Origin: an uncultured archaeon | GTDB taxonomy: Archaea > Iainarchaeota > Iainarchaeia > Iainarchaeales > GCA-2688035 | NCBI GenBank assembly: GCA_964354805.1 | Contig: CAYHBD010000016.1 | Span: 68,532-132,531, forward strand | Direction of reading: 5' to 3' | Length of the DNA stretch: 64,000 nt | Shown here: piece by piece, positions 1 through 64,000 of the stretch | Layout of the letters: every line of letters starts with the position of its first letter | Numbering within the stretch: position 1 is the stretch's first letter | The notes under the pieces: generated by a model | Told to the model about the DNA's origin: nothing | Seen by the model: only the letters and a program-made list of their open reading frames with translations | Database searches by the model: none | Translations under genes and position numbers: made by a program

Positions 1-1752
1 CTCCCTGTCAAGAACGCTGTCAAGTTTGTTCACTCTTGGCCTTTTGCTGTTCTTGTCCCTGCGCAGAGTAATCCCTAATTGCTGCAGCAGCCTGTTCATG
101 CCCTCCTCCATTGAAAAAGGTCCTTCCGCTTTTCCGTTTCTTGCTGCTTCTCCCGAGAAAACCATTAACCTGTCAGCAATGTAATCAAGGAAAAGCAAAT
201 CGTGGTCTACAATGAAAGCGCTTTTTCCCTTCACATCAACAACGCTTCTAATTGCCTTTGCAACAGCCAGCCTCTGCTCTACATCCAAATGCGCTGAAGG
301 TTCATCCATTAAAATCAAATCGCTTTCCTTTAAAAGAGTTGAAGCAATTGCGCACCTTTGCAGCTCTCCCCCGCTCAATGTGTCAAGGCTTTTTTCCATT
401 AATGCATCAATTGCGAGAGGCCTTATTACGTTGCTTTGCACGCCTGCATCGCTTAAATCAACTTTTTCCCGCAACAGCATTTCCTGTACTGTTTCCCTGC
501 TTTCAACTGAAAGATACTGCGGTTTATACACGACTTTTAGATGCAAATCCACTTTGCAATTGTCCGGCTTTATTTCGCCTGCCAGCATTTTGACAAAGGT
601 TGTTTTTCCTGTTGCATTGGGTCCTAAAATGCCAACCACTTCATTTCTATTAATGCTGTTTGCGTCAGCGTGCAATTCAAATCTGCCTAATTTTTTCCGC
701 AAAGCAGGCCATTGCACTAATATGTCGCCATGCCTTGTTTTTTTGGCTTCCCTTTCGCTGAATTCAATTGCATATGACCTGAACCTGTAATTCTCTTCCT
801 TGCTGTATCCATCCAGGTAAGTGTTTATTCCCTCTCTTGTTGTTTTCACCTGGCTCACTATTCCGAAAACAGCAGGCTTCCCGTACATTAAGTGCACGAA
901 ATCGCTCAAATAATCAAGCAAAATCAAATCATGCTCTACAACGATTACGCTTTTCCCGCTTTCAGCAATCTTTCTGATAAAAGCGCCAACATTCATCCTC
1001 TGCCTTATGTCCAGATAGCTGCTTGGCTCATCAAAAAAATAAACATCAGCTTCCTTTAATGCAGCTGCAGCAATCGCTGTCTTCTGCAGCTCGCCACCTG
1101 AAAGCTCGGAAACCTTCTGCTGCATTATTGGCTCAATCTGCAATTCAGCGGCAATTTCCCGCAATTTTTTCCTTTCATCAACCCTGCGCAGCAAATCAGC
1201 AACTCGTCCATGCACAATCTTTGGCAGCTTATCAACAGCCTGTGGTTTCACGCTTGCCCTTATTTTGCCTGCGCTCAATTTTTCAAAAAACGCCTGCTCT
1301 TCTTTTCCCCTGAAGAATTCAATCACTTTCTGCCAGCTTGGCTTTTCATCCGCTGTCCCAAGATTTGGAACAAGCTCAGTGCTCAGAATGCGCAGTGCTG
1401 TTGTTTTTCCAATGCCGTTCTGCCCAACCAATCCAACAACATTCCCTTGCCTTGGCAACGGCAGCCTGTGCAGCCTGAACATATTTTTTCCAAAGCAGTG
1501 AACAGGCTGCTTTAGTGAAATCGACAAATTCACTATGCTGATTGCGTTGAATGGGCATTTTTTTTCGCAGATTAGGCAGCCTATGCACAAGTCCTCGCTG
1601 ATGTTCGGCTTCTCGTTTTCAGCGTGTGAAATGCATTGCTTGGCTGCTCTGTTCACTGGGCAAACCTGCTCGCAAAGCCAATTCCCGCATTTTTTCGGAT
1701 TGCATTTGTCATAGTTTATTACAGCAATCCTCTGCCTAATGTCCTGCTTCAT
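1..1752 (-). CDS. abcE1: ABCE1 / RNase L inhibitor-type ribosome-recycling ATPase; C-terminal end runs off the window (absent from the supplied ORF track because no stop is reached)
   Basis: Own translation from ATG at 1750-1752 (minus): MKQDIRQRIAVINYDKCNPKKCGNWLCEQVCPVNR...EDLCIGCLICEKKCPFNAI (two 4Fe-4S Cys clusters). Then Walker A GLVGQNGIGKTT, signature SGGELQK, second Walker A GILGPNATGKTT and SGGELQR. The frame stays open to base 1. Confidence 0.9.
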   Translation of the reverse strand, partial: MKQDIRQRIAVINYDKCNPKKCGNWLCEQVCPVNRAAKQCISHAENEKPNISEDLCIGCLICEKKCPFNAISIVNLSISLKQPVHCFGKNMFRLHRLPLPRQGNVVGLVGQNGIGKTTALRILSTELVPNLGTADEKPSWQKVIEFFRGKEEQAFFEKLSAGKIRASVKPQAVDKLPKIVHGRVADLLRRVDERKKLREIAAELQIEPIMQQKVSELSGGELQKTAIAAAALKEADVYFFDEPSSYLDIRQRMNVGAFIRKIAESGKSVIVVEHDLILLDYLSDFVHLMYGKPAVFGIVSQVKTTREGINTYLDGYSKEENYRFRSYAIEFSEREAKKTRHGDILVQWPALRKKLGRFELHADANSINRNEVVGILGPNATGKTTFVKMLAGEIKPDNCKVDLHLKVVYKPQYLSVESRETVQEMLLREKVDLSDAGVQSNVIRPLAIDALMEKSLDTLSGGELQRCAIASTLLKESDLILMDEPSAHLDVEQRLAVAKAIRSVVDVKGKSAFIVDHDLLFLDYIADRLMVFSGEAARNGKAEGPFSMEEGMNRLLQQLGITLRRDKNSKRPRVNKLDSVLDRE

Positions 1753-1863
1753 AGTAAAATAAGTTAAGGGAGTTGAACAAATAAATACCTTTGCCCTACT
1801 TTGGCTTCGGCTATTCCAGTTATTGCTGCTATTTAAGAAAAAGAAAAAAAGAGAGCACTGCTT

Positions 1864-3369
1864 TTACCAGTAATAGCGGTGCTCCACTGTGTAAGTTACT
1901 GTTTTGCTTCCATTTGCAGGCACTTTTACAGTGAATTCTATTGTGCTGCCTGTTTTCTTTTCAAATGCATCGCTGTTTTTTGTTATTTCCCAGCTTGAGC
2001 CAACATATTCGTGCACTACTACCTCTGCCTCGCTATCCTTGTGGTTCCGCAGCTGTATTTCATAGCTATGCCTATAGTAGCCTACTGCCAGGTTTGTTGA
2101 CTCTGTTTGCTTTCTCTCTCCAACAATGTCAAATGCATCCCCAAGATACAGGTTCACTTCCTCGTCCTTTGCTGTGTGGTCAATCAGGTCTTCTCCAACA
2201 AACTGCAATTGGCCTTCGCTGTCAGCTTTGTATACCCTAACCTTTCCTTTTGGCAAAGGCAATCCCATTCCCTGTTGTTCGCTGTTCTTGAAATTAAGTT
2301 TTGTTTGAACCTTTGTCCCTTGCATTGCTCCATCATAGTAGAATATCTTTTTCACTGGAACGCCCTCTGCAGCCAAAAGCGCAATCTGCTTTACCTCATT
2401 GTTCATTACATCAGTTTTCCTGCCCAAAGTGTACATATGGTATTCAAACAGCCCTTCCTCTACAAACTGTTGTGGGGCAGCACCTGAAACCGCCCTGTCA
2501 TATGCGTACTCCTCTTTGTACGTTTGTTCCACTACTCTGTGGACATCTCCTGCAACCAATTTCAATTTTGTGTCCGGATAGTTTGTTCCGCTCTTGTTGT
2601 CAATGCTTACCCAGCCCTTGAAATCCATTGCTGTGTCGCCTGCATTTACTTTTGCAATGTATTCCGCGTGCCATAGTATGCCGTCTGTAAGGTATGTTGT
2701 CTGGGTTTGCCTGCTTCCCTCTTTTGTTGCATACAATTTCCATATGAGCGTTGGCTTTACCCAGAGGTTTTCAGGCAGCTTTGGGAAAATGGTTCTTGCT
2801 GGATTCAGTGATACAACCCCTTCGCTTGTTTGCAAAAGAATGCCGTCACTGTAGCTTAGCAGTGTTCCTGTGTATTCTTTGGTTTTTTCGCCATCGAAGT
2901 CCAACACTGTTATTTCTTTGTCCAAGTATTTTTGCAACAGCTTTTCCCTTGAAACAAGGTCATACTCATAGTTCTGTTCAATAACTGTCGTGTCAGAGTA
3001 TTGCATGTCCTGGAAGAAAACACTGGTTGGATCGATTTTTGCTGCAACATCAGTGTATTTTACCAGGTTTACGCCCTCTTTCAGGGAAAGGTTTCTTATT
3101 TCCTTTACTAAAGCAAAATTCTGGTTGTAGATTGTCAGCTCTGTTCCCTCTTTCTGGTCACTGGTTTCTTCTGCCGCGAATCTTGCAACAACAGCCTGCG
3201 GTTTTTCGCTTGAAACAACATAGGCAACCTCCTTGATGTCTATTGCCGGTATGTCAACTCTTCTGCCGCCTGGCTGTTGCTCGATTTCAGTTGGGTTGAT
3301 TAAAACAACAGCAGAGACAATTATCACTGCAATTAAAATGCCTGCAATAATGTACTGTGGCTTGTTCAA
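1864..3369 (-). CDS. Membrane-anchored hypothetical protein, DUF4139/DUF4140-like
   Basis: 501-aa ORF with an N-terminal TM helix (IIAGILIAVIIVSAVVL). The beta-rich body (LTIYNQNFALVKEIR...) resembles the DUF4139 family from memory. No catalytic motif recognised. Confidence 0.45.
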   Translation of the reverse strand: MNKPQYIIAGILIAVIIVSAVVLINPTEIEQQPGGRRVDIPAIDIKEVAYVVSSEKPQAVVARFAAEETSDQKEGTELTIYNQNFALVKEIRNLSLKEGVNLVKYTDVAAKIDPTSVFFQDMQYSDTTVIEQNYEYDLVSREKLLQKYLDKEITVLDFDGEKTKEYTGTLLSYSDGILLQTSEGVVSLNPARTIFPKLPENLWVKPTLIWKLYATKEGSRQTQTTYLTDGILWHAEYIAKVNAGDTAMDFKGWVSIDNKSGTNYPDTKLKLVAGDVHRVVEQTYKEEYAYDRAVSGAAPQQFVEEGLFEYHMYTLGRKTDVMNNEVKQIALLAAEGVPVKKIFYYDGAMQGTKVQTKLNFKNSEQQGMGLPLPKGKVRVYKADSEGQLQFVGEDLIDHTAKDEEVNLYLGDAFDIVGERKQTESTNLAVGYYRHSYEIQLRNHKDSEAEVVVHEYVGSSWEITKNSDAFEKKTGSTIEFTVKVPANGSKTVTYTVEHRYYW

Positions 3370-3484
3370 ATTGAATCACCAGCAAATAATTGGCGTTTCT
3401 CCAATTTAACCTTTTCGCTTTTGTAAGTGAGCAAAATCGCAGCCAAAAACTATTTTAAACCATTTTCGCCCAAAATTCCCTATC

Positions 3485-4267
3485 ATGCGTAAAAGCAAAA
3501 ACTGCAATCCAGAAATTGAAAAGCTCACCTTTACTTTCATAACTGCAATTGAAAACAGCTGCAAGGGAGTGCAAAAGGCAGCAGTTCTATTCAGCGGGGG
3601 CGTAGATTCAGCACTGGTTGCAAAAGCAGTGAGTGCGCAAGTAACCCAAACCACTTTATTTGTATCAGGCTTTTCAGGGAGCAGTGCGTTAAGCGCTGCA
3701 GAGCAGGGAGCAAAGCAACTGCGCCTGCCCCTTAGAAAAATAATTCTTTCAGAAAAAAAACTGAAAAACGTAATTCCAAAAATTAAAAAAATAATCAAAA
3801 CAAAGTCACCCCTGCATCTGCAGATTGCTTTGCCAATCTACTTTGCAATGCAGGGAACAAAAAAAGCCGGCTTCAAGCACATTTTCACAGGCATGGGAGC
3901 GGACGAACTGTTCCTCGGATACGATTACTTCAGAAGAGCATTTAACGGCAAAAATAGCGCTGCAATTAAAAAGCTGCAGAAAGAAAAGCTCGCTTCCTTC
4001 TGGAAAACGGATTTCGCCAGAGATAGCGCAATCGCAAGGGCGCTTGGATTGCGCTTGCATGTCCCCTTTCTTTTCCCCGCATTTATGAAGGCAGCGCTTG
4101 CATTCCCTGTAAAGCAGAATTTGCGTGGCAAAAACGATTTGCTGCGTAAGCACGCGCTGCGCTCCCTTGCGCTGCAATTTGGCATTCCGCAGGAAATCGC
4201 TTTCAAAAGAAAAAAAGCAGTGCAATACGACAGCGGAGTGAGCAAAGTGGTGAAGAGACTGCTTTAA
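3485..4267 (+). CDS. PP-loop ATP pyrophosphatase, asparagine-synthase-like C-terminal domain only
   Basis: PP-loop motif VLFSGGVDSALVA and GMGADELFLGYDYF. No glutaminase N-domain in the ORF. Confidence 0.6.
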   Translation: MRKSKNCNPEIEKLTFTFITAIENSCKGVQKAAVLFSGGVDSALVAKAVSAQVTQTTLFVSGFSGSSALSAAEQGAKQLRLPLRKIILSEKKLKNVIPKIKKIIKTKSPLHLQIALPIYFAMQGTKKAGFKHIFTGMGADELFLGYDYFRRAFNGKNSAAIKKLQKEKLASFWKTDFARDSAIARALGLRLHVPFLFPAFMKAALAFPVKQNLRGKNDLLRKHALRSLALQFGIPQEIAFKRKKAVQYDSGVSKVVKRLL

Positions 4268-4812
4268 GGGGCATTGCACAAGTTGTTCGCAGAAGTAGAT
4301 GGTATCTTATCAACCTCACACAGATTAGACTTGTCATCCTTAACATCTATTTTGCAACTAGGGGCTGGGTCATAATTTGCACTTTTGTTAAATTGTACTT
4401 TGTCTTTTTCGTATTCAATTTTAATGCCATCGAGAGTTTTTTCACAATAGATATCAACATCAACCTGTATATTTCCAATTACATTAACATTATCCACATG
4501 ACAGTTTTCTAGCGATGCATCATCAAGTGTTGACCTAAAATACCCGCTAGTGTTATCCCCTAAAGTGGCTTTAATTGAAGCCATGTTCTTTGTGCAGCCA
4601 TTTTTAAAGCCATCATCTGCTATTGCATCACTTGCACTTTTGTCAAGCAAATACCTGGCGGTCAGCCATTCTCTTTTCAAATCAATTATTGCTTTGGCAT
4701 AGTCTTTTTCGCTTTGTGCTCTAACCATTGCACTTGAATTGAATGCAACAGCAATAATTACCACTATTGCAATCGATGCGATTACTCCGCTGTAAGCTCC
4801 TTTCCTATTCAT
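4264..4812 (-). CDS. Type IV pilin-like protein (class III signal peptide), minor pilin candidate
   Basis: N-terminus MNRKG/AYSGVIASIAIVVIIAVAF. Last gene of a 4-gene overlapping operon of pilin-like ORFs. Confidence 0.55.
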   Translation of the reverse strand: MNRKGAYSGVIASIAIVVIIAVAFNSSAMVRAQSEKDYAKAIIDLKREWLTARYLLDKSASDAIADDGFKNGCTKNMASIKATLGDNTSGYFRSTLDDASLENCHVDNVNVIGNIQVDVDIYCEKTLDGIKIEYEKDKVQFNKSANYDPAPSCKIDVKDDKSNLCEVDKIPSTSANNLCNAP

Positions 4813-5129
4813 GCATCCTCACAAAAAACCTTTGGGGTTAATGTTTCCCTGCTCCTCAAATCGTTTGCTTTTGGATCTAGCAGTAATTCATAGACCGTCA
4901 CGCATTCACCGTATTCTTTTCCACTAAAGTTATGGCTCTCACCTAGCTGATTTAAATAAAAGCCAGTGATTGCTTGGTCCTCTGCCTGTTGCCTCAAAGA
5001 GCTTGAAATGTCTCCTTTCTCTGGCAGCGCATTTTGCTGAGCTGCAAGCGCTACAGCAAGCACTATAACCAAAATTAATGCAAGAACCGCATCCATTGTA
5101 AAAAGAAAACCCTTTTTCATATCTTCCAC
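4809..5129 (-). CDS. Type IV pilin-like protein (class III signal peptide)
   Basis: MEDMKKG/FLFTMDAVLALILVIVLAVALAA. 4-nt overlap with the downstream gene and 13-nt overlap with the upstream gene. Confidence 0.6.
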   Translation of the reverse strand: MEDMKKGFLFTMDAVLALILVIVLAVALAAQQNALPEKGDISSSLRQQAEDQAITGFYLNQLGESHNFSGKEYGECVTVYELLLDPKANDLRSRETLTPKVFCEDA

Positions 5130-5593
5130 ACCCTTATGCTGATTGGAATTGCTCCGGCAGAGGTGAATGTTCCCTTTTCAAAATTCTCTTTTGTTATTGG
5201 CCCATTATTTGTTACAACCAATCGTTTTGTTTCATAGAAGTCTTCCCCATTATAAGCTGTGCCGCAATTAGAATTCGCCCTAGTGCTGCTGATTTTATAA
5301 CAGTACCCGCTTGGAAATAAGTTCCCAAAACTACCAATTGTACTTTCATCTATACAATTAACCAAAAATACCTTTGCCGGTCCACCAAGGCTTTGGATTT
5401 CGCAGGTTGTGCCATCGCTCGCAACCAACAAATCAGCAGCCGTCTCCGCCACCTGTTTCAATTCATCATGCAATTGCTGTTCTTTTTGGCTGTATGCGTT
5501 CACTTCAATGCTGTGAATCAGCAAGGCGATTGCTGCTGTTACTGCAACCATTGAGATAATGAAATCCAAGCTGAATAACTGCCCTTTCTGCAT
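5117..5593 (-). CDS. Type IV pilin-like protein (class III signal peptide)
   Basis: MQKG/QLFSLDFIISMVAVTAAIALL. Confidence 0.65.
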   Translation of the reverse strand: MQKGQLFSLDFIISMVAVTAAIALLIHSIEVNAYSQKEQQLHDELKQVAETAADLLVASDGTTCEIQSLGGPAKVFLVNCIDESTIGSFGNLFPSGYCYKISSTRANSNCGTAYNGEDFYETKRLVVTNNGPITKENFEKGTFTSAGAIPISIRVWKI

Positions 5594-5604
5594 TTTTCAA
5601 TCAC

Positions 5605-6018
5605 TTATTTTGATATTGTTATTAACTCTCCGCATTTTGCTGTGCCAGGCACGTTTGTAATTCCTGCTGGATTAACAAATTTTTTTAATACGCTCACTAC
5701 TGGTTCGGCAGCATACCCTAAAGTTATAATTCCATTGCCTCTGTCAATGCTGACATCGCACGGCTGCAGCTTCTCTTCTCCGGGAACAGCTATTTTTGGA
5801 ATTGTGTAAGAAATGCTTGTGCCAGCTGCCCCATCACTTAATGCAGATGAGGTTGAAATTATTGCCGCAAGCGTGTTTCCGATTGAGTCAAGCTGCTGCC
5901 TTATTGTGCTGCTTTTCTGGGTTTCAATTATTGTGCTGCCGACTGCTGCAATTGAGCCTAATACAACTAACGCTACAACTATTGTGAGAATAAAATCCAA
6001 GCTGACCTGGCCGCGCAT
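5605..6018 (-). CDS. Type IV pilin-like protein (class III signal peptide, QxSxD/E motif)
   Basis: MRG/QVSLDFILTIVVALVVLGSIAAV. Confidence 0.7.
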   Translation of the reverse strand: MRGQVSLDFILTIVVALVVLGSIAAVGSTIIETQKSSTIRQQLDSIGNTLAAIISTSSALSDGAAGTSISYTIPKIAVPGEEKLQPCDVSIDRGNGIITLGYAAEPVVSVLKKFVNPAGITNVPGTAKCGELITISK

Positions 6019-6054
6019 TTCAGTTAAACAATATGTTTTCTCTGTTTTTAAGAA

Positions 6055-7569
6055 TTAGCCTTCTATCAAACTGCTGCCAGTCATCTCTTTTGGCTTACTT
6101 ATTCCCATTAATTCAAGAACAGTTGGCCCAATGTCCTGCAGGCCTGCTCCCTTGCGCAGTTTCGCTTTCAGCAACGCTGGCTCGTTTGAAACAAGAATAA
6201 ATGGAACATCATTCACCGTGTGCGATGTCTGCCACTGCTTGCTTTTGTCTTCAAGGTTCCCGTGGTCAGCGAAAATGAACAAAACATAATCCTTTTCCAG
6301 CCCGGCTGCAACAATTCTGCCAACGCATTGGTCAACGGTTTCCGCAGCTTTCAAGCAGGCTTCCCATTTGCCAGTGTGCCCGACAAGGTCGCCGTTCACC
6401 AAATTTACTGCAATAAAATCATAACAATTTTTTCCTATTTCCTGCACTAATTTGTCTGTTACTTCAAATGCGCTCATTTCAGGCTGCAAATCATAAGTTG
6501 CAACCTTCGGCGATGGCACAAGCATTCTGTCTTCCCCCTTGCTCGGCTCTTCAATCTGCCCGTTGAAAAAGAACGTAACATGCGCGTACTTCTCTGTTTC
6601 CGAAATGCGCAGCTGTCGCAGCCCAGCCTTGCTTATCACTTTCCCAAGAAGGTTTTTGATTTGAATGTCCTCGAACGCAACCAGTGCATTCATTGGTTTG
6701 TAGAAAGATGTCATTGCAACAAAGCAAACCTGCAATGGCTTTCTTTCCCATCCTGGAAATTCTTTTTCAACAATTGCCTGCGTTAATTGCCTTGTCCTGT
6801 CCGTCCTGTAATTATAGAAAATGATTGAATCGTTTTCCTGCACTCCCTTGTAGCCTTTTGCTTTTCTTGGCACAATGAATTCATCCGTTTTTCCCTTGGA
6901 ATAGCATTGCCCGATTTCCTTTTCAATCTCCTCAAACTCGCTTTCGCACTCTCCCCTTGCAATGCAATCGTATGCCTTTTTTGTCCTCTCCCATCGCTTG
7001 TCCCTGTCCATTGTGTAATATCTTCCGCTCAATGTCGCGATTTTTCCAACTCCGAACTGCTTAATCTTCTTCTTTAACAGCTTAATATGTTTCACGCCAT
7101 CATTCACCTGGGCATCTCTGCCATCAGTGATAACATGCACAAGCACATCAGAAAATTTTTGCTTTTTGCATAAGAGAAGCAGCGCATGCAGGTGGTTTTC
7201 ATGAGCGTGGACTCCTTCGCTCTGCAGTAATCCAATCAAGTGCAGCCTTGTTTTGTTTCGCCTGCAGTTTTCAATCGCTTTAAGAAAAGCAGGATTTTTA
7301 AAAAACTCGCCTTTTGCAATCGCGTTGTTTATTCTCTCCATAGGCTGCCAAATAATTCTCCCACTGCCAATGGTTAAATGCCCAACCTCGCTATTTCCCT
7401 GATAGCCCTTTCCCAAGCCAACTGCCTCACCGCTGCATTTAAGCAAAGTGTTTGGATATTCTTGCATCAGCCTATTAGTGTTTGGAGTTTTTGCTGCAGC
7501 AATCGCATTCTGCTCTTTCTTTGGATTAAAGCCCCAGCCGTCCCTTATTACTAAAATGACTTTTTTCAT
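6055..7569 (-). CDS. gpmI: 2,3-bisphosphoglycerate-independent phosphoglycerate mutase (bacterial-type iPGM)
   Basis: 504 aa. Motifs VILVIRDGWG, GNSEVGHLTIGSGR, ITDGRD and ADHGN, characteristic of GpmI. Confidence 0.9.
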   Translation of the reverse strand: MKKVILVIRDGWGFNPKKEQNAIAAAKTPNTNRLMQEYPNTLLKCSGEAVGLGKGYQGNSEVGHLTIGSGRIIWQPMERINNAIAKGEFFKNPAFLKAIENCRRNKTRLHLIGLLQSEGVHAHENHLHALLLLCKKQKFSDVLVHVITDGRDAQVNDGVKHIKLLKKKIKQFGVGKIATLSGRYYTMDRDKRWERTKKAYDCIARGECESEFEEIEKEIGQCYSKGKTDEFIVPRKAKGYKGVQENDSIIFYNYRTDRTRQLTQAIVEKEFPGWERKPLQVCFVAMTSFYKPMNALVAFEDIQIKNLLGKVISKAGLRQLRISETEKYAHVTFFFNGQIEEPSKGEDRMLVPSPKVATYDLQPEMSAFEVTDKLVQEIGKNCYDFIAVNLVNGDLVGHTGKWEACLKAAETVDQCVGRIVAAGLEKDYVLFIFADHGNLEDKSKQWQTSHTVNDVPFILVSNEPALLKAKLRKGAGLQDIGPTVLELMGISKPKEMTGSSLIEG

Positions 7570-7937
7570 TCCACCACTTCCAATTGCAGCTGCTTTCCGC
7601 TTGCATCAAATGCCCTCACGCTTTCAAAAGAGAAAGGATAGGCAATTATTAAATGTATTTCCCCCATTGCCCTGAATGCGGCAAGGTCTCCCCTGGAAGG
7701 GGAAGCGCTTGGCCCAGGGTGCGAGTGAACGCTGCCAATTGCCCCGCTTGTATAAGGCAGCAAATCCAGCCTGATTGAGCTGAATGTTTCGCCAAATGTT
7801 GCGGGCAGAATAATAAATTCGTCAATTACGCTGCTTTTCTTCTCCCTGCGCCCAAGCAGTGCAATGAACTCGTGCGGATAAGTGTTTTGCGCAGCAACAA
7901 CAAGCGCCTGCAAGGTTTGCTTTTTTATTTTGACCAC
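7566..7937 (-). CDS. JAMM/MPN+ domain metalloprotease
   Basis: JAMM motif GSVHSHPGPSASPSRGDL (HxHx7Sx2D) with an upstream E (PHEFIALL). 4-nt overlap with gpmI. Confidence 0.75.
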   Translation of the reverse strand: MVKIKKQTLQALVVAAQNTYPHEFIALLGRREKKSSVIDEFIILPATFGETFSSIRLDLLPYTSGAIGSVHSHPGPSASPSRGDLAAFRAMGEIHLIIAYPFSFESVRAFDASGKQLQLEVVE

Positions 7938-9146
7938 TCACAGCCCCAAGTAGAATAAAATTGTGGGAATCATTAAAAATGCCATGCTGTTTGTTCTCCG
8001 CGTGTCAGTGCTTAGAATGAGAAGGCCAATTGCAGTAGCGGTTATGTAGAAGATGATGCCTGTTGCTCCGCTGAATATTGCAACCATTGCCGTCAGGAAC
8101 ACAAGCACAATTGAATTTATTTTTTTGTAGTTAATCAAATGGATTTTTTTCAGCGCCTTTTTTGCAATCAAATCAGTTGCAATCGCTGCAATGCCCAATG
8201 CAATCAATGAAGCTGCAACAACGTAAAGCAATTCCTCGCTGCCGAATGGCATTATTTGTTTCATTGCCGCTGCGCTCCCTGTCCTTGTTTTCCCCCAGGC
8301 AAACAAAACAAAGAACGACAGCACCATTGTTGCTGTGTTTACGCCTCCAAGCAGCAGCAGGTAATCCGCTGTTTTTATTTTTCCAACAAATTTCCTTATT
8401 ATGAACGCTGCCTGGTTTGAGCCAATCGCCGGCATTAGAGAAACAATTGCCGCCCCGACCAATGCAAGAACGCTGCTGCGCAGCAATCTGCTTTTTTCAA
8501 TGAAAAATTCACCAATATGCTGTTCCACCATGCACTGTTTTTGCCTGATGCTGTAAATCAGTGTGCTTGAGCCAAAGAATCCTGTTGAAAGGCAGAACAA
8601 GGAATTCTGCAGCGAAAAGCTGCTTTCCAATGCAATCAATCCAAGTACTCCGCTTAATGCGATTATTGCGCAGGCCCATGCTTTCTTTTGCCTGCCTTTT
8701 TCGCCCCAAATCATTATTGCAAGGACCGCAATCAACACAAAAGGGATTATTGTTGTAAGAAACTGCTTGCTTCTCTCTGTGAACAAAATAAAAATCGGGG
8801 CAATTGCTATTGCAGCCAAGCCGGCTGCCAGGCCGCCGACAATAGTCATCCTTATTGCAATAAATCCTTTTCCCTGCAGCAGCAGCCTGTGCCCAGGCAG
8901 CACTGAAAGAAAGCTTTCGCTGTCAGGCGCCCCCAAAAGAATTGATGGAACAAAGTCAACAAAGCTCTGCGTTACACTCATTGCTGCAAGCATCAGAACA
9001 AAGCCCAGATTGTTTGTTGCAGCAAAGCCAACAGCCAAAACAGCGATTGTGTTCGCGTGCAATCCCGGAATCAGCCCGGCAATTATTCCAAGAACGCAGC
9101 CCAACAAAACAAACAGCAGCAGCTCTATTACCATTTTTTTAACCAC
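7938..9146 (-). CDS. Polytopic membrane protein, TctA/DUF112-like
   Basis: 402 aa with about 10 TM segments. GLIPGLHANTIAVL and ILLGAPDSESFLSVLPGHRLLLQGKG resemble TctA-family motifs (from memory). Confidence 0.5.
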   Translation of the reverse strand: MVKKMVIELLLFVLLGCVLGIIAGLIPGLHANTIAVLAVGFAATNNLGFVLMLAAMSVTQSFVDFVPSILLGAPDSESFLSVLPGHRLLLQGKGFIAIRMTIVGGLAAGLAAIAIAPIFILFTERSKQFLTTIIPFVLIAVLAIMIWGEKGRQKKAWACAIIALSGVLGLIALESSFSLQNSLFCLSTGFFGSSTLIYSIRQKQCMVEQHIGEFFIEKSRLLRSSVLALVGAAIVSLMPAIGSNQAAFIIRKFVGKIKTADYLLLLGGVNTATMVLSFFVLFAWGKTRTGSAAAMKQIMPFGSEELLYVVAASLIALGIAAIATDLIAKKALKKIHLINYKKINSIVLVFLTAMVAIFSGATGIIFYITATAIGLLILSTDTRRTNSMAFLMIPTILFYLGL

Positions 9147-9191
9147 CTTTTTTCTTTTGGTACAGCTTTTCTTTTCCTAAAAGAAAAGGTG

Positions 9192-9551
9192 TTACCATGA
9201 TTCCACTTTTGCAACAATTATTTCCAGCGCGTTTTTGTACACCTGCACTTTTCCTGACACTGCAATAAAAGCGTTTTTCGCAATCAGCTGCCTTTGCTCT
9301 TCGCTTGGGTTAAAAATAACCGCCTGCATTTTTCCAGTGCCGTCATTCAACTGAAAAAACAAATTGTTTTGCCTGCCCCAAACAGAATCAACCCTTCCCT
9401 TTAGCAGCACGCTGCTGCCTGCCATTTGCTCATTCAATTCACCGATATTCGCGGGGGCTGGCTCAAACGCAGAGGTTAGTGCGAAAAGAAGAGCAATTCC
9501 AGCGATTGCTGAAATCAAAGCAATCCTCGCAATGTTATACTGTTGCAGCAT
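9192..9551 (-). CDS. Membrane-anchored OB-fold (tRNA_anti-like) protein
   Basis: N-terminal TM helix, then VLLKGRVDSVWGRQNNLFFQLNDGTGKMQAVIF...AVSGKVQVYKNALEI, typical of an OB-fold nucleic-acid-binding domain. Confidence 0.55.
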   Translation of the reverse strand: MLQQYNIARIALISAIAGIALLFALTSAFEPAPANIGELNEQMAGSSVLLKGRVDSVWGRQNNLFFQLNDGTGKMQAVIFNPSEEQRQLIAKNAFIAVSGKVQVYKNALEIIVAKVESW

Positions 9552-9616
9552 TCAAAAAATTCGCTTTAAGGAAAAGGTATTAAAAGAAGCAGATAATTCG
9601 CTCTTTAACGAAGCTA

Positions 9617-9982
9617 TTAGCAGGGGATTAGTGATTCATTTAGATAAATGTTAATTGTTTCAAAATTTGTTTTATCCATAATAAGATCTTTAATTGTTCC
9701 TTCACCACTCCCGGTTAAACCTAATTCACTACATGTTAGTGTATCAGGCTCAGCAGACAAATTAAAATCAATTGTTAAGCCGCTCACTGCTGGCTTTACT
9801 TCGTCAATGTACACAAAGTAATCCAGTTTGCCTGCGTTTTCCACTACCTTAACTTTCAGCAATTCCATTGCTGTTACTGAATCATTTATGTTTGTGTAAT
9901 AGCTTGCAATGGCAATGCTTCCTGCTAAAACAATCAATGCGATTATAAGCAATTCAATGCTAGTCTGCGCTCTGTCATTCAA
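9617..9982 (-). CDS. Type IV pilin-like protein (class III signal peptide, QxSxE)
   Basis: MNDRA/QTSIELLIIALIVLAGSIAIA. Confidence 0.7.
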   Translation of the reverse strand: MNDRAQTSIELLIIALIVLAGSIAIASYYTNINDSVTAMELLKVKVVENAGKLDYFVYIDEVKPAVSGLTIDFNLSAEPDTLTCSELGLTGSGEGTIKDLIMDKTNFETINIYLNESLIPC

Positions 9983-10520
9983 CCTTGATCACTCCAGCGC
10001 TATCTCTTGTTATAGCGTATGCCTTAAATGGTGGGAGTGGGCCTTGGATTTTCAGGCTGGCACAATTGCTCGGCACGGCGGTTTGCAGCAATGCAATTGA
10101 AGCGCTGCACTCAAAGTAAGGGGGTGATCCTATTTCCTCGCACCCCCGGGGTTTCGGTCTTTTTTCATTCATTTTGTTTACATCCACAGTAAAATTAATC
10201 TGGTTTCCACTGCATGAAATGCTTGCCTTGTTTGGAACAAGCAGGTGAATTGTTTTCTTGCTCTCGCCGCTGTTTGCAGCTGCTTCGTTTAAAGCGTTCG
10301 CCAATTTTTGGGCAGAAATTTTTGTATCGCTTACTCTTTGTACATCCTCTGCTGCAACTGTTGCGTCATTTATCAGCGGCCAGACTGTTCCGTAAATGTA
10401 AACAAGCGTGATAACAATCAGCAGAATAAATTCAATGCTGACCTGGCCTTTTTGCCTTTTGGCAAAAACCCCAGGGAAAAATGGCAATTGCTTCGCAATT
10501 GCTTGCCCTCTTTTGTTCAA
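9975..10520 (-). CDS. Type IV pilin-like protein with extended leader containing a repeat element
   Basis: ...KRQKG/QVSIEFILLIVITLVYIYG. I prefer the TTG start at 10518-10520 (giving MNKRGQAIAKQLPFFPGVFAKRQKGQVSIEF). It overlaps the TGA stop of the upstream peptidase gene as TTGA, and it matches the MNKRGQ start of ORF 38211-38615. Confidence 0.6.
   Translation of the reverse strand: MNKRGQAIAKQLPFFPGVFAKRQKGQVSIEFILLIVITLVYIYGTVWPLINDATVAAEDVQRVSDTKISAQKLANALNEAAANSGESKKTIHLLVPNKASISCSGNQINFTVDVNKMNEKRPKPRGCEEIGSPPYFECSASIALLQTAVPSNCASLKIQGPLPPFKAYAITRDSAGVIKVE
10445..10502 (+). repeat. Two-hairpin repeat element, copy inside the pilin-gene 5' end
   Basis: GGCC-TTTTTGCC-tttt-GGCAAAAA-CCCCAGGGAAAAATG-GCAATTGC-ttc-GCAATTGC. 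Confidence 0.7.
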
Positions 10521-11500
10521 TGCAAGAAAACCCAAATCAAATCACCAACTACATTCAACGCAATGTATGCAATCAATACAGCCGGAACCATTGCAGCGCT
10601 CTCCTTCACCATTATTGCATCCTGCAATTTTCCTTCCTTGACCAATTGCTGCAATTCTTTTATTTCCTCAACTGTAACTCCGCCTGCCCTCGCGCTTGAA
10701 ACAATTTCCCTTTGCTGCATTGTTTTGCTGGATCTATTAGCAACAAAGTAGTTAATTAAATTTTTTATTCCCTTTTCAGGCGCCCTTTTCGCATTTCCAG
10801 CGCTTTCAACAATTGTTTCACCAACAATCATACCCTCCTGCAAATCGCTTATCCTGATTGTTTTTCTCATTAAAACCTTTGACATGGTGTGCAATTTGAA
10901 CAAAAAATAAACCAGCCAGATTGCAGCAATCGGCAGCAACAATTGGAAAAGGGCGTCATCCTTGTTCAAAAACGCGTAGCTGCCCAATGCAGCGATAACC
11001 ACAAAGCCAATGCCAAAAAAAAGCAATTGCCTTATGATTTTTTTCCCGTGTCGTTTGTCCCTATGCAGCCTTCCCAATGCGAGGAAAATCCCATATGGCA
11101 GCATTGCAAACAAGCTGAAAATGAATAAAGTTAGGAAAAAGATTGGCAGCTCAATTGCCGCAAACAAAGGAATTGAAAGAACCCCAAGCCTGCCCAGAAT
11201 ATTTGGATTCACTGGATTCAATGCGGCAATCCCGGTGAAAAGCTTCACGTCACCGCCTGCCCAGACACCGGCTTTGTACAAAAGCAGGGAGAACAGGAAA
11301 GCAGCAATTGCCGCAATAACGGAATTAAAGAAAAGAAAAAAATTGCTTTCAAGAAAGCCAAGCGCCAAATAGCCAATTAAACCAAGCGCAATCATTCCAT
11401 AAGTGAGCTTGTCGCTCACAATCCTCTGCTTTAAATCAGTGTAGGATGCAATAATCAGCGCAATCAGTGAAGCAAGAAAAAAGAACAAGAAAGGGGTCAA
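10517..11500 (-). CDS. A24-family prepilin/preflagellin peptidase (PibD/FlaK-like) with C-terminal extension
   Basis: Polytopic protein with the two Asp motifs SYTDLKQRIVSD and WAGGDVKLF. TTG start. Located inside the pilus locus. Confidence 0.75.
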   Translation of the reverse strand: MTPFLFFFLASLIALIIASYTDLKQRIVSDKLTYGMIALGLIGYLALGFLESNFFLFFNSVIAAIAAFLFSLLLYKAGVWAGGDVKLFTGIAALNPVNPNILGRLGVLSIPLFAAIELPIFFLTLFIFSLFAMLPYGIFLALGRLHRDKRHGKKIIRQLLFFGIGFVVIAALGSYAFLNKDDALFQLLLPIAAIWLVYFLFKLHTMSKVLMRKTIRISDLQEGMIVGETIVESAGNAKRAPEKGIKNLINYFVANRSSKTMQQREIVSSARAGGVTVEEIKELQQLVKEGKLQDAIMVKESAAMVPAVLIAYIALNVVGDLIWVFLH

Positions 11501-11512
11501 AAAAAGCCCCCC

Positions 11513-11689
11513 TTATGCAGTCTGCAGCAGTGAAGCAATTGAATTATCCCTGTAATCCAAAATCTTTGCCTGAGCCTGCAAAGCAACGCCCCTGATTGAA
11601 TCAACAACAATCGCCGCAATCATTGCAAGAGTAATGCCAAACAAAGCCATAAGCAAATACTCAATCGAAACCTGCGCTCTTTGCTCCAT
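11513..11689 (-). CDS. Small Flp-like archaeal pilin (class III signal peptide), 58 aa; below the ORF-track cutoff
   Basis: Own translation: MEQRA/QVSIEYLLMALFGITLAMIAAIVVDSIRGVALQAQAKILDYRDNSIASLLQTA. Confidence 0.65.
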   Translation of the reverse strand: MEQRAQVSIEYLLMALFGITLAMIAAIVVDSIRGVALQAQAKILDYRDNSIASLLQTA

Positions 11690-11716
11690 TGCAAACCACC
11701 ATTCTTTATCTAATTA

Positions 11717-12070
11717 TTATGGCGTAGCCGTTGTACAGGTTTTCTTATTGCCTAAACCGCAGCTTGCAAAGTCCGTTGTAGCAGTGGCGTTAGTCATATC
11801 TGCTTTTAGTGGCTGGCACGCATAGCAAAGCCCTGCTGCTGTTTTAACACACGGCGAAACAGGAACTGCGGGTGGTCCCACCGACGCAACGTTGCAGCTA
11901 AGTGCACTGCATGACGCGTATGTTGCTTTCATTGCGCATTTGGTGGCTGCTTCTGGGTTTTGTGTTGTTGTTGGTATTCCTGTTATTAGTGCGATTACTA
12001 TTGATGCCACTAAGACTGCTCCTCCTATGAGCAGCAGGTATTCCAATGCTCCCTGGCCTTTTTTATTCAT
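11717..12070 (-). CDS. Type IV pilin (class III signal peptide), Cys-rich mature domain
   Basis: MNKKG/QGALEYLLLIGGAVLVASIVIAL. Confidence 0.75.
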   Translation of the reverse strand: MNKKGQGALEYLLLIGGAVLVASIVIALITGIPTTTQNPEAATKCAMKATYASCSALSCNVASVGPPAVPVSPCVKTAAGLCYACQPLKADMTNATATTDFASCGLGNKKTCTTATP

Positions 12071-12250
12071 AGATTTTACTCTCCGTTTTGATGTTAATTT
12101 ATTCTTTTTTCTGGTTAATAAATATTCCTTTTATGTTTTTTAACCTTTTGGGGCTGTTTCTTTTCTGTTTCTTTAACCCTTGCCGGCGTTTTCTGGTATT
12201 GCCCTTTTATTTCTCTTTTTTTTTGGGTTAATCCATGATTTTTTTGTTTC

Positions 12251-12388
12251 TTATGGTGTTGTTGCTCCTTCGCCTGCTGCTGTTGCAGCCTGCTTCAGCA
12301 TTACGCCCACGATTGCGGCAATTGCAACCGCCGCCCCAATCAACAGCAGCATTTCAATTGATGCCTGCGCTTTTTCTCCCAGTTCCAT
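12251..12388 (-). CDS. Small Flp-like archaeal pilin, 45 aa; below the ORF-track cutoff
   Basis: Own translation: MELGEKA/QASIEMLLLIGAAVAIAAIVGVMLKQAATAAGEGATTP. Confidence 0.6.
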   Translation of the reverse strand: MELGEKAQASIEMLLLIGAAVAIAAIVGVMLKQAATAAGEGATTP

Positions 12389-12436
12389 TTCATCCACCAA
12401 ACCTGTTATTTGCCCATTCACGCTTTTCCACGGCTT

Positions 12437-13384
12437 TCACGCGTGTATTCCACTGATTAATCCGCTTGAAGCGAATGCTGATAAGTAAAAGCACGCGTAT
12501 GCAATCAATAATAGTATTGGCAGGTATATAATACTTTTGTTCATTTTTCCTTCCCTCACCAATGCAATCATTATGGCGCCTGCCACGACCTCAATCAGTA
12601 TGTATGATTGCAGCAAGAGAATGATTATGCTGTTTGTTGCCATCGCATCTTGGATTTGAATGCTTGATAAATTCAAGCCAATTGCTGTCTGCATTAGGAG
12701 GTTTATTACTGTTGAAATCAAGCCAATGATAATTGGCGCAATAATTGCGCCGGCTGCAATAATGAAAATAACCTGCAGCATTGTTCCGCTTATTCTTTCC
12801 CTTGTAATCCTGTGCAGTTCCCTTACATCATCGGCTATTTCATCAAGCACATCAGCCAGGCCAGCGCCTGCTTTGATTGAATCAATTATTATTGAAACAG
12901 TTCTTTTCACCAGAACGGAATCAATGTTTCCAGCAAAGCTGCGCAGGCTGTTCTCAAGGTTTTCGCCTTCTTCCATTTTTCGCAAAACGGTTTCCAGTTC
13001 CTTGCTTATTGGGCCATAGCCTGCTGTAACGATTTCCCTTAACGCGTACTCGTATGTTCCGCCTGATTTCAGGATGTCTGCCATTTGCTTCAGCGCTTCG
13101 GGCAGCATTTCCTCTATTGCGCTTGTTCTCCTTATTGCAAGCAGGTAGGGGTATCCAAGCATCAGGTCTGCTGCAACAATGAAAATTATTGGTGAAATCA
13201 GAGCTGAAATCGGCAATTGCAACATGAATACGAGGGCAATTGTTAAGAAAGCCAATAGAATTGAAACAAGCAAAGAAATCAGCAGCCATGCCTCTGCCGC
13301 TATTTTGAAATTTATTTGATGCAGGGCCTGCTTGTACGATTGCCAGAATTTGAATCCAGTGGATTTTTCAGCCATTTCTTTCAC
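12437..13384 (-). CDS. Type II secretion system F-domain membrane protein (TadC/FlaJ-like)
   Basis: 315 aa. TM-cytoplasmic domain-TM architecture with the LKSGGTYEYALREI...SLRSFAGNIDS pattern of T2SS-F domains. Confidence 0.75.
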   Translation of the reverse strand: MKEMAEKSTGFKFWQSYKQALHQINFKIAAEAWLLISLLVSILLAFLTIALVFMLQLPISALISPIIFIVAADLMLGYPYLLAIRRTSAIEEMLPEALKQMADILKSGGTYEYALREIVTAGYGPISKELETVLRKMEEGENLENSLRSFAGNIDSVLVKRTVSIIIDSIKAGAGLADVLDEIADDVRELHRITRERISGTMLQVIFIIAAGAIIAPIIIGLISTVINLLMQTAIGLNLSSIQIQDAMATNSIIILLLQSYILIEVVAGAIMIALVREGKMNKSIIYLPILLLIAYACFYLSAFASSGLISGIHA

Positions 13385-13417
13385 GCCCTTGTTTTGGATT
13401 TTTTTTAACCTCTTTTT

Positions 13418-14623
13418 TCACACCCTTGGTTGGGCTGTTTTAATGTATACGACAAAGCAAATCAAAATGAATGGGATTACCAGCAGATAAATTGCCGCAA
13501 TTACCGGCAGGCTCAATGGCAGTGCCGCTAAAGCAATGCCTGTTGACTGCAGTGGGCTGTTTCTCACCGCGCCCAAAACACTGACCATTACCGGCAGAAC
13601 AATTGCGCCGAAAACAAATAATACCCCGAGAAAATTCATTCTCATTCCAAATTCCCTGATTGCGCTCCTCATTTCGAATGAAACATCTTCAGCAATGTCA
13701 CTCATTGCATCACTCAGGTTGCCGCCTGTTTTCAATGCCCTGATTATGTGGATTGCCGCATTCCGCAATGCCTTGCTTTGCGTCCTTACTGCCAGATGCC
13801 TTAGCGCGTCCTGCGTATCAATGCCTTCCTCCACTTCCGTTATCACCTGGCTGAATTCTTCTGACAATGCGCCGTAGTCCGCTGTTGCAATTGTCTGTAT
13901 TGTTTTGTACAATCCAATTCCCGCCCTCAGTTCTGTTGCCATGTGCCTTAATGCGAACGGCAGTTCAACGCTTACAGCGCTGCCCCTTGCAATTGCCTTT
14001 CGTTTTGGAATAATTAACAGCACTACCGAGGAGATAAAGAATGAAAGGACTGAGATGATTATTATGAGCAAAATTCTTGTTGCAAGAGCCATATTCAGGT
14101 AAGTTAGGATTGCAATTGACAAAACCAATGAAATGAAGAAAACAATTGTTGAGGATGCAACAGTTAATGCGAGATACTGCTTGCTGCTGTACCTCATGTT
14201 CGCCGAATACAAATAGAATGCCAGCATCTCCATTTCAGGGAATTTGCCCAAAGCGTTTGCAATCGGCTTCAAAACAGCGCCCAAACTCAAATAAATTTTT
14301 GCAAGCGCCTGAATTATTTTCGATTTAACTTCACGCAGTTCTTCAATTGTTTGAATCTCAACGCCGGCACCTTTGTCTTCGGCAATAAGACCCCGCAATT
14401 CTCCAAGAACCCCTTTTACCTCCGCAAACTCAACACCTTCAGCCCTGTATTTTTCCCGCATTCTTTTGACTATCTTGTCAACCTTCTCCATGTCAATTTC
14501 AGAGGCAGCTTCCTCCGCTGGTGCAGCAGTTTTTCCTGCAACCGGCTTTTCATCCGCTGCAATCTTTTTCTTCAATGAAGCAACATTTTCAGGCATCAGT
14601 GCCAACTCCAATAAGATTTTCAT
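13418..14623 (-). CDS. Type II secretion system F-domain membrane protein (TadB/FlaJ-like) with N-terminal cytoplasmic extension
   Basis: 401 aa. LRHMATELRAGIGLYKTIQTIA...ALKTGGNLSDAMSDIAED. Adjacent to the second T2SS-F gene and the ATPase. Confidence 0.75.
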   Translation of the reverse strand: MKILLELALMPENVASLKKKIAADEKPVAGKTAAPAEEAASEIDMEKVDKIVKRMREKYRAEGVEFAEVKGVLGELRGLIAEDKGAGVEIQTIEELREVKSKIIQALAKIYLSLGAVLKPIANALGKFPEMEMLAFYLYSANMRYSSKQYLALTVASSTIVFFISLVLSIAILTYLNMALATRILLIIIISVLSFFISSVVLLIIPKRKAIARGSAVSVELPFALRHMATELRAGIGLYKTIQTIATADYGALSEEFSQVITEVEEGIDTQDALRHLAVRTQSKALRNAAIHIIRALKTGGNLSDAMSDIAEDVSFEMRSAIREFGMRMNFLGVLFVFGAIVLPVMVSVLGAVRNSPLQSTGIALAALPLSLPVIAAIYLLVIPFILICFVVYIKTAQPRV

Positions 14624-14730
14624 TTACAAGGGCAGCAATCAATCCATCTGCATCCATTCAGCGCCCCTCCAATAAAAACATTTCAACACATTTTGAGCAA
14701 AAGATTCGGCAGCTGCTGTATCCAGCCATT

Positions 14731-16500
14731 TCAGCGCCCCTCCAGCAAAAATAACTCGCTTGCCTTCTTTGTTTCAGCAATTCCCCTAATGCCCCTTGCC
14801 GCAAGCTGCTGCAGGAAAATTGTTCGCTCTCTCCACTCTTCTTCAATCTTGTTCCTGCTCAAGCCTGTGAAGTCCTGCAAAATTTTAAGGTACTTAATTG
14901 GCGCGGTTGTTTTCTCAATTGTGTCAGTAACCGGATTCCGTTCAAAAATCGTCTGGGTTTGCGGGCTTCTCAGCAGAACACCGCTGACTTCGCTGATGTT
15001 TGTAATCCTCCTGATAGTGCCCCGCTTCTTGTCATGGATTTTGTGCTCAACCATTATGATGTCAAGCCCTGATAGCATTACCTCCGGCACACTCATTGGC
15101 GGGTTGGTAACACGCACAATTGTTTCCTGCGGGCTGTTTGCGTGAACTGTTCCCATGCAACCGTCATGCCCGGTATTGAGTGCGGTGAACAGGGTGAATG
15201 CTTCATCGTGCCTTACCTCTCCCACAATTATCCTGTCAGGTCTCATTCTCAGGCTGTTTTTTGTCAAAATATCAAGCGTCAGCTCTCCCTTTCCCTCTAA
15301 TCCCGGCGGCCTTGCCTCAAGCCTAATCCAGTGGCGCAAAGGCAGATTTAACTCTGCCGTGTCTTCGATTGTTATTATTCTTTCCCTTTCCGGAATGAAG
15401 CTGGCTAAGCAGTTCAAGGTTGTTGTTTTCCCGCTTGAGGTTCCGCCTGCTATTAGAATGTTTGCCGGCTTTGCTCCCATTCCTTCAACGCAAAGCCACA
15501 GGAAGCCAGCAACCTCTGCTGAAATAGTGCCCAGGCTGATTAAGTCAATCATGCTGTAAGGATCCTTTCTGAATTTTCTTATTGTGAGCGTTGCGCCTTC
15601 AACCGAAGCCGGTGCAATTGTTGCGTTCACCCTGCTTCCATCAGGCAGCCTTGCATCAAGCAATGGGCTGCTTATGTCTACTCTCCTTCCAACCTGCCTT
15701 GCAATCCTGTTGATTAAATCAATTACTTCCTGGTCGCTGTAGAACTCTATGTTTGAGGTCATCATTTCGTATTCCCTGTGGAACAAGTAGACAGGTTTTC
15801 TCGGGCCAATGATCATTATTTCCTCCAAGTTGTCATCTGTTACAAGTGGGTCGATTATTCCATATCCAACCATTTCCCTTACAACGCATTCAGCGTAGAA
15901 TTCAAATCTTCTCTCCGGAATGTGCAATTCTGGGCTGTTCCGCAGGATTTCAAGGATTTTTTGCGTGTAAACAGCTTTCCTCTGCTCCGGCTCCCTGATT
16001 CTGTAGGGGGAAATCGTAATCAGTCTTGTTGCAGCCTCTTTTATTGTACTAATCACTGTTTTCTCTGCTTTTGTCGGCCTTGCAACCGGAACATAATAAT
16101 AAAGCAACGACTTTCCCGGAATCTGGTAAATTTTCACATCCCCGTAAGCAGTGATTTCCTTTTTTTGCGCTGCCCTCTCGATCTCTCTTTCGACATCGCT
16201 TTTCTCCGGAACCTCTTCCGCTGCTTCCCGCTCCGCAACCACTGTTCCTATGGCCTCGCTTCCCTTTGCCTCCGCTGCAATTGCCGCGGCACCGGCTTCT
16301 TCGGCAGCTGTTTCCTTTCCGGCAATCTCTTCCAGCGCCTCTATTGTTTCCTCGCCTGGCGCTGTCTCATCTTCGCCTGCCCTAAAGCTTTTTTCCAACT
16401 CTTCGCCAAGCGATGCAGCGGGCTTTTTCTGCTGCTCTTCCTTTTTCTTTTCAGCCTTGACTTTTTTAATCAATTCAGCCAAGTAATCCTGTTCAGGCAT
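14731..16500 (-). CDS. Type IV pilus/archaellum-family secretion ATPase (FlaI/TadA/VirB11-like) with acidic N-terminal extension
   Basis: Walker A IAGGTSSGKTTTLN, Asp box ITIEDTAEL, Walker B DRIIVGEVR, His box TGHDGCMGTVHA. Confidence 0.9.
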   Translation of the reverse strand: MPEQDYLAELIKKVKAEKKKEEQQKKPAASLGEELEKSFRAGEDETAPGEETIEALEEIAGKETAAEEAGAAAIAAEAKGSEAIGTVVAEREAAEEVPEKSDVEREIERAAQKKEITAYGDVKIYQIPGKSLLYYYVPVARPTKAEKTVISTIKEAATRLITISPYRIREPEQRKAVYTQKILEILRNSPELHIPERRFEFYAECVVREMVGYGIIDPLVTDDNLEEIMIIGPRKPVYLFHREYEMMTSNIEFYSDQEVIDLINRIARQVGRRVDISSPLLDARLPDGSRVNATIAPASVEGATLTIRKFRKDPYSMIDLISLGTISAEVAGFLWLCVEGMGAKPANILIAGGTSSGKTTTLNCLASFIPERERIITIEDTAELNLPLRHWIRLEARPPGLEGKGELTLDILTKNSLRMRPDRIIVGEVRHDEAFTLFTALNTGHDGCMGTVHANSPQETIVRVTNPPMSVPEVMLSGLDIIMVEHKIHDKKRGTIRRITNISEVSGVLLRSPQTQTIFERNPVTDTIEKTTAPIKYLKILQDFTGLSRNKIEEEWRERTIFLQQLAARGIRGIAETKKASELFLLEGR

Positions 16501-16636
16501 ACATTAATCCAATAAGAAATAGGCATTCTATTATATAAACTTTTTTTATGCGTTTTGGGGGATGTCATTTGCAATTTTTAAAAAATTTAAATGATATTTT
16601 TTCAATTGAATTAAATTAGAATTAAAGCGCAATTGC

Positions 16637-18364
16637 CTATTTCTTTTCCTTTATTTCCAGCAGCAATTGTTCAATGAATTTTTCCACTTTCACCGGGCCG
16701 ATTACTTTTCCGCTTCTCTCCCTCACAGTAACAGTGCCTTCTTTTTCCTCTTTATCGCCGGCAACCAAAATGTAGGGAACCTTTTGCATTTGCGCGTCCC
16801 TTACTTTTGCTGAAACCGTTTCGGTTCTGTCATCCAGTTCAACCCGCAAGCCCGCTTCCCGCATCTGCTTTACTGTTTTTTCCGCATATGCTTTGTGCCT
16901 GTCCGCTATCGCAATCAATGAAACCTGCACTGGCGCAAGCCATGAAGGAAAAGCCCCGCCATAATGTTCAATCAGTATTCCAAAGAATCTTTCCATTGAA
17001 CCGTAAATTACCCTGTGCAGCATCACCGGTCTTTTTGGCTTGTCATCCCTGTCAATGTAATGCAAATCGAATTTTTCGGGCATGCTAAAATCCAGCTGGA
17101 TTGTTGCGCACTGCCATGTCCTGTCCAAGGCATCCCTAATATGGAAATCGATTTTTGGGCCGTAGAATGCGCCCTCGCCTTCCTTCACTTTGAATTCAAT
17201 TTTTCTTTTCTGCATTGCGTTGCCAAGCGCCTTTTCAGCTTTCTCCCAAATGGCAGCGCTGCCCATCGCGTTTTCAGGCTTTGTGCTTAATTCAACATGG
17301 TATGGAAACCCAAACGTTTTGTAAAAGTGGTCAACCAGTTCAATTATTTTGATTATTTCTTCTTCCATTTGTTCTTCAGTGCAGAAAATGTGTGCATCAT
17401 CCTGGGTGAATTTCCTAACCCTGAACAATCCGTTCAAGACCCCTGATTTTTCATGCCTGTGGACTATTCCCATTTCAGCCATTCTGATCGGTAAATCCCT
17501 GTAGCTGTGCCTTTTCGTTTTGAATATGAGGATGCCTCCAGGGCAGTTCATTGGCTTTACGGCAAAATCCTCATCGTCAATTTTGGTGAAATACATGTTT
17601 TCCTTATAGTGGTCCCAGTGCCCGCTCTGCACCCACAAATCTTTTCGCAGAATAAGCGGGGTGTTTACCTCAACATATCCGGCTTTTGCATGCTCTGCTC
17701 TCCAAAAGTTTGCAAGCTCGTTCCACACAATCATTCCTTTTGGGTGGATGAAAACGCATCCAGGCGCTTCAGGCTGCATGCTGAACAGGTCAAGCTGCTT
17801 TCCAAGCAGCATGTGGTTTCTTTTCTCAGCTTCCTCTTTCCTCTGCACCCACTGCTGCAGCATTTTTTCTTCCGGAAAAGAAATTCCGTAAATCCTCTGC
17901 AGCATTTTGTTTTTCTCGCTGCCCCTCCAGTAAGCGCCTGCAACCCGCAATAATTTAATTGCTTTAATCTGCTCGCTGTTTTCAAGGTGCGGTCCTTTGC
18001 ACAAGTCAGTGAATTCGCCATTGGTGTAAATGGAAACCTTTTTTCCCGGCAATTCATTGATTAATTCAATCTTGTATTGTTGCTCTTTGAACAATTCAAG
18101 CGCTTTCTTTTTGTCAATCTCTTTTTTTTCAAATGCCTGTTTCTCTGCAATTATTTCCGCCATTTTTTTCTCAATACACTGCAGGTCGTCAGGCGTAAAT
18201 GGCCTGCTTGAGTCAAAATCGTAGTAGAAGCCCTCTTCAATTGAGGGCCCGATTGCGAATTTCACATCTGGAAAAAGCAGCTTTACGGCTGCCGCCATCA
18301 CATGGCTGCTGCTGTGCCAGAAGTGCTGCCTGTCCTCTTCCTTGCTCCAGTCGATTTTGCCCAT
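16637..18364 (-). CDS. thrS: Threonyl-tRNA synthetase (no N-terminal TGS domain)
   Basis: 575 aa. HSSSHVMAAAV (editing-domain HxxxH) at residues 17-21, class II core (FRVRKFTQDDAHIF, GAFYGPKIDF) and a C-terminal anticodon-binding domain. Confidence 0.92.
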   Translation of the reverse strand: MGKIDWSKEEDRQHFWHSSSHVMAAAVKLLFPDVKFAIGPSIEEGFYYDFDSSRPFTPDDLQCIEKKMAEIIAEKQAFEKKEIDKKKALELFKEQQYKIELINELPGKKVSIYTNGEFTDLCKGPHLENSEQIKAIKLLRVAGAYWRGSEKNKMLQRIYGISFPEEKMLQQWVQRKEEAEKRNHMLLGKQLDLFSMQPEAPGCVFIHPKGMIVWNELANFWRAEHAKAGYVEVNTPLILRKDLWVQSGHWDHYKENMYFTKIDDEDFAVKPMNCPGGILIFKTKRHSYRDLPIRMAEMGIVHRHEKSGVLNGLFRVRKFTQDDAHIFCTEEQMEEEIIKIIELVDHFYKTFGFPYHVELSTKPENAMGSAAIWEKAEKALGNAMQKRKIEFKVKEGEGAFYGPKIDFHIRDALDRTWQCATIQLDFSMPEKFDLHYIDRDDKPKRPVMLHRVIYGSMERFFGILIEHYGGAFPSWLAPVQVSLIAIADRHKAYAEKTVKQMREAGLRVELDDRTETVSAKVRDAQMQKVPYILVAGDKEEKEGTVTVRERSGKVIGPVKVEKFIEQLLLEIKEKK

Positions 18365-18478
18365 AACTTAAGAATAAGTTGCGCTTTTTATTTAAAACTA
18401 TGGGGGATGGTGGATTGCTCTCCTTATCAACTTCTATTGATTGCTTTTTAATTAATTTTACAGCATAACTATCAGTAT

Positions 18479-19711
18479 ATGATTTCTCCTAACCTGTGCA
18501 TCAGGTGCAAGGGCAAATTGCTGTGTGGCTTGAGCTACTGCCAGATTCTGCGAAAGTACAGCGAGCAGAGCAGGGCGGTTGCCGAAATTAAGGGCAATCG
18601 CTTCACTGGGAGCAGCCCGCCAAGCATTTTTGTCAGCTGGGGCAACTATCCCAATGTCCAGATCGCTCCCCTAAGTCCTACAGCTGTGATGGACAGCGCT
18701 TTGTTTGATTCTCCGGAGAAATGGTTCGGCCTGCCCCAAGAGCAAATAGTTTCCTTCAGGGAACAACTGCTTAGGAGCAACAAGCGCATCAATGTGAATG
18801 CCGCATCAAAGCCTTCTTATGATTTGTTTGAGATGCAGCAGCTGGTTATGGCTGCAAAGCCGACAGCAATTGACGTGCAGCTGGAGCGCAAGCCAGTTCC
18901 CTTTCTTTCATTCCACGAAAGCGTTGCACCGCTTGGGCCAAGCGCCCCCTTGGTTAAAATGCGTTTGGAAGAGAACCCGAAAATAAACAGAAAAGTTGAC
19001 AAAGCGGTTGCCGATACTGATTTGAAATCAAACGATGCATTGATTTTTTTATACGATGCCGGCTTTCCAATAAGCACTCTGCAAAAGCTGTTAAGCGCGG
19101 GCACGCTCGGCATTGGAAAGAACAGGAAATTTGTCCCAACCAGGTTTTCGATTACCGCTGTTGACACAAATATTGGAACTGAGTTAATAGAGGAAATAAA
19201 AAATTTTCAGCAAATTGGGGAAATCCAGTTTTTTTCATCGGAATATCTTGGAAACAGGTTCTTTATTCTTTTAATCCCTGCTGCTTGGGCTTTTGAGAAT
19301 TTGGAGGCATGGGTTCCTGGCAGCATGTGGTATCAGGAAAAAGACCCATCAAAGATTGCGATAATGCAGGACCACGAATTTTATGATGGGAGAACGGACT
19401 ATGCGGCAAATGTTGAGGGGGCTTATTATTCTGCGAGGTTGGCGGTTTGTGAGTATTTAAAAAAAATAAAGAGACAAGCAGCAGTTCTTGTTTTTCGGGA
19501 GATTACTCCCGAATATAATATTGGGCTTGGGGTTTGGGTAATCAGAGAAACTGTAAGGAACGCGCTTTCAAAGAAACCTTTAACTTTTTCTGATTTAGAG
19601 TTGGCTTTGGCTCTTGTTGAAAGAAAATTGCAGACCCCCTTCAAGCTGTGGAAAAAGGAGAGCAAACTTTTAGATTTTTTGCAACATCAGCGGCGGCTTT
19701 CTGATTTCTGA
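18479..19711 (+). CDS. Archaeal Nre-family (DUF650/DUF651) putative DNA repair protein
   Basis: N-terminal CIRCKGKLLCGLSYC Cys cluster and overall length match Nre proteins as I recall them. Assignment is from memory only. Confidence 0.5.
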   Translation: MISPNLCIRCKGKLLCGLSYCQILRKYSEQSRAVAEIKGNRFTGSSPPSIFVSWGNYPNVQIAPLSPTAVMDSALFDSPEKWFGLPQEQIVSFREQLLRSNKRINVNAASKPSYDLFEMQQLVMAAKPTAIDVQLERKPVPFLSFHESVAPLGPSAPLVKMRLEENPKINRKVDKAVADTDLKSNDALIFLYDAGFPISTLQKLLSAGTLGIGKNRKFVPTRFSITAVDTNIGTELIEEIKNFQQIGEIQFFSSEYLGNRFFILLIPAAWAFENLEAWVPGSMWYQEKDPSKIAIMQDHEFYDGRTDYAANVEGAYYSARLAVCEYLKKIKRQAAVLVFREITPEYNIGLGVWVIRETVRNALSKKPLTFSDLELALALVERKLQTPFKLWKKESKLLDFLQHQRRLSDF

Positions 19712-20978
19712 AAGGAACTTTCCAGCCTGAGATTTCGGGGTTAAATATGTAAACTTCTCTAATTATTGTTCCAAATGATTTCTTTTTACCAAATTCTCTG
19801 CGTTCGGTTGAGATAATGTTTGCTTGTTTTAGAATATCCAAGTAGTGCCTTAAACCGTGGGCCCACCTGCCCCCAAAGCTTTTTAATTTTGCTTCTTTGG
19901 CTAAATATTCTGCAAGTTTATAACGGTGGGTTTCCTTAAGCTGCATTATAGCCAACAAAACTTTTTTCAAGGATACTTTACTGGCTGATTTATGTGGGTA
20001 AACTCTGTCAAAAATATCTATTGCGTCATTTATTGAATTAACTGCCCCCCTATAACCATTTATGGATTCATACAATTTTAACCATTTCTCCGTTTGTGGT
20101 TCAAACAATTGCATCCATTTTATTGTTTCATCCTTTGTTAATGAATTGCTCCAAAACCGCCAATATCTGCCACTTTGCTTTTCCATTTTGTGAAACTTTA
20201 CACCTGTTTGCTCCAGAATTTGACAGATATCCTCTTGAAATTTTTTACTTGCCACACAAAATTCCACCTGGTTTTTCATTCCAACTCCAGCTTCAAAAGT
20301 TAATGCCCCAAGCGCAAATGATTTCCTCAATTCAATGGTCGATTTTTTGATAATTTGAGGTTCATTTACCGTGTAGATTTTATTTCCATTGCAAAACCCA
20401 AATATTTTATGAAGATACCGGCCAAATATTTTATTATTGAATGCAATCGCCCACTCGTGTTCACTTTTGCTGCGAGCAGCATAGCTTAATCCAAACTCTT
20501 TTTCAACCCATTTTCCAAACGCATCTATGTTAGTTTTATGTTCATCAGTAATGCAGAAGAAATTTCCTGCTAATGTGCCATCCGCTGCATGGGCGCCAGC
20601 AATCTTGCAAAGGTTTTTTGTTAAAACTTTCGGTGCTTTAACTACTTTCTCTGGTGGCTGGTTCGTTTTAAGGAATTCTATTTTCTTTTGCACAAAGAAT
20701 CGTTTTTCAGGTTTATTCGCCAAATTTAGCAATTGTTCAATAAAAACTAAAGGATAAAACTCTTTTCTGAGATAAACAATTCTTTCGGCAGTTGGCTTGG
20801 AAATACCAAATTTTTTCATTAAGTGTCTGCAAAGCTTGGCTTTGCTCAATCCTCTTGCTGCAATCTCGTCTATCAATTCACCAAGCGCCTGTTTTAATTC
20901 TTTTCCTTTCCCTGCAATCCATTTTCTCGGCGCGTCATCCAAAAGGGGGTCATGTAATGTAAATAGGTCCAACTGCAT
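19641..20978 (-). CDS. Free-standing HTH-LAGLIDADG-wHTH protein (homing-endonuclease-like), paralog of 50909-52177
   Basis: LAGLIDADG-like motifs LCKIAGAHAADGTL and ALGALTFEAGVG. N-terminal HTH-like LSKAKLCRHLMKKFGISKPTAERIV. Co-linear similarity to ORF 50909-52177 (LDLFTLHDP/FDLFELHDP, EPQIIKKS/EPQIIKHS, NPEISGWKVP/NPNIWEWRAP). Confidence 0.5.
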   Translation of the reverse strand: MQLDLFTLHDPLLDDAPRKWIAGKGKELKQALGELIDEIAARGLSKAKLCRHLMKKFGISKPTAERIVYLRKEFYPLVFIEQLLNLANKPEKRFFVQKKIEFLKTNQPPEKVVKAPKVLTKNLCKIAGAHAADGTLAGNFFCITDEHKTNIDAFGKWVEKEFGLSYAARSKSEHEWAIAFNNKIFGRYLHKIFGFCNGNKIYTVNEPQIIKKSTIELRKSFALGALTFEAGVGMKNQVEFCVASKKFQEDICQILEQTGVKFHKMEKQSGRYWRFWSNSLTKDETIKWMQLFEPQTEKWLKLYESINGYRGAVNSINDAIDIFDRVYPHKSASKVSLKKVLLAIMQLKETHRYKLAEYLAKEAKLKSFGGRWAHGLRHYLDILKQANIISTERREFGKKKSFGTIIREVYIFNPEISGWKVPFRNQKAAADVAKNLKVCSPFSTA

Positions 20979-21178
20979 GCAAACATTGTATTTGACTCTT
21001 TTTAAGCTCCTTTGGAAAGAGTGGAGTTCCGCTGCTGCTTAAAAAGGAAAGCGCTCTGCTTGACAGGCTGCTGCACCAGCGAACACAGGTACAGTTTTCG
21101 TAGGGCTTGTGCGACTTTTATTTTACACCACTTTTTTTAAAGTTGATTGGTGTGCTGTAATATTAGTGAATAAAATCC

Positions 21179-21973
21179 ATGAAAGTATCTGATTGGTATT
21201 TTCTCCCTGCTGGCATCATTTGGATTATTTCAAGTGGTTTTTTGGTTTTGGTTGGTTCTTTTAGTGGGGTTGAACTTTTTTCAATAATGGCTGCGTTAGC
21301 TCTTTTGTGGCGGCATTTTTCAGAGCGGGTTAGATTGGGGTTAACCTCTAAAAAGAAAGCTCGGGCAGTTTTTGTTGTCATAGTGGTATTGTCTGTCGTA
21401 TATATCCTAGTTCTTTTTAATTATGAAAACACAAGAACTCAAACAATACTTGATTTCGTTAAAACTAATTATGGTTTAAACCTAAATAGTGCTAACGCAT
21501 TAACCATATCAGATTGTACCACCGACCAATGCGTCCTTGAAAAGTCAGATGCGTTTTCAAGTTTTTGTAAAAGCGTTTCTGAGGATACCCTTTGTGAGAA
21601 AGCGGGCGTTACAGATTTTTTTCTATCTAATACTTGTGCACGGTTTAAAGCAAATGTTGGGTTTGCCTGCGTTTCTTGGATGCCTGAGACTATTAATGAG
21701 AAATGGGCATGTGGAAAAATAACAGACGTAAAACTGCGTGAAGATTGTATTTTCAAAGCTTTTGAAGTGCAAGGAGACCGCTCTTTATATTGTGACCGAA
21801 AAAAAGCAATTAAGTCCAGCTCTGGGTTTAGCGTGCTTGATGTAACCGTCGAAAAAGCAAGAGAAATCTGTTACCGCTTATTAGCTATGACCGCCAATGA
21901 GAGCAGTTTCTGTAATCAGATATCAAATGAAAGCGAAAAGATGCTTTGTGTTGAGATGTCGAAAATTCAATAA
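21179..21973 (+). CDS. Hypothetical membrane protein with Cys-rich extracytoplasmic domain
   Basis: 264 aa. Three N-terminal TM helices followed by a domain with about 12 Cys. No family recognised. Confidence 0.45.
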   Translation: MKVSDWYFLPAGIIWIISSGFLVLVGSFSGVELFSIMAALALLWRHFSERVRLGLTSKKKARAVFVVIVVLSVVYILVLFNYENTRTQTILDFVKTNYGLNLNSANALTISDCTTDQCVLEKSDAFSSFCKSVSEDTLCEKAGVTDFFLSNTCARFKANVGFACVSWMPETINEKWACGKITDVKLREDCIFKAFEVQGDRSLYCDRKKAIKSSSGFSVLDVTVEKAREICYRLLAMTANESSFCNQISNESEKMLCVEMSKIQ

Positions 21974-22093
21974 AATATGCCCCAAAGCGCGATTTAACAT
22001 ACCACTTGGGATCACATCTTTTGCTGCCACTCTTTTTAGCAAACTTTAAAAACTTATTTTGCTTTATTTTCTGTATATTACTTGGTTTTTTTT

Positions 22094-22726
22094 ATGCCTG
22101 ATTTTATTCCAAAAAAAGTTTTTTTAACGAAGGGCACCGGCATGCATAAAGACAGGCTGGCTTCTTTCGAGATTGCTTTACGCGATGCGGGAATTGAGAA
22201 ATGCAACCTGGTTTACGTTTCTTCAATTCTGCCGCCGAATTTTGAACTGATTAGCAAAGAGAAGGGCGTCCAGTTTTTGAACGCCGGCCAGATTGTTTTC
22301 TGCGTTCTTGCAAGGACTGACAGCAATGAGCCAAACAGGCTTATCTCAGCGGCAATCGGGGTTGCTGTTCCAAAGGAAAAGCAGCAATACGGTTACCTCT
22401 CAGAGCACCATGCTTTTGGTGAAACAGCGCAGAAGAGCGGAGAATACGCTGAAGACCTTGCAGCAACAATGCTTGCCTCAACCCTTGGAGTGGAATTCGA
22501 CCCGGACAAGGCATGGGATGAAAGAAAGCAGGAATACATGGCAAGCGGCAACATTTTCAAAACAACAAACATTTGCCAAAGCGCTGAATGCAACAAAAAC
22601 GGGTTGTGGACAACGGTCATAGCGGCAGCAGTGCTGCTGCTGGAAGAGAACTCCCAGCCTAAAGCCCAGGCGCCAGAGCAAGAGCAGTTGCCAAAGCCTG
22701 CTGCAACTCCGCAATTGCCGCACTAA
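22094..22726 (+). CDS. pdaD: Pyruvoyl-dependent arginine decarboxylase
   Basis: ATG at 22094. [39 protein letters not shown] (self-cleavage Ser-Ser site) and [12 protein letters not shown] resemble PdaD. Confidence 0.85.
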
Positions 22727-22838
22727 TTGTCGAAGAACGTCAATAAAAAATTTGTTAAATAAATTGTGCAATTCAGCTTTTGAATCTCGTGAACTGTGCT
22801 GGAATTGCAAAAACTGCTGTTTTTGTCAGCTTTAAATT

Positions 22839-23801
22839 TCAGCTTTTGAATCTCATGAACTGCGCAAGCAGCGCTTCAAGCTGGATTCTTTCATTCGCTC
22901 CTTCAACCATCCTGAAATTGTATTCCCCGATTAAGTCAACCAACGCGATTTTTGTTTTGTCAGCAACATCTTTCTCATCTGCGTCCATTACTTCCCTGTA
23001 CAACTGCAGCATTATGTCTTCTCCCGACATTCCATGCTCGAACAGCAGCTTGTCCAACAATTCCCTTGCCTGCAGGAACTTTCCTTTCAGTGCCAGCTGA
23101 ATCATTTCCTGCACTTCTTTTGGCTTTGCCCTGCTGCTTACGTTGAATACAACTTCCTCTGTTATTTTGCTGTTCAACGCAGCGCTTGTCTGCAGAACAT
23201 TTATTGCTTTTCGCATGTCGCCAATGCTAACGTAAACAATTGCGTCAACCGCATTTTTCTCAAGGTGCAGTTTTTCTTTCTCTGCAATTGACTGCAGCCT
23301 CTGCTGCATTTCTTTTGCAGTCAATGGCTTGAACCTGAACACAACGCAGCGTGATTGGATTGGCTCAATTATCCTGCTGCTGTAATTGCAGCTTAAAATG
23401 AACCTGCATGTCCTCGTGTATTTTTCCATTGTTCTCCTCAGAGCCTGCTGGGCATCCGAGGTTAATGCATCGCTTTCATCCAAAAAGATTATTTTGAAAT
23501 CGCCGCCGAATGCAAGCGTTCTCGCAAAATCCTTTATCGTGTTTCTTACAACATCAATGCCCCTTTCATCCGATGCATTCAGTTCCAAAAAATTCCTTTC
23601 AAATTGTTCGCCAAACAATTCTTTTGCCAACGCAACTGCAGCGCTGGTTTTTCCAATCCCTGCTGGCCCGGAAAAAAGCAGATTCGGTGAATTGTGTTTG
23701 CTTACATAGGCCTGCAGCCTGCTGATTATCTCCTGCTGACCAACAACGTCAGAAAGCCTGCTTGGCCTGTATTTTTCAACCCATGGAAGCTCGATTGCCA
23801 T
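22839..23801 (-). CDS. rfcS: Replication factor C small subunit
   Basis: PWVEKYRP, Walker A SGPAGIGKTS, DESDALT, SRC motif (IQSRCVVFRF). ATG at 23801 preferred over the upstream TTG. Confidence 0.9.
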   Translation of the reverse strand: MAIELPWVEKYRPSRLSDVVGQQEIISRLQAYVSKHNSPNLLFSGPAGIGKTSAAVALAKELFGEQFERNFLELNASDERGIDVVRNTIKDFARTLAFGGDFKIIFLDESDALTSDAQQALRRTMEKYTRTCRFILSCNYSSRIIEPIQSRCVVFRFKPLTAKEMQQRLQSIAEKEKLHLEKNAVDAIVYVSIGDMRKAINVLQTSAALNSKITEEVVFNVSSRAKPKEVQEMIQLALKGKFLQARELLDKLLFEHGMSGEDIMLQLYREVMDADEKDVADKTKIALVDLIGEYNFRMVEGANERIQLEALLAQFMRFKS

Positions 23802-23891
23802 AAATACCCGCACCAAAATATGTTCCTAGGAAAACTGTTTTAAACCTATTATTGCAATTATTAACTAATCTGAGCGATTTGTTGATTTTAT

Positions 23892-24485
23892 ATGGGTGAA
23901 GGGGAAAAAGCCGGAGAGGAAAAGGGCGCTGGCCCAGCTTTTTCAACCAATCAATGGATTGTTGTTGGTTTTCTGTTTGTTTTGTTTTTTGTTTTGCTTA
24001 AAGTACTGAATGTATTAAGGGATGCGGCTAGTTCTATCCCTGTGTTGAACCTGTTTTTTCTCATCCCTGACCCCTTCCAAAGCCCAATGTTTTTTGCTAT
24101 GCCGATTGTGAGCTTTTTCATTATTTTTTTCATAATTGATTGGGCGAATCGCTATTTTGCCACCAAGCACGCCTTGCATCCTGCCTTTATTTTATTGTTT
24201 TTTTTCCTCAGCTTTTTTGCATTCTATGTTGCGCTTTTTTGGTATCATACAGATTTTACCAGGGATAGCAACGTTAAACTTTTAATTTGCGTTTCAGATG
24301 AAATCGGCGGGCCTTTTGGAAAATGCTCTGATATAGCGAACGCATTAATCAAAGAAGGCACTTTTAATCAATACATTTTTATTAATTTCTGGGAAAGGTT
24401 GCATGCAAACGCTTTCATGTTATTCATCTGGGGCGGTGTATTCGGCTGGATAACGCGCTTTGCTGTTGAAAAAATCAAACTGTAA
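23892..24485 (+). CDS. Hypothetical polytopic membrane protein
   Basis: 197 aa with multiple TM helices. No motif recognised. Confidence 0.45.
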   Translation: MGEGEKAGEEKGAGPAFSTNQWIVVGFLFVLFFVLLKVLNVLRDAASSIPVLNLFFLIPDPFQSPMFFAMPIVSFFIIFFIIDWANRYFATKHALHPAFILLFFFLSFFAFYVALFWYHTDFTRDSNVKLLICVSDEIGGPFGKCSDIANALIKEGTFNQYIFINFWERLHANAFMLFIWGGVFGWITRFAVEKIKL

Positions 24486-24533
24486 AAGCCTTTTTTTGCT
24501 TTTGCAAAAAAAAGCCTTGGCACAATGCCAAGC
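24486..24533 (+). repeat. Two-hairpin repeat element, variant copy directly after a stop codon
   Basis: AAGCC-T7GC-tttt-GCA8-GCCTTGG with an alternative second hairpin CTTGGCA-caa-TGCCAAG. Confidence 0.6.
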
Positions 24534-24574
24534 AATGAAACAAAAAACAAATATTCTTTAGCTTGGCATTGTGT

Positions 24575-24643
24575 GGGAAAAATTGCCTTCGGCAAAGCTT
24601 TTTTTCTCACGAAAAAAGCCTTGGGAAAAATTGCCTTCGGCAA
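24575..24643 (+). repeat. Two-hairpin repeat element: half copy (24575-24594) plus full copy (24595-24643); the GGGAAAAATTGCCTTCGGCAAAGC unit repeats at a 48-nt period
   Basis: GGGAAAAATTGCCTTCGGCAA | AAGC-T7C-tcac-GA6GCC-TTGGGAAAAA-TTGCC-ttc-GGCAA. Confidence 0.7.
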
Positions 24644-24679
24644 AGCCTTTTTTTAATTCTTCTCTTCCCCAATTTTTTT

Positions 24680-25927
24680 ATGCACGCATTCGTTTCCGGC
24701 TACGGCTGCAGCTTGAACAAATCAGACACCGAGCAGATTAGGGGCTTTCTTGCAGTGCACGGTTTTCAGTTAGCCGGCAACCCCAACAAAGCTGATTTAA
24801 TTGTAATAAACACCTGTGCAGTGAAAGAGCAGACCGAAGCAAAAATGCTCAAAGCAATAAAGCAATTGAATTCCATTGCAGAGCGCAACGGAAGCAAGCT
24901 GGTTGTAGCAGGCTGCCTTCCCGCAATAAACCCGGATGCAGTCAAAGCAATTTCTGCAAAAATAATTCAAATTGGTCCATCGCTTTCCCAATTAGCTTGC
25001 TTTTTGAATTTGCCTGAAAAAGAATTTTCTCCCCTGCTTGAGGAAATCAAAGAAAATCCACTCATTTCAATTATTCCGATTGCAAGGGGCTGCATTGGCA
25101 ATTGCTCTTACTGCTGCGTTAAAAACGCGAGAGGCAGTCTCCGCAGTTATTCAATAAAGGAATTGAATGAAAAATTCAAAAAAGCAATAAAAGAAACAAA
25201 AGAAATATGGCTTACAGCACAGGACTGCGGCTGCTATGGCTTTGACCAAAACACAAATCTGCCAGCTCTGTTGAAATCTCTTTTGCAAAATAAGGGCGAT
25301 TTCCGAATCAGGGTTGGAATGATTAATCCAGCGCACCTGCACTCTTTTCTCAATCAATACCTTGCCCTCTTCTCCGATGAGCGCTTGTACCGTTTTTTCC
25401 ACATTCCACTGCAGAGCGGCAGCAATGCTGTCCTGCATTCAATGCTGAGGCCTTACAAAAAAGAAGCTTTTTTGTCCCTAGTTAAAAAAATCAGGCAACA
25501 CTTTCCAGATGCAACAATTGCAACAGATGTAATTGCCGGCTTTCCAGGCGAAACAGAACAGCAATTCCAGGAAACGGTTTCTGTTCTCAAAAAAGCGCAT
25601 CCTGACATTGTGAACATTTCGCGCTTTGGAGCAAGGCCAAACACGACCGCCGCCCTAATGCCAGGACGGTTGCATGGGCGGGAGCTGAAGAAGAGAAGCA
25701 GGATTCTAACAGCGCTTTGCAGGGAAATCGCCCTGAAAAGAAACAAGCGCTTTGTCGGCAAAAAAATGCGGATTCTTGTAACGGAAAAGGGCAGCAAAGG
25801 CAGCTTTGTTGGAAGAGCCCAGAACTACAAGCCTGTTGCAATAAAAGAAAACCGCTTAGGCGAATTTGTTAGCGTGCGGATAAATAAAGCTTTTTCAACC
25901 TATTTAAGTGGAACAGTGTTAAGCTAA
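24680..25927 (+). CDS. Radical-SAM methylthiotransferase, MiaB/MtaB (CDKAL1-like) family
   Basis: ATG at 24680 (MHAFVSGYGCSLNKSD...). Radical SAM cluster GCIGNCSYCCVKNARG, and a TRAM-like C-terminus (FVGRAQNYKPVAI). The upstream part of the track ORF is repeat-element sequence. Confidence 0.85.
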   Translation: MHAFVSGYGCSLNKSDTEQIRGFLAVHGFQLAGNPNKADLIVINTCAVKEQTEAKMLKAIKQLNSIAERNGSKLVVAGCLPAINPDAVKAISAKIIQIGPSLSQLACFLNLPEKEFSPLLEEIKENPLISIIPIARGCIGNCSYCCVKNARGSLRSYSIKELNEKFKKAIKETKEIWLTAQDCGCYGFDQNTNLPALLKSLLQNKGDFRIRVGMINPAHLHSFLNQYLALFSDERLYRFFHIPLQSGSNAVLHSMLRPYKKEAFLSLVKKIRQHFPDATIATDVIAGFPGETEQQFQETVSVLKKAHPDIVNISRFGARPNTTAALMPGRLHGRELKKRSRILTALCREIALKRNKRFVGKKMRILVTEKGSKGSFVGRAQNYKPVAIKENRLGEFVSVRINKAFSTYLSGTVLS

Positions 25928-25987
25928 TAGTTTTTTTTATTTTCAACCTATTTAAGCGGAACTGTCTTGCCTGCAATAGTTTTTTTA
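25893..25987 (+). repeat. Imperfect tandem duplication (about 47 nt, two copies) spanning the 3' end of the methylthiotransferase gene
   Basis: TTTCAACCTATTTAAGTGGAACAGTGTTAAGCTAATAGTTTTTTTT followed by TTTCAACCTATTTAAGCGGAACTGTCTTGCCTGCAATAGTTTTTTT. Confidence 0.7.
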
Positions 25988-26069
25988 ATATTCTTTACTA
26001 AGTAATATTAATTCAGAAAGTAAACTTTTGGAAAAAGTTTAACCAAAAAGCTTTACCTGGGGTGTTTCA

Positions 26070-26828
26070 TTGCTTTTCGTCAATGTTTTGGAGCAGTATA
26101 AGGCGAATGCAAAAACCTTGCTGGTGTTTGCCCTATTGCTGGTTTTTGTCCTTGCTTTTGTGGCAGTGCAGCCTGTTTTTTTCAGCAGCGGCAGCGTTTT
26201 TCTGGACTACAATCTTGCGACAGCCGACTTATGGCAACTGCTTCCAGCCGCAGCATTTATTGCCCTGTTTTTGGCTTTTTACTCTTTTTTTATTTCAATC
26301 ATTTTGTTCAGTGTCAGAAACAGCCTGAGCAGGCTGAGGCAGCATTACTACCTGCATGAAATGATGCAGCGCTTTACGCTGAAAATTTTTATTTTTTATT
26401 TGTTATTCTGTTTTCTGCTGTTTCTGCTTGTCACTGGCTTGCTTTTCTTGGGCGTTCAGATTGAATTAATCAATGTCATTGTTCTTCTGGTTTCAGTTGC
26501 CCTGCTTTTTGTCCCGCAGGCAATTGTTGTTGACGAGGAAGGCTTGCGCTATGCGATTTCTAGCAATTTTGATTTCATTGCAAAAAACAAAGGCGCTGTG
26601 CTGACTGTGCTCATTGTCGGCTGCGTAATGCTTGCAGCCCTGCAATTGGTTGAGTTTGCAATAGACCAAATTGCATTAATCGGCTCGCTTGTTTCCCTTT
26701 TCATTGCACTTGTATTCATTCTGCCGTTCATTGAAATAATGAAAACATACTTTTACATGATGCGCTTTGAGCTGATAAAGGGCCATGAGGTTGCGAGGAG
26801 GAAAAAGCCGCATCCAGCGAGGCATTAG
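26070..26828 (+). CDS. Hypothetical polytopic membrane protein
   Basis: 252 aa with about 6 TM helices. No motif recognised. Confidence 0.45.
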   Translation: MLFVNVLEQYKANAKTLLVFALLLVFVLAFVAVQPVFFSSGSVFLDYNLATADLWQLLPAAAFIALFLAFYSFFISIILFSVRNSLSRLRQHYYLHEMMQRFTLKIFIFYLLFCFLLFLLVTGLLFLGVQIELINVIVLLVSVALLFVPQAIVVDEEGLRYAISSNFDFIAKNKGAVLTVLIVGCVMLAALQLVEFAIDQIALIGSLVSLFIALVFILPFIEIMKTYFYMMRFELIKGHEVARRKKPHPARH

Positions 26829-26941
26829 TTGCTAACAAAGCCACTTTAAAAATCTTTCTTTAACTTCCCTTATTTTTTAATTACCAAACCGTTTTTTTCA
26901 GAAAACAAACTTTTAAATAAACTTTTTTTCAGATTATTAAT

Positions 26942-27000
26942 AAGCCTTTTTCACTTCCGTGAAAAAGCCTTGGGAAAAAGGGCAATTGCTTCGCAATTGC
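26942..27000 (+). repeat. Two-hairpin repeat element, copy upstream of the Lrp/AsnC gene
   Basis: AAGCC-TTTTTCAC-ttcc-GTGAAAAA-GCCTTGGGAAAAAGG-GCAATTGC-ttc-GCAATTGC. Confidence 0.75.
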
Positions 27001-27026
27001 AAAGATTTTTTATTTGGGGGGATGAA

Positions 27027-27500
27027 ATGCAGGCAGCTTTTGACAAAACTGATTTAATAATCCTAAAAAGCCTGATGCACGATGGCAGGGCAAGCTTCAG
27101 CAGCATTGCGAAGGAAACGGCTTTAACCGATGTCGCAATAAAGAAGAGGGTTGAAAGCCTGCGGAGAAGGGGCATTGTCAGCAGCATTACGGCGAACCTG
27201 AACTATAAGGCCCTCGGCTTTGAAAACCCAATTTTTGTCCAAATCCGTAGCGAGATTGGAAAAAACAAGGATTTGATTAAAAAAATGGAGAACTTTGACC
27301 ACATAATCGAATTATACCAAGTGCTTGGTGAATACAACTTGCTGGCAAAAATGGTTGTGAACGATTTAAGCGCAGCGGAAAAAGTGATAAGCAAACTCGG
27401 CCTGATCGACGGCGTGCTTGATGTCAAAGCGCTGGTTGTATTGAACGAACTAAAGCAGGGCAAAGTACTGCCCTCAACAGCGCTGCAGAGAAAATTGTGA
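27027..27500 (+). CDS. Lrp/AsnC-family transcriptional regulator
   Basis: ATG at 27027. DKTDLIILKSLMHDGRASFSSIAKETALTDVAIKKRVESLRRRGIV (HTH) plus a RAM-like C-domain. Confidence 0.8.
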   Translation: MQAAFDKTDLIILKSLMHDGRASFSSIAKETALTDVAIKKRVESLRRRGIVSSITANLNYKALGFENPIFVQIRSEIGKNKDLIKKMENFDHIIELYQVLGEYNLLAKMVVNDLSAAEKVISKLGLIDGVLDVKALVVLNELKQGKVLPSTALQRKL

Positions 27501-27518
27501 ATCGATTTTTTTTTTGAC

Positions 27519-28127
27519 TTATTTTATTTGGTCTGAAAGCAGCCAGGCGCACAGCATCATTGTGCTAATGCCCAATCCAACCATTCCATGAAAGTAAAAA
27601 ACCTGCGGCTCAAATATTCCGAAACCAAAAAATAGCAGTCCGACTAAAAAGCCAACTGTTCTTGCTCCGCCTGTTGCAACGCTTGAGCCTTTTGCCTTTT
27701 TTATCCTTGAAGATGCAAGAATCGAAAATGCAAAAAACCCCGCTTCCCAGAAAAAATCGTATTCTGTTTTTGGGAAAGGGTAATGCCCAAGTAGGAAAGC
27801 TGCGAAAATTCCCGCAAAAGCAAAAGACAATAGCATTTTGAGCAAATCATCAGGTTGCCTAATGTGCGGAAGTATATTATTGAATTTTCCTTCAAAAAAA
27901 TATTGCTTTATTTTTTGGATTGTGTCAGACTGGAAGAAAATGAAAAGTGCTATCCATAAGCCACCCCAAATAACACCAAACGGGTTCATGAAATGGAACA
28001 AAAAGCCTTGAAAAACCACAAAGCCAAAGCACTGCAGCAGGAAAAAGGATGCAATCGCGCCCCAGAACGATTCAACCCTGATTTCTTCCAGATTGCCGGC
28101 TTTCATGGTTTTAATAGGATCCGCCAT
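27519..28127 (-). CDS. Hypothetical membrane protein
   Basis: 202 aa with about 6 TM helices. No motif recognised. Confidence 0.4.
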   Translation of the reverse strand: MADPIKTMKAGNLEEIRVESFWGAIASFFLLQCFGFVVFQGFLFHFMNPFGVIWGGLWIALFIFFQSDTIQKIKQYFFEGKFNNILPHIRQPDDLLKMLLSFAFAGIFAAFLLGHYPFPKTEYDFFWEAGFFAFSILASSRIKKAKGSSVATGGARTVGFLVGLLFFGFGIFEPQVFYFHGMVGLGISTMMLCAWLLSDQIK

Positions 28128-28205
28128 TTATTAAGAAAAAGCGCTTCTTTGTTTTTATAGCTTTTGCTATACAAGATAATTGGATTTTTTTGCGGGTGCT
28201 GTTGA

Positions 28206-30524
28206 ATGATTCTGATAATTGCGGAGAAAGCTATTGCCGGGCGAAGAATTGCGGGAATTCTTGCTGGTGAAAGGCATTTGGAGAAAGCGAGCGCTGGGGC
28301 AATCTATTTTGATTTCGAGCAGAAGGGGCAGCAATACAGCGTTGTTCCATTGCGGGGGCACATTGTTGACGTGGATTTTCCAGTTAAATACAGCCAGTGG
28401 CTTGGGACAGATTTGCGGAAGCTTGCTGAAAGCGAAATAGAATACATTGAAACAGAGAAAACAATTGCAGGCCTTTTGAAGAGAATCGCGCCCCTTGTTG
28501 AAGAGGCCATTGTTGCAACTGATGACGATAGGGAAGGGGAATCAATCGGCCTGGAAGCAATTGAAATACTGCATAGTGTTAACAAAAAAATCCCTGTAAA
28601 GAGAATGAAGTTCAGTGCAATAATTGAACAGGAAATAAAACCGGCTTTCGCTGCCCTGCAGCCGCTGGACAGGAACCTTGCTGAAAGCGCCAATGCAAGA
28701 AGGGAAATAGACCTTGTCTGGGGTGCTGTCCTGACAAGATTCCTCTCGCTTATTTCAGGTCAGCTTGGAAAACAGTTCCTCAGCATGGGCAGAGTTCAAG
28801 GCCCTACGCTTGGCTTGATTGTTGACAGGGAAAAGGAGAGAATGGCGTTTGAATCAAAAAAGTACTGGATAGTGCAGGCGCTTTTTGAAAAAGACAAGCA
28901 GCAATTCATTGCATTGCACAAGAAAGGCAGGTTCTGGGAAAAGGGGGAAGCTGAGAAAGCAGCCCAGTGCAAAAAGGCAAAAGAGGGGACAGTGCAGCAG
29001 GTAAAGAAAACAAAAAAGGTTCTAAGCCGGCCTGTTCCGTTCAACACAACCCTTTTCCTGAGGGCAGCAACAGCAATCGGCTTCAGTGCCGGAAGGGCAA
29101 TGCAGATTGCCGAGACTCTTTACCAGCAGGGCTTAACCAGCTATCCGAGAACAGACAACAGCGTTTACCCGCCAGCGCTTGATTTGAGGGCAATTTTAAG
29201 CCAGCTGGCAACAGTGCACCAGTTTGCTCCAATGGCAGGGCAATTGCTTAACCAGAAAAAACTTGAAGCAAGCAAGGGCACTTTTGCAAAAGACCATCCT
29301 CCGATTCACCCTGTTGCAGCGCCATCGCGCCAGCTGCAGGCTGATGAGTGGAGAATCTACGAGCTGATTTGCAGGCGCTTTATGGCAACGCTTGCTGAAG
29401 ATGCTTTAACGGAGAACCTTGCTGTTGAAATAGAGCTGGCAAAAGAACTGTTTGTTGCAAACGGGCAGCGTTATTTGAGCAAGGGCTGGAAGCTATTCTA
29501 TCCTTACAGCAAGGCTGAGGAAACAATTCTGCCAGTGCTGCAGAAAGGCGACAAGGTTCTGCTTGTCAAATTGGATATGCTGGCGAAGGAAACACTGCCG
29601 CCTCCTAGATACAGCCAGGGTGCTTTGATTAAGGAAATGTCAGATTTGAATTTGGGCACGAAAGCAACCAGGGCTGAAATAATCCAGAAGCTTTATGCAA
29701 GAAAATACATTTCAGGGCAGAAGGCAATTGAGCCAAACAAGATTGCTTTTGCAGTGATTGATTCGCTTGAGAAATACGATGGCGTTGTTGTTAAGCCAAA
29801 GATGACTGCCGATCTGGAAAAAGAGATGGATACTGTTGCTGAAGGAAAGAAAGAGAAAAAAGCTGTTGTTGACGAAAGCAGGCAGTTCCTTTCGAGCGCT
29901 TTGCAGCAGCTGTTGCAGAATAAAAACGAGATTGGTTCAATGCTGCGCGCTGCTTTGAGGGCCGATGCAATAATCGGCAAGTGCACAAAGCCTGGATGCG
30001 ATGGCGAGCTTTTGATGAGGCATGGCAGGACTGGAAAGCGTTTCCTAGGCTGCTCTGCTTATCCAAAATGCACTAACACTTTCCCTCTGCCGCAAAAGGG
30101 CAGCATAACTGTTCTGCAAAAGCGGTGCGATGCCTGCGGCAATTTCATGATTCAAGTTGGCGGCAGAAGATACAGGTTCAGCATGTGCATTGACCCGAAC
30201 TGCAAAAGCAAGGATGAGTGGAAGAAAAAGCGCGAAGAGAGGATCAGGGCGCAGGGAGAGAAAGAAGCAGCTGAGAAAGCCGCAGAAAAGAAAGTTGTTG
30301 AAGAAGCTGCAGAAAAGAAAGCAGCTGAGAAAGGTGCTGGAAAGAAAGTTGCTGAAAAGGGTGCAGAAAAGAAAGTGGCCGAAGATGGTGCCGGAAAAAT
30401 TAAAGAATTGAAAGCGCTTCCCAAAAAGAAAAAGGCAAAAAGCAGCAAGCTGAAAGAAACAGGGCAAGTAGCAGAGAAAAAGAAAAAAATCAAGGAATTT
30501 AAAACCGCGAGCCCAAGCGAGTGA
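28206..30524 (+). CDS. topA: DNA topoisomerase I (type IA) with C-terminal zinc ribbons and a Lys/Ala/Glu-rich tail
   Basis: TOPRIM LIIAEKAIAGRRIA...ATDDDREGE, active-site region SYPRTDN, Zn ribbons CTKPGCDG...CSAYPKC and CDACG...CIDPNC, then AAEKK-type repeats. Confidence 0.9.
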   Translation: MILIIAEKAIAGRRIAGILAGERHLEKASAGAIYFDFEQKGQQYSVVPLRGHIVDVDFPVKYSQWLGTDLRKLAESEIEYIETEKTIAGLLKRIAPLVEEAIVATDDDREGESIGLEAIEILHSVNKKIPVKRMKFSAIIEQEIKPAFAALQPLDRNLAESANARREIDLVWGAVLTRFLSLISGQLGKQFLSMGRVQGPTLGLIVDREKERMAFESKKYWIVQALFEKDKQQFIALHKKGRFWEKGEAEKAAQCKKAKEGTVQQVKKTKKVLSRPVPFNTTLFLRAATAIGFSAGRAMQIAETLYQQGLTSYPRTDNSVYPPALDLRAILSQLATVHQFAPMAGQLLNQKKLEASKGTFAKDHPPIHPVAAPSRQLQADEWRIYELICRRFMATLAEDALTENLAVEIELAKELFVANGQRYLSKGWKLFYPYSKAEETILPVLQKGDKVLLVKLDMLAKETLPPPRYSQGALIKEMSDLNLGTKATRAEIIQKLYARKYISGQKAIEPNKIAFAVIDSLEKYDGVVVKPKMTADLEKEMDTVAEGKKEKKAVVDESRQFLSSALQQLLQNKNEIGSMLRAALRADAIIGKCTKPGCDGELLMRHGRTGKRFLGCSAYPKCTNTFPLPQKGSITVLQKRCDACGNFMIQVGGRRYRFSMCIDPNCKSKDEWKKKREERIRAQGEKEAAEKAAEKKVVEEAAEKKAAEKGAGKKVAEKGAEKKVAEDGAGKIKELKALPKKKKAKSSKLKETGQVAEKKKKIKEFKTASPSE

Positions 30525-30535
30525 GAAGGAGGAAG

Positions 30536-30575
30536 AGGGAGCATAAATCGCTTCCCTCCTGATCTAGCTTTTTTT
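30536..30575 (+). terminator. Possible terminator after topA: imperfect hairpin plus T7 run
   Basis: AGGGAGC-ataaatc-GCTTCCCT (7-8 bp with one bulge) followed by gatctagcTTTTTTT. Starts 12 nt after the topA stop. Confidence 0.3.
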
Positions 30576-30635
30576 CAGAGTGATGCATTGAATGCAGCCC
30601 CTGTTTTTACTTGGTGAGCCTAATCCTCCCAGAGC

Positions 30636-30725
30636 GCTGCATTAAAAAGCGAATTAATTGTTCAAATGCAGCACCCCTTCCAAAGTGTTGCATAAAAAAC
30701 AAAATTAATTGTTCAAATGCAACAC
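30636..30725. repeat. Two 39-nt direct repeats (51-nt period), each a stem-loop with a covarying stem
   Basis: Unit 1 at 30636-30674: GCTGCATT-21 nt-AATGCAGC. Unit 2 at 30687-30725: GTTGCAT-N-ATGCAAC. Both share the loop core AATTAATTGTTCAA. A related TGCATTgAATGCA lies at 30584-30596. Confidence 0.6.
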
Positions 30726-30905
30726 TTTGTCTCTCAACCGTGTTTCAAAAAACTTTCTACTCCCCCTTTTTTGTCAACCCCTCCTATTACATTGCATTAA
30801 TATATGACCCTATTTGATATATATCAATTCATTTGCTTTTAGTGCCTCTTTTTGCACAGTTAATTTTTTAAAGATGTTCCATTTAATACATTTTTAGTGG
30901 TTTTT

Positions 30906-31442
30906 ATGTCAAATCAGATGCGTGTTATTGACGGCATTAGAATAGCTATTTTGGATTCTTTGCTCAAGCCGCGCAGCGTTCAGCCAAACATCAGGCAGAT
31001 AAAGCACTACACCGACTTTCACAAGGCTACAATCAAGAGCAGCCTTGATTTTCTGCAGAAGGAAGGCGTTCTGCAGGGCTTTGGCCCTAAGGTTGATTTC
31101 AGAAAGCTTGGCTACAATCTGGAGGTTTTGACCCTGAGCCAGGCTGATTTAAGCGCACAAAAAGAATTTGAGAAATACCTTGAGACAATAGGCAAGGACC
31201 CGCACGTTTACTGGGCGAGCAGTGTTGTTGGTTCTGGCAACTGGAATATTTTAAGCAGGCACATCCACAGGGACATTGAATCTTTCCACGCTGAAGGCCA
31301 GAAGAGGTACAGGTCAATAGCAGGCTTCTATGACCTGGTCAAGGACACGCAGAGCTTTTTTTCAGTAGAGCCAGTTTTCAAGAACGCAAGCAGGACAAAG
31401 TCAATAATCGAATTGATTAAAAGGGACGCAGGAAAAGATTAA
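30906..31442 (+). CDS. Putative winged-helix transcriptional regulator (Lrp-like architecture)
   Basis: IRQIKHYTDFHKATIKSSLDFLQKEGVLQGFG resembles a wHTH. The C-terminal alpha/beta domain is unassigned. Confidence 0.4.
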   Translation: MSNQMRVIDGIRIAILDSLLKPRSVQPNIRQIKHYTDFHKATIKSSLDFLQKEGVLQGFGPKVDFRKLGYNLEVLTLSQADLSAQKEFEKYLETIGKDPHVYWASSVVGSGNWNILSRHIHRDIESFHAEGQKRYRSIAGFYDLVKDTQSFFSVEPVFKNASRTKSIIELIKRDAGKD

Positions 31443-31561
31443 GCAGCCCAGCATTAATTAAAAAAGGGATAAACAGTTTATTTTTTTGAAAACGCAATTG
31501 GTTTTGCCAATGGAAATATAAATCGATTTGGGCAAAAGCATTGAATTGGCTGTTGATTGAA

Positions 31562-32365
31562 ATGGAAGTAGAGATTGATTTGGACAAAAGCGTTGAGGAA
31601 AACGCTTCTGAATACTTTGAGCGGAGCAAGAAAGCGAAGAAAAAACTGCAGGGCCTGATGCAGGCAATTGCCGAAACAGAGGAAAAATTAAGCCAGCTGC
31701 AGGCAGCGCCTGTTGAGAAAAAGCAGGCTGCAATAAAGCGGAAAATGCAGTGGTTCCAGGCATTCCACTGGTTCAAGAGCAGCGATGGCTTTCTTGTAAT
31801 TGGAGGCAGGGACGCGAAAAGCAATGAAGCGATTGTAAAAAAACATCTGGACAAAGATGATTTGTTTCTGCACGCTGACATTCAGGGAGCATCAGGCTGC
31901 GTAATAAAAAGCGATGGCAAAAAAGTGCCGGAAAGCACGCTGCAGGAGGCAGCCCAGTTCTCTGCTGTCCGCAGCAAGGCATGGCAGCAGGGCCTGCCTG
32001 CAGTTGATGTTTACGCTGTTGCGGAAGAGCAGGTTTCCAAGAAAGCCCAAAGCGGCGAGTTCCTTTCAACAGGCGCTTTCATGATTTACGGCGAAAGGCA
32101 GTGGTTCAGAAAAACAGGACTGCAATTTGCAATCGGATTGCTGAAAGAAGGCGAAACCTTTGCCGCAATGGCAGGCCCTCCAAGCGCGGTGAAAAAACAC
32201 TGCATTGTTTCCTTTGAAATAGTGCAGGGAAAGCAAAAGCCAAGCGATGTCGCAAAAAACCTGCTTGGCCTGTTTGAGAAAAAAGTGCCACAAAACGCTG
32301 TTTCGCTGGATGAAATAATTGCAGTGCTGCCTGGCGGCAGCCTTGGAATTAGGGAACGCTTTTAA
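31562..32365 (+). CDS. NFACT-R (DUF814) domain protein, Rqc2/NEMF/FbpA C-terminal-like, stand-alone
   Basis: FHWFKSSDGFLVIGGRDAKSNEAIVKKHLDKDDLFLHADIQGASGCVIK is the DUF814 signature. Preceded by a coiled-coil segment. No NFACT-N domain. Confidence 0.7.
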   Translation: MEVEIDLDKSVEENASEYFERSKKAKKKLQGLMQAIAETEEKLSQLQAAPVEKKQAAIKRKMQWFQAFHWFKSSDGFLVIGGRDAKSNEAIVKKHLDKDDLFLHADIQGASGCVIKSDGKKVPESTLQEAAQFSAVRSKAWQQGLPAVDVYAVAEEQVSKKAQSGEFLSTGAFMIYGERQWFRKTGLQFAIGLLKEGETFAAMAGPPSAVKKHCIVSFEIVQGKQKPSDVAKNLLGLFEKKVPQNAVSLDEIIAVLPGGSLGIRERF

Positions 32366-32411
32366 TTCTTTTTCCCATTGAATAATTTACTAAAACTTAA
32401 GGAGTGGAAAA

Positions 32412-35400
32412 ATGCCGGAGAAAAGCATTGAATTGAGGGTTGCAGACCCTGACCCAACGCATGTTGGAAGGAACATTGTCACTCTGGACAGGGAGACAAA
32501 GCAGGCGCTTAGCATTACCTCTGGCGACATTGTGGAAGTGGAAGGAACAAAAAAGACCGCCGCAATTGTCTGGCCAGCAAGGGCAGAGGATGAAAGCAAA
32601 AAGATTGTGCGGATGGACAACTTCATCAGGCACAATGCTGGCGTTGGCTTGGGCGAAAAGGTTGCCGTAAGAAAGTGCGAGCCAAAGGAGGCAAAGAAGG
32701 TTGTGCTTGCACCAAGTCAGGAAATTCGCATTATCGCCAGCGGCTTTGAGAGGATTTTGAAGAAGAACTTTTTGGGCAGGCCCCTGACTATTGGGGACAG
32801 CGTTTGGATTAGCGTTTTCGGCAGCGGCTTTGTTTACAGGGTGATTGACACCAACCCGAGAGGCATTGTGAAAGTAACTGATTTCACCCAGTTTTCTTTA
32901 AAGGAAAAGCCAGTGAAGGGCGAGCTTGAGGCAATTCCAAGGATTGCATACGAGGACATTGGCGGCCTTGACGAGCTGATTCAAAAGGTTCGAGAAATGG
33001 TTGAACTGCCGATGAAGCACCCTGAGTTGTTCAGAAGGCTTGGCATTGTTCCGCCCAAGGGCGTTTTATTGCACGGCCCTCCCGGCTGCGGAAAAACACT
33101 GCTTGCAAAAGCTGTTGCAAACGAAACACAGGCGCACTTCATTTCAGTGAATGCCCCTGAAGTAATGTCAAAGTATGTTGGGGAAGCAGAAGAGCGCATT
33201 AGGCAGATGTTCAAGGACGCCGAAGAAAACGCGCCAAGCATTATTTTCATTGACGAGATTGATGCAATCGCGCCAAAAAGAGAGGAAGTGATTGGGGAAG
33301 TGGAGCGAAGGGTTGTTGCCCAGATTCTTGCTTTGATGGATGGCCTTGAGGCAAGGGGCAATGTCATTGTTATTGCTGCGAGTGTAACTGGTGACACTCC
33401 TGTGTTGGTTAAGAAGGGGGGTGTTATTCAACTAGCTACAATTGGGGAAGTGGTTGACCCATATTATGCGGATGGGGGGGAAGGCATCCAAAAAGACGCC
33501 AGCGACTTGGAAGTTCTTGGGATGAAAAAGTTGGTTGCCAAACACAATTTGCCTTGGACTTGCTTTGGTGGAAGCAAATTCCAGCCGGTAAAAGCGGTGT
33601 TTAGGCATAGGGTTGCTGAAATTTATGAAATTGATTTTAATGGCGGAAAAATCAAGACAACCGGCAACCACTCAGTCTTTGTTAGAACTAGGAATGGCAT
33701 TCGGGCTAAAAGAGTTGACGATTTGAGTTTGAATGATGTTTTGGTTGATTTGCCATATAAGGTTAATCGGACTACCCCTGCTAAAATGGAAGTCAGGGCG
33801 CATGAATTCGCTTTGAGTGAAACTCCAATTAAACTTCCAGTTTATGGCAGTGAAGTTCAAGAGATGTATGCATTGGCAGTAGCAAGACAAATTAGTCCAC
33901 AGCAAGTTTCTAAAACAATGGGCGTTCATGTTACAACCGCGTATGGCTGGCAGCGGGGTGACAGAAAGCCAGACTTTTGCAGGTACCACGAGGCAGGCAT
34001 CCCAAACGAAGTAATTATCACGCCTGAATTGATGAAATTGTTTGGATATTATGTTGCCGAAGGTTATGCCAGATCGGAACTTGATTTCTGTTTCGGCGCC
34101 AAGGAGACGCATTTAATTGATGATGTTAGGAGTTCCATGAAATTAGTTTTCAATGTTGAACCTGATTCAATCATTGTTACAAATAATCGTTGTAACATTG
34201 TTTATCACAAAAAACCTTTGGCAGATTTTTTTGCAAGGCATTGCGGTAAGGGTGCCCGCAACAAAAGGCTTGCCTCATTCTTTTTCGAACTACCCAAAGA
34301 ATATTTCCTAAGCTTCTTGCAGGCATACATTGACGGAGATGGTTACGAAGACAAAAACGGAAGGCTGGAGGCAACATCAGTAAGCAAATCGCTTATCTGG
34401 GAACTGAACTGGCTTTGCAGGATGCACGGAATCAAATCCTATATTCACCAGTTTACCGCCAAAGAGGGAAGAACAATTAAAGGCGGAAAACCATTGAAAA
34501 AGACACTCGCATATCGCTTAGGTATCGGGAAAACCAACAATCCGTTCAGACTTTGCAAAAAAGTGCCGGCTCAAGGCTTGGCCAGAATTAAAAAAATCGC
34601 CAAAAAACAGTTTGACGGTTTCGTTTACGACCTGTGCGGTTGTGAAGAGGAAGCATTTTTTGGTGGTGAAGCCCCCATTTTGCTCCACAACACAAACAGG
34701 GTTAATTCAATTGACGAGGCATTGAGAAGGCCGGGCAGATTTGACAGGGAGATAGAGTTCCCTGTTCCTGACAAGGAAGCGAGGAAAGAGATTCTCGCAA
34801 TTCATACAAGGGGAATGCCTATCCACCCGCCGCTTGATTTTGAGTATTTGCGCGAGCTGGCTGAAAAAGAGAACGGCAAGTTTTTGTCAAAGCAAACAAT
34901 GGAGCAATTGGCAAAGCTGGTGAAAAAACCAGGCGATGAAAAAGAATTCTTTGCCTCTTTGGATGAAAAGGCAAAGGCAGAGGTAACAGAAGCCCTCAGG
35001 GACAAAATGCTTGAATACTTTGCTTCAATAACACACGGCTTTGTCGGGGCTGACCTTGCTGCTTTGGCAAAAGAGGCAGCAATGAAGGCGCTGAGGCGCT
35101 ATCTGCCAAAGATTGATTTGGAGGATGAGAAAATCCCCCCTGAATTATTGGAATCAATGGAAGTCAACAAAAGGGATTTCATTAATGGATTGAAGGATGT
35201 TCAGCCAAGCGCACTGAGGGAAGTGACGATTGAAGTTCCGAATGTCAAATGGGGGGACATCGGTGACTTGGAGGATGTAAAAGAGGAACTGAAGCAGGCT
35301 GTTGAATGGCCTTTAAAGCACCCCGACAGCTTTAAAAAAATGGGCATAAGGCCGCCCGCCGGTGTGCTATTGTTCGGGCCGCCTGGTTGCGGAAAAACAC

Positions 35401-36068
35401 TGCTTGCAAAAGCTGTTGCAACTGAAAGCGAGGCAAACTTTATTTCGATCAAGGGCCCGGAACTTTTGTCGCTTTGGGTTGGAGAATCGGAAAGAGGAGT
35501 TCGAAAGGTTTTCAGGAGAGCGCGGCAGGTTGCCCCCTGCATTGTTTTCTTTGACGAAATTGATTCAATTGCAGGCAGAAGAGGCATGGGCGCAGACAGC
35601 CATGTGACAGAAAGGGTTGTAAACCAGCTGCTTACAGAATTGGATGGAATTGAGCAGAACAGAAACGTTGTTTTTCTGGCTGCAACAAACAGGCCTGACC
35701 TGCTCGATCCTGGCCTGCTTAGGCCAGGCAGAATAGACAAGCTGATTAAGATTGATGCACCGGATGAAAAAGGCAGGCTTGCAATATTCAAGGTTCACAC
35801 AAAGAATGTCAGCCTTGCAAAGGATGTTTCTCTTGAAGAGCTTGCAAAGAAAACAGCCGGCTTCAGCGGAGCAGACATTGAAGGGCTTGTAAGGGAGGCA
35901 GCTTTGATTGCATTGAAGGAAAACAAGCTGGTTCCAAAGCCAGTTGAAAAAACTCACCTTGAGCAAGCGCTTGCGGAAGCGAAAGCAAGCATTTCCCCAA
36001 AGGTTGAAGAAGCATACGAAGAATTCGAAGAGCACCTCAGCGAATTCAAGCCGAGCTACGTTGGTTAG
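32412..36068 (+). CDS. cdc48: CDC48/VCP-like AAA+ ATPase (two AAA domains) interrupted by an intein in D1
   Basis: CDC48 N-domain. D1 Walker [16 protein letters not shown] and Walker [12 protein letters not shown]2 [15 protein letters not shown] and [10 protein letters not shown]. The conserved VIVIAATNRP is split as VIVIAA|S...HN|TNR. Confidence 0.92.
33381..34691 (+). mobile_element. Intein (437 aa) with LAGLIDADG homing-endonuclease domain, inserted at the sensor-1 ATN motif of CDC48 D1
   Basis: Block [11 protein letters not shown] (Ser1), block [20 protein letters not shown] motifs [11 protein letters not shown] and [12 protein letters not shown]-terminal FVYDLCG...ILLHN followed by the +1 Thr. 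Removing 33381-34691 restores [27 protein letters not shown]. Confidence 0.85.
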
Positions 36069-36075
36069 ATGCCTC

Positions 36076-36654
36076 CTAAGGCGGGATAGGAACCATAAGC
36101 CACCCTATAATGGCTGAGAAGAAAACCGCTGCCCAAACAGAGGCGTTCCAGGCAAGAACTTTTTTTCCATCAAGTAACCAGACCGGCAGCATGTTGAACA
36201 TTGCCAGGAAAAAATTGATGTAGGCAGTGTAGAAGAATATCATGTTCAGCCAAGAGCTAAGGTTTAACAGCAGCAACAGAGAAAAAATAACCCCCAGTAC
36301 AACGTTTATTGCTGGCCCTGCAACCGAAATTATTCCGTTTTGCCTTCTGTCCAAGTTTCCTAGAATGTATGTGGCGCCAGGCATTGCAAATATGAGTCCA
36401 ATTAATGATAAAAAAACTGCAAAAATGAGACCCGGCTGCCAAGCCCTGTATTCTGAGTGAAATCCAAATTTTCTTGCGACGTTTCTGTGGGCCATTTCGT
36501 GTAAAACAAACGCTGTTCCAACACCAACCAAAGCCAGAGGAAACGCTTGGGGAAAGCCAGTTAGACCTAAAAACCCTCCGCTAAGGGCAATTGCAAACGC
36601 AACGCTCAGCGTCAGCCAGCTGATAATTAAATCGTTCCTCTCCCTTGCATTCAT
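36076..36654 (-). CDS. Site-2 protease-family (M50) membrane metalloprotease
   Basis: HEMAHR zinc motif in a TM helix and NMLPVWLLDG (NxxPxxxLDG). Confidence 0.7.
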   Translation of the reverse strand: MNARERNDLIISWLTLSVAFAIALSGGFLGLTGFPQAFPLALVGVGTAFVLHEMAHRNVARKFGFHSEYRAWQPGLIFAVFLSLIGLIFAMPGATYILGNLDRRQNGIISVAGPAINVVLGVIFSLLLLLNLSSWLNMIFFYTAYINFFLAMFNMLPVWLLDGKKVLAWNASVWAAVFFSAIIGWLMVPIPP

Positions 36655-36702
36655 AAGCCTTTTTCACTCCGTGAAAAATCCTTGGGGAAAATCGCCTTTG
36701 GC
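36655..36702 (+). repeat. Two-hairpin repeat element, copy abutting the M50 protease start codon
   Basis: AAGCC-TTTTTCAC-tcc-GTGAAAAA-TCCTTGGGGAAAATC-GCC-ttt-GGC. Confidence 0.65.
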
Positions 36703-36810
36703 ATGCAAATTTTTTATTGAAAAAGAATTAAAAACCAAGCCGCTCATTTTCTTCGTTTTTTGCCGAATTAACTGCATGGTTTTTATATCTTGCCAAAGGG
36801 TGCTTTTTTT

Positions 36811-37014
36811 ATGGCTAAAATGTTTTCTTGGTTAAGGGATTGCCTGCTGGACAGAAGGGCGCAGATTTCAGTGGAACTGATAATCATCATGGCGGCTGTT
36901 GTTGCACTGGTCCTGATGCTCGTGAGCCAGCTGCAGTCAACAGGCACTGATGCAAATAAGAAAATTGGAGAGAAAGCCGAAGATGTCTTCAAGAAAATTG
37001 AGGAAATCAAATAA
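36811..37014 (+). CDS. Small type IV pilin (class III signal peptide)
   Basis: MAKMFSWLRDCLLDRRA/QISVELIIIMAAVVALVLMLV. ATG at 36811 preferred over the TTG at 36790. Confidence 0.6.
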   Translation: MAKMFSWLRDCLLDRRAQISVELIIIMAAVVALVLMLVSQLQSTGTDANKKIGEKAEDVFKKIEEIK

Positions 37015-37029
37015 AAACAGTGTTCCAAA

Positions 37030-37443
37030 ATGCACAGCAGCAGAGGCCAGCTTAGCTTGGAGTACCTGATTTTGTTGGCTGCTGTTCTAGCTGTTTTTGC
37101 CATGCTGCTGCCGCTTCTTAGCAGCATTTACTCGCACGGATTGTTTGCCTTGGACTCAATCAACGCAAAGCAGTTCGCTGTTTCAATGCAGCAGCACGTT
37201 GACGAAATGCAATTTCAGGCGGACGGCGCGATTGCTTCATTCAGCGTAAAACCGTTTAAAGTGTGGGGTATCAGGAGCGATGCCAAGCAATTCCTTGTCA
37301 CAGTGCCTGACCCTGAAGGGAAGCCAAAAGAATTCGCAGTAAACTTTCCAAACGAAATCGAATTGCTGCCTGCGACAGTTGCAAAAGAAACGCATTTTGT
37401 GGTGCAAAAGCAATCAGGCAGAATCCTGCTTGAATACAACTAG
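37030..37443 (+). CDS. Type IV pilin-like protein (class III signal peptide)
   Basis: MHSSRG/QLSLEYLILLAAVLAVFAMLL. Confidence 0.65.
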   Translation: MHSSRGQLSLEYLILLAAVLAVFAMLLPLLSSIYSHGLFALDSINAKQFAVSMQQHVDEMQFQADGAIASFSVKPFKVWGIRSDAKQFLVTVPDPEGKPKEFAVNFPNEIELLPATVAKETHFVVQKQSGRILLEYN

Positions 37444-37776
37444 CTTTATTTCATGCCTCTGCATTAAGCCGTCAAAGAAAACGATTTCCGACGCAATGCC
37501 CGCCTTCCCCCCTTCTCCAACTGTTGTTTCAGTTCCGTCAAGAACGATTTTTCCGCTCACGCCGGGGAAAGCAAAGCGAAAATCCCCCTGCATTTGCCCT
37601 GCATTTAGACTGCTTCCCTGCATTTGCCAGATTGAAAGCAAATCGTTTTCCTTCTTGAAAACATGCAGGTCATTCAAATAACTGCTCTGCTGGGGCAAAG
37701 GAAAAGCAAGCAGCGATACAAGCAACGCCATTGACAGAATTGCCTCAGCGCTCAAATAAAAGCCCTTATTTTTCAC
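37414..37776 (-). CDS. Type IV pilin-like protein
   Basis: MKNKG/FYLSAEAILSMALLVSLLAF. Confidence 0.6.
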   Translation of the reverse strand: MKNKGFYLSAEAILSMALLVSLLAFPLPQQSSYLNDLHVFKKENDLLSIWQMQGSSLNAGQMQGDFRFAFPGVSGKIVLDGTETTVGEGGKAGIASEIVFFDGLMQRHEIKLVVFKQDSA

Positions 37777-38227
37777 ACACGCTCACCGCCACAAGCCCTT
37801 TCACGCCATTCAGCAAAACAAGCCTGTCCAAAGCAATACAGTTTTTGCCTGCAGGGCCCTCAAAAAAACCCTGTTCAATCCCAAACTCATCCTTAAAAGA
37901 AACCCTGCTGACAAAAAAGCCATCTTTCTCAAATTGCTCTGCCCTGCTGAGCAGAACGCTGTCCAAATTATTGCTCAAAACCCTGTGCTTCTCTGCATCA
38001 AACAAGGCGCTTCCAAGCAAGGGTTGCTCTGCATCATTGTTCTTAACCAGGCTGTCAGCCAAAAATATTGCGTTCCTCTGCAAATCAAATCTGTTGATTG
38101 ATTCAACCTGCTGGTCCTTCAAAACGCTGGCATGCATCAAAATCAGCAAAACCATCAACAGCATTGCAATAAAAGAAACCGCCAAATCAATAGAGAAAAT
38201 AAACCCACGTTCACCGGTAATGTTCAT
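37766..38227 (-). CDS. Type IV pilin-like protein
   Basis: MNITGERG/FIFSIDLAVSFIAMLLMVLLIL. Confidence 0.6.
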   Translation of the reverse strand: MNITGERGFIFSIDLAVSFIAMLLMVLLILMHASVLKDQQVESINRFDLQRNAIFLADSLVKNNDAEQPLLGSALFDAEKHRVLSNNLDSVLLSRAEQFEKDGFFVSRVSFKDEFGIEQGFFEGPAGKNCIALDRLVLLNGVKGLVAVSVCEK

Positions 38228-38615
38228 TTGGGGTTACCTCCAGCTTGTTGCCCTGCTCTCTTTCAACAGTCTTAAGCAGGGGCGCAATGCACTGCGTTTT
38301 CTTCATTTTTTCGCCTTCGCTGCTTTCAACCACGTTTTCATTTGCACTGCAAGGCATTGCAGGCAGCAATTCTTTCACATTGCCACTGTACAAAGCGTCT
38401 GCCCCAATGCAGCAAAACTCAGTGGCAGCTTTTGCCTTGAGTGCGGCAACGGCATCCTGCGCCTCTGTGTTCATGTTGTTCACGCTGTGCAGCATTATCG
38501 CCAACAGCGCGAGAAAAACGCAGAAGCAAGCAATTGCCTCAAGCTGTAACTGGCCTTTTTTGTTGATACAAAAAAGCCCAGGGAAAAATTGCTTCGCTTG
38601 GCCCCTTTTGTTCAT
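38211..38615 (-). CDS. Type IV pilin-like protein with extended leader containing a repeat element
   Basis: MNKRGQAKQFFPGLFCINKKG/QLQLEAIACFCVFLALLAIML. Confidence 0.6.
   Translation of the reverse strand: MNKRGQAKQFFPGLFCINKKGQLQLEAIACFCVFLALLAIMLHSVNNMNTEAQDAVAALKAKAATEFCCIGADALYSGNVKELLPAMPCSANENVVESSEGEKMKKTQCIAPLLKTVEREQGNKLEVTPNEHYR
38552..38597 (+). repeat. Two-hairpin repeat element, copy inside the pilin-gene 5' end (second hairpin degraded)
   Basis: GGCC-TTTTTTGT-tgat-ACAAAAAA-GCCCAGGGAAAAATT-GC-ttc-GC. Confidence 0.65.
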
Positions 38616-39175
38616 CCAACCACCGTTGCTTTGATGCTATATCCCGGTGGCAGCCTGAACACTGTTTTTGTGTTATCTCCCGCAATTTCCGCCTCAATAA
38701 AATTGTTCCGTTGCAGGCCGCCTGTGAAATCGTATTCAGCCAGAACGGTTTTGCCCTTAATGCTTACTATGAGCGCTGTGCTGTTGTTGTTCAGAAAATC
38801 TTCAAACTGCAAGCCATCGCTTGTAGTGAATTGCATTTTTGTCTCAGCATCATATCCCTTGAATTGCACTTTTATTTTAGAATTGTATTCTTTCTCAGTT
38901 TCCGCAAACAATAGCACCAACTTTCCGTTCACAAAAAGCTTTAATTCCTCTTGCGGAATGTTCAGCAATATTGCCTGCTGCAGGCTTTCCCTGACCATTG
39001 CATCTGTATTGTTTTCAATGACTGTTCTGATGAAACTGGCTTTTTCGGCTTCGAATGCAATCGTTTTCCCCTGCGCAAGAATTTTGTCAGCTTCAATGCT
39101 TTCGTTCAAAAAATTTGTTTCCAGCGCTATTGCTGAAAGCAGCAAAAGAAAGCAAAAAATGCCCTTGTTGTTCAT
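38612..39175 (-). CDS. Type IV pilin-like / pilus-associated protein
   Basis: MNNKG/IFCFLLLLSAIALE. First gene of the minus-strand pilin operon. Confidence 0.5.
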   Translation of the reverse strand: MNNKGIFCFLLLLSAIALETNFLNESIEADKILAQGKTIAFEAEKASFIRTVIENNTDAMVRESLQQAILLNIPQEELKLFVNGKLVLLFAETEKEYNSKIKVQFKGYDAETKMQFTTSDGLQFEDFLNNNSTALIVSIKGKTVLAEYDFTGGLQRNNFIEAEIAGDNTKTVFRLPPGYSIKATVVG

Positions 39176-39236
39176 CGTGCTCCCTGAAAAAATCAGGGCA
39201 AAGGAACAGATTTAAATAAGCAGGCAATTGCGTTAT

Positions 39237-39983
39237 TCAACGAAATTGTTTCTTGGCCTTGCTTGCAGTGAACCCAATCAGCAATGCAACGACCACAATT
39301 GCTGCAACCAAAGCTGCAATTTTCAGCAAAGGTGCTTCATACTGTATTGCAGGGCATTGGGCGCTTGGGCATTGTATTGCGCTGCATTGTGTTTCAGCAG
39401 CTGGTGCCGTTGGCTGCTTTTCAATGCCAATTATTTCTAAACCGTTTCCATCAGCCTCGCTTGTTTTCCCAGTTGCCGCAGGCGCGTTCTGGTCAGCCGC
39501 GGTTATGCCTATGACATTCTCGCTTTTACCTGCTTCTTTTTCTCCGCCGGCAGGTGCGGCAATGCATGGCACGGCATTGGGCGCTTCTGTTATGGTCGGC
39601 ACCCTGCTTTCAGCCTGCAGCATTTGCCCTGGTGCTTGACTGCCGACTGTTAAAAGCAATCCGTACAATAAGCCAACCATTACTACAGCGCTTATAGCCA
39701 AAACAATTAGGACATTTGCCGGCGCTTCTGTTGCGAAAATATTTTTTCCCTTTCTTGTGAGGGTGTAATACTTCCACTTCCTGCCTTCGTCCAGCCCTTC
39801 AATCAGCCCTGCCTGCTGCAGTATGTCCAGGTGCTGTTTTATTGTCGGCGCAGCCATGTCCAGCTTTTTGCTTAACTCTGTAAGGGTGTGGTTTCTTTCC
39901 CGCAGCAGTTTAATCATTTCAGTCCTTGTTTCACTGGCAAGGGCTTTGAATTCGTTGTTTGAAATTGCAATAGAGCTATCCAT
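39237..39983 (-). CDS. ArsR-type winged-helix regulator fused to two TM helices flanking an Ala/Pro/Cys-rich segment
   Basis: ALASETRTEMIKLLRERNHTLTELSKKLDMAAPTIKQHLDILQQAGLIE...KWKYYTLTRKG, TM helix ANVLIVLAISAVVMVGLLYGLLL and C-terminal TM helix LLKIAALVAAIVVVALLIGF. ATG at 39983 preferred. Confidence 0.7.
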   Translation of the reverse strand: MDSSIAISNNEFKALASETRTEMIKLLRERNHTLTELSKKLDMAAPTIKQHLDILQQAGLIEGLDEGRKWKYYTLTRKGKNIFATEAPANVLIVLAISAVVMVGLLYGLLLTVGSQAPGQMLQAESRVPTITEAPNAVPCIAAPAGGEKEAGKSENVIGITAADQNAPAATGKTSEADGNGLEIIGIEKQPTAPAAETQCSAIQCPSAQCPAIQYEAPLLKIAALVAAIVVVALLIGFTASKAKKQFR

Positions 39984-40052
39984 TTCAGGCTGCACCCGAT
40001 ACAAAGGTATTTGCCTAAATTGCTTTAAATAGGTTTCATTTTTGTTAGGTAG

Positions 40053-40100
40053 AAGCCTTTTTGCTTCCGCAAAAAGCCTTGGGAAAAAGAGCCTTCGGCA
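40053..40100 (+). repeat. Two-hairpin repeat element, copy between the ArsR-like gene and the 585-aa secreted-protein gene
   Basis: AAGCC-TTTTTGC-ttcc-GCAAAAA-GCCTTGGGAAAAAGA-GCC-ttc-GGC. Confidence 0.7.
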
Positions 40101-40118
40101 GACCCTTGCACATTTCTT

Positions 40119-41876
40119 TTAGCATCCTGTTCCTGCTTTCCATTGCCTCATTTTCTGCATTAGTGTCAGCATGGTTATTTCTCCTTTTTTCCACTGCCCA
40201 ATAAAGCCCAGCAACTCTGGCTCCCTAATGCATTGTTGAGTGCAGTCTGTTGGGCATGTTTCAATTGTTTCGCCTGCATCGCAAGTGCCGTTGCCGCAGC
40301 AGACATTGTCTTCGTCTGTTAATCCATCAAAGTCGTTGTCTTTGCTGTCGCATACTTCTTCAAGAAACTTGATTGCGCTTAATTTTTCGTTGATTGCATA
40401 TTCAATGCTTGTATCAAAAACAATTGTGCCTCTTTGGTATTTTCTGTACCATGTGCTGCCTTCTTTGTGGGGCTCTTCTAAAGGCAATCCTAACTTGTAA
40501 CCATAAGTGAAGTAGTTAACCATTGGCTTGTCGTACTCGCTTGGATTGATGTAAATGTATGTGTTTTGGTTTCCAACTAAATGGGCAAAAAGCCAAATCT
40601 GGTAAGCTAGGGGGTTGTTGGCCTCTGCTTCGGAAAAGGTGCTTGCAACATAAAGTTGTTTTTTGTTGTTGTCGCCTAATCTTTTTGATTGGCGGTAATA
40701 AGCTTCAACATTGGCGTCTTGATTCCAGAAGCCGTTTTCAAACATTATCATGTCAAAACTATTTAAATTTTCTGTACTGCTGGTTAACCTATCCAAAAAT
40801 GCGGTTAGGGTTATTTCCAGGTTGCCTGAGTCGGTTACTGTCCTGAATCCGTTTAATATAAGGCGGGTATTAGGTTTTGCTGCCTTTATTTCCTTAGCAA
40901 TCAATATTACATTATCAATTAATTTGTTCCTCTGGTCGTCTATGCTTCCAGTGGAAATATACTTTCCAACATAATTAATCCAGTAGTCTGAGGGAATCCA
41001 ATTATCCAAGAAAACATCATCATTCCCATACCGTGCCTGTCTTATTAATACGTATTCTACTGCGTATTCCCTTACAACAGAGTTGCTAAAGTTAAAGAAC
41101 CATCTTCTTTCAGTTCCACCCCCACCTCTCCAATAAGTACATGCGGGCGTTTCATCGCACCCATATCCCCAAGGGTAAACAATAGTTTTCCCATTCCGGT
41201 AATCCTCGTCAGGGGAGTCTTTGAGAGGCTCGGTGTTGGTCTTGTTATCTTTCCAAATGGTATTCCCCCCAGAATCTGTTTGAACTCCATAACTGCATCC
41301 CCCTTCGCCAAACTCTTCTCTTTCTTGACACATTTTGTTTATATCTGCTCTTTGAATAATGTCTTTTCTAACTTTCCCGTCTCCATCGGCATCATATTTT
41401 GTGAATAGAGCATCTATGTCTGATTGATCAAGTGCAACCACATTAATTCGTTGTCGGTTTTCAGTGGCGGAAGGGTCGAAAAGGCTTTCTTTATCAAAAC
41501 TACCGTGTGGGTGAATGTTGGTTGTTGAAATATAATGAAAAAAATCTAAGCCATTGTATCCGTTTCCAATAGTAAATTCTGTTCCCTGGATTTGCTCGGC
41601 ATTTCCTTCGTAATACCTTATTTCGTAAAATTTTAGGATTTCATTGAAGTTTGTGTTCCCTAACTTGCTTCCGCAGTCGATCGCGCAGTTTTCGCTGTTT
41701 TCCCCTAATCCTGGTTCGCAGTTTTGGTTGCCGCATGCGTCCAGGGTTTCTTGCAGTTGGAGTGTGGAATGCTGTTCATTTTGTGGCGTTGTTGTTTCAG
41801 GTTGTTGGCTATGCGAATTTGAGTTTGCAAGCAACGCTATTGCAAGAATAATGATAATTATTGATTTATGTTTCAA
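40119..41876 (-). CDS. Secreted protein, TIM-barrel glycoside-hydrolase-like core, EF-hand-like loop, Cys-rich modules and shared C-terminal tag
   Basis: TTG start, signal peptide MKHKSIIIIILAIALLANS. CGNQNCEPGLGENSENCAIDC and CGNGTCDAGETIETCPTDC modules, YDADGDGKVRKD, and the tag GFIGQWKKGEITMLTLMQKMRQWKAGTGC. The hydrolase call is weak. Confidence 0.65.
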   Translation of the reverse strand: MKHKSIIIIILAIALLANSNSHSQQPETTTPQNEQHSTLQLQETLDACGNQNCEPGLGENSENCAIDCGSKLGNTNFNEILKFYEIRYYEGNAEQIQGTEFTIGNGYNGLDFFHYISTTNIHPHGSFDKESLFDPSATENRQRINVVALDQSDIDALFTKYDADGDGKVRKDIIQRADINKMCQEREEFGEGGCSYGVQTDSGGNTIWKDNKTNTEPLKDSPDEDYRNGKTIVYPWGYGCDETPACTYWRGGGGTERRWFFNFSNSVVREYAVEYVLIRQARYGNDDVFLDNWIPSDYWINYVGKYISTGSIDDQRNKLIDNVILIAKEIKAAKPNTRLILNGFRTVTDSGNLEITLTAFLDRLTSSTENLNSFDMIMFENGFWNQDANVEAYYRQSKRLGDNNKKQLYVASTFSEAEANNPLAYQIWLFAHLVGNQNTYIYINPSEYDKPMVNYFTYGYKLGLPLEEPHKEGSTWYRKYQRGTIVFDTSIEYAINEKLSAIKFLEEVCDSKDNDFDGLTDEDNVCCGNGTCDAGETIETCPTDCTQQCIREPELLGFIGQWKKGEITMLTLMQKMRQWKAGTGC

Positions 41877-41916
41877 TTTAAATCAATCAAATAAGTGCTT
41901 TCTTTAATAAAAATTT
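41877..41916 (-). promoter_or_regulatory. Conserved promoter/leader, copy A (TATA-like TTTTTATT at about -38 to -31 from the start codon)
   Basis: Gene-sense AAATTTTTATTAAAGAAAGCACTTATTTGATTGATTTAAA|TTG. Aligns with copies at 46636-46676, 57579-57619 and 62025-62064. Confidence 0.6.
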
Positions 41917-41986
41917 AATTGAGGGGGCTTGTGGCTGGCAAAAGCACAGCTGGCAGTGCAGTTGTGCCCTGCAATTAAGTATTTAT

Positions 41987-42907
41987 ATGATTTTAATCAA
42001 TTCATTAACTATGTTGTTTGATTTGAATTCAATGGTTTACAATTCGCTTGATTATGCGGCAAGAGAGGTTGTGCCAAAGGCATTGCAGGGGGACATGGGG
42101 GCAATTGCTGCAATCGGCATAACTGCAATTGTCCTGATTGTTGCAGTAATTTTTTTTGTTGAATTGCCTGCGTGGATTCTGGGTTTGTTCAAGCGTTTCT
42201 TTTTGCTTGCATTACTTGCTGTTTCAGCTATTTTCTTTCTTTCCAGTTTCAATGAAAAATTGCTTTTAGGGCAGGCAGACGCAGTTATTGCAGCACTTGC
42301 TGTAATTGGCGTTCTTTCTGCTGTGATTGCTTTTGCGATTTTAATAATTTCAATCAAGCGCCAGGTGTTGAGGCCAAAGGCTGAAAAAATCAGCGAACTG
42401 AAGAAAAAGATGCTTGAGGCAGCTGCAGTGGAATTTAAGGGGGATGAATCTCAGTCTTTTGCTCCTGCCGAGGAAAAGCCGGCAATAACAATTGCTGCCA
42501 CAGAGCAGCCTGTGAAGATTGCACTACCCATGAGGGCAAAAATTTTATCTTTTTTCAATGAAAAAAGCGCTTTGGCTGCATTCGCTTTTGTAATTGTTTT
42601 TGAGTTGGGTGTTAGCAGTGGCTTGGCTGTTTCAATGCCTGATGAAACAATTGCATTGGCTTTCCTGGGCTTTTGCCTGCTTGCTTCGCTTGTTTTCATT
42701 AAAGTTGCTTTCCAGAATTTTTTGCACGGATTGCGTTATTTGTTCTTCGCGCTTTTTTTCGGCTCGGCTTTCGCAATCGCGTTAGGCCACTTCTGGGCAG
42801 GCATTGCATTGCAGGAACTGCTTTCACTAGCCTTTTTCAAAACAAGCAGCTTTACTGCGCTGATAGCTGCACTGGTTGCAGGCATGCTGATTGGCTCAAA
42901 AGGGTAA
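41987..42907 (+). CDS. Hypothetical polytopic membrane protein
   Basis: 306 aa with TM helices on both sides of a charged central linker. No motif recognised. Confidence 0.45.
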   Translation: MILINSLTMLFDLNSMVYNSLDYAAREVVPKALQGDMGAIAAIGITAIVLIVAVIFFVELPAWILGLFKRFFLLALLAVSAIFFLSSFNEKLLLGQADAVIAALAVIGVLSAVIAFAILIISIKRQVLRPKAEKISELKKKMLEAAAVEFKGDESQSFAPAEEKPAITIAATEQPVKIALPMRAKILSFFNEKSALAAFAFVIVFELGVSSGLAVSMPDETIALAFLGFCLLASLVFIKVAFQNFLHGLRYLFFALFFGSAFAIALGHFWAGIALQELLSLAFFKTSSFTALIAALVAGMLIGSKG

Positions 42908-42981
42908 GCAGCTTGTATTTTCTTTCATATTTTTTGCCCACAAATTAATCCTTCAAAATTTATAATCAAAAGAATGGGCAA

Positions 42982-43809
42982 TTACAATTCTTCCCAGTAT
43001 TTCTGCATCAACAGCGCATCTCCCTCTAAGTTTGGGCTTTCTGAAATAATGCAGCCGCCTGCCTTTTTCTCTTGCAACGCTTCCAGAAGCCACTTGAAAT
43101 TGAAAGTGTTTCCCTTTTCCTGCAGATTCATGTGATTTCTTTCGCCTTTTGCGCTGAAATTTATTCCGCTCACGTGCATCTGCAAATCCTGCAAGAACTT
43201 TTCCGGAATCTCTTCAATTGCGCTCAAAAAATCTGCCTTGCTTTTGAACCTGCCGTTCTCCCTCGCGTGCAAATGGCTCCAATCAACCATTGGCTGCACT
43301 CCTTTTACCTGCCTGCATATTTCCAGCGTTTCCTGCAGGCTGCCAAGCTGGCTTCTCTTTCCTGTTGTTTCAGGCGCAAGCTTTATTGCCCATTTGTTTG
43401 ATTCAATTTCTTTTGCAATTTCAGCTATTTCGCCGGCAACCCTTTCCAGCACTTCCCCCTTTTCCTGCTCCTGAAAGTATGCGGGGTGAAAAGTAACAAT
43501 TTTTGCGCCGGCAATTTCCCCGATTTCCGCACTGAGCAAAATCCTCTTTTTGCTATCCTCAACTTTTTTCTTTTCATTTGAATTCAGATTAATGAAGTAT
43601 GGTGCATGAACCCTGAGCATTACATTGTTTCTTTCAGCTGTCTTTCTCACTTCTTTTGCTGTTGCGGCATTCATGTGCACTCCCCTTACAAACTCCAACT
43701 CCATTGCATCCAGGCTAAGCTGCCTTATTCTTTCAATTCCAGAAACGCTGTCGGCTGCAGCAGCCGAATGCGGCACGCCTGCTGTTCCAAAAAGCATTTT
43801 TGGCTTCAT
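42982..43809 (-). CDS. nfo: Endonuclease IV-like AP endonuclease (xylose-isomerase-like TIM barrel)
   Basis: LRVHAPYFINLNS (nfo signature-like), VTFHPAY, and WSHLHAR histidines. Confidence 0.7.
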   Translation of the reverse strand: MKPKMLFGTAGVPHSAAAADSVSGIERIRQLSLDAMELEFVRGVHMNAATAKEVRKTAERNNVMLRVHAPYFINLNSNEKKKVEDSKKRILLSAEIGEIAGAKIVTFHPAYFQEQEKGEVLERVAGEIAEIAKEIESNKWAIKLAPETTGKRSQLGSLQETLEICRQVKGVQPMVDWSHLHARENGRFKSKADFLSAIEEIPEKFLQDLQMHVSGINFSAKGERNHMNLQEKGNTFNFKWLLEALQEKKAGGCIISESPNLEGDALLMQKYWEEL

Positions 43810-43884
43810 TTAAACTTCACTAACACAATATTTCATGAATTCTTTAATAAATTCAGCCCATTCTTTTTTCTTCCATTACCGGTG

Positions 43885-46635
43885 CTATGCCGGCAGGCAT
43901 CCTGTTCCTGCTTTCCATTGCTTCATTTTCTGCATTAGTGCGAGCATGCTTATTTCCCCTCTTTTCCACTGGGGAATGTACTGGTTCATTAATGTCGGCG
44001 TGTCAACGCATTCTGGTGTTTGAGCGCAGCCGCTTTTGTCAAGCGTGCATTGTGCCGTGCATCCAAGTGTTCCTCCAAAATACCCCAAAGAAACGCAGCT
44101 TTCTCCAAAAAGGGCTGTTCCATCGCATTGTTCTCCCAAATCATCATCAACGCCGCCGTTGCCGCATGCTGTATATGATTCGCAGCCGTCACTCAAATTG
44201 CCATTGCTGTTTTGGTATCCTTCAAAGCAGCCATCGAAATGGCAGCTTCCTGCAACACAGCTGCTGAAAGCGTGCGGGTAATAGCATACATTGCTACAGC
44301 TGCCGCAGTTGAATGGGTCATTCTGCAAATTAAATGGTTCGTCTATTGGTGTGCTCCAAGTTGCTGTTGAACTAGAGCTTGTCCAGTACCGCGCGTCTCC
44401 ATCATTGTCAGCGCCGTCGCATATTTCAATTCCTGGGTTGTCTTTTAGCGTGTTCCAGCTGTATTCTGCAGTGTTTACTACTCCACCAACATTGTTGTAG
44501 AATTCGTGGTCTATTATGCCAAGCGCGTTGTATTTGTTTGCAAGATATGACCACCATTTGATGGCTGTTTCATCATACCATGGTCCCCCAAAAAATTCAA
44601 AACCAAGGGTGTTGTAAAGGTTAGGGCCGTTTTCCATGTTTAGATACTGATTGTTTGTGGTATACCACCAATCGATTGGAACAACGTTTTCCCTTTTCAA
44701 TAAATCCAGCGCATGCCAGCTTTTTCCAGTTTGGCCGCCGTACATAGCCTGATATGATTCAACGCCGCCGTTGTGGAACGGGCTTATCATGTCATCCCAT
44801 ATAAGCACTTTTGTGTCTGCGTTGTAGCTGTGGATTATGTCAACCATTTTGTTCAAAAACTTTCCAAGCACCTGATAGTTCTCAAAGCCCCTTTTCTTTG
44901 ACCTGCTATCCCTGTTGAATCCCCTGATTTCATCCATTCCAATGAAAACAAAGTCAGGTTTCTTCTCCATTGTGCTTTTTATATTGTTTCTGTATTCATC
45001 AAGCACTGCAGGGTCTGAGAGGCTTGCATACTCATTTCTTGTTTGCTGGAAATTTACAATAAAGTCGTAGTCTATTGCAACCTCTGCACCGGGCAATATC
45101 CTGCCACCTTCAACTCTTTGAACAGTTGTTTTTTTTCCAGCCAGTGGGTTGCTGAAATTGAATTCCCCTGTTGTGCTCAACGTGTAGTCCGTGCCTTCGG
45201 TGTATTTCACTGTTCTATCCTTATTCCAAACCTGCAGCCCAGTATCTGGCGTCCTAATCACATTCCTTAGGGCTTTTGTCAGGTCAATTAATTCAAAGTC
45301 GTCAAGCCACCATGTTACTGGCTCGCAGAACATGGCCCTGCTGTAAATGGTAAATCCTGCCGCGCCATTAAAAGAAGTGAACATCAAAAAATATTGCTTC
45401 CACTCCCCGCTGTTATCCGTTATGTTGCCATTGTAGTATACACTTGCTCCCCCTATAATAAGAGTGTTCCCTGGCTCATCTTTCATAACAACAGTGAATT
45501 GCGGCTGCCTGTCATTGTTGTTTGGGTCGTTTTTTTTCGCCCAAAAAGTGAACATGTAAATCTTGTCTGACTCAATTGGGATCTGGCTTTCTGTCAGAAA
45601 ATAGCTGCTTGAATCAAGCCCCAATGTATGTTCAGCAACCATCTTTACAGAGCAGTTGCCTGAATGGCTTTGCGTGCAATCCCTTGTCCACTGTCCTCTC
45701 TGCTGCTCTATTGGATAGTTTGAATATTTCCAGCCATCCGGAACTCCGTCTCCATCTTCATCAAATTCCAAATCAGGGTTTGGCAGTTCAACCCCGCCTG
45801 CTGGCTCTGCAATGCCAGAGCTGTTGAACCTGAATGGGGCATTGTATGCCCACACACCTTCATGGAGGTTTTTTCCTTGTCCTTCTGCATATGGTGGCAA
45901 GCCCAGCTTTGTAGAAGTGAAGAAGTGCCTGTCCCTTACATACTCAGTCAGCGGGCCATTGATCCAAATATTGTATTTGTATTTGGCTAAGTGTTCAACC
46001 CAGGCTTCTTGTGTGCCGTAGTAGGGAGGCCAATCTTGTCTGCTGTAAGGGTCCCATATAGTGGGTTCAGTTCCTCCATAGAACCCCCTTATTTTTAAGT
46101 CAGGCCAGTCTGTTATTTTTGCATTTGGCAGAATTATGCTGCTGCCCTCTTTTTTCAGCAGCCAAGTGAGTGAAACAACGCCGTAGAATGTTCCTGCTGT
46201 CGTGTTCCCCAAAATTAGAATCTGGTTTGGCTGAATTATGAGAACATATCCTTGGTTGAATTTATCTTGTGTCAATTCGTTGTTTATGTTGATTCCTGCG
46301 CTGCTTGCGATTGCTGCTATTGCTGCATTTGTGTTCGGGTTTCCTATTACGATTCTTTTCTCTGCTGGCATTGCAGTTATGTCAACTATTCCAAGGCTAG
46401 TTCCCAATGCCGCGCTTATTTTTTTATTTAAGTCGGTTGCTGCAAAGCTGTCTTCTGTTGCCAGGTCAGCCGCAATTTTCCAGCTGCTGTCAATGCTTAC
46501 TGCTGTTGTTGAGAGAGTTTGAATGCTTTTTGGCTTTGGGATTATTGTTGCCGGGTCAATCGGCTGGGCATAGCTGGCTGTAGCCAAAAGCAACAGGAAA
46601 AATGCGATTGCAACAATTATTGTTTTTTGCTTCAA
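43885..46635 (-). CDS. Large secreted protein: GH20-like N-terminal/TIM region, CBM4/9-like module, Cys-rich region and shared C-terminal tag
   Basis: TTG start, signal peptide MKQKTIIVAIAFFLLLLATASYA. IIPKPKSIQ...DWPDLKIRGF resembles GH20. NPDLEFDEDGDGVPDGW is CBM-like. Tag QYIPQWKRGEISMLALMQKMKQWKAGTGCLPA. Confidence 0.7.
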   Translation of the reverse strand: MKQKTIIVAIAFFLLLLATASYAQPIDPATIIPKPKSIQTLSTTAVSIDSSWKIAADLATEDSFAATDLNKKISAALGTSLGIVDITAMPAEKRIVIGNPNTNAAIAAIASSAGININNELTQDKFNQGYVLIIQPNQILILGNTTAGTFYGVVSLTWLLKKEGSSIILPNAKITDWPDLKIRGFYGGTEPTIWDPYSRQDWPPYYGTQEAWVEHLAKYKYNIWINGPLTEYVRDRHFFTSTKLGLPPYAEGQGKNLHEGVWAYNAPFRFNSSGIAEPAGGVELPNPDLEFDEDGDGVPDGWKYSNYPIEQQRGQWTRDCTQSHSGNCSVKMVAEHTLGLDSSSYFLTESQIPIESDKIYMFTFWAKKNDPNNNDRQPQFTVVMKDEPGNTLIIGGASVYYNGNITDNSGEWKQYFLMFTSFNGAAGFTIYSRAMFCEPVTWWLDDFELIDLTKALRNVIRTPDTGLQVWNKDRTVKYTEGTDYTLSTTGEFNFSNPLAGKKTTVQRVEGGRILPGAEVAIDYDFIVNFQQTRNEYASLSDPAVLDEYRNNIKSTMEKKPDFVFIGMDEIRGFNRDSRSKKRGFENYQVLGKFLNKMVDIIHSYNADTKVLIWDDMISPFHNGGVESYQAMYGGQTGKSWHALDLLKRENVVPIDWWYTTNNQYLNMENGPNLYNTLGFEFFGGPWYDETAIKWWSYLANKYNALGIIDHEFYNNVGGVVNTAEYSWNTLKDNPGIEICDGADNDGDARYWTSSSSTATWSTPIDEPFNLQNDPFNCGSCSNVCYYPHAFSSCVAGSCHFDGCFEGYQNSNGNLSDGCESYTACGNGGVDDDLGEQCDGTALFGESCVSLGYFGGTLGCTAQCTLDKSGCAQTPECVDTPTLMNQYIPQWKRGEISMLALMQKMKQWKAGTGCLPA

Positions 46636-46676
46636 TTTGAATCAATTAGAATAAGTGCTTCATTCAATAAAAATTT
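46636..46676 (-). promoter_or_regulatory. Conserved promoter/leader, copy B
   Basis: Gene-sense AAATTTTTATTGAATGAAGCACTTATTCTAATTGATTCAAA|TTG. Confidence 0.6.
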
Positions 46677-46713
46677 AATCCTTTATTTAATTACATTTAT
46701 TCACAGGATTTTT

Positions 46714-47844
46714 ATGCCAGGCAACATTTTTGCAAAAAAGGCAAGGATTCACGAGCTGTTCAAGGACGAGCGCTTCCTTTACCCCGAGTATGTTCCGGAG
46801 CGTTTGCCCCACAGGGATGCCGAGGTTGATTCCCTTGTTTTTGCACTGCAGCCTGTATTGCAGGGGAAAAAGCCACAGAATGTTTTTGTTTCCGGAAAAA
46901 GTGGAACAGGAAAAACAGCAACAGTGCGCTTTGTTCTGAACGAATTGCAGCAGTACAGTGACAGGGCAAAAGGGCTTTACATCAATTGCTTCCAGTTCAA
47001 CACAAGGCATTCAGTTCTAACGCAGATTGCGAACTTTTTGGGCGAGGCAACCCCACGAAGAGGGATTGCTTCAGATGAAACATACAGCCATATGCTGAAG
47101 GCATTGCAGTCCATAAATTTTGTGCCGGTAATTGTACTGGACGAAGCAGACCAATTAATGCATGAAAAAGAGGCAAGCAAGCTGTTCTATGACCTACTGC
47201 GCGTTATTGAACAGCACCACAAGGGCTTTGGCCTGGTTTTCATTAGCAATGTTGCAGAATTCACCGCATTGCTTGATGCAAGGGTAAAAAGCAGCCTTGC
47301 GGAGCAAACAATCTGCTTCGAGCAGTATTCACCCCAACAGCTTAAGGACATTCTGAGGGAGAGAGCCCAGTATGCTTTTTTTCCAAATGCCCTTGAGCCA
47401 GATGTAATAAATGTTGCTGCTGCCCATGCAGCAAAATTCGGCGGGGATGCAAGGATTGCAATAGAGTGCCTTTTGAAAGCAGGGAGGGAAGCTGAAAGGG
47501 AGAACGCCCTCAAGGTTACAGTGCAGCATTTGCAGAAGGTTTTCCCCCTGATTGATTCAGCCGCCTTGCAGAAAGCGATTAATTATTTGGGCGAGCACGA
47601 GAAAGCAATCCTGCAATCGATTCCTGCAAACCAGGTAATTGCAAGCGGGGATTTGTTCGCTGCCTACAAAAAAGCTGTAAAGAAGCCGTTCTCGCAAAGG
47701 CAGTTCAGGACAATGAGGGCAAACCTGGAGAGAATGCATTTGATTAATTGCAAAGAAGCCGCAAAGGGAAAAATGGGCAGGACAGTGTTTATTTCCCTTG
47801 CTTTTCCCAAAAGCAGGCTTGAGCCATCCACCACAAACAAATAA
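46714..47844 (+). CDS. cdc6: Orc1/Cdc6 replication initiator
   Basis: ATG at 46714. PERLPHRDAEVDSL, Walker A VSGKSGTGKTAT, Walker B VIVLDEADQL, and a C-terminal winged helix. Confidence 0.9.
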   Translation: MPGNIFAKKARIHELFKDERFLYPEYVPERLPHRDAEVDSLVFALQPVLQGKKPQNVFVSGKSGTGKTATVRFVLNELQQYSDRAKGLYINCFQFNTRHSVLTQIANFLGEATPRRGIASDETYSHMLKALQSINFVPVIVLDEADQLMHEKEASKLFYDLLRVIEQHHKGFGLVFISNVAEFTALLDARVKSSLAEQTICFEQYSPQQLKDILRERAQYAFFPNALEPDVINVAAAHAAKFGGDARIAIECLLKAGREAERENALKVTVQHLQKVFPLIDSAALQKAINYLGEHEKAILQSIPANQVIASGDLFAAYKKAVKKPFSQRQFRTMRANLERMHLINCKEAAKGKMGRTVFISLAFPKSRLEPSTTNK

Positions 47845-47884
47845 AAACCTTATTAACCCATTAATTTTAATCGGTGAGTAATGG

Positions 47885-48925
47885 GTGGCTAAAAAGGGTG
47901 CTGGGAAAAAGTCTGCCAAAAAAGGCAGGGCTGGGAAGAGGGCAAAGCCAGCCGCTGTTTCTAAAGTAGTTAAACGGGACATTAAGTCCTTGCAAAAAGG
48001 GTTGAAGAAAGAGATTTCCCTGACAAAAAAGGTCAGCAGGAAAGCAGGCAAGCAGGAGAACCAGCTTGATTTGCTTGCAAAAGAGATTGAAAAGCTTAAG
48101 AAGAAAAAGAAGAGGTCTGCCCTCTCTGAATACAACAAGTTCATGAGACAGCAGATAAGGAAAGGGCTTTCTTTCAGGCAGGCTGTAAGGGAGTGGAACA
48201 AGAGGAAAAAGGCGCTTGCAAAAAAGACCAAGAAACCAACAGCATACAACGTGTTTGTTTCAATGCAGTTAAAGCAAGGCAAAACAATGAAGCAGGCTAT
48301 CGCAGCATGGAACAGGCTGAAGAATCCTGCCAAGAGAAAAAGACCGGCAGGAAAAAAGTTTGCGGTTGCAAAGCCAAAAGCAAAGGCACTAAAAAAGAGG
48401 CCTGCAAAGAGAAAGGCAGCAAAGCCGAGAAAAAAGCCAGTGAAGAGGAAGGCAGCAAAGCCAAGGAAAAAGAGGGTTGTGAGGCGCAGAAGGCCTGTTA
48501 AGAGGCGGATTGTGAAGCCCAAGAGAAAGATGGTTTTAAGGCGGAAGCTGCCTGTTGTAAAGCCAAAGCGCATTGTGCGCAGGGTTACTGTTGAAAAGCC
48601 GGTTATTTTGACAAAACAAGTTTTCCCCAAAGAAGAGATTGTACTGCTTATTGAGAAAGCGATTGAAAAGCTTTCATCGGCAGAAAAGCGGGTTGTTGTA
48701 GAATCAAGGGCAATTTCAGCCCAAAAGGGCGAACTACTTTGCGATGAAGAGGTTGCGCTCAGAATGCTCAATGTTTATTTCTCTGAGATAGCGAGGTATG
48801 GCCTGAAAAGGAAGCTTACTCTTGATGAAGTGATTAACGCCTACTTTTATGCATTGCTGCGGATTGAGAGAAAGGGCATTGAAATCAATGAAATAAAGGA
48901 AGCAATGCTCAGGAAAGGAATGTAG
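47885..48925 (+). CDS. Lys/Arg-rich putative DNA-binding protein with two HMG/YABBY-like helical repeats and a C-terminal domain duplicated in the next gene
   Basis: GTG start. Repeats SEYNKFMRQQIRKGLSFRQAVREWNKRK and TAYNVFVSMQLKQGKTMKQAIAAWNRLK. KRKAAKPRKKPV occurs twice. C-terminal domain EEVALRMLNVYFSEIARYGLKRKLTLDEVINAYFYALLRI. Confidence 0.55.
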   Translation: MAKKGAGKKSAKKGRAGKRAKPAAVSKVVKRDIKSLQKGLKKEISLTKKVSRKAGKQENQLDLLAKEIEKLKKKKKRSALSEYNKFMRQQIRKGLSFRQAVREWNKRKKALAKKTKKPTAYNVFVSMQLKQGKTMKQAIAAWNRLKNPAKRKRPAGKKFAVAKPKAKALKKRPAKRKAAKPRKKPVKRKAAKPRKKRVVRRRRPVKRRIVKPKRKMVLRRKLPVVKPKRIVRRVTVEKPVILTKQVFPKEEIVLLIEKAIEKLSSAEKRVVVESRAISAQKGELLCDEEVALRMLNVYFSEIARYGLKRKLTLDEVINAYFYALLRIERKGIEINEIKEAMLRKGM

Positions 48926-48936
48926 GTGAACAATGC

Positions 48937-49227
48937 ATGGCTGGATTGAGCAATGAAGAGATTGCGGCAAGGATTGTGCAAATCTATTTTGAGGAAGTTG
49001 CAAGGCTTGGCTTCAGGAGAAAGCTTTCGCTTGATGAAACAATAAACTCATACTATTACACTCTGCTTCGCTTGGGCAAAAAGAGAGAGGAAGAGGAAAA
49101 AGCCAAAGCGCTTGTTCTAAAGGAAGAAGCAGAACTTAAAACAGAAACAAAACAAGAAATTCTGCCGAGCCAGCAAACAGTCACAACAACAAAAACAGTT
49201 GAAACAATGACAACAAGAAAAGAGTAA
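48937..49227 (+). CDS. Small protein paralogous to the C-terminal domain of the preceding gene
   Basis: EEIAARIVQIYFEEVARLGFRRKLSLDETINSYYYTLLRL aligns position by position with residues near the C-terminus of ORF 47885-48925. Confidence 0.5.
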   Translation: MAGLSNEEIAARIVQIYFEEVARLGFRRKLSLDETINSYYYTLLRLGKKREEEEKAKALVLKEEAELKTETKQEILPSQQTVTTTKTVETMTTRKE

Positions 49228-49247
49228 GCGAAGAGAAATAAGTTTCT

Positions 49248-49736
49248 TTATTTCCTTTGAATTCTGGGAACCCTGCTTGTTTTCCTGCGTTTGAATGCCA
49301 GCCTTTCATTCATTGTTGGGTTTCCTGAATATCTCCCCCTTATTGTTTCAGCATTTGGGTATCTCCAAGAATTCGGGTGCTGCATTGCGTATTCTTTACC
49401 AAAAACAGGGATTGCACCTTTGAGAAGCATTCTTCCTGCTGCACGCCTAAAGTTGATATCTTTGAAAGGCCCTTCTTCAATCGGGAACCACCTTATTTTA
49501 CTGATCAGCTGCAGCGAGCGTGCATTGGACAGGAGAGGGGCCATAGCGTTTTTTACATGCTCGTTGCCTCTACATACTATAACCACATCAATGTCTGATT
49601 TCGGCACTGCCATGTTTGCTGCAACGCTTCCGCAGACAAAAACAGCTTTCAAATTCTCGCCCATGCGCTTTTGCAGTTCTGCGGCAAACTTGTGCGCTTG
49701 CTGCATTTTTTGTTTCGAAGGAGTCAACTTTGCCAT
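49248..49736 (-). CDS. Nucleotidyltransferase-fold (pol-beta/MNT-like) protein
   Basis: VFVCGSVAANMAVPKSDIDVVIV (G-S ... D-x-D motif). Confidence 0.65.
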   Translation of the reverse strand: MAKLTPSKQKMQQAHKFAAELQKRMGENLKAVFVCGSVAANMAVPKSDIDVVIVCRGNEHVKNAMAPLLSNARSLQLISKIRWFPIEEGPFKDINFRRAAGRMLLKGAIPVFGKEYAMQHPNSWRYPNAETIRGRYSGNPTMNERLAFKRRKTSRVPRIQRK

Positions 49737-49872
49737 ATGAGCCTCCTGCTTTGTTTTTTTTCTTCTTTTTAATTTATGCCCTTATTCTTCGCTTTATCGG
49801 CAGCCTCAGCTGAATTATTGTGCCCCTGTTTGGGCCATAAGAGGCAGTCGCCAAACTTGTTATATATCGTAA

Positions 49873-50316
49873 TTACCGCTTTCTCCCCATTATCATTACC
49901 GCATCTTGTATATCCCCAAAATAAGCGCCGAATTCATGTAACAGATCTTCAGTTTTGTGTAACCCCAATGTTATCGGGTTTGTATTAATTACGCTTGTCA
50001 TTTGTCCTCTCTTAACAAAATATTCCCCGCAAAGAACAGCCAGTTCGTATTTTCCTTCCCATATTTGTTTTCTCCTTTCCAAAAATTCGTCACGTTTCCT
50101 TTTGAGAACCGATAAATCTTTTTCTTCAAAGCAATCAACTGAGTATGCTTTGACATCGGTCCCAAGTTTTTCAGTAGCAGTTATCAATGCAGCAGCTTTT
50201 TGTCGCATTGTCCTCATTACGGCGATTTTCTTTGCCGTCGACAGGTTGAGGAATTTTTTTGAAAGCAAATTTCTTGGAACTCTCCTGATGTAATTCCTTT
50301 TCTGCATAAAAATCAC
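49873..50316 (-). CDS. Hypothetical protein
   Basis: 147-aa ORF upstream of the NTase gene on the same strand. No motif recognised (no HEPN Rx4-6H). Confidence 0.35.
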   Translation of the reverse strand: MIFMQKRNYIRRVPRNLLSKKFLNLSTAKKIAVMRTMRQKAAALITATEKLGTDVKAYSVDCFEEKDLSVLKRKRDEFLERRKQIWEGKYELAVLCGEYFVKRGQMTSVINTNPITLGLHKTEDLLHEFGAYFGDIQDAVMIMGRKR

Positions 50317-50510
50317 TAGTGGCTCAGCTGTATTTTCACGACATCGTTCATTTTCAAAGCATGTTCTTTCCCTAATTTTTGTTTGCTTCTTCTTTTGAGT
50401 GCATCTATTCTATAGATGGGTTTAACTCTTTAAATTAGTTTCTAAAACGCCCTTGTCAATTTTTGTTTTCATCTCATCACCTCCCTTGGATTGAATTTTT
50501 TCTTAGGACT

Positions 50511-50588
50511 CTGCTTTTCTCGGCTTAAACCTTTCCCTGCCTTATTGCAGGTCGGCTTCGCCTAAAGGTTTAATGCCTCCAAAAGCAG
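50511..50588. ncRNA. Candidate structured RNA/DNA element (nested perfect stems); strand undetermined
   Basis: CTGCTTTT (50511-18) pairs with AAAAGCAG (50581-88). GGC (50522-24) pairs with GCC (50575-77). TTAAACCTTT (50525-34) pairs with AAAGGTTTAA (50564-73). Inner hairpins are CCTGC-cttatt-GCAGG and GGC-ttc-GCC. Confidence 0.35.
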
Positions 50589-50631
50589 CAGAGACGTCCA
50601 CGAAAAAATTCATTAAATTGGAGGTGATTCG

Positions 50632-50775
50632 ATGGATTTCAAAAAATTCGATTTTCCTCTTCCAACAGAGGAGGAAATAAGGGTTGTAAAAGAGATAGCA
50701 AAAGTTGCTTCAGAGGAGCTGGATGGAAGGGATATGTGGATTTTGCGGGAGTTCTTGGAGAGTGATTCCGAATGA
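50632..50775 (+). CDS. Small acidic ORF (47 aa) with strong Shine-Dalgarno
   Basis: GGAGGTGAttcgATG. Translation MDFKKFDFPLPTEEEIRVVKEIAKVASEELDGRDMWILREFLESDSE. No family recognised. Confidence 0.3.
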   Translation: MDFKKFDFPLPTEEEIRVVKEIAKVASEELDGRDMWILREFLESDSE

Positions 50776-50908
50776 ATCACTCTTCTTCCACTTCCACAGG
50801 AAATCTTTCCGCATGCGCAGCTGACAGCGGAAGTTTTCATAAGGAAAAAGCAGCGGAAGCCCGCTCTCTTCCAAGGGTGTTTATAATGAGAAAAAAGGGG
50901 GTTTTATT

Positions 50909-52177
50909 ATGGGTGTTGAGGAGTTAGACTTTGATTTATTCGAATTGCATGATCCAAAAGACGACAAAAAGCCGTATTTTTGGACGAAAATTGGAGGCAA
51001 AGAGATTCAATCACTATTCGAAGATTTAGTTAATAATATTTGTAAAACAAAAAATGTGAATAAAAATGAGCTGGCTAAAGAATTAAGCAAAGAGCTGGGT
51101 TGCTGTGTTTCACTTTTGCAAAAATATTTTTATTCCAAAAGGGATCTTTATCCAATCCCTTTAATCAACCGATTACTAGACCTGCTTGAGAATGAAAATA
51201 AAAAAATGCAAATGAAAAGTTTATTTTCTAAAAAGATTGAATACTTAAAGATCGGGGGCTCTAGCCAAAGACAAAGGGCGGTTAAATATTTGACGCCAGA
51301 ACAGGCAAAACTTTGCGGAGCAATTGTTGCCGATGGGTGTTTAGTAAAATCTAAAGTTGGAGAGCACGGGATTGTCATTAGGGATTATTACAAGAAAGCA
51401 TTAGCAAAGACAAACGCTTGGTTCAACCAAGCCCTTGGCATTTCTTCTGTTGTGAGAAAGGACAAAGGGAAACCAAGCCATTTTCTAAAAATCGATAACA
51501 AAATTGCTGCAAATTTTTTTAACAAATTTTTTGAGATACCATTTGGAAAAAAATCAGCAATTGTTAAGGAACCACAGATAATTAAACATTCCCCATACAG
51601 GCTAGACTTTGCAGAAGGGGCACTTCTGTTTGATGGAAGTGTTGAGTTGGACTACCTGGTTTCCTATGGGACAATCAGTAAAAAGTTAGCAGAAGATTTG
51701 CTCGAAATTCTAACCCTAAATGGCTTTGAAATTGAATTAAGATATTTCAAAACAACTGGTCTGTATAGATTACGAACTAAAAGATTAACAAGGGAGCAAA
51801 CAGACAAATGGATTGCCTTTTTTGGCAAAGACACTGAGAAAGGCAGTAAGCTTTATCAAATGACTTACGGCTTTCCAAATAGGGTGGGCTCTGTGGGTTA
51901 TTTCATGTTTGCAATTTCAAATTTCTGCAATTTTGCAAACAGTTCAAAGATTTCAATTAAAGACGTCTTCGCCGCAATAAAAGAAAATAATTGCGTAACA
52001 AAGGCGACTTTGAAAGATATTCTAAGAATTGGAACAAGCACTCTTTACAAATATTTATGGATCCTAGAAAAAACAAACTCAATCAAAGCTGAAAAATTTA
52101 ATGGCGGTGAAAATAGAGAAAACAAATATTCTTACAATCCAAATATTTGGGAATGGCGTGCGCCATCAAAGCTTTAA
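50909..52177 (+). CDS. Free-standing HTH-LAGLIDADG-wHTH protein, paralog of 19641-20978
   Basis: LAGLIDADG-like motifs LCGAIVADGCL and AEGALLFDGSV. N-terminal HTH-like NKNELAKELSKELGCCVSLLQKYF. C-terminal wHTH-like ATLKDILRIGTSTLYKYLWILEK. Confidence 0.5.
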   Translation: MGVEELDFDLFELHDPKDDKKPYFWTKIGGKEIQSLFEDLVNNICKTKNVNKNELAKELSKELGCCVSLLQKYFYSKRDLYPIPLINRLLDLLENENKKMQMKSLFSKKIEYLKIGGSSQRQRAVKYLTPEQAKLCGAIVADGCLVKSKVGEHGIVIRDYYKKALAKTNAWFNQALGISSVVRKDKGKPSHFLKIDNKIAANFFNKFFEIPFGKKSAIVKEPQIIKHSPYRLDFAEGALLFDGSVELDYLVSYGTISKKLAEDLLEILTLNGFEIELRYFKTTGLYRLRTKRLTREQTDKWIAFFGKDTEKGSKLYQMTYGFPNRVGSVGYFMFAISNFCNFANSSKISIKDVFAAIKENNCVTKATLKDILRIGTSTLYKYLWILEKTNSIKAEKFNGGENRENKYSYNPNIWEWRAPSKL

Positions 52178-53358
52178 TGCTTAAGTAGAATCTTGATCAC
52201 ATCATCATATCGCAATTCATATTCGTCAGAAATTTTTTGGCCTGTTCTGCAATTGATGGCCCCCATATACCTATCCAAAAAACTGCTGTGGACTTTGCCA
52301 GCTAAATCTTTTGTAGTGCTCCCTTTTTTCATTAGATATGCATCTGGAAGAACCTGCCCTTGCCCATTAGCCAGTTTATGCTGGTCCTCTACAGGATAAA
52401 CAACAATCAGCTTTAGCAGTTCAAAAGCTGTTTTATTAATTGCCTGCTGAACCCCTGTGCTGCCCCAAACATCCAGCATATGCGTTTGAATAAAGTCAAG
52501 CGCGTGCTTCTGCTGTTCATTCATGTTGCCCTTTGCACTAAACTCTTTCGCACCAGGAACATAATCAATCAATCCAGTCCTTGCAGCTTTCCTCAGCGTT
52601 AACTCTGCTTCAGCGCAGCATGGCACAAAAATCTTTTCTGGGAATTCCTTTTTCAATTTTTCAAAGTTCTCTTTTGCCTGGGGCAAATCCATTTTGTTGC
52701 ATGCAATCAGCATTGGCTTGCTCCTCTGCCTTATTGCTGACGCAAACCTAAGCACTTCCTCTTCATTCCACTCGCTTGGCTTTGGGCCGAAATGCTCGCT
52801 TTCAAAAACATCTTTCACCTGTCCTTCACCCATTCCAAGCCCGCTTAACTGATCTGCAATCGGCTCCCAGGGCTTGCTGCTTGCTGTAGCGCCCTTGCTT
52901 ATCTTTGCCCAGTTCTTTTCCAAAATCCCGCGCACCCAGTAATCAATCTCTTTCTCCAAAAACCTGACATCGTTTGCAGGATCATGACCTTTTGCCGGAT
53001 TTCCCTCTGCATCAGTTGTGCCGCTGCAATCCAAAACATGAATCAGTGCAGCTGCCTGCATTAAATCGTTCATAAACTGGTTGCCCAATCCCTTGCCCTG
53101 CCATGCTCCCTCGATCAATCCCGCAACATCCAGCAAAGTTGCGGGAATCAGCCGAATGCCATTCTCGCATTTGCTGTTCTGGGGCATGCACTGCTTTCCA
53201 AACTCAGGGTGCACGCATTTTGCCGTAACATACCCAGTTCCTTGGTTCGGCTTTATTGTTACAAAAGGCCTGTTTCCAATCTCAGCATCAACAAGCGAGG
53301 CAGCGCTGAAAAAGGTAGTTTTTCCGGTGTTTGTTTTTCCAACAATTCCAATCTGCAT
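52174..53358 (-). CDS. ychF: YchF/OLA1-type P-loop GTPase/ATPase with C-terminal TGS domain
   Basis: G1 IGIVGKTNTGKTT, G3 LLDVAGL, G4 ACNKMD, and a TGS-like C-terminus. Confidence 0.8.
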   Translation of the reverse strand: MQIGIVGKTNTGKTTFFSAASLVDAEIGNRPFVTIKPNQGTGYVTAKCVHPEFGKQCMPQNSKCENGIRLIPATLLDVAGLIEGAWQGKGLGNQFMNDLMQAAALIHVLDCSGTTDAEGNPAKGHDPANDVRFLEKEIDYWVRGILEKNWAKISKGATASSKPWEPIADQLSGLGMGEGQVKDVFESEHFGPKPSEWNEEEVLRFASAIRQRSKPMLIACNKMDLPQAKENFEKLKKEFPEKIFVPCCAEAELTLRKAARTGLIDYVPGAKEFSAKGNMNEQQKHALDFIQTHMLDVWGSTGVQQAINKTAFELLKLIVVYPVEDQHKLANGQGQVLPDAYLMKKGSTTKDLAGKVHSSFLDRYMGAINCRTGQKISDEYELRYDDVIKILLKH

Positions 53359-53569
53359 GTAAAAACCTGTACCTGAATCGCTTTTTATTTTAAACGCCAG
53401 CAGGCTTTTGATGCAATTGCAAAAGAAGTGGATGAAATGCCAGAGCTTTCGGATGCTGAACTGGAAGCATTGCTTGGGGAATAACCTTACCCTTTTTTTC
53501 TTTTTTTTGCAAGAATTTTTGTAATTTCTAATTATAATAAAAAACTAACCCTGTGGAAATTATTTCAAC

Positions 53570-54952
53570 ATGGCAGAGCTTTTTACCGACAAATTTTTTC
53601 CACAAAATTTTGAGCACTTCGTTGGAAACAGCGAGGTGGTTGAATCAGTAAAGCAGTGGGCAGACCAATGGGGCAAAGGGAAGCAGCAAAAGCCACTGCT
53701 GTTCTACGGTGCAACAGGAACAGGCAAGACATGCCTGGCGATTCTGACAGCAAAAATGTTCGGCTGGCAGCTGTTTGAATTCAATGCCAGTAATTTCAGG
53801 ACAAAGGACACTGTTGAAAAGATTGCAGGCAGCGCAGCACAGGGAGCAAGCTTTTTCGGAAAGCCAAGGCTGGTTTTATTGGATGAGGTTGATGGATTGC
53901 AGGGAACAGCCGACAGGGGCGGTGCAGCTGCAATCAGCGCTTTGCTGCGTTCAGCAAAAAACCCCGTTATTCTAACAGCAAACGACATTTACAGCGACCA
54001 AAAGATTGCCCCCCTGAGAGCGCAGTGCAACCTGATGCATTTCAAGAAAATAAATTACTTGAGCATTGCAAAGAGATTGCGGGAAATCTGTGCATTGGAA
54101 AAAATTGAGGCGGAAGAAGATGCTTTGCAATTGCTTGCGCGCAACTGCGCCGGAGATTTCAGGTCTGCTCTTTTGGATTTGCAGACACTTTCATTGAATG
54201 GCAAAATTGATTTGAATGCGGTGAATCTGCTCGGCTACCGGGAGAGGCAGCAGGATGTTTTCAAAACAATCGAAGCAATATTCAAGGGGAAAAGCCTTGC
54301 AGAAATAAGGAAAGCGAGAGCCCAGAGCGAGGTAAGCGATGAAATGCTTTTGAGGTGGATTGAGGAAAACATTCCAAGGCATTTTGTGGATGGAAATGAC
54401 ACGGCAAATGCTTTCGAGCGCTTGAGCAAAGCGGATGTATTCAATGGAAGGATAATGAACAGGCAGCACTACGGCTTTCTGCGCTACAGCAGCGAACTGA
54501 TGACAGCAGGAGTTGCCCTCTCAAGGGAGCACGATTACCATGGCTGGATTCATTACCAGTTTCCCGGGCTTTTAAGGGTGCTGAGCAAGAGCAAAAAGGA
54601 AAGGAATCTGAAAAAAGAGTTGTGCAAAAAGATTGGAAAGCAAACGCACTCAAGCAGCAGAGCGGTGATGGCGCAGGATTTGCCTTTCCTGCAGGTTTTC
54701 TTCAAAGAAAAGGAAAAGGCAGCGCGTTTTGCAGCCCAGTTCGATTTGAGCGAGGAAGAAATCGCTTTCCTGCTCAGCACAAAACCTGAAACAAAAAAAG
54801 TTGGTGCAATTGCAGCTACAGCAGAGCAGCTGAAAAAAGAGCGCATTGCGGAGAAAAGAAAACAGTTCGCGCCTTTGTCTGAGCAACCTGGAGAAGAGCT
54901 GGGTGAAGAAAAGCAACAGCAAGCAGAAGAAGGGCAAACGAAACTGCTTTAG
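53570..54952 (+). CDS. rfcL: Replication factor C large subunit
   Basis: Walker A LFYGATGTGKTCLA, Walker B LVLLDEVDGL, and a charged C-terminal tail typical of archaeal RfcL. Confidence 0.85.
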   Translation: MAELFTDKFFPQNFEHFVGNSEVVESVKQWADQWGKGKQQKPLLFYGATGTGKTCLAILTAKMFGWQLFEFNASNFRTKDTVEKIAGSAAQGASFFGKPRLVLLDEVDGLQGTADRGGAAAISALLRSAKNPVILTANDIYSDQKIAPLRAQCNLMHFKKINYLSIAKRLREICALEKIEAEEDALQLLARNCAGDFRSALLDLQTLSLNGKIDLNAVNLLGYRERQQDVFKTIEAIFKGKSLAEIRKARAQSEVSDEMLLRWIEENIPRHFVDGNDTANAFERLSKADVFNGRIMNRQHYGFLRYSSELMTAGVALSREHDYHGWIHYQFPGLLRVLSKSKKERNLKKELCKKIGKQTHSSSRAVMAQDLPFLQVFFKEKEKAARFAAQFDLSEEEIAFLLSTKPETKKVGAIAATAEQLKKERIAEKRKQFAPLSEQPGEELGEEKQQQAEEGQTKLL

Positions 54953-54956
54953 AAAA

Positions 54957-55229
54957 TTATTTATTTTCTTCTGTATCCTTTATCTTTTGTATGCCCATAA
55001 AACCAAAGAGGCCCAGTGCAGTCAAAAGATGGCTGTTCAGCATTCCGAGGGCGAGAAGCATTGCAAGAGGAGTAAACTCTGCCCAAACAAGGCCTGCGTT
55101 TATGAGCAATTTAGTCATAGCACATAGGCAAGGCAACTTGGACAGGATTGTCTTGACAATGCTGCGCTTGCAAATCAGAGCAAGCAGGCTGCCAAAGGAA
55201 GAAAAGAAGGCAAGAAGGGCAATACTCAA
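54957..55229 (-). CDS. Possible small membrane protein
   Basis: 90-aa ORF with 2-3 hydrophobic helices, immediately downstream of the 762-aa secreted-protein gene on the same strand. A competing plus-strand ORF looks non-protein-like. Confidence 0.3.
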   Translation of the reverse strand: MSIALLAFFSSFGSLLALICKRSIVKTILSKLPCLCAMTKLLINAGLVWAEFTPLAMLLALGMLNSHLLTALGLFGFMGIQKIKDTEENK

Positions 55230-55295
55230 AGATTATAGAAGAATGATAAGGGGCTGAACTTTTTTTTAAATTTCTGTTTCAAGCATTGCTTGGCA

Positions 55296-57584
55296 CTATG
55301 CTGGCGTTGAGCATCCGTCCCCCGTGTTCCGTTGCCTTATTTTTTGCATTAATGCAAGCATGCTTATTTCTCCTCTTTTCCACTGGCTGATATATCCCAA
55401 CAGTTTTTCGTTGTCAACGCATTCTGTTATTGCCGTGTTTGTGCAGTCTGCTGCGCATGTTTCAGCGCTTTCTCCAAGCTCTGGTTCACATGTTCCGTTG
55501 CTGTTGCAAAAATTTAGTGGATTTGGGTCTTCTCCGTCCCTAATTCCATCCTTGTCTGAATCTGGGTAAAAAACATCAGTCCCAATTGCAGTTTCTTCCG
55601 TGTCTAAAAGCCCGTCGCTGTCCGAATCCGTGATGCCTGTTTTGTTTTTTCCCAAAAACTTGGCTATGCCGTATACATTGGACCTGAACGTGTTTGTGCT
55701 TATCACTTTTCTATTCACCCCGCTTAAATCGTAGTCTTCTTTCCAAAAGCCCGTTTGCGCATCAGGGGCATAGTCTCTTAGGTATGCATCAATCCCTTTG
55801 TTCACCCCATAGCCCCATGCAATGCCCTCAATATCCCAATAGCCCCTTGTTTCGGCATAAGGTTTGCTTAAATCAAGGCAGCCGGAGTAATTTGCAGGGG
55901 ACGTGCTGTCAAGGCAGGCATCTGAAATCATAAATTTGTATATGTATCCATCACCGTGATCTTGTAAGCCGTAAGATGGAATTGGGGTCACAAATTCGCC
56001 GTTTGCTTCCTCATCTATCAGGTAGTAGTTGAATCCGGCAAACCCGTACAGGCAGAGGTAGGGCTCCTCAGGGTAATAATAGTTGCAGGAAAATACCGGG
56101 TCGTTTGGATTAATTGTTGCATTTCCGCTTGGAGTGGTTGTAGTGTCATAGCTTCCTGTGGTATAGAATGTGAAAATATTTCCAGCTCCCTTTGGGTCAG
56201 GGCGCTCGTCATATGTGATGACCCTGTCTATGTAGTAGAGTGAATCCTCCAAAGCCTTTCTTATATTATCGCTGGTTGTTCCCGTTTCCTCCATTTTCTT
56301 CTCAATAAATCCCATTCTCCTAATTAGCTCAAGGCTTTCCCGCACGGCAAAGGCAGGCGGTTCAAACGGCCTTGCCGGCGTGCATTTGTCGTCCAATGCA
56401 TGGTACTGCTGGCACCAGCTCCTGTTTCCATACTCTTGGAAGACATCGGTAAGCCAGTTTAGCTGGAGATTTAAATTATTCAATGCCGAGCTGTTGCCTG
56501 TGACCTCGTAATAGCGCCATAAAAACGGCAATAGGTTTGATATGGTGCTGTCGTTTATCGGCTTGTGCAACAAATAGCCGGCAACCAGCGACCCATATCC
56601 TTGGCCTCCTGTTACTAGCCTGCTCTTGCTGCCTGCCATTAGGGGGATTCCGCCGTTTGCATAAGGCTTGAATGCCTGCCCGTTTTTGAGAGGGTGTTCC
56701 GGCGGAAGGCTGCTGATATATGCTTTGAAAGGGTGCAACCCGCTCTTGCCAGACCAGCCAACAGTGATGTCAAAATAGCTTGCCCTTATTTCAAAATCGT
56801 TTCTGTATGCTTCCACCAGATTAAAAAATTTTGTTGCCCCATCCAAAAAATCTGTTCTGTCAATTCCTTCCAATGGGTCAACAACTCCCGAAGAAAAATC
56901 AAGGTCTTTTGTTGAATCATACAACTCCAGCAAAAAAATCGCAGCTTTGGTGCTGATGCTGTCGTCAAAAGCCACCCATGCGTCTTCCCTGGATAAAAGC
57001 CCGGCAAAGTCTATATCCCCCTGCTCTTTCGGAGTTTTTATTTTGGGCAGTGCCCAGTGGCCGATTTCATTTTGGATTTTGGCGTTGCTTCTGGTCTCAG
57101 GGTTATCTGGAATTATGAATGCATAATCAATAAGGCCCCCGCTCTCAAGCTGTGGCTTTTGCGATCCGTCTTTTGGATTTGTTTCCAAGTCTTTTTGAAT
57201 TGACAACAGCGTTTTTCCGGCTTCAATCGCATACTCCAAATATAATTTGTTTCCCGTGTTTTCGTATGCCCGCAGAAAAGCCAGCCCTGCCCCGGGGATG
57301 CCTGGTTCCATAATAGAAACAAGGGGCTGGTTTGCTGCAACACTGTCGTCAACCCCCCACATTGGTTTTGAAGGGTCGTCCACTGTTTTTACCATTGGGA
57401 AGCCAACATAAGTATTGCCATCTGCGTGTTCAAACCTGCCGCCGCTTTCCCAAAAGGACTGGATAGCGGAATCGAGGTTGTCCAGCAAAATTTGGTTGTT
57501 TGAAGCTTGAGCGCCAGCTGCCCCAAGCAAAAGCGTTAGCAGAAAAGCAATTGCAATAATCTCCCCGTGGTGTTTCATTTTCAT
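55296..57584 (-). CDS. Large secreted protein: alpha/alpha-toroid-like polysaccharide-active core (weak call), TSP3-type Ca-binding repeats, Cys-rich module and shared C-terminal tag
   Basis: Signal peptide ...IIAIAFLLTLLLGAAGAQA. DSDSDGLLDTEE...DSDKDGIRDGEDPNP, CNSNGTCEPELGESAETCAADC, and tag GYISQWKRGEISMLALMQKIRQRNTGDGCSTPA. Alignment of the leaders favours the second ATG (57578) as the start. Confidence 0.7.
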   Translation of the reverse strand: MKMKHHGEIIAIAFLLTLLLGAAGAQASNNQILLDNLDSAIQSFWESGGRFEHADGNTYVGFPMVKTVDDPSKPMWGVDDSVAANQPLVSIMEPGIPGAGLAFLRAYENTGNKLYLEYAIEAGKTLLSIQKDLETNPKDGSQKPQLESGGLIDYAFIIPDNPETRSNAKIQNEIGHWALPKIKTPKEQGDIDFAGLLSREDAWVAFDDSISTKAAIFLLELYDSTKDLDFSSGVVDPLEGIDRTDFLDGATKFFNLVEAYRNDFEIRASYFDITVGWSGKSGLHPFKAYISSLPPEHPLKNGQAFKPYANGGIPLMAGSKSRLVTGGQGYGSLVAGYLLHKPINDSTISNLLPFLWRYYEVTGNSSALNNLNLQLNWLTDVFQEYGNRSWCQQYHALDDKCTPARPFEPPAFAVRESLELIRRMGFIEKKMEETGTTSDNIRKALEDSLYYIDRVITYDERPDPKGAGNIFTFYTTGSYDTTTTPSGNATINPNDPVFSCNYYYPEEPYLCLYGFAGFNYYLIDEEANGEFVTPIPSYGLQDHGDGYIYKFMISDACLDSTSPANYSGCLDLSKPYAETRGYWDIEGIAWGYGVNKGIDAYLRDYAPDAQTGFWKEDYDLSGVNRKVISTNTFRSNVYGIAKFLGKNKTGITDSDSDGLLDTEETAIGTDVFYPDSDKDGIRDGEDPNPLNFCNSNGTCEPELGESAETCAADCTNTAITECVDNEKLLGYISQWKRGEISMLALMQKIRQRNTGDGCSTPA

Positions 57585-57619
57585 TCAATTAGAATAAGCA
57601 CTTTGTTTAATAAAAATTT
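57579..57619 (-). promoter_or_regulatory. Conserved promoter/leader, copy C
   Basis: Gene-sense AAATTTTTATTAAACAAAGTGCTTATTCTAATTGAATGAAA|ATG. Confidence 0.6.
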
Positions 57620-57639
57620 TGTTGTCGCCCAAAAGCGCT

Positions 57640-59286
57640 TCAAACTTCCATTTCAAGCACCGCTGTCGGCATCTGCAAACCGAAATTCTGCAGAACAGCT
57701 TTGCTAACCTCTCCAAGCAAACCCTTTTTGTTCCCGATTTTTATTGCAGCACTTTTTCCCGCAACAAATGCGGCATTATTCAATTCCTGCAGCTCATACT
57801 GCAATCCAAGGTGCTCTGCTATTGCCTGCAGCACGCTCTTTATCACTGTGAATTCCGCTTCCTTGCCGCACAATGCAATGCAGAGTTTGGTTTTTTCCGC
57901 AACAGCTGTTTCGCTTTTTGGCTCCAATTCAACCGTTTTTCCCAATTCAAAAATCTTCTGTGGATATGCATAGTGCTTGTTTGCTGCAAGGAAATCAAGC
58001 AGCTCTGGGAACAGATGCTTTCTGAAAACAGTGTAGCTCAGGCTCACTGGGTTTGCCAACTCGACAAACTGTTCTTTCTCCGCATCCAATCCAATCATTG
58101 CAGCCTGCTTTTCCTTGTTTGTCATTGTGTAAGTAAGCACTTCCTGCAGGCCAAGCCCAATGCACACTTCTCTCACCAAATCGATTTGCCTTGTTTCATC
58201 CCTCTCCTTTCCAACTGTTGCAAGCTTTATCTGCAAAGGCTGGATTTTGTTATAGCCGTAAGAAATCAAAACATCCTCAATCACATCAACAGGGTGCAGA
58301 ATGTCCTGCCTGTACGCCGGATAAGCGCATTCAAGCATTGCCCCTTTTTCTTTTACCTCATACCTTGCCTTCTGCAGCAATTCGATTATTTCCTTATTTC
58401 CCAAATCCAACCCGCTGAATTCCTTAATATCCTGAATTTTTACATTCACTTTTTTCGGCGAAAAATCAGGCGTTTCAATTTTCTTGTTCGGATAGCGAAC
58501 CGCAACACTGTAAATGCTGAAACCCCTTTCTGCAAGCGCCGACACCATTACATTCAAAGCAGTGTTAACCGTTTCCTGCTCAAAGCCTGTTACCTCAACC
58601 AGCATCTCTTTTGTTGCCTCGCTTACTTTTCCGGTGAGCTGGGAATTAATTATTGGCGGCATTGATGCAACAACCAGATTGCTGTCCTCAAGGATTGGGA
58701 ACCTGTCACTGCCCTGCAACAGGTGCGCGTACTCTTTCCCTGTCGGATGCTCCTGCAATATCTCCAGCAAATCCATTTCAACCTTGTACTCCAGTGGAAT
58801 GAATTTTTTCTCCCTTGGCTTATATGCGCGATAGTGCATTGGAGGTAGTAGCTTGCTCCAGTCATACAATCCAATTGCTGCCTCTTTTCTTTTCCTTCCA
58901 AAAGTCAGGCAGACCTTTTCCTGAAGCTGAATCATCTGCACAAGGAATTCCTCTGTCACTTTCACATTTTTCACAATTGCAGCAGCAATGCACGGCCTGA
59001 CGCCTGCAACGCTTTTGTCAACAATCAATTCAACCCCGCTTTTCTTTACAGAATATTTTGGAATTCCCCTTTCTTTGGTAAGCCTGCCTCTCAATTCGCG
59101 GGCAATTCCCTCAGCGCTGAGCAAATCTGGCCTGTTTGAGTCCTTTACCTCGACAGTAATGCTATCCCCCTCGGCAGAATCCACCTCGCTTTTCGCATAC
59201 ATTACAGCCTCTTTGAATTCAGCAAGCGAAAGCTTTTTTCCAACCAGCTTCTGCATGTCACGCAAGCTGACATTTACGTTTGGCAT
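57640..59286 (-). CDS. pheT: Phenylalanyl-tRNA synthetase beta subunit (archaeal type)
   Basis: Start at ATG 59284-59286 (MPNVNVSLRDMQKLVGKKLS...), typical of the archaeal PheT N-terminus, with B3/4 and B5 domains. The upstream 38 codons of the track ORF overlap the neighbouring gene. Confidence 0.9.
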   Translation of the reverse strand: MPNVNVSLRDMQKLVGKKLSLAEFKEAVMYAKSEVDSAEGDSITVEVKDSNRPDLLSAEGIARELRGRLTKERGIPKYSVKKSGVELIVDKSVAGVRPCIAAAIVKNVKVTEEFLVQMIQLQEKVCLTFGRKRKEAAIGLYDWSKLLPPMHYRAYKPREKKFIPLEYKVEMDLLEILQEHPTGKEYAHLLQGSDRFPILEDSNLVVASMPPIINSQLTGKVSEATKEMLVEVTGFEQETVNTALNVMVSALAERGFSIYSVAVRYPNKKIETPDFSPKKVNVKIQDIKEFSGLDLGNKEIIELLQKARYEVKEKGAMLECAYPAYRQDILHPVDVIEDVLISYGYNKIQPLQIKLATVGKERDETRQIDLVREVCIGLGLQEVLTYTMTNKEKQAAMIGLDAEKEQFVELANPVSLSYTVFRKHLFPELLDFLAANKHYAYPQKIFELGKTVELEPKSETAVAEKTKLCIALCGKEAEFTVIKSVLQAIAEHLGLQYELQELNNAAFVAGKSAAIKIGNKKGLLGEVSKAVLQNFGLQMPTAVLEMEV

Positions 59287-59287
59287 T

Positions 59288-60283
59288 TCACTCAACCCTT
59301 CCTTTTTGAAATTCTTTTTTGCATAGCGGGCATTTGTAGCGCCGATATTTTCTATTCTCTTGCTTTGTAAAACCGTTTCTCCAAACTTTTTTGTGTCCAC
59401 AATGAATGCAGGGAATATCTATTGTGCCCAAATTTTTCTTTTTTAAAAGTTTTTTCTCATCATTACTCTTTTCATATTTTATAATGCGTAATTTAGCCTC
59501 CCGCTTTTCTTCATGTTTAGAAAAAGGCAATAATGTGTCTGCTAACTTTACAATATCCTTATGGTTCGTCATCATAACCCGGTATAAGTCAAAGTTGCAC
59601 TTCCGTGTCCCATAAACGCCTTTTTTTCTAACCAAATAAAGATGCGAGTTAAACCCAAGCCCTTTTAGTTTTTGATTAATCTGTTCCAAAATTGTTTTAT
59701 CACAGGTGCCCAGACTAAAAACAAGATCTTTCCATTTCCCGCCGTATTTCTTATGTTCGGTTATTATCCAGCTGGCTTCACTGTCACAGTACCCCGCTAA
59801 AAACGAGTAGAATGCCCCTTCGTCATTTAAGATCCAATCCGGAATTGATTTTGGTTTTTCTATTAAAAAGTCAAATGAAGGGTGCAGATAACAATTTATT
59901 TTTCGGCTTTTCTCGGTAAAGCCCCCCTTTGCCTCGTATTCATTGACATGAGAATATTTTTCAAAGGCATCTCTAAACATTTGCATTTGCGCTTTTTTTG
60001 GGGATGTAGTGCAGGCAACTACTAACCTGCAGTGTTTTTGGGCACTAACATCACCGGTTCTTAATCCAATTAAATATGCTTTTTCAATTAAGTTTCCGTC
60101 GAATGTGTGTCTTGTGAGATTTTTTCTGTCAGACGGTCGCCTAGCCACCTTGAATCGTTCCATATGGTAGGCAATACTCCCTTTGGATTTCATGCCGTAC
60201 ATTTTTGCAATCTTGAAAAGGGAAAGTTCTTTTTTCCAATACAAATCCTCCAACACTTCTTTTGATATTTCTTCTCTATTCAT
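59288..60283 (-). CDS. Free-standing LAGLIDADG homing-endonuclease-like protein with N-terminal HTH and C-terminal zinc ribbon
   Basis: Motifs AYLIGLRTGDVSA and FLAGYCDSEASW. C-terminal CIHCGHKKV...YKCPLCKKEF. SD GGTGGGAG lies 4 nt before the ATG. The stop lies 1 nt before the pheT ATG. Confidence 0.6.
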   Translation of the reverse strand: MNREEISKEVLEDLYWKKELSLFKIAKMYGMKSKGSIAYHMERFKVARRPSDRKNLTRHTFDGNLIEKAYLIGLRTGDVSAQKHCRLVVACTTSPKKAQMQMFRDAFEKYSHVNEYEAKGGFTEKSRKINCYLHPSFDFLIEKPKSIPDWILNDEGAFYSFLAGYCDSEASWIITEHKKYGGKWKDLVFSLGTCDKTILEQINQKLKGLGFNSHLYLVRKKGVYGTRKCNFDLYRVMMTNHKDIVKLADTLLPFSKHEEKREAKLRIIKYEKSNDEKKLLKKKNLGTIDIPCIHCGHKKVWRNGFTKQENRKYRRYKCPLCKKEFQKGRVE

Positions 60284-60295
60284 ACTCCCACCGAT

Positions 60296-60439
60296 TTACC
60301 TCTTGACCGTTACTTCCAATATCTCCTTTTCTTTTACTTTGAATTTCTTAACTATCCTTGATGGAATTGTTATAACTAATGCATTTCCTGTTTTCCAAAC
60401 CTTTGCATCAAATATTCTATGCAGCCCCACACTTATCAC
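60296..60439 (-). CDS. AbrB/SpoVT/MazE-like swapped-hairpin small protein (47 aa, GTG start); not in the ORF track
   Basis: Own translation: VISVGLHRIFDAKVWKTGNALVITIPSRIVKKFKVKEKEILEVTVKR. K-x-G-N-S/A-x-x-V/I-x-I-P is the AbrB-type motif. Confidence 0.45.
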   Translation of the reverse strand: MISVGLHRIFDAKVWKTGNALVITIPSRIVKKFKVKEKEILEVTVKR

Positions 60440-60447
60440 GTAAATAC

Positions 60448-60470
60448 TTTGTATATACAAATATTAAAAA
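60448..60470 (-). promoter_or_regulatory. TATA-like box plus perfect 14-bp palindrome upstream of the AbrB-like ORF
   Basis: Gene-sense TTTTTAATATTTGTATATACAAAGTATTTAC|GTG. TTTGTATATACAAA (60448-60461) is its own reverse complement. The spacing fits a leaderless transcript starting near the GTG. Confidence 0.45.
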
Positions 60471-60479
60471 GGTTTTCTC

Positions 60480-61949
60480 TTAATTCGTCACCATTGGCGC
60501 GTTTCTCAACCATTGCAGGTCTTTGCTAAACAATTGCCGTATGTCTTCAATGCCCAGCTTAATCATCGCCAGCCTATCTACACCAATGCCCCATGCTATT
60601 ACTGGTTCTTTAATTCCCAAAGGCAGAGTAAGCTCTGGCCTGAAAATTCCTGCGCCAGCTACCTCCATCCAACCAATCTTTGGGTGTTCAATGTAAAGTT
60701 CGCAACTTGGTTCGGTGAAAGGGAAGTACCCACTTGTGAATTTTACTTTTTTTGCTCCAGCCATTTCAATTGCAAGTTGTTTTAAAATGCCAAGCAAGTG
60801 CCTAAATGTCAGGCTTTTGTCTATTATTATTCCTTCTAACTGATTAAATTCAATCAAGTGCCGTGCGTCAACTATATCGGGTCTGTAACATCTTGCAATC
60901 GTAAAGTATTTTCCCGGCACTTCAACTCCTTCTACAAGCTGCCTTGCACTGTGGGCAGTCCCGTGTGCAGCCGGCATCAACCTGCTTGCAATCTGTTCGC
61001 TCCACTTATAGCGCCATCCCCTGCTTCCAGTGCCTGCCCCATTCTCGTGCGCTGCCTTCACTCTTTCAACAATTTTTTTGTCAGGCAGCTTTCCGAATTT
61101 CGGCTGCTTTAATTGGTAAGTGTCAGTCCAGCTTCTTGCAGGATGATTCTGCGGCTGGAAGAGAGCATCAAAGTTGTAGAATTCCTGCACAATAAGCCTT
61201 TCCTGCATTTCCTGAAAGCCAAGAGAAACAAGCTTTCTCCTCAACTGGTTCAGGAACTGCACATAGGGCTGCCTTTTTCCGATAATTATTTTCGGGACAG
61301 CGCCCTCAATATTGTACGTTCTTTCCTTTACATCGGCAAGCAATTGCAATGCCTCTTCCCCTGATTTGTTCAGCCTTGCTTTCTCTTCAGTTTTTTCAAT
61401 TCTTTCAACCAGGCTCCTCCTCATTGCCTCGCTTAATGCTGCATTCTCTTCCTTCCCAAGCTCTTCCCCTGAAGAGATTTTTTTCAGCAGCCCTTCCACC
61501 ACATACTTTCCTTCAATCAGCTGTTTTTCCAATCCTGTGAATTCAAGCATTGTTTCCTCGCCAGGCATTACGCTCACCCAGGCATTCCTTTTTGTAATTC
61601 CCATTGCAACATTTAGCTCCGGGGCATTCAGGCTGCTTTTGCCCTTAACCTGCTGCAGTGTTCCCTTGCCCCCTAGCGCCTGCAGTGCCTCAACGAACAA
61701 TCTTTCAGGCAGGCCGTTGCCCAAGCTGGTTTTTCCCATCGCTGTTAGAACAAGCAGGCTTTTCTTTTCCTCACTTAATTCAATCAGGCCCTTCTCCTTG
61801 AGCCACTGCACCGCCCTCCTCACGCTGTCAATGGGCAGGTCGCTTTCCTTGCTTATCCCTTCCGCTCCCTTAAAGCTGCCGCTGTCAAGTGCCCTCAGTG
61901 TTCTTGCCTCGATTTCGCTCAGGCTCTGTACTGTTTTTTGTAAATCCAC
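60480..61949 (-). CDS. pheS: Phenylalanyl-tRNA synthetase alpha subunit (archaeal/eukaryal type)
   Basis: 489 aa. N-terminal wHTH repeats and class II motifs (FQPQNHPARS, YFPFTEPS, GIGVDRLAM). Confidence 0.92.
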   Translation of the reverse strand: MDLQKTVQSLSEIEARTLRALDSGSFKGAEGISKESDLPIDSVRRAVQWLKEKGLIELSEEKKSLLVLTAMGKTSLGNGLPERLFVEALQALGGKGTLQQVKGKSSLNAPELNVAMGITKRNAWVSVMPGEETMLEFTGLEKQLIEGKYVVEGLLKKISSGEELGKEENAALSEAMRRSLVERIEKTEEKARLNKSGEEALQLLADVKERTYNIEGAVPKIIIGKRQPYVQFLNQLRRKLVSLGFQEMQERLIVQEFYNFDALFQPQNHPARSWTDTYQLKQPKFGKLPDKKIVERVKAAHENGAGTGSRGWRYKWSEQIASRLMPAAHGTAHSARQLVEGVEVPGKYFTIARCYRPDIVDARHLIEFNQLEGIIIDKSLTFRHLLGILKQLAIEMAGAKKVKFTSGYFPFTEPSCELYIEHPKIGWMEVAGAGIFRPELTLPLGIKEPVIAWGIGVDRLAMIKLGIEDIRQLFSKDLQWLRNAPMVTN

Positions 61950-62024
61950 TTTGAACCACTTTTTGATAATTGAATATTATAAGAACATTAAAACCATTTT
62001 TTAATATTTGCAATGCAAGTGGTT

Positions 62025-62064
62025 AAGTTTTTATTCAGGGAATTGCTTATTGTAATTGATTGAA
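62025..62064 (+). promoter_or_regulatory. Conserved promoter/leader, copy D
   Basis: AAGTTTTTATTCAGGGAATTGCTTATTGTAATTGATTGAA|ATG. Confidence 0.55.
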
Positions 62065-64000
62065 ATGAAGCATCTGCTTGTGTTTCTGTTAATTGCAATG
62101 CTGTTTATTACCGCTGCTACTGCTGCGCAAAGCTGCGTAGCAGCCCCTGGCGCGGAAAACCTTATAGTTAACGGGGATTTGGAATTGGGCAGCGGTGATG
62201 TCCCCGAGTGCTGGTATAAAACTGGTGATGACTCAATTAATAATATCTTGTTGTGGGTTGCTGACCCCTTTTCAGAAGGCCATGGGAAGGTTCTTTATTC
62301 TGAATTCACTGGAGTTGGGGTGAAAACCTCTTTTCGCTGGTATCAGGTTGTTGAAGGGCTAGAACCAAACACTTGGTATGAGCTATCAGCAGACATGGCC
62401 TTTAAGGATATGGTTCCGCTCATAGACCTTAACCAAGAGATGGATGAAGATTCTGTTGCTGTTGGAATAGCTGGGGCCACCTTTGGGAAGCTACGATACC
62501 CGCTTTATATTATGGGGTTAGAATATGGTGAATGGGATGAAGACGTTTGGGTTTACAGAACCTACAAAGAGAAAAGCCAGGGCTGGGCAAAACTAACGAC
62601 GTATTTTAAAACGGATGAAGGCGTGGACAGAATGACCATAAGGACACTCAACTATCCAAAAGGAAAATTATACGTTGACAATCTTGTCCTAAAAAAGGCT
62701 GGAGAAAGGAATTCGTTCAAGAAATCAGGCACGTTGGAATTTTTAAAATACAAGGGCAAGGATTTTTTTCCAATTGTTCTCCGGGATTATCCGGTGGACG
62801 CAGCCGGGACGCCTTTATCATTAAGTGAAATAAAAGCAGCAGGGTTTAACACTGTTAATGCACTAGGCTATCCATCAATAAAAGAAGCATCACTTGAAAA
62901 CAATCTGGTTCTAATGATGCAGCTTAATGAGTTTCTATATAAGGAGGGCGACTCTCTAGATAGACAGTCTTGGGTTTATGACCCAAGCCATTCAATAAAT
63001 TACCAGGGGGCAAGGATAATTAAAGAGCGTATTGATAAATGGGGTAACGTTGAAAACGTTGAAAACTTTTTATTCTTTGCCGGCATGGATGAAATTACAT
63101 GCAAACCAGTGAGAAGGGGGGCACTCTTGCCCCAACTGGAGTCATTTAAAAAAATAAAAGAATACATAGGTGCCAATGCCCCCGGAAAATACATTAGATA
63201 CAACTTTTGCGGAAATTACTCCCCCTACACTGGCATAGCCCAACACTTTGCCGATTATTATTTTCCAACAATGGATATTGTGACCTTTAATCAAAACATG
63301 CCTCAAGCATACCCTCAAACAGAAAAACCAAGAGAACTGGGAAAAGGGGGGGAAATCGCGAGATTGCTATTAGACCTATCTTACACATCAGGTGCCCCAA
63401 AAAACATTTTTGCCGTTGCCTTGGGCGTGCGCGAATGGTCTACCTGGGACGGCGTTCATGACTCTGACAACCCTTATATTGGAAAACTTCCATTTAATTT
63501 GCAAAGATTTCAAGTTTGGGACCAGATAATAAACGGGGCAACTGGATTAATAGTCCTTAATTTTGGAGACAATCAATATTATGATTACAGAATAAACTTA
63601 GACAAGCCTCTTGACGATTACCACTGGCAGCAAATCAAAACCATCTCAAAAGAAGCAGCCGCCCTTTACGACGTTCTCCTGGAAAAAGATTTCTACAATG
63701 AATGGCAGGCAAGCGATAACAGAATAGAAGCAATGATGAAGAAGCATGCTGGCAAAATCTATCTTTTCACTGCAAGCACGCACTATGAAGACATTCACGA
63801 TGTAATAATCACTCTCAATAGTCAGTACACAATAAAATCAGTGAAAGCACTCAATGACATAATCAACGGAGACATAACAAACCCAATTGATAGACCAATT
63901 ACACCAGCAACAGCAAACAGTTTTGTCGACGACTTTGTTGGGGACGACGGCTCGCATGCATCTGCAGTAAGCCCTGGATATGCTGTGCACATTTACGAGA
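62065..64000 (+). CDS. Secreted CBM-plus-glycoside-hydrolase-like protein; 3' end runs off the window (not in the ORF track)
   Basis: Own translation: MKHLLVFLLIAMLFITAATAAQS (signal peptide), NLIVNGDLELGSGDVPECWY (CBM4/9/22-like start), then a long alpha/beta region. The frame is open to base 64000. Confidence 0.65.
   Translation, partial: MKHLLVFLLIAMLFITAATAAQSCVAAPGAENLIVNGDLELGSGDVPECWYKTGDDSINNILLWVADPFSEGHGKVLYSEFTGVGVKTSFRWYQVVEGLEPNTWYELSADMAFKDMVPLIDLNQEMDEDSVAVGIAGATFGKLRYPLYIMGLEYGEWDEDVWVYRTYKEKSQGWAKLTTYFKTDEGVDRMTIRTLNYPKGKLYVDNLVLKKAGERNSFKKSGTLEFLKYKGKDFFPIVLRDYPVDAAGTPLSLSEIKAAGFNTVNALGYPSIKEASLENNLVLMMQLNEFLYKEGDSLDRQSWVYDPSHSINYQGARIIKERIDKWGNVENVENFLFFAGMDEITCKPVRRGALLPQLESFKKIKEYIGANAPGKYIRYNFCGNYSPYTGIAQHFADYYFPTMDIVTFNQNMPQAYPQTEKPRELGKGGEIARLLLDLSYTSGAPKNIFAVALGVREWSTWDGVHDSDNPYIGKLPFNLQRFQVWDQIINGATGLIVLNFGDNQYYDYRINLDKPLDDYHWQQIKTISKEAAALYDVLLEKDFYNEWQASDNRIEAMMKKHAGKIYLFTASTHYEDIHDVIITLNSQYTIKSVKALNDIINGDITNPIDRPITPATANSFVDDFVGDDGSHASAVSPGYAVHIYE

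Follow-up and report, generated by a model that had tools for sequence, protein, structure and literature searches.

How does a DPANN archaeon keep hold of the enzymes that it secretes, and why should secreted proteins with different bodies end in nearly the same peptide, encoded by nearly the same DNA? DPANN archaea have tiny genomes and a poorly understood cell-surface biology, and to our knowledge little has been established on how their secreted enzymes stay with the cell or how the cells attach to partners. Both questions are raised by a stretch of 64,000 nt from an uncultivated archaeon (the window), in which three genes share a C-terminal tag with the consensus C(V/I)xxxxLxxYIxQWKxGEIxMLxLMQKxxxWKxGxGC on signal-peptide proteins with unrelated bodies. 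A module of this kind would be a handle for defining the exoproteome and for finding its receptor or scaffold.

Results

The three tagged genes all lie on the minus strand. Gene 1 (40119..41876, 585 aa) has a TTG start and encodes a signal peptide and a GHL15-like body, with an orthologue (P0003) at 79% amino acid identity. Gene 2 (43885..46635, 916 aa), likewise starting with TTG and missing from the syntenic site of a relative, carries a signal peptide, a Glyco_hydro_20b N-domain and a weak CBM_4_9 match (Pfam), while gene 3 (55296..57584, 762 aa), whose translation probably begins at the second ATG (57578), carries a signal peptide and a weak pectate-lyase-like body (Pfam). Translated, the three ORFs give exactly the proteins written in the earlier note, ending in ...QWKKGEITMLTLMQKMRQWKAGTGC, ...QWKRGEISMLALMQKMKQWKAGTGCLPA and ...QWKRGEISMLALMQKIRQRNTGDGCSTPA*, respectively. 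In gene 1 the tag core covers 40122..40232 on the minus strand (CIREPELLGFIGQWKKGEITMLTLMQKMRQWKAGTGC, 37 aa, profile E 1.8e-23 in a six-frame scan) and is directly followed by the stop codon (40119-40121); in gene 2 it covers 43897..44010 on the minus strand (CVDTPTLMNQYIPQWKRGEISMLALMQKMKQWKAGTGC, 38 aa, profile E 2e-24), followed by LPA and the stop codon (43885-43896); and in gene 3, whose tag is of the 'QRNTG' distal subtype, it covers 55311..55421 on the minus strand (CVDNEKLLGYISQWKRGEISMLALMQKIRQRNTGDGC, 37 aa, profile E 1e-21), followed by STPA and the stop codon (55296-55310). Significant BLASTP similarity among the three proteins is confined to the last 55-84 residues (E 1e-13 to 7e-20) and to one short match between Cys-rich modules (E 7e-5), and the bodies are therefore considered unrelated. 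That the tags sit on signal-peptide proteins whose bodies do not align, as the earlier note had stated, thus agrees between BLASTP and the differing Pfam bodies. Neither further copies of the tag, in any of the six frames, nor vestigial fragments of it were found within the 64-kb window.

A fourth exoprotein gene (62065..64000, plus strand) is cut by the window end ~7 residues short of the expected tag. Its product is the orthologue of a tagged protein, P0026, with 50% identity over residues 1-676 of 722, and the fragment ends in ...PGYAVHIYE, the same motif that precedes IELSAQECVDTPTLMNQYIPQWK... in P0026. Judged from this alignment, the fourth gene probably carries the tag just beyond the window end. 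All four genes additionally have in common a conserved 49-nt putative promoter/leader (AATTAAATTTTTATTAAAGAAAGCACTTATTTGATTGATTTAAA plus the start codon), found nowhere else in the window, at 41872..41920, 46632..46680 and 57575..57623 on the minus strand (genes 1 to 3) and at 62021..62069 on the plus strand (gene 4). This element had not been mentioned in the earlier note.

Between body and tag, the genes encode Cys-rich modules. A four-Cys acidic mini-module, CCGNGTCDAGETIETCPTDC (40242..40301, minus strand), lies directly upstream of the gene 1 tag, with a second copy, ACGNQNCEPGLGENSENCAIDC, at the N-terminus of the mature gene 1 product; it is this second copy which gives the short BLASTP match to the module upstream of the gene 3 tag, CNSNGTCEPELGESAETCAADC (55443..55508, minus strand). 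A CGNGxCxxGExxxxCxxDC module had been proposed to precede each tag, which applies to these two of the three genes but not to gene 2, where CGNGGVDDDLGEQCDG...C...C...C is a longer, different Cys-rich repeat (CGNGGVDDDLGEQCDGTALFGESC...C...C...C, 44026..44166, minus strand). None of the window modules, scanned alone or within the full proteins, matched the curated models TIGR02232, NF033662 or PF13948. Among 75 family members, such matches were found for TIGR02232 (myxo_disulf_rpt) in 6, for NF033662 (acidic double-disulfide repeat) in 2 and for PF13948 in 1, and TIGR02232 and DUF4215 match a few other tagged proteins. The repeat at 44026..44166 resembles the myxococcal-type cysteine-rich acidic repeat of some family members.

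Beyond the window, a HMMER profile of the tag retrieved 167 clusters at E<=1e-3 and 50 at E<=1e-10 among 1.84e9 proteins, and a metagenome scan added 13 further loci with the module. Short tag profiles yielded short fragments only, in 2 and 11 proteins, in a word-indexed protein search, and a scan of GTDB species-representative genomes for the module gave no match. Within the family, the protein-level conservation extends down to ~35% identity with a strict pattern of hydrophobic, Trp and Cys residues. The flanking Cys pair is present in 135 of 153 members, most exceptions having one Cys displaced by a few residues; in P0043 both are lost together. A signal-peptide-like N-terminus is found in 81 of the 106 members of at least 300 aa, and the remainder look truncated. 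The bodies of the 75 carriers include Beta_helix (25/75), Laminin_G_3, PKD and GHL15, and the NCBIfam annotation 'choice-of-anchor Q' is found on 16 of them. In Pfam and NCBIfam, neither the full proteins nor isolated tags led to a family that includes the tag. Run against PDB sequences, the whole-family profile matched CdvA alone, by chance (E 0.35), and no description of the module was found in literature searches. With ~38 residues, the tag forms a small protein domain in its own right, one that no Pfam, NCBIfam or PDB entry covers.

Structurally, the module consists of a 17-residue unit duplicated in tandem, its two halves aligning over 16 of 17 columns in hhalign (probability 97.7%, E 2.5e-12) and being near-identical in P0086. 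Each unit would consist of a loop and a helix, x-(V/I)-x4-L-(L/M)-x2-I-x2-W-K-x-G. AlphaFold2 models the tag of gene 2 as a two-helix hairpin (core pLDDT >90) and the distant, EF-type subfamily as two helices within ~40 residues (mean pLDDT 88.9), which bears out the earlier description of a real shared C-terminal module, non-transmembrane and consisting of two short helices with a Cys at the end. With both models, Foldseek against the PDB gave generic helix-hairpin matches only (E>2) and no dockerin, in a search of low power for so small a domain. The two flanking Cys probably form a disulfide closing the hairpin, as their conservation suggests.

The models also bear on whether the tag acts by self-association, the hairpins of two or more enzymes bundling into scaffold-free multi-enzyme complexes. 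Short amphipathic helices, rich in Met, Leu and Trp and with an internal two-fold pseudo-symmetry, would suit such a bundle, as would a module found at either terminus and common to many different enzymes of one genome. However, judging by the helical pattern, a single hairpin can bury each of the 11 conserved hydrophobic positions, and the monomer is modelled confidently by AlphaFold2. We therefore regard self-association as quite improbable.

A distant subfamily with the consensus ADTxxDGxIxMxELxxYIxxWKxG indicates where the module may come from. It matches EF-hand_5 (E 5e-5) and Dockerin_1 (15.2 bits, E 0.025), both below the Pfam cut-offs, the gathering threshold of Dockerin type I (PF00404) being 22.9 bits, and its profile finds calmodulin-type proteins in the PDB at E of about 1e-7 across loop and helix. 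The canonical EF-hand loop D-x-[DN]-x-[DN]-G-x-[ILV]-x-x-x-E with its helix is thus present in the distant subfamily, but not in the window copies, which give no match to PF00404 even at E<=10. Of the two Ca2+-binding F-hand loops of a dockerin (DxNxDGxxxxxD/E), one canonical copy is seen in distant members and none in the window copies (CVDTPTL..., KRGEISML...). By these profile matches, the tag probably descends from an EF-hand/dockerin-type ('F-hand') calcium-binding motif, of which the window copies are predicted to be degenerate forms. In these, a Cys staple would have replaced the DxDxDG loop before helix 1, which distant members keep. This would be a case of an EF-hand/dockerin-type motif evolving to a calcium-free, disulfide-stapled form.

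Like Dockerin type I, which binds cohesin and is known from bacterial and archaeal proteins within and outside cellulosomes, the module is small, non-catalytic and usually C-terminal on secreted carbohydrate-active enzymes, it consists of a tandem duplication of a loop-helix ('F-hand') unit and is carried by many different enzymes per genome, and its distant members have a DxNxDGxIxxxE-L loop. In contrast to dockerins, it comprises ~38 residues and two helices, and the dockerin-like fold of three helices and about 60-70 residues was not seen in the AlphaFold2 models. Its second loop is always degenerate, and the first too in the window copies, whereby the Ca2+ ligands are gone, and its signature is made up of two flanking Cys and two W-K-x-G turns. 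With EF-hands (Pfam EF-hand_1/5/6, calmodulin-type) the distant subfamily (ADTxxDGxIxMxEL...) shares the loop and the exiting helix; unlike them, the tag has no entering (E) helix, only part of the family retains a canonical loop, and a single one, its carriers are located outside the cell, and no Ca2+ binding is predicted for the window copies.

Among positions exposed at the surface, conservation is highest at W23/K24/G26 and W40/K41/G43. These two W-K-x-G turns could bind a small ligand or envelope polymer, i.e. a metal ion, an acidic glycan or lipid head-groups, in place of a protein, which would fit the Ca2+-type loop of distant members and carriers that are carbohydrate-active enzymes. 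The missing acidic loop in the window copies, and searches that found no similarity to a known CBM, SLH or LysM domain, argue against ligand binding, which we consider very unlikely.

At the DNA level, 6 mismatches per 75 nt separate 40122-40196 from 43897-43971, and 15 and 14 separate these two, respectively, from 55311-55385. The counts of the earlier note (6 and about 14) are hereby reproduced, while its statement that the last 45 nt are almost identical is true only of the gene 1/gene 2 pair (2 mismatches). Against the gene 3 copy, near identity is found in the first 30 nt, with 2-3 mismatches, and 12 mismatches fall in the last 45 nt. Identical residues other than Met and Trp have identical codons at 14 of 16 positions in the gene 1/gene 2 pair, compared to 6.9 expected from window codon usage (p about 2e-4), and at 10 of 14 and 11 of 16 in the other two pairs (p about 0.02 each). 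Since identical codons exceed the codon-usage expectation, the similarity of the tag DNA lies above chance and codon bias. When gene 1 is compared with its orthologue in the other genome, 80-95% identical codons are the rule over its entire length, and we therefore see no special synonymous constraint on the tag DNA.

It could be argued from the excess of identical codons, rare ATA and CTA codons among them, from the homology that runs past the stop codon in tandem arrays and from breakpoints at the tag that the conservation is mainly a nucleic-acid feature, namely a 3' mRNA element or a recombination site, the encoded peptide being incidental. This would be at odds with the protein-level conservation over 167 clusters, which includes many synonymous and conservative changes. 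The three tag regions moreover show no stable or shared RNA fold (z = +1.3, -0.4 and -1.6), contrary to the RNA-level constraint proposed earlier, and Rfam and tRNA scans of the window gave no match. As a primary function, this explanation is largely refuted and only a marginal chance is left to it.

The high nucleotide identity of the tags is instead supported as a result of recent shared DNA ancestry through recombination, judging from the excess of identical codons and from comparison with relatives. Two proximal and two distal block types occur among the tags, in all four combinations. Out-of-frame vestigial distal tag copies follow the stop codons of two genes at locus L018, and further ones are found at L013 and L005 (two copies at the latter), and in tandem arrays the gene junctions are homologous over about 250 nt. 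In the window, three-way DNA alignment and synteny place a recombination junction at 40005..40145 (minus strand). Gene 1 matches its orthologue P0003 up to ...GGAACAGGATGC; starting with its stop codon (TAAAAGAAATG...), and on through the sequence downstream, the match is to the end of the relative's next tagged gene (1007 aa) and the flank behind it. This next gene is missing from the window, which sets the breakpoint of a whole-gene indel at the last tag codons of gene 1. A PHI-type permutation test on 20 tag DNAs gave no spatial recombination signal (p = 0.63, with 47% of site pairs incompatible), and the case for recombination is therefore built on the block mosaics, the scars and the indel breakpoint. 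The idea of gene conversion or cassette exchange is accordingly strengthened by the vestigial tag ends in relatives, the homologous junctions and the whole-gene indel breaking in the tag. Tags and the next gene's promoter/leader might act as direct repeats, by which genes would be gained, lost and re-tailed through homologous or unequal recombination. The conserved junctions would be a concrete example, in an archaeon not yet cultivated, of genes turning over as modules by recombination.

Discussion

We propose that the tag is a degenerate F-hand-derived docking or retention module on secreted enzymes, its DNA identity arising from recombination, and hold this reading in full about as probable as its negation. 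Within it, a role in surface retention or docking is the most likely function. The domain is appended to Sec-secreted glycoside-hydrolase, lyase and lectin-type proteins in a Diapherotrites/Iainarchaeota-like DPANN archaeon, the carriers being built from promoter/leader, signal peptide, variable body, Cys-rich spacer and tag, in this order. By protein-protein or protein-envelope binding it would keep the exoenzymes attached to the cell envelope or to a scaffold protein, a mode of action that we liken to that of dockerins, SLH domains, T9SS CTDs and TM anchors elsewhere.

Evidence for this role comes from what other proteins carry in the tag position. Among four homologues of one body (GHL15), P0158 has a TM helix with a basic tail there, P0162 a FlgD_ig/Por_Secre_tail-like (T9SS-like) domain at sub-threshold score, P0161 a hydrophobic Leu-rich helix and P0160 another EF-like two-helix variant. 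As a TM anchor or T9SS-like tail takes the place of the tag in body homologues, we infer a surface-retention or docking role. Together with the EF-hand/dockerin-type loop in distant members, these anchors make the dockerin-like or surface-anchoring role, one of the candidates initially named, the best-supported reading. The dockerin analogy draws on the distant relatives, since the window tags match no curated family and have no acidic Ca-binding loop, and no cohesin or other scaffold candidate was found among the scanned window ORFs.

In a second reading of the same position, the module would not bind a partner but serve for sorting or export, recognised by a specific machinery that might also cleave or modify it at its last Cys, comparable to archaeosortase/PGF-CTERM or the T9SS C-terminal domain. 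The module indeed occupies the extreme C-terminus in 142 of 153 family members, with just 0-5 residues beyond the last Cys, apparently all large Sec-secreted proteins of the window carry it (three genes and one probable), and homologous bodies elsewhere bear the T9SS-like tail. However, a complete module directly follows the signal peptide in 10 of 153 members, at the mature N-terminus, and it is internal in 1, so that the notion of a strictly C-terminal tag or sorting signal put forward earlier is not supported. The tag is furthermore a well-folded hairpin in AlphaFold2 with a conserved hydrophobic core, it has no conserved cleavage motif, and no candidate processing enzyme was found among the scanned window ORFs; we know of no cognate sortase-like enzyme for it. 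Compared to C-terminal sorting and anchor domains (PGF-CTERM, T9SS Por_Secre_tail, TM anchors), the tag fills the same slot on secreted enzymes, but is without TM helix, basic tail or beta-sandwich and may occupy the N-terminus. The initial observation that it has neither a TM helix nor an archaeosortase-type signal is sustained, with no hydrophobic TM stretch, an end at GC or GC(P/L/S)xxA and no NCBIfam match. The T9SS C-terminal sorting domain (PF18962) is a beta-sandwich of about 75-80 residues, whereas the tag is helical, of ~38 aa and without Pfam match. In sum of these points, a sorting signal appears unlikely to us. CaaX-like prenylation of the C-terminal Cys was considered as well and rejected, many members ending exactly at the Cys and the proteins being extracellular.

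Taking the docking or retention reading further, the module and the shared promoter/leader could define a recombination-driven exoenzyme cassette system of Iainarchaeota-like DPANN archaea. Whatever enzyme body is inserted between a conserved 5' unit (promoter, leader and signal peptide) and a conserved 3' unit (Cys spacer and tag) would come under common regulation, be secreted and be docked by a cohesin-independent, disulfide-stapled mini-dockerin, with the tags as crossover sites at which genes are gained and lost. We offer this as a speculative and rather doubtful extension. If true, the enzymes would be docked on the archaeon's own envelope or on that of a host by a previously unknown kind of mini-dockerin. 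The module could in any case serve to annotate about 170 protein clusters now called 'hypothetical'.

Cassette-like families of surface-protein genes, in which both ends (5' and 3') are conserved and the middles vary, are familiar from the variable lipoprotein loci of mycoplasmas. The features in common would be a conserved promoter, leader, signal peptide and 3' end around non-homologous bodies, as well as tandem arrays, recombination scars and presence/absence polymorphism. Unlike in those families, no invertible promoter or site-specific recombinase is seen here, and the bodies are enzymes of unrelated folds, not repeats of one antigen. In the relative that is syntenic with the window, eight tagged genes are found within ~43 kb.

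Three tagged secreted proteins with different bodies

The three tagged ORFs of the window, 40119-41876, 43885-46635 and 55296-57584 (all minus strand), encode proteins with Sec-type signal peptides (MKHKSIIIIILAIALLANSNSHS, MKQKTIIVAIAFFLLLLATASYA and MKMKHHGEIIAIAFLLTLLLGAAGAQA, respectively), for which Pfam returned a GHL15 body, a Glyco_hydro_20b N-terminal domain with a weak CBM_4_9 match, and a weak pectate-lyase-like match. Their translated C-termini agree exactly with those of the earlier note, whose hand count of 6 mismatches in 75 nt between the tag DNA at 40122-40196 and at 43897-43971 was right; the roughly 14 mismatches stated for the 55296 copy became 14 and 15 on recounting against 55311-55385. 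Near-identity of the last 45 nt, stated in the note for the comparison with the 55296 copy, holds for the 40119/43885 pair and fails for the 55296 copy, which has the first 30 nt in common and differs at the distal end (QRNTGDGC). No further tag copies were found in the six frames of the window. That the catalytic bodies cannot be aligned was confirmed, with BLASTP among the three proteins being significant only over the last 55-84 residues and in one short Cys-module match, and the bodies are unrelated. A CGNGxCxxGExxxxCxxDC module had been described before every tag; it is present in two of the three proteins, the 43885 protein having a longer, different Cys-rich repeat there. At the mature N-terminus of the 40119 protein (residues 47-68; window 41673-41738, minus) we additionally observed a second copy of the acidic four-Cys mini-module (ACGNQNCEPGLGENSENCAIDC), which is also N-terminal in the GHL15 homologues P0158 and P0159 and is a separate mobile unit.

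The tag as a duplicated two-helix module

A HMMER search of 1.84 billion representative proteins with a five-sequence tag profile matched 167 clusters at E<=1e-3, of which 50 also passed E<=1e-10, and a scan of JGI metagenome contigs added 13 tag loci; the closest matches that bear a name come from 'Candidatus Diapherotrites archaeon' and 'Candidatus Iainarchaeum sp.'. We examined 153 sequences: 142 have the module at their extreme C-terminus, 10 have it immediately behind the region of signal-peptide cleavage, and one has it at an internal position. The tag is therefore not strictly C-terminal, as had been assumed, but a self-contained module which does not need a C-terminus.

Across the family the consensus reads C-(V/I)-D-x3-L-x2-Y-I-x-Q-W-K-x-G-x-(I/L)-x-M-x2-L-M-x-K-I-x2-W-K-x-G-x-G-C, and the two halves of the module give a gap-free alignment (hhalign probability 97.7%, E 2.5e-12); in the member P0086 they are almost identical, with DMPALLGYIGDWKxGT occurring twice. 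Hence the module consists of a 17-residue unit that has been duplicated in tandem. Both flanking Cys are present in 135 of the 153 members, one of them having moved by a few residues in most exceptions, and both are gone together in P0043 (loci L011 and L012), which suggests that the two Cys form a pair.

Given the family alignment, AlphaFold2 predicted a pair of helices spanning residues 16-29 and 34-45 in a 53-residue query, with core pLDDT >90. Distant members, reading ADT(N/S)xDGKIxMxELxxYIxxWKxGxVxMxxLxxAIxxWKAGxGC, carry a canonical EF-hand/dockerin-type calcium loop ahead of helix 1; their matches, with E 5e-5 for EF-hand_5 and E 0.025 for Dockerin_1, all stay under the Pfam cut-offs. 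A profile of these members found calmodulin-type proteins in the PDB (E ~1e-7) over the loop and helix start. The helical, non-transmembrane, dockerin-like or anchoring reading proposed earlier is supported. A whole-family profile found nothing among PDB sequences, the window tags lie outside all Pfam and NCBIfam models, and Foldseek with the tag models returned generic hairpins only. The window subfamily has lost the acidic loop, and a Cys takes loop position 7; throughout the family the second loop (WKRGEISML) is degenerate. Dockerins have an 'F-hand' layout, loop-helix, loop-helix without entering helices; the tag shares this layout but departs from dockerins in size, helix number, profile scores and fold search. 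We conclude that the module, which has no annotation so far, derives from the EF-hand/dockerin loop-helix duplication and is a calcium-free form bounded by Cys; this structural description is well supported. Members of the P0083 branch (...GCIDTSTLINYIGQWKRGDISMSALMNYVMIWKYGWGC on Glug-motif proteins; ENA contigs L020/L021) have a bacterial-looking neighbourhood with cold-shock protein, DUF2934, DUF5670 and GH106, so that the module may not be confined to archaea.

Carriers and possible function

Of the 106 family members that are 300 aa or longer, 81 have a signal-peptide-like N-terminus and the other 25 look like truncated gene calls; all window copies of the tag sit on signal-peptide proteins. 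Moreover, the tagged proteins are the only large Sec-type secreted proteins of the window, other N-terminally hydrophobic ORFs being pilin-like or membrane proteins. The bodies of 75 carriers, among them Beta_helix (25), Laminin_G_3 (12), NosD, PKD and GHL15, are of extracellular carbohydrate-active or adhesin types, and 16 of the 75 match the NCBIfam model 'choice-of-anchor Q', a name which we take to denote domains found with alternative C-terminal anchors. In homologues of the GHL15 body the slot of the tag is filled by a C-terminal transmembrane helix with a basic tail (P0158), a sub-threshold FlgD_ig/Por_Secre_tail-like domain (P0162), a hydrophobic Leu-rich helix (P0161) or a different EF-like two-helix variant (P0160). 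Secreted carriers, body types and alternative ends in the same slot together point to a surface-retention or docking module, a role to which we give about an even chance; no cohesin turned up among the window ORFs scanned. Alternatively, the tag could be a cleaved sorting signal, against whose classical C-terminal form the N-terminal occurrences are the strongest point, or it could serve as a self-association or a ligand-binding domain.

A shared promoter/leader and the fourth gene

The same 49-nt promoter/leader precedes all four exoprotein genes of the window, at 41872-41920, 46632-46680 and 57575-57623 (minus) and, for the fourth gene, at 62021-62069 (plus). It consists of a TATA-like TTTTTATT, followed by AAAGAAAGCACTTATTCTAATTGATTGAA and the start codon, with the consensus AATTAAATTTTTATTAAAGAAAGCACTTATTCTAATTGATTGAA, then ATG or TTG, then AA(A/G)CA. 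With up to 14 mismatches allowed, it occurs at these four places only in 64 kb and not once in 20 shuffles, and it is also found ahead of tagged genes in related contigs (L016, L018, L001 and L013). The start codons of 40119 and 43885 are TTG (41874-41876 and 46633-46635, minus), aligned with the ATG of other family leaders, and for 55296 the leader alignment favours the second ATG, at 57578. The common promoter/leader thus indicates that the tagged genes are co-regulated as a set whose 5' and 3' shells are conserved while the bodies vary, and suggests a dedicated regulon.

The fourth ORF, starting at 62065 (plus), continues past the window end. It is 50% identical to the family member P0026 over residues 1-676 of 722, with PGYAVHIYE as its last motif; since P0026 continues from PGYAVHIYE through IELSAQ into the tag, a tag is expected about 7 residues past the window end.

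Origin of the DNA similarity between tags

Identical residues are encoded by identical codons more often than expected from codon usage (14 of 16 versus 6.9 expected, p ~2e-4; p ~0.02 for the other two tag pairs), the rare codons ATA and CTA being among those shared. Constraint at the RNA level, one earlier explanation, was not supported, as neither a stable or common RNA fold (z = +1.3, -0.4, -1.6) nor an Rfam match was found. Between the window and a syntenic relative, the 216-kb JGI contig Ga0373628_0000033, the identical-codon fraction is 80-95% along the entire orthologous gene, and there is therefore no special synonymous constraint on the tag. The tag DNA is only as old as the split between these genomes, whereas the paralogues have unrelated bodies.

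Cassette exchange, the other proposal, was supported by vestigial tag scars, homologous junctions and a tag-bounded whole-gene indel. Out-of-frame vestigial copies of the distal half of the tag (e.g. SMLTLMQKIRQRNTGTGCPPPA*), which look like scars of unequal recombination, immediately follow the stop codons of tagged genes in L018 (two genes; ~6625-6710 and ~12170-12216), L013 (one gene; ~1812-1855) and L005 (one gene; downstream of 1086, two copies in tandem). In tandem arrays the entire ~250-nt junction, running from distal tag through stop codon, A-rich spacer, promoter and leader to signal peptide, is homologous across different gene pairs and genomes. The relative carries eight tagged genes within ~43 kb. 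Its orthologue of the 40119 protein (P0003) is 79% identical, and the 3' end of 40119 matches this orthologue as far as ...GGAACAGGATGC. Past that point, starting with the stop codon, 40119 matches the relative's next tagged gene instead, both at the gene end and in the flank downstream; this gene encodes 1007 aa and is absent from the window. The junction (window 40005-40145, minus, compared with L016 11590-14990) marks a gene deleted or inserted as a whole, the breakpoint falling at the last tag codons of 40119. Conversely, the relative lacks 43885 in the syntenic interval between Cdc6 and endonuclease IV. Tags group by subtype, not by genome, and all four pairings of a proximal block (TPTLMNQ or NEKLVGD) with a distal block (QWKAG or QRNTG) occur (including P0008 and P0012). 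A PHI-type recombination test was not significant (p = 0.63), so that site-level statistics add no support for recombination. Overall, we regard the recombination history of the tags as well supported.

Further features of the window

The gene content is archaeal, with Nre, RFC small and large subunits, pyruvoyl arginine decarboxylase, Cdc6/Orc1, PheRS alpha and beta and a topoisomerase. The Cdc48/VCP-type AAA ATPase at 32412-36068 (plus) has 1218 aa compared to 781 aa in the syntenic relative; the ~437 extra residues interrupt the first AAA domain and, by eye, resemble an intein that carries a homing-endonuclease-like insert. At 9975-16500 (minus) lies a type IV pilus/archaellum-like assembly locus with a class III signal-peptide protein, an A24 prepilin peptidase with archaeal C-terminal domain, two T2SSF-like proteins and a T2SSE ATPase, and a second cluster of small pilin-like ORFs (37766-39175, minus) lies beside the HTH regulator adjoining gene 40119. 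Amid housekeeping genes, ORFs of 331-445 aa at 19641-20978 (minus), 50909-52177 (plus) and 59288-60283 (minus), none of those scanned matching Pfam and the first two having similar N-termini (...DLF(E/T)LHDP...), may be paralogous selfish or homing-endonuclease-like genes. Downstream of Cdc6, the extremely Lys/Arg/Ala-rich 346-aa ORF at 47885-48925 (plus), for which no Pfam match was obtained, may encode a chromatin or nucleic-acid-binding protein.

What the first reader, a model, noticed from the sequence alone, without database searches (positions are those of the whole stretch)
59288..60470. AbrB-like plus LAGLIDADG/zinc-ribbon gene pair with its own promoter, wedged between pheS and pheT and coupled to pheT
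Two non-housekeeping genes lie between pheS (stop at 60480) and pheT (ATG at 59286), on the same strand. The first is an unannotated 47-aa AbrB/SpoVT-like ORF at 60296-60439. The second is a 331-aa protein at 59288-60283 with two LAGLIDADG motifs, an N-terminal HTH and a C-terminal CxxC...CxxC ribbon. The pair has its own TATA-like box and a perfect 14-bp palindrome, TTTGTATATACAAA, at 60448-60461. The palindrome is positioned for a leaderless transcript. The LAGLIDADG stop codon ends 1 nt before the pheT ATG. Expression of an essential aminoacyl-tRNA synthetase subunit therefore appears physically chained to a selfish-looking module. It is not an intein or intron arrangement, because both PheRS genes are intact. 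It could be a domesticated homing endonuclease or regulator, or an addiction-like insertion.
Basis: partly seen in the sequence, partly recalled or inferred. Interest (0 to 1): 0.7.

Follow-up and report, generated by a model that had tools for sequence, protein, structure and literature searches.

The report
Mobile homing-endonuclease cassette between pheS and pheT
A selfish DNA-cutting gene, here with a small repressor gene and its own promoter, sits between the two genes for an essential tRNA-charging enzyme in a tiny (DPANN) archaeon, and relatives show it has repeatedly jumped into exactly this spot.

Summary
Archaeal pheS (60480-61949) and pheT (57640-59286) are separated by a 47-aa AbrB-fold gene, a 331-aa HTH + two-motif LAGLIDADG + zinc-ribbon gene, and a TATA-like box with a 14-bp palindrome.

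Comparison with about 140 related loci identifies a free-standing homing-endonuclease cassette. It is neither a domesticated gene nor a toxin-antitoxin pair.
- All 18 zinc-ribbon-clade copies with visible flanks lie between pheS and pheT.
- Most relatives, including the window's closest ones, have an empty site where the pheS stop abuts or overlaps the pheT ATG.
- Occupied sites are scattered over the PheT tree (at least 12 gains or losses). The endonuclease tree does not match the host tree.
- Two pairs of contigs show sharp recombination tracts. In L006 versus L117, synonymous divergence is 0.04 in the endonuclease gene and 0.57 in pheT.
- The window's cassette is 36% GC; its flanks are 45-47%.
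- The catalytic acidic residues are invariant and dN/dS is 0.07-0.18.

The AbrB gene and its palindrome are an optional add-on, found in 4 loci and under purifying selection. They are probably an autorepressed promoter module.

This is a new variant of a known kind ("intronless homing"), now seen in DPANN archaeal chromosomes. Cleavage activity and the target site are untested.

The parts
60480..61949 (-). pheS (PheRS alpha subunit), upstream flank of the insertion site. In relatives, its 3' end is co-converted together with the cassette.
   Evidence: NF003210 E = 1e-153 and PF01409 E = 3e-77. Tracts covering the last 350-900 bp of pheS in L006/L117 and in L101/L082.
60462..60470 (-). TATA-like box (TTTTTAATA), preceded by an A-rich BRE-like stretch. 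Its centre lies about 27 nt upstream of the GTG of the small ORF. This is the inferred cassette promoter, giving a leaderless or near-leaderless mRNA.
   Evidence: Read directly from the sequence. An equivalent A/T box with the same spacing occurs in L001, L002 and L040. Function is inferred, not shown.
60448..60461 (.). Perfect 14-bp palindrome TTTGTATATACAAA between the TATA-like box and the start codon. Inferred operator of the AbrB-like protein.
   Evidence: unique in the window; the core is found only in the AbrB-bearing loci L001 and L040. L002 has TATGTAAATACAAA at the same position.
60296..60439 (-). 47-aa minimal AbrB/SpoVT-fold DNA-binding protein (GTG start). An optional regulatory module of the cassette.
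   Evidence: PF04014 at 24.8 bits against a cut-off of 24.7; all 5 aligned homologues match. PDB AbrB regulators 5itm, 2l66 and 5itj at E = 1e-5. pN 0.10-0.16 against pS 0.60-0.91. In L002 an ATG aligns with the window's GTG.
60285..60292 (-). Shine-Dalgarno-like GGTGGGAG, 1 nt upstream of the LAGLIDADG ATG.
   Evidence: Read directly from the sequence. Inference only.
59288..60283 (-). 331-aa free-standing LAGLIDADG homing endonuclease gene: N-terminal HTH, two-motif nuclease core, C-terminal zinc ribbon.
   Evidence: dN/dS 0.07-0.09 against L001 and L002. GC 36.9% against 45-47% in the flanks.
60155..60262 (-). N-terminal three-helix (HTH-like) DNA-binding module, residues 8-43. Absent from some orthologues (L006, L007, L117, L143).
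   Evidence: AF2 helices 8-17, 22-28 and 34-43. Paralogues carry 1-4 copies, annotated as HTH_23, HTH_38 or HTH_50. N-terminally truncated forms are seen.
60047..60079 (-). LAGLIDADG motif 1 (AYLIGLRTGDV, residues 69-79). D78 is at the catalytic position.
   Evidence: G73, R75, G77 and D78 are invariant in 22 homologues.
59774..59803 (-). LAGLIDADG motif 2 (FLAGYCDSEA, residues 161-170). E169 is at the catalytic position.
   Evidence: F161, L162, Y165, D167 and E169 are invariant in 22 homologues.
59321..59410 (-). C-terminal CxxC...CxxC zinc ribbon (C292, C295, C318, C321), IS1/IS1595-type. It is the hallmark of the pheS|pheT-specific clade and is duplicated in L085 and L101.
   Evidence: NF050000 E = 2.9e-4, PF03811 weak. 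The four cysteines are at least 90% conserved. Double ribbon.
59296..59303 (-). Purine-rich Shine-Dalgarno-like stretch (AGGAAGGG) inside the 3' end of the endonuclease ORF, about 9 nt upstream of the pheT ATG. It preserves pheT translation initiation.
   Evidence: Every occupied locus has a GGTG- or GAGG-like stretch 5-10 nt before the pheT ATG. Inference only.
57640..59286 (-). pheT (PheRS beta subunit), downstream flank. Its ATG lies 1 nt after the endonuclease stop.
   Evidence: TIGR00471 E = 1.4e-155..

Best explanation
The 1.19-kb segment 59288-60479 is a free-standing LAGLIDADG homing-endonuclease cassette. It has invaded the pheS|pheT junction of an Aenigmatarchaeota-like (DPANN) archaeon.

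Proposed mechanism:
1. The endonuclease recognises a long target in the uninterrupted pheS-3'-end/pheT-5'-end region of cassette-free genomes. It uses its two-domain LAGLIDADG core together with an N-terminal HTH and a C-terminal zinc ribbon.
2. It makes a double-strand break there.
3. The break is repaired from a cassette-bearing copy. This copies the cassette and a few hundred bp of flanking pheS and pheT (co-conversion) into the recipient.
4. Insertion splits or replaces the target, so the carrier is immune.

The cassette is built to be harmless to its host. It lies in the same orientation as the operon. Its 3' tail supplies a ribosome-binding site, and its stop lies 1 nt before the pheT ATG. 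This replaces the ancestral pheS-stop/pheT-start overlap.

The window's lineage has an extra module: a 47-aa AbrB-fold dimeric DNA-binding protein with its own TATA-like promoter. A palindromic operator lies between the TATA box and the start. Most likely this is an autorepressed promoter. It would keep endonuclease expression low and also feed transcription into pheT.

Shown here:
- domain architecture and fold;
- conservation of the catalytic residues;
- site-specificity of the clade;
- occupied/empty polymorphism;
- tree incongruence;
- recombination tracts;
- compositional foreignness;
- purifying selection on both genes.

Inferred, not shown:
- actual cleavage and the target sequence;
- promoter and operator function;
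- whether the window's own copy is still active.
For: 1. Fold and active site. AF2 pLDDT is 88.7. The Foldseek top hits are E-DreI, I-OnuI, I-AniI, I-SceI, I-DmoI and PI-PfuI at probability 1.0. D78 and E169 sit at the eighth position of each motif and are invariant in 22 homologues.

2. Site specificity. Every ribbon-clade copy with visible flanks lies between pheS and pheT. These are L001-L007 and L040, L062, L082, L085, L092, L101, L107 and L117, and L143-L145. Genes beyond pheS and pheT differ between loci. Ribbon-less paralogues (43% identity or less) lie elsewhere.

3. Empty sites. About 58 of 80 PheT-related loci have the pheS stop within -14 to +71 nt of the pheT ATG. The commonest arrangement is TA[A]TG. 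These include the window's closest relatives L058, L059 and L061, with PheT 70-76% identical.

4. Patchiness. Of 80 scored tips, 14 are occupied. This needs at least 12 state changes on the PheT tree. Nearly every occupied tip has an empty nearest neighbour.

5. Incongruence. Pairwise endonuclease and PheT distances are uncorrelated (Spearman rho 0.04). Two endonuclease types are intermixed within one host clade.

6. Transfer tracts.
- L006 versus L117: mismatches are dense up to -390 nt and again from +42 nt into pheT. There are only 20 mismatches in the roughly 1.2 kb between.
- Synonymous divergence in that pair is 0.044 in the endonuclease gene, 0.36 in pheS and 0.57 in pheT.
- The empty sister L114 is about 91% identical to L006 everywhere except the last 350 bp of pheS, where identity is 69-77%.
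- L101 is a mosaic. Its distal parts resemble empty L113 (86-93%). Its proximal pheS and pheT resemble occupied L082 (82-92%).

7. Scar. In L006, L007 and L117, the 28 nt before the pheT ATG copy the pheS 3' end of the empty allele L114.

8. Composition. The window's cassette has GC 36.2% and GC3 0.33-0.38. pheS and pheT have GC 45-47% and GC3 0.50.

9. Function is maintained. dN/dS is 0.07-0.18 for the endonuclease gene. For the AbrB ORF it is about 0.09-0.14 where synonymous sites are not saturated.

10. The AbrB gene and its palindrome travel together and occur only in cassette loci.
Against: - No cleavage assay and no defined target. The mechanism rests on comparative signatures.
- The window's own copy has no near-identical relative. 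The closest is L001 (75% amino-acid identity), so recent mobility is shown for sister lineages, not for this copy.
- No clearly degenerate copy was found among about 18 loci. The classical invasion-decay-loss cycle predicts some. One ambiguous case exists: L040 and L005 are contigs of one MAG that break inside the gene.
- In L006 and L007, most of the original junction sequence survives downstream of the cassette. If the target were exactly the junction, immunity there is not self-evident. The cut site may instead lie inside the pheS 3' end, as for phage free-standing enzymes.
- The trees are neighbour-joining without bootstrap support. Deep nodes are unreliable, although the close sister pairs at 88-95% identity are robust.
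- Metagenome contigs can be strain chimeras. That would still require near-identical cassettes in divergent strains.
Confidence: 0.78

Rival explanations
1. Domesticated LAGLIDADG protein. It would be an ancient, vertically inherited DNA- or RNA-binding factor (regulator or maturase-like) serving the pheS-pheT operon, lost many times.
For: - All copies seen are intact and under purifying selection.
- Amino-acid identity of the protein between distant hosts exceeds that of PheS and PheT.
- The gene is tightly coupled to pheT.
- The fold also matches the bI3 maturase.
Against: - At least 12 independent changes would be needed for 14 occupied tips, and the closest relatives are empty.
- The endonuclease tree does not follow the host tree.
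- Synonymous divergence is 13-fold lower in the endonuclease gene than in the adjacent pheT for L006 versus L117. Protein-level constraint cannot produce this.
- Both catalytic acidic residues are invariant, unlike degenerate maturases.
- The cassette GC is 9-11 points below its flanks.
Confidence: 0.07
2. Toxin-antitoxin-like addiction module. The AbrB/MazE-fold protein would be the antitoxin neutralising the endonuclease (toxin), with autoregulation at the palindrome.
For: - The gene order is small AbrB/MazE-fold gene, then nuclease, with a palindrome in the promoter.
- PF04014 is the MazE antitoxin family.
- There are weak hits to 'addiction module antidote' models and PDB entries.
Against: - The 47-aa protein consists only of the swapped-hairpin DNA-binding domain. 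Its best matches are stand-alone 48-54-aa archaeal AbrB regulators. It has no C-terminal toxin-binding extension.
- The endonuclease gene occurs without it in most occupied loci. The nuclease therefore needs no antidote.
- No known toxin family matches.
Confidence: 0.05
3. Passive cargo. The cassette would spread only by ordinary homologous recombination of the highly conserved pheS and pheT flanks after DNA uptake. The nuclease would be inactive or serve another role, such as defence or competition against incoming DNA.
For: - The junction also holds unrelated small ORFs, NUDIX genes, a DGR-like cassette and others in various lineages. It therefore tolerates insertions generally.
- In Neisseria meningitidis a restriction-modification system sits between pheS and pheT (PMC7973814).
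- The recombination tracts do not themselves prove an endonuclease-induced break.
Against: - The other occupants are lineage-restricted singletons. The LAGLIDADG clade recurs at this one site across hosts whose PheT is only 42-50% identical.
- The clade is specific to this site, while its paralogues are elsewhere.
- The catalytic residues are invariant and under selection.
- The tracts are centred on the cassette with sharp edges, as in double-strand-break repair.
Confidence: 0.1

Closest known systems
Free-standing homing endonuclease genes of T-even phages (seg and mob genes; 'intronless homing'; review PMC2988022)
   Same: - A nuclease gene with no intron or intein, lying between conserved genes in operon orientation.
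- Often promoter-less and embedded in the host transcript.
- Presence/absence polymorphism between relatives.
- Spread with co-conversion of flanking markers.
   Different: - The nuclease family differs: LAGLIDADG here, GIY-YIG or HNH there.
- The host is a cellular archaeal chromosome, not a phage.
- The target is an aminoacyl-tRNA synthetase operon.
- Cleavage and the cleavage-site position are unknown here.
Monomeric two-motif LAGLIDADG homing endonucleases (I-DmoI, I-OnuI, I-AniI, I-SceI, PI-PfuI)
   Same: - The same pseudo-dimeric fold (Foldseek probability 1.0).
- Two LAGLIDADG helices, each ending in an acidic residue (D78, E169).
   Different: - Sequence identity is only 12-20%, and Pfam LAGLIDADG_3 is below its cut-off.
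- Those enzymes are intron- or intein-encoded and lack accessory domains.
- This one is free-standing and carries an N-terminal HTH and a C-terminal IS1/IS1595-type zinc ribbon.
Free-standing LAGLIDADG gene in Haloferax alternative-glycosylation islands (PMC5867893)
   Same: A free-standing LAGLIDADG gene in an archaeal chromosome, proposed to drive gene conversion of neighbouring DNA.
   Different: - That gene has a different Pfam family (LAGLIDADG_2) and a different locus.
- It has no accessory ribbon or AbrB module.
- That paper reports no occupied/empty analysis or tract evidence for it. Here such evidence is presented.
Free-standing HEGs of fungal and other organellar genomes that insert at the 3' end of a host gene and duplicate its terminus (own knowledge; general context in PMC7487136)
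   Same: L006, L007 and L117 carry a replacement pheS 3' end upstream of the cassette. A 28-nt remnant of the original pheS terminus lies downstream.
   Different: - The genome here is an archaeal chromosome, not an organellar one.
- The ORF is separate, not fused in frame to the host gene.
- The remnant is visible in only one lineage, not in the window.
NmeDI restriction-modification system between pheS and pheT in Neisseria meningitidis (PMC7973814)
   Same: The same landing site: the junction of the two PheRS subunit genes is occupied by a selfish nuclease-encoding element in some strains.
   Different: A bacterial R-M system, with unrelated proteins and a different spread mechanism. This is an analogy of location only.
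Minimal archaeal AbrB-fold regulators (PDB 2l66, 5itj, 5itm; 48-54 aa)
   Same: The same size and the same swapped-hairpin DNA-binding domain signature (E = 1e-5). They presumably bind DNA as dimers, which fits a palindromic operator.
   Different: Those proteins are stand-alone chromosomal proteins. This one is cargo of a mobile cassette and is paired with a conserved palindrome in its own promoter. Binding has not been tested.
I-TevI transcriptional autorepression (own knowledge: the T4 intron endonuclease represses its own promoter)
   Same: The concept is the same: a homing-endonuclease gene whose expression is held down at its own promoter to limit cost to the host.
   Different: Here the repressor is inferred to be a separate AbrB-fold protein, not the nuclease itself.

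Membership tests
LAGLIDADG endonuclease superfamily | Two LAGLIDADG helices packed at the centre of a pseudo-dimeric alpha-beta-beta-alpha-beta-beta-alpha x2 fold | tested here: met
   AF2 model, pLDDT 88.7. Foldseek probability 1.0 to more than 50 LAGLIDADG structures. Motifs at residues 69-79 and 161-170.
LAGLIDADG endonuclease superfamily | An acidic catalytic residue at the C-terminal end of each motif | tested here: met
   D78 and E169 are invariant in 22 homologues.
LAGLIDADG endonuclease superfamily | Curated sequence-profile membership (Pfam LAGLIDADG_1/2/3) | tested here: inconclusive
   PF14528 scores 20.1 bits against a cut-off of 22.5. Many homologues carry a precomputed PF14528 hit.
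LAGLIDADG endonuclease superfamily | Site-specific double-strand cleavage of a 14-40-bp target | not testable with these tools
   Needs biochemistry.
Mobile homing endonuclease gene (homing / intronless homing) | Occupied and empty alleles of the same site among relatives | tested here: met
Mobile homing endonuclease gene (homing / intronless homing) | Element phylogeny incongruent with host phylogeny, or the element younger than its flanks | tested here: met
   Spearman rho 0.04. pS 0.044 in the endonuclease gene against 0.57 in pheT for L006 versus L117.
Mobile homing endonuclease gene (homing / intronless homing) | Co-conversion tracts of flanking host sequence | tested here: met
   L006/L117/L114 and L101/L082/L113. 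Not visible for the window's own copy, which has no close relative.
Mobile homing endonuclease gene (homing / intronless homing) | The endonuclease cuts the empty allele and transmission is biased | not testable with these tools
   Needs a cleavage assay or a genetic cross.
Intron- or intein-encoded endonuclease | The ORF lies inside a self-splicing intron, or is fused in frame as an intein within a host gene | tested here: not met
   It is a separate ORF with its own start and stop between intact pheS and pheT. No Rfam intron family is found at gathering threshold or at E <= 1.
AbrB/SpoVT/MazE swapped-hairpin domain (PF04014) | Profile match over the beta-hairpin DNA-binding domain | tested here: met
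   24.8 bits against a cut-off of 24.7 for the 47-aa form; 5 of 5 homologues match. PDB AbrB regulators at E = 1e-5. This is a borderline pass.
Type II toxin-antitoxin system (MazE/VapB-like antitoxin plus toxin) | The antitoxin has a toxin-binding extension beyond the DNA-binding domain | tested here: not met
   The protein is 47 aa and the domain spans residues 16-45.
Type II toxin-antitoxin system (MazE/VapB-like antitoxin plus toxin) | Obligate co-occurrence of the two genes | tested here: not met
   The endonuclease gene lacks the AbrB gene in at least 10 occupied loci.
IS1/IS1595 transposase | An N-terminal zinc ribbon followed by a DDE transposase domain | tested here: not met
   Only the ribbon matches, weakly, and it is C-terminal. 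There is no DDE domain.

The most novel reading that the evidence does not exclude
The cassette may escape the usual invade-decay-loss cycle of homing endonuclease genes by chaining itself to an essential gene.

- pheT initiation depends on ribosomes terminating 1 nt upstream and on a ribosome-binding site inside the endonuclease ORF.
- In the AbrB-bearing lineage it may also depend on the cassette's own promoter, because an oligo-T run directly follows the pheS stop.
- Frameshifts, nonsense mutations and imprecise deletions in the endonuclease gene would therefore lower PheRS-beta and be purged.

This 'operon addiction' would explain why no clearly degenerate copy was seen among about 18 loci. 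It would also make the AbrB repressor a mobile-element-encoded regulator of an essential aminoacyl-tRNA synthetase subunit.
Probability: 0.2. Interest if true: 0.7.

Novelty: new variant of a known kind. Interest (0 to 1): 0.55.

Why it matters
- It gives sequence-level evidence that 'intronless homing', known mainly from phages, operates in chromosomes of DPANN archaea. It does so inside an essential aminoacyl-tRNA synthetase operon.
- Near-identical 1.2-kb tracts occur in hosts about 16% diverged at the DNA level. This implies recent DNA exchange and recombination between distinct lineages of these uncultured episymbionts.
- It defines a small, site-specific clade within a large, uncharacterised HTH-LAGLIDADG family. 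That family has 375 clusters (at 50% identity) at E <= 1e-30 and 1155 at E <= 1e-10.
- The clade has an unusual architecture (HTH + LAGLIDADG + IS1-type zinc ribbon) and a predictable natural target region. This makes it an easy candidate for biochemical characterisation as a new meganuclease scaffold.
- The AbrB gene with its palindrome is a compact candidate repressor-operator pair carried by a mobile element.

Tried and rejected
1. Vertical inheritance. After the first genome scan, all 8 loci were occupied and the endonuclease was more conserved than PheS and PheT. This looked like long-term vertical inheritance or domestication. The PheT-anchored metagenome scan found mostly empty sites and the synonymous-site analysis contradicted it, so it was rejected.

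2. pheS-pheT fusions. L098, L113 and L114 appeared to have pheS fused to pheT. This was an artefact of tblastn running across the stop codon. They are ordinary empty sites.

3. Pseudogenes. L085 and L101 were suspected to be pseudogenes because my ORF finder listed nothing there. Translation shows intact ORFs that end inside pheT, each with two zinc ribbons.

4. rRNA introns. I tested whether the distant paralogues are rRNA-intron endonucleases like those of CPR bacteria (PMC11270868). Rfam found no rRNA in 30 paralogue loci. One paralogue lies between DUF72 and Macro-domain genes. They too are free-standing.

5. Other junction occupants. Nine small ORFs found at or beside the junction in other lineages, plus a NUDIX protein, were tested as possible decayed endonucleases or other nucleases. 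None had a significant Pfam hit except NUDIX.

6. Source contig. The exact-sequence look-up of the window's protein found nothing.

7. Scar in the window. I looked for a pheS-terminus remnant at the 3' end of the window's cassette. Only a weak 12/15 match was found, which is not convincing.

8. AbrB next to paralogues. I tested whether paralogues generally have an AbrB-like neighbour. L034 has one, divergently oriented. The 54-aa neighbour in L139 is unrelated. There is no general association.

9. Literature. Searches for a homing endonuclease at pheS/pheT found only the Neisseria R-M case.
Full report
**1. The observation**

On the minus strand the window encodes archaeal pheS (60480-61949; NF003210, E = 1e-153) and pheT (57640-59286; TIGR00471, E = 1.4e-155). 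Between them lie:
- a TATA-like box, TTTTTAATA (60462-60470);
- a perfect palindrome, TTTGTATATACAAA (60448-60461);
- a 47-aa ORF with a GTG start (60296-60439);
- a Shine-Dalgarno-like GGTGGGAG;
- a 331-aa ORF (59288-60283), whose TGA ends one nucleotide before the pheT ATG.

**2. The two proteins**

*The 331-aa protein.*
- It matches Pfam LAGLIDADG_3 only weakly (E = 8e-4).
- Its C-terminal CxxC...CxxC matches the IS1/IS1595 zinc-binding domain, also weakly (E = 2.9e-4).
- An alignment of 22 homologues shows two motifs, YLxGLRxGD and FLAGYxDSE.
- G73, R75, G77, D78, D167 and E169 are invariant. D78 and E169 occupy the eighth, catalytic position of the canonical motif.
- The AlphaFold2 model is confident (pLDDT 88.7, pTM 0.74).
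- Foldseek places it with monomeric LAGLIDADG nucleases and relatives at probability 1.0: E-DreI, I-OnuI, I-AniI, I-SceI, I-DmoI, PI-PfuI and the bI3 maturase.
- The model adds a three-helix N-terminal module (residues 8-43) and a C-terminal beta ribbon.

*The 47-aa protein.*
- It matches PF04014 at the gathering threshold (24.8 against 24.7 bits). All five aligned homologues match.
- A profile of it hits the 48-54-aa archaeal AbrB-family regulators 5itm, 2l66 and 5itj (E = 1e-5).
- Between the four copies found, synonymous sites are near saturation (pS 0.60-0.91) while pN is 0.10-0.16. It is therefore a real, constrained gene.

**3. Where the relatives are**

A search of 5.8 billion proteins gave 110 homologues. 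The top 36 or so share at least 43% identity, and those aligned carry the C-terminal ribbon. More distant homologues occur in DPANN archaea, CPR bacteria and Chloroflexi. They lack the ribbon and carry one to four N-terminal HTH repeats.

A profile search of 1.84 billion cluster representatives shows a large family: 375 clusters at E <= 1e-30 and 1155 at E <= 1e-10. Only a handful of clusters cover the full length including the ribbon.

In GTDB genomes, 57 loci encode relatives. The eight with the highest identity, or sharing a genome with one of them, are L001-L007 and L040. They are labelled Aenigmatarchaeota or 'archaeon', and all have the gene next to pheS and/or pheT. The other 49 loci have 43% identity or less and none is near pheS or pheT.

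Three further ribbon-clade proteins looked up individually are also between pheS and pheT, although the genes outside pheS and pheT differ. The ribbon-bearing clade is therefore specific to this one site.

The paralogues are also free-standing. Rfam found no rRNA around 30 of them. One sits between DUF72 and Macro-domain genes.

**4. Empty sites and patchiness**

I anchored a metagenome scan on PheT rather than on the endonuclease. It returned 80 loci with PheT 42-76% identical to the window's.
- Seven are occupied: L062, L082, L085, L092, L101, L107 and L117.
- In about 58, the pheS stop lies within -14 to +71 nt of the pheT ATG. Most often the stop overlaps the start, as TA[A]TG. Tight pheS-pheT coupling is therefore the ancestral state.
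- The window's closest relatives are empty: L061 (76%), L058 (72%) and L059 (70%).
- L078 (73%) carries an unrelated 140-aa ORF at the junction.

On a neighbour-joining PheT tree of 83 sequences, occupied tips are scattered. Almost every one has an empty nearest neighbour (pairs listed as occupied|empty):
- WIN|L058
- L092|L111
- L107|L123
- L101|L113
- L085|L091
- L002|L116 (nearest by distance; L094 is its sister in the tree)
- L006 and L007|L114

Fitch parsimony needs at least 12 changes for 14 occupied tips out of 80 scored.

**5. Incongruence and transfer tracts**

The endonuclease tree does not follow the PheT tree. Pairwise distances are uncorrelated (Spearman rho 0.04, p = 0.72). Two endonuclease types are intermixed in one host clade: type A is window-like, and type B comprises L082, L085 and L101, two of which have a duplicated ribbon.

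The strongest evidence is at the DNA level.

*L117 versus L006.*
- pheS and pheT are about 84% identical.
- From 363 nt before the pheS stop to 42 nt into pheT there are only 20 mismatches in about 1.2 kb. Both edges of this stretch are sharp.
- Synonymous divergence is 0.044 in the endonuclease gene, 0.36 in pheS (which includes part of the tract) and 0.57 in pheT. Stronger protein constraint cannot produce this; a recent transfer can.

*L114, the empty sister.* It is about 91% identical to L006 everywhere except the last 350 bp or so of pheS, where identity is 69-77%. That segment of L006 arrived with the cassette.

*L101, a second independent mosaic.*
- Its distal pheS and pheT resemble the empty L113 (86-93%).
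- The proximal 700 bp or so of pheS and the first 200 bp or so of pheT resemble the occupied L082 (82-92%). Against L113 these stretches drop to 55-75%.

*L092 versus empty L111.* The pattern is the same but smaller: the last 150 bp of pheS are 52-74% identical against a background of about 88%.

**6. An insertion scar**

In L006, L007 and L117, the 28 nt preceding the pheT ATG lie inside the 3' end of the endonuclease ORF. They are a copy of the pheS 3' end of the empty allele L114. The sequence is AAAG[AT]TTGAAyTGGTTGAGGAGGAGTTGA, matching at 27 of the 28 shared positions, with a 2-nt deletion in the remnant.

That cassette therefore consists of a donor-type pheS terminus plus the endonuclease gene. 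The recipient's own pheS tail is left behind as a remnant. This echoes free-standing organellar HEGs that duplicate the 3' end of the invaded gene (own knowledge).

No convincing remnant is visible in the window's own cassette.

**7. Evidence within the window**

The cassette's GC content is 36.2% (GC3 0.33-0.38). pheS has 47.0% and pheT 45.2% (GC3 0.50 for both), and the whole window has 43.5%. The endonuclease ORF is intact. Its dN/dS against L001 and L002 is 0.07-0.09.

The closest occupied relative, L001, is only 75% identical. The insertion in this lineage is therefore not recent, or its close relatives have not been sampled.

**8. The AbrB module**

The small gene and its palindrome occur together in the window, L001, L002 and L040. 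The core TTGTATATACAA is found in no other locus fetched at the time of that search (137 loci) and nowhere else in the window.

In those four loci an A/T-rich box lies about 27 nt upstream of the start codon. The palindrome fills the space between the box and the start. A dimeric AbrB protein bound there would block pre-initiation complex assembly. This is an inference.

In L003, L092, L006 and L007 and the other occupied loci there is no AbrB gene and essentially no spacer. The endonuclease ATG follows or overlaps the pheS stop. The basic cassette is thus promoter-less and rides on the operon, like many phage seg and mob genes (PMC2988022).

The AbrB-promoter module is a lineage-specific add-on. 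It probably tunes expression, in the same spirit as I-TevI autorepression (own knowledge).

A toxin-antitoxin reading is unlikely. The protein is only the DNA-binding domain, and the nuclease does well without it.

**9. Mechanism proposed**

This is a free-standing LAGLIDADG homing endonuclease gene that spreads by double-strand-break repair into the pheS|pheT junction, with co-conversion of the flanks.

Each occupied allele keeps a GGTG- or GAGG-like ribosome-binding stretch 5-10 nt before the pheT ATG. The endonuclease stop lies at or just beyond that ATG. The host operon therefore still works.

The cut site is unknown. It may be the junction itself, which insertion splits. It may instead lie in the pheS 3' end, as with phage free-standing enzymes whose cleavage and insertion sites are separate (PMC2988022). 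Two facts favour the second option for that lineage: the junction is nearly intact downstream of the L006 cassette, and the co-converted pheS segment is strongly divergent.

**10. Comparison with known systems and novelty**

- The kind is known. Intronless homing is described in T-even phages (PMC2988022). A free-standing LAGLIDADG gene has been noted in Haloferax (PMC5867893).
- LAGLIDADG genes of CPR bacteria are described inside rRNA insertions (PMC11270868).
- The pheS|pheT junction hosts an R-M system in Neisseria meningitidis (PMC7973814).
- I found no report of a homing endonuclease at pheS/pheT, nor of this domain architecture with an AbrB module.

I rate it a new variant of a known kind.

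**11. Caveats**

- There is no biochemistry.
- The trees are neighbour-joining without support values.
- The data are metagenomic contigs.
- The window's copy has no close relative.
- No clearly decayed copy was seen. One ambiguous case is L040 and L005, where two contigs of one MAG break inside the gene.

The lack of decayed copies could reflect frequent re-invasion, clean loss by recombination with empty alleles, or selection to keep the ORF open because pheT translation is coupled to it. The last is the most novel reading left open.

Noticed in passing
L004:1181-4196: In one relative (a 600-kb contig of an uncultured archaeon), a DGR-like cassette sits between pheS and the endonuclease gene. 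It consists of a 301-aa ORF with no Pfam hit, a bAvd-like protein (PF22296, E = 1.4e-10) and a reverse transcriptase (PF00078, E = 2.6e-23). An 88-aa ORF lies between the endonuclease gene and pheT.
   Followed up: partly
L137, L073, L063, L088, L066/L067, L078, L070, L127/L129, L144 (pheS|pheT junctions): In other lineages the same junction holds unrelated insertions. These are single small basic ORFs of 85-140 aa with no Pfam hit, a four-ORF 1.8-kb block (L070), NUDIX hydrolases (L127, L129), and a peptidase S9/S15-like gene plus two small ORFs downstream of the endonuclease gene in L144. The junction is a general insertion hotspot.
   Followed up: partly
L009:592-756 and L016:88-275: RT-16 RNA (RF03019, 82-85 bits) lies within about 1-1.3 kb of ribbon-less LAGLIDADG paralogues, on two contigs of one MAG.
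   Followed up: no
L012:5487-5738; L033:5686-5758; L034:423-493: Some ribbon-less paralogues sit directly beside structured-RNA genes. Archaeal RNase P RNA ends 260 nt upstream of one (L012). tRNA genes lie 240-470 nt upstream of two others. In L034 an AbrB-like 43-aa ORF lies divergently beyond the tRNA.
   Followed up: no
L085:520-1690 and L101:3875-5005: Type-B endonucleases carry two tandem C-terminal zinc ribbons, and their ORFs run into the start of pheT.
   Followed up: partly
L040:6250-6443 and L005:1-20: Two contigs of one MAG (CAYIER01) break inside the endonuclease gene. L040 diverges into unrelated, GC-richer sequence after residue 83 or so. L005 starts at about residue 100. This could be an assembly break, or another element inserted into the gene.
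   Followed up: partly
window 60466-60470: An oligo-T run (TTTTT on the coding strand) begins 10 nt after the pheS stop (60480-60482) and overlaps the TATA-like box. It could act as an archaeal terminator. pheT transcription would then depend partly on the cassette's own promoter. This is speculative.
   Followed up: no
window 1-64000: Rfam at gathering threshold finds no RNA family at all in the 64-kb window, not even a tRNA.
   Followed up: no
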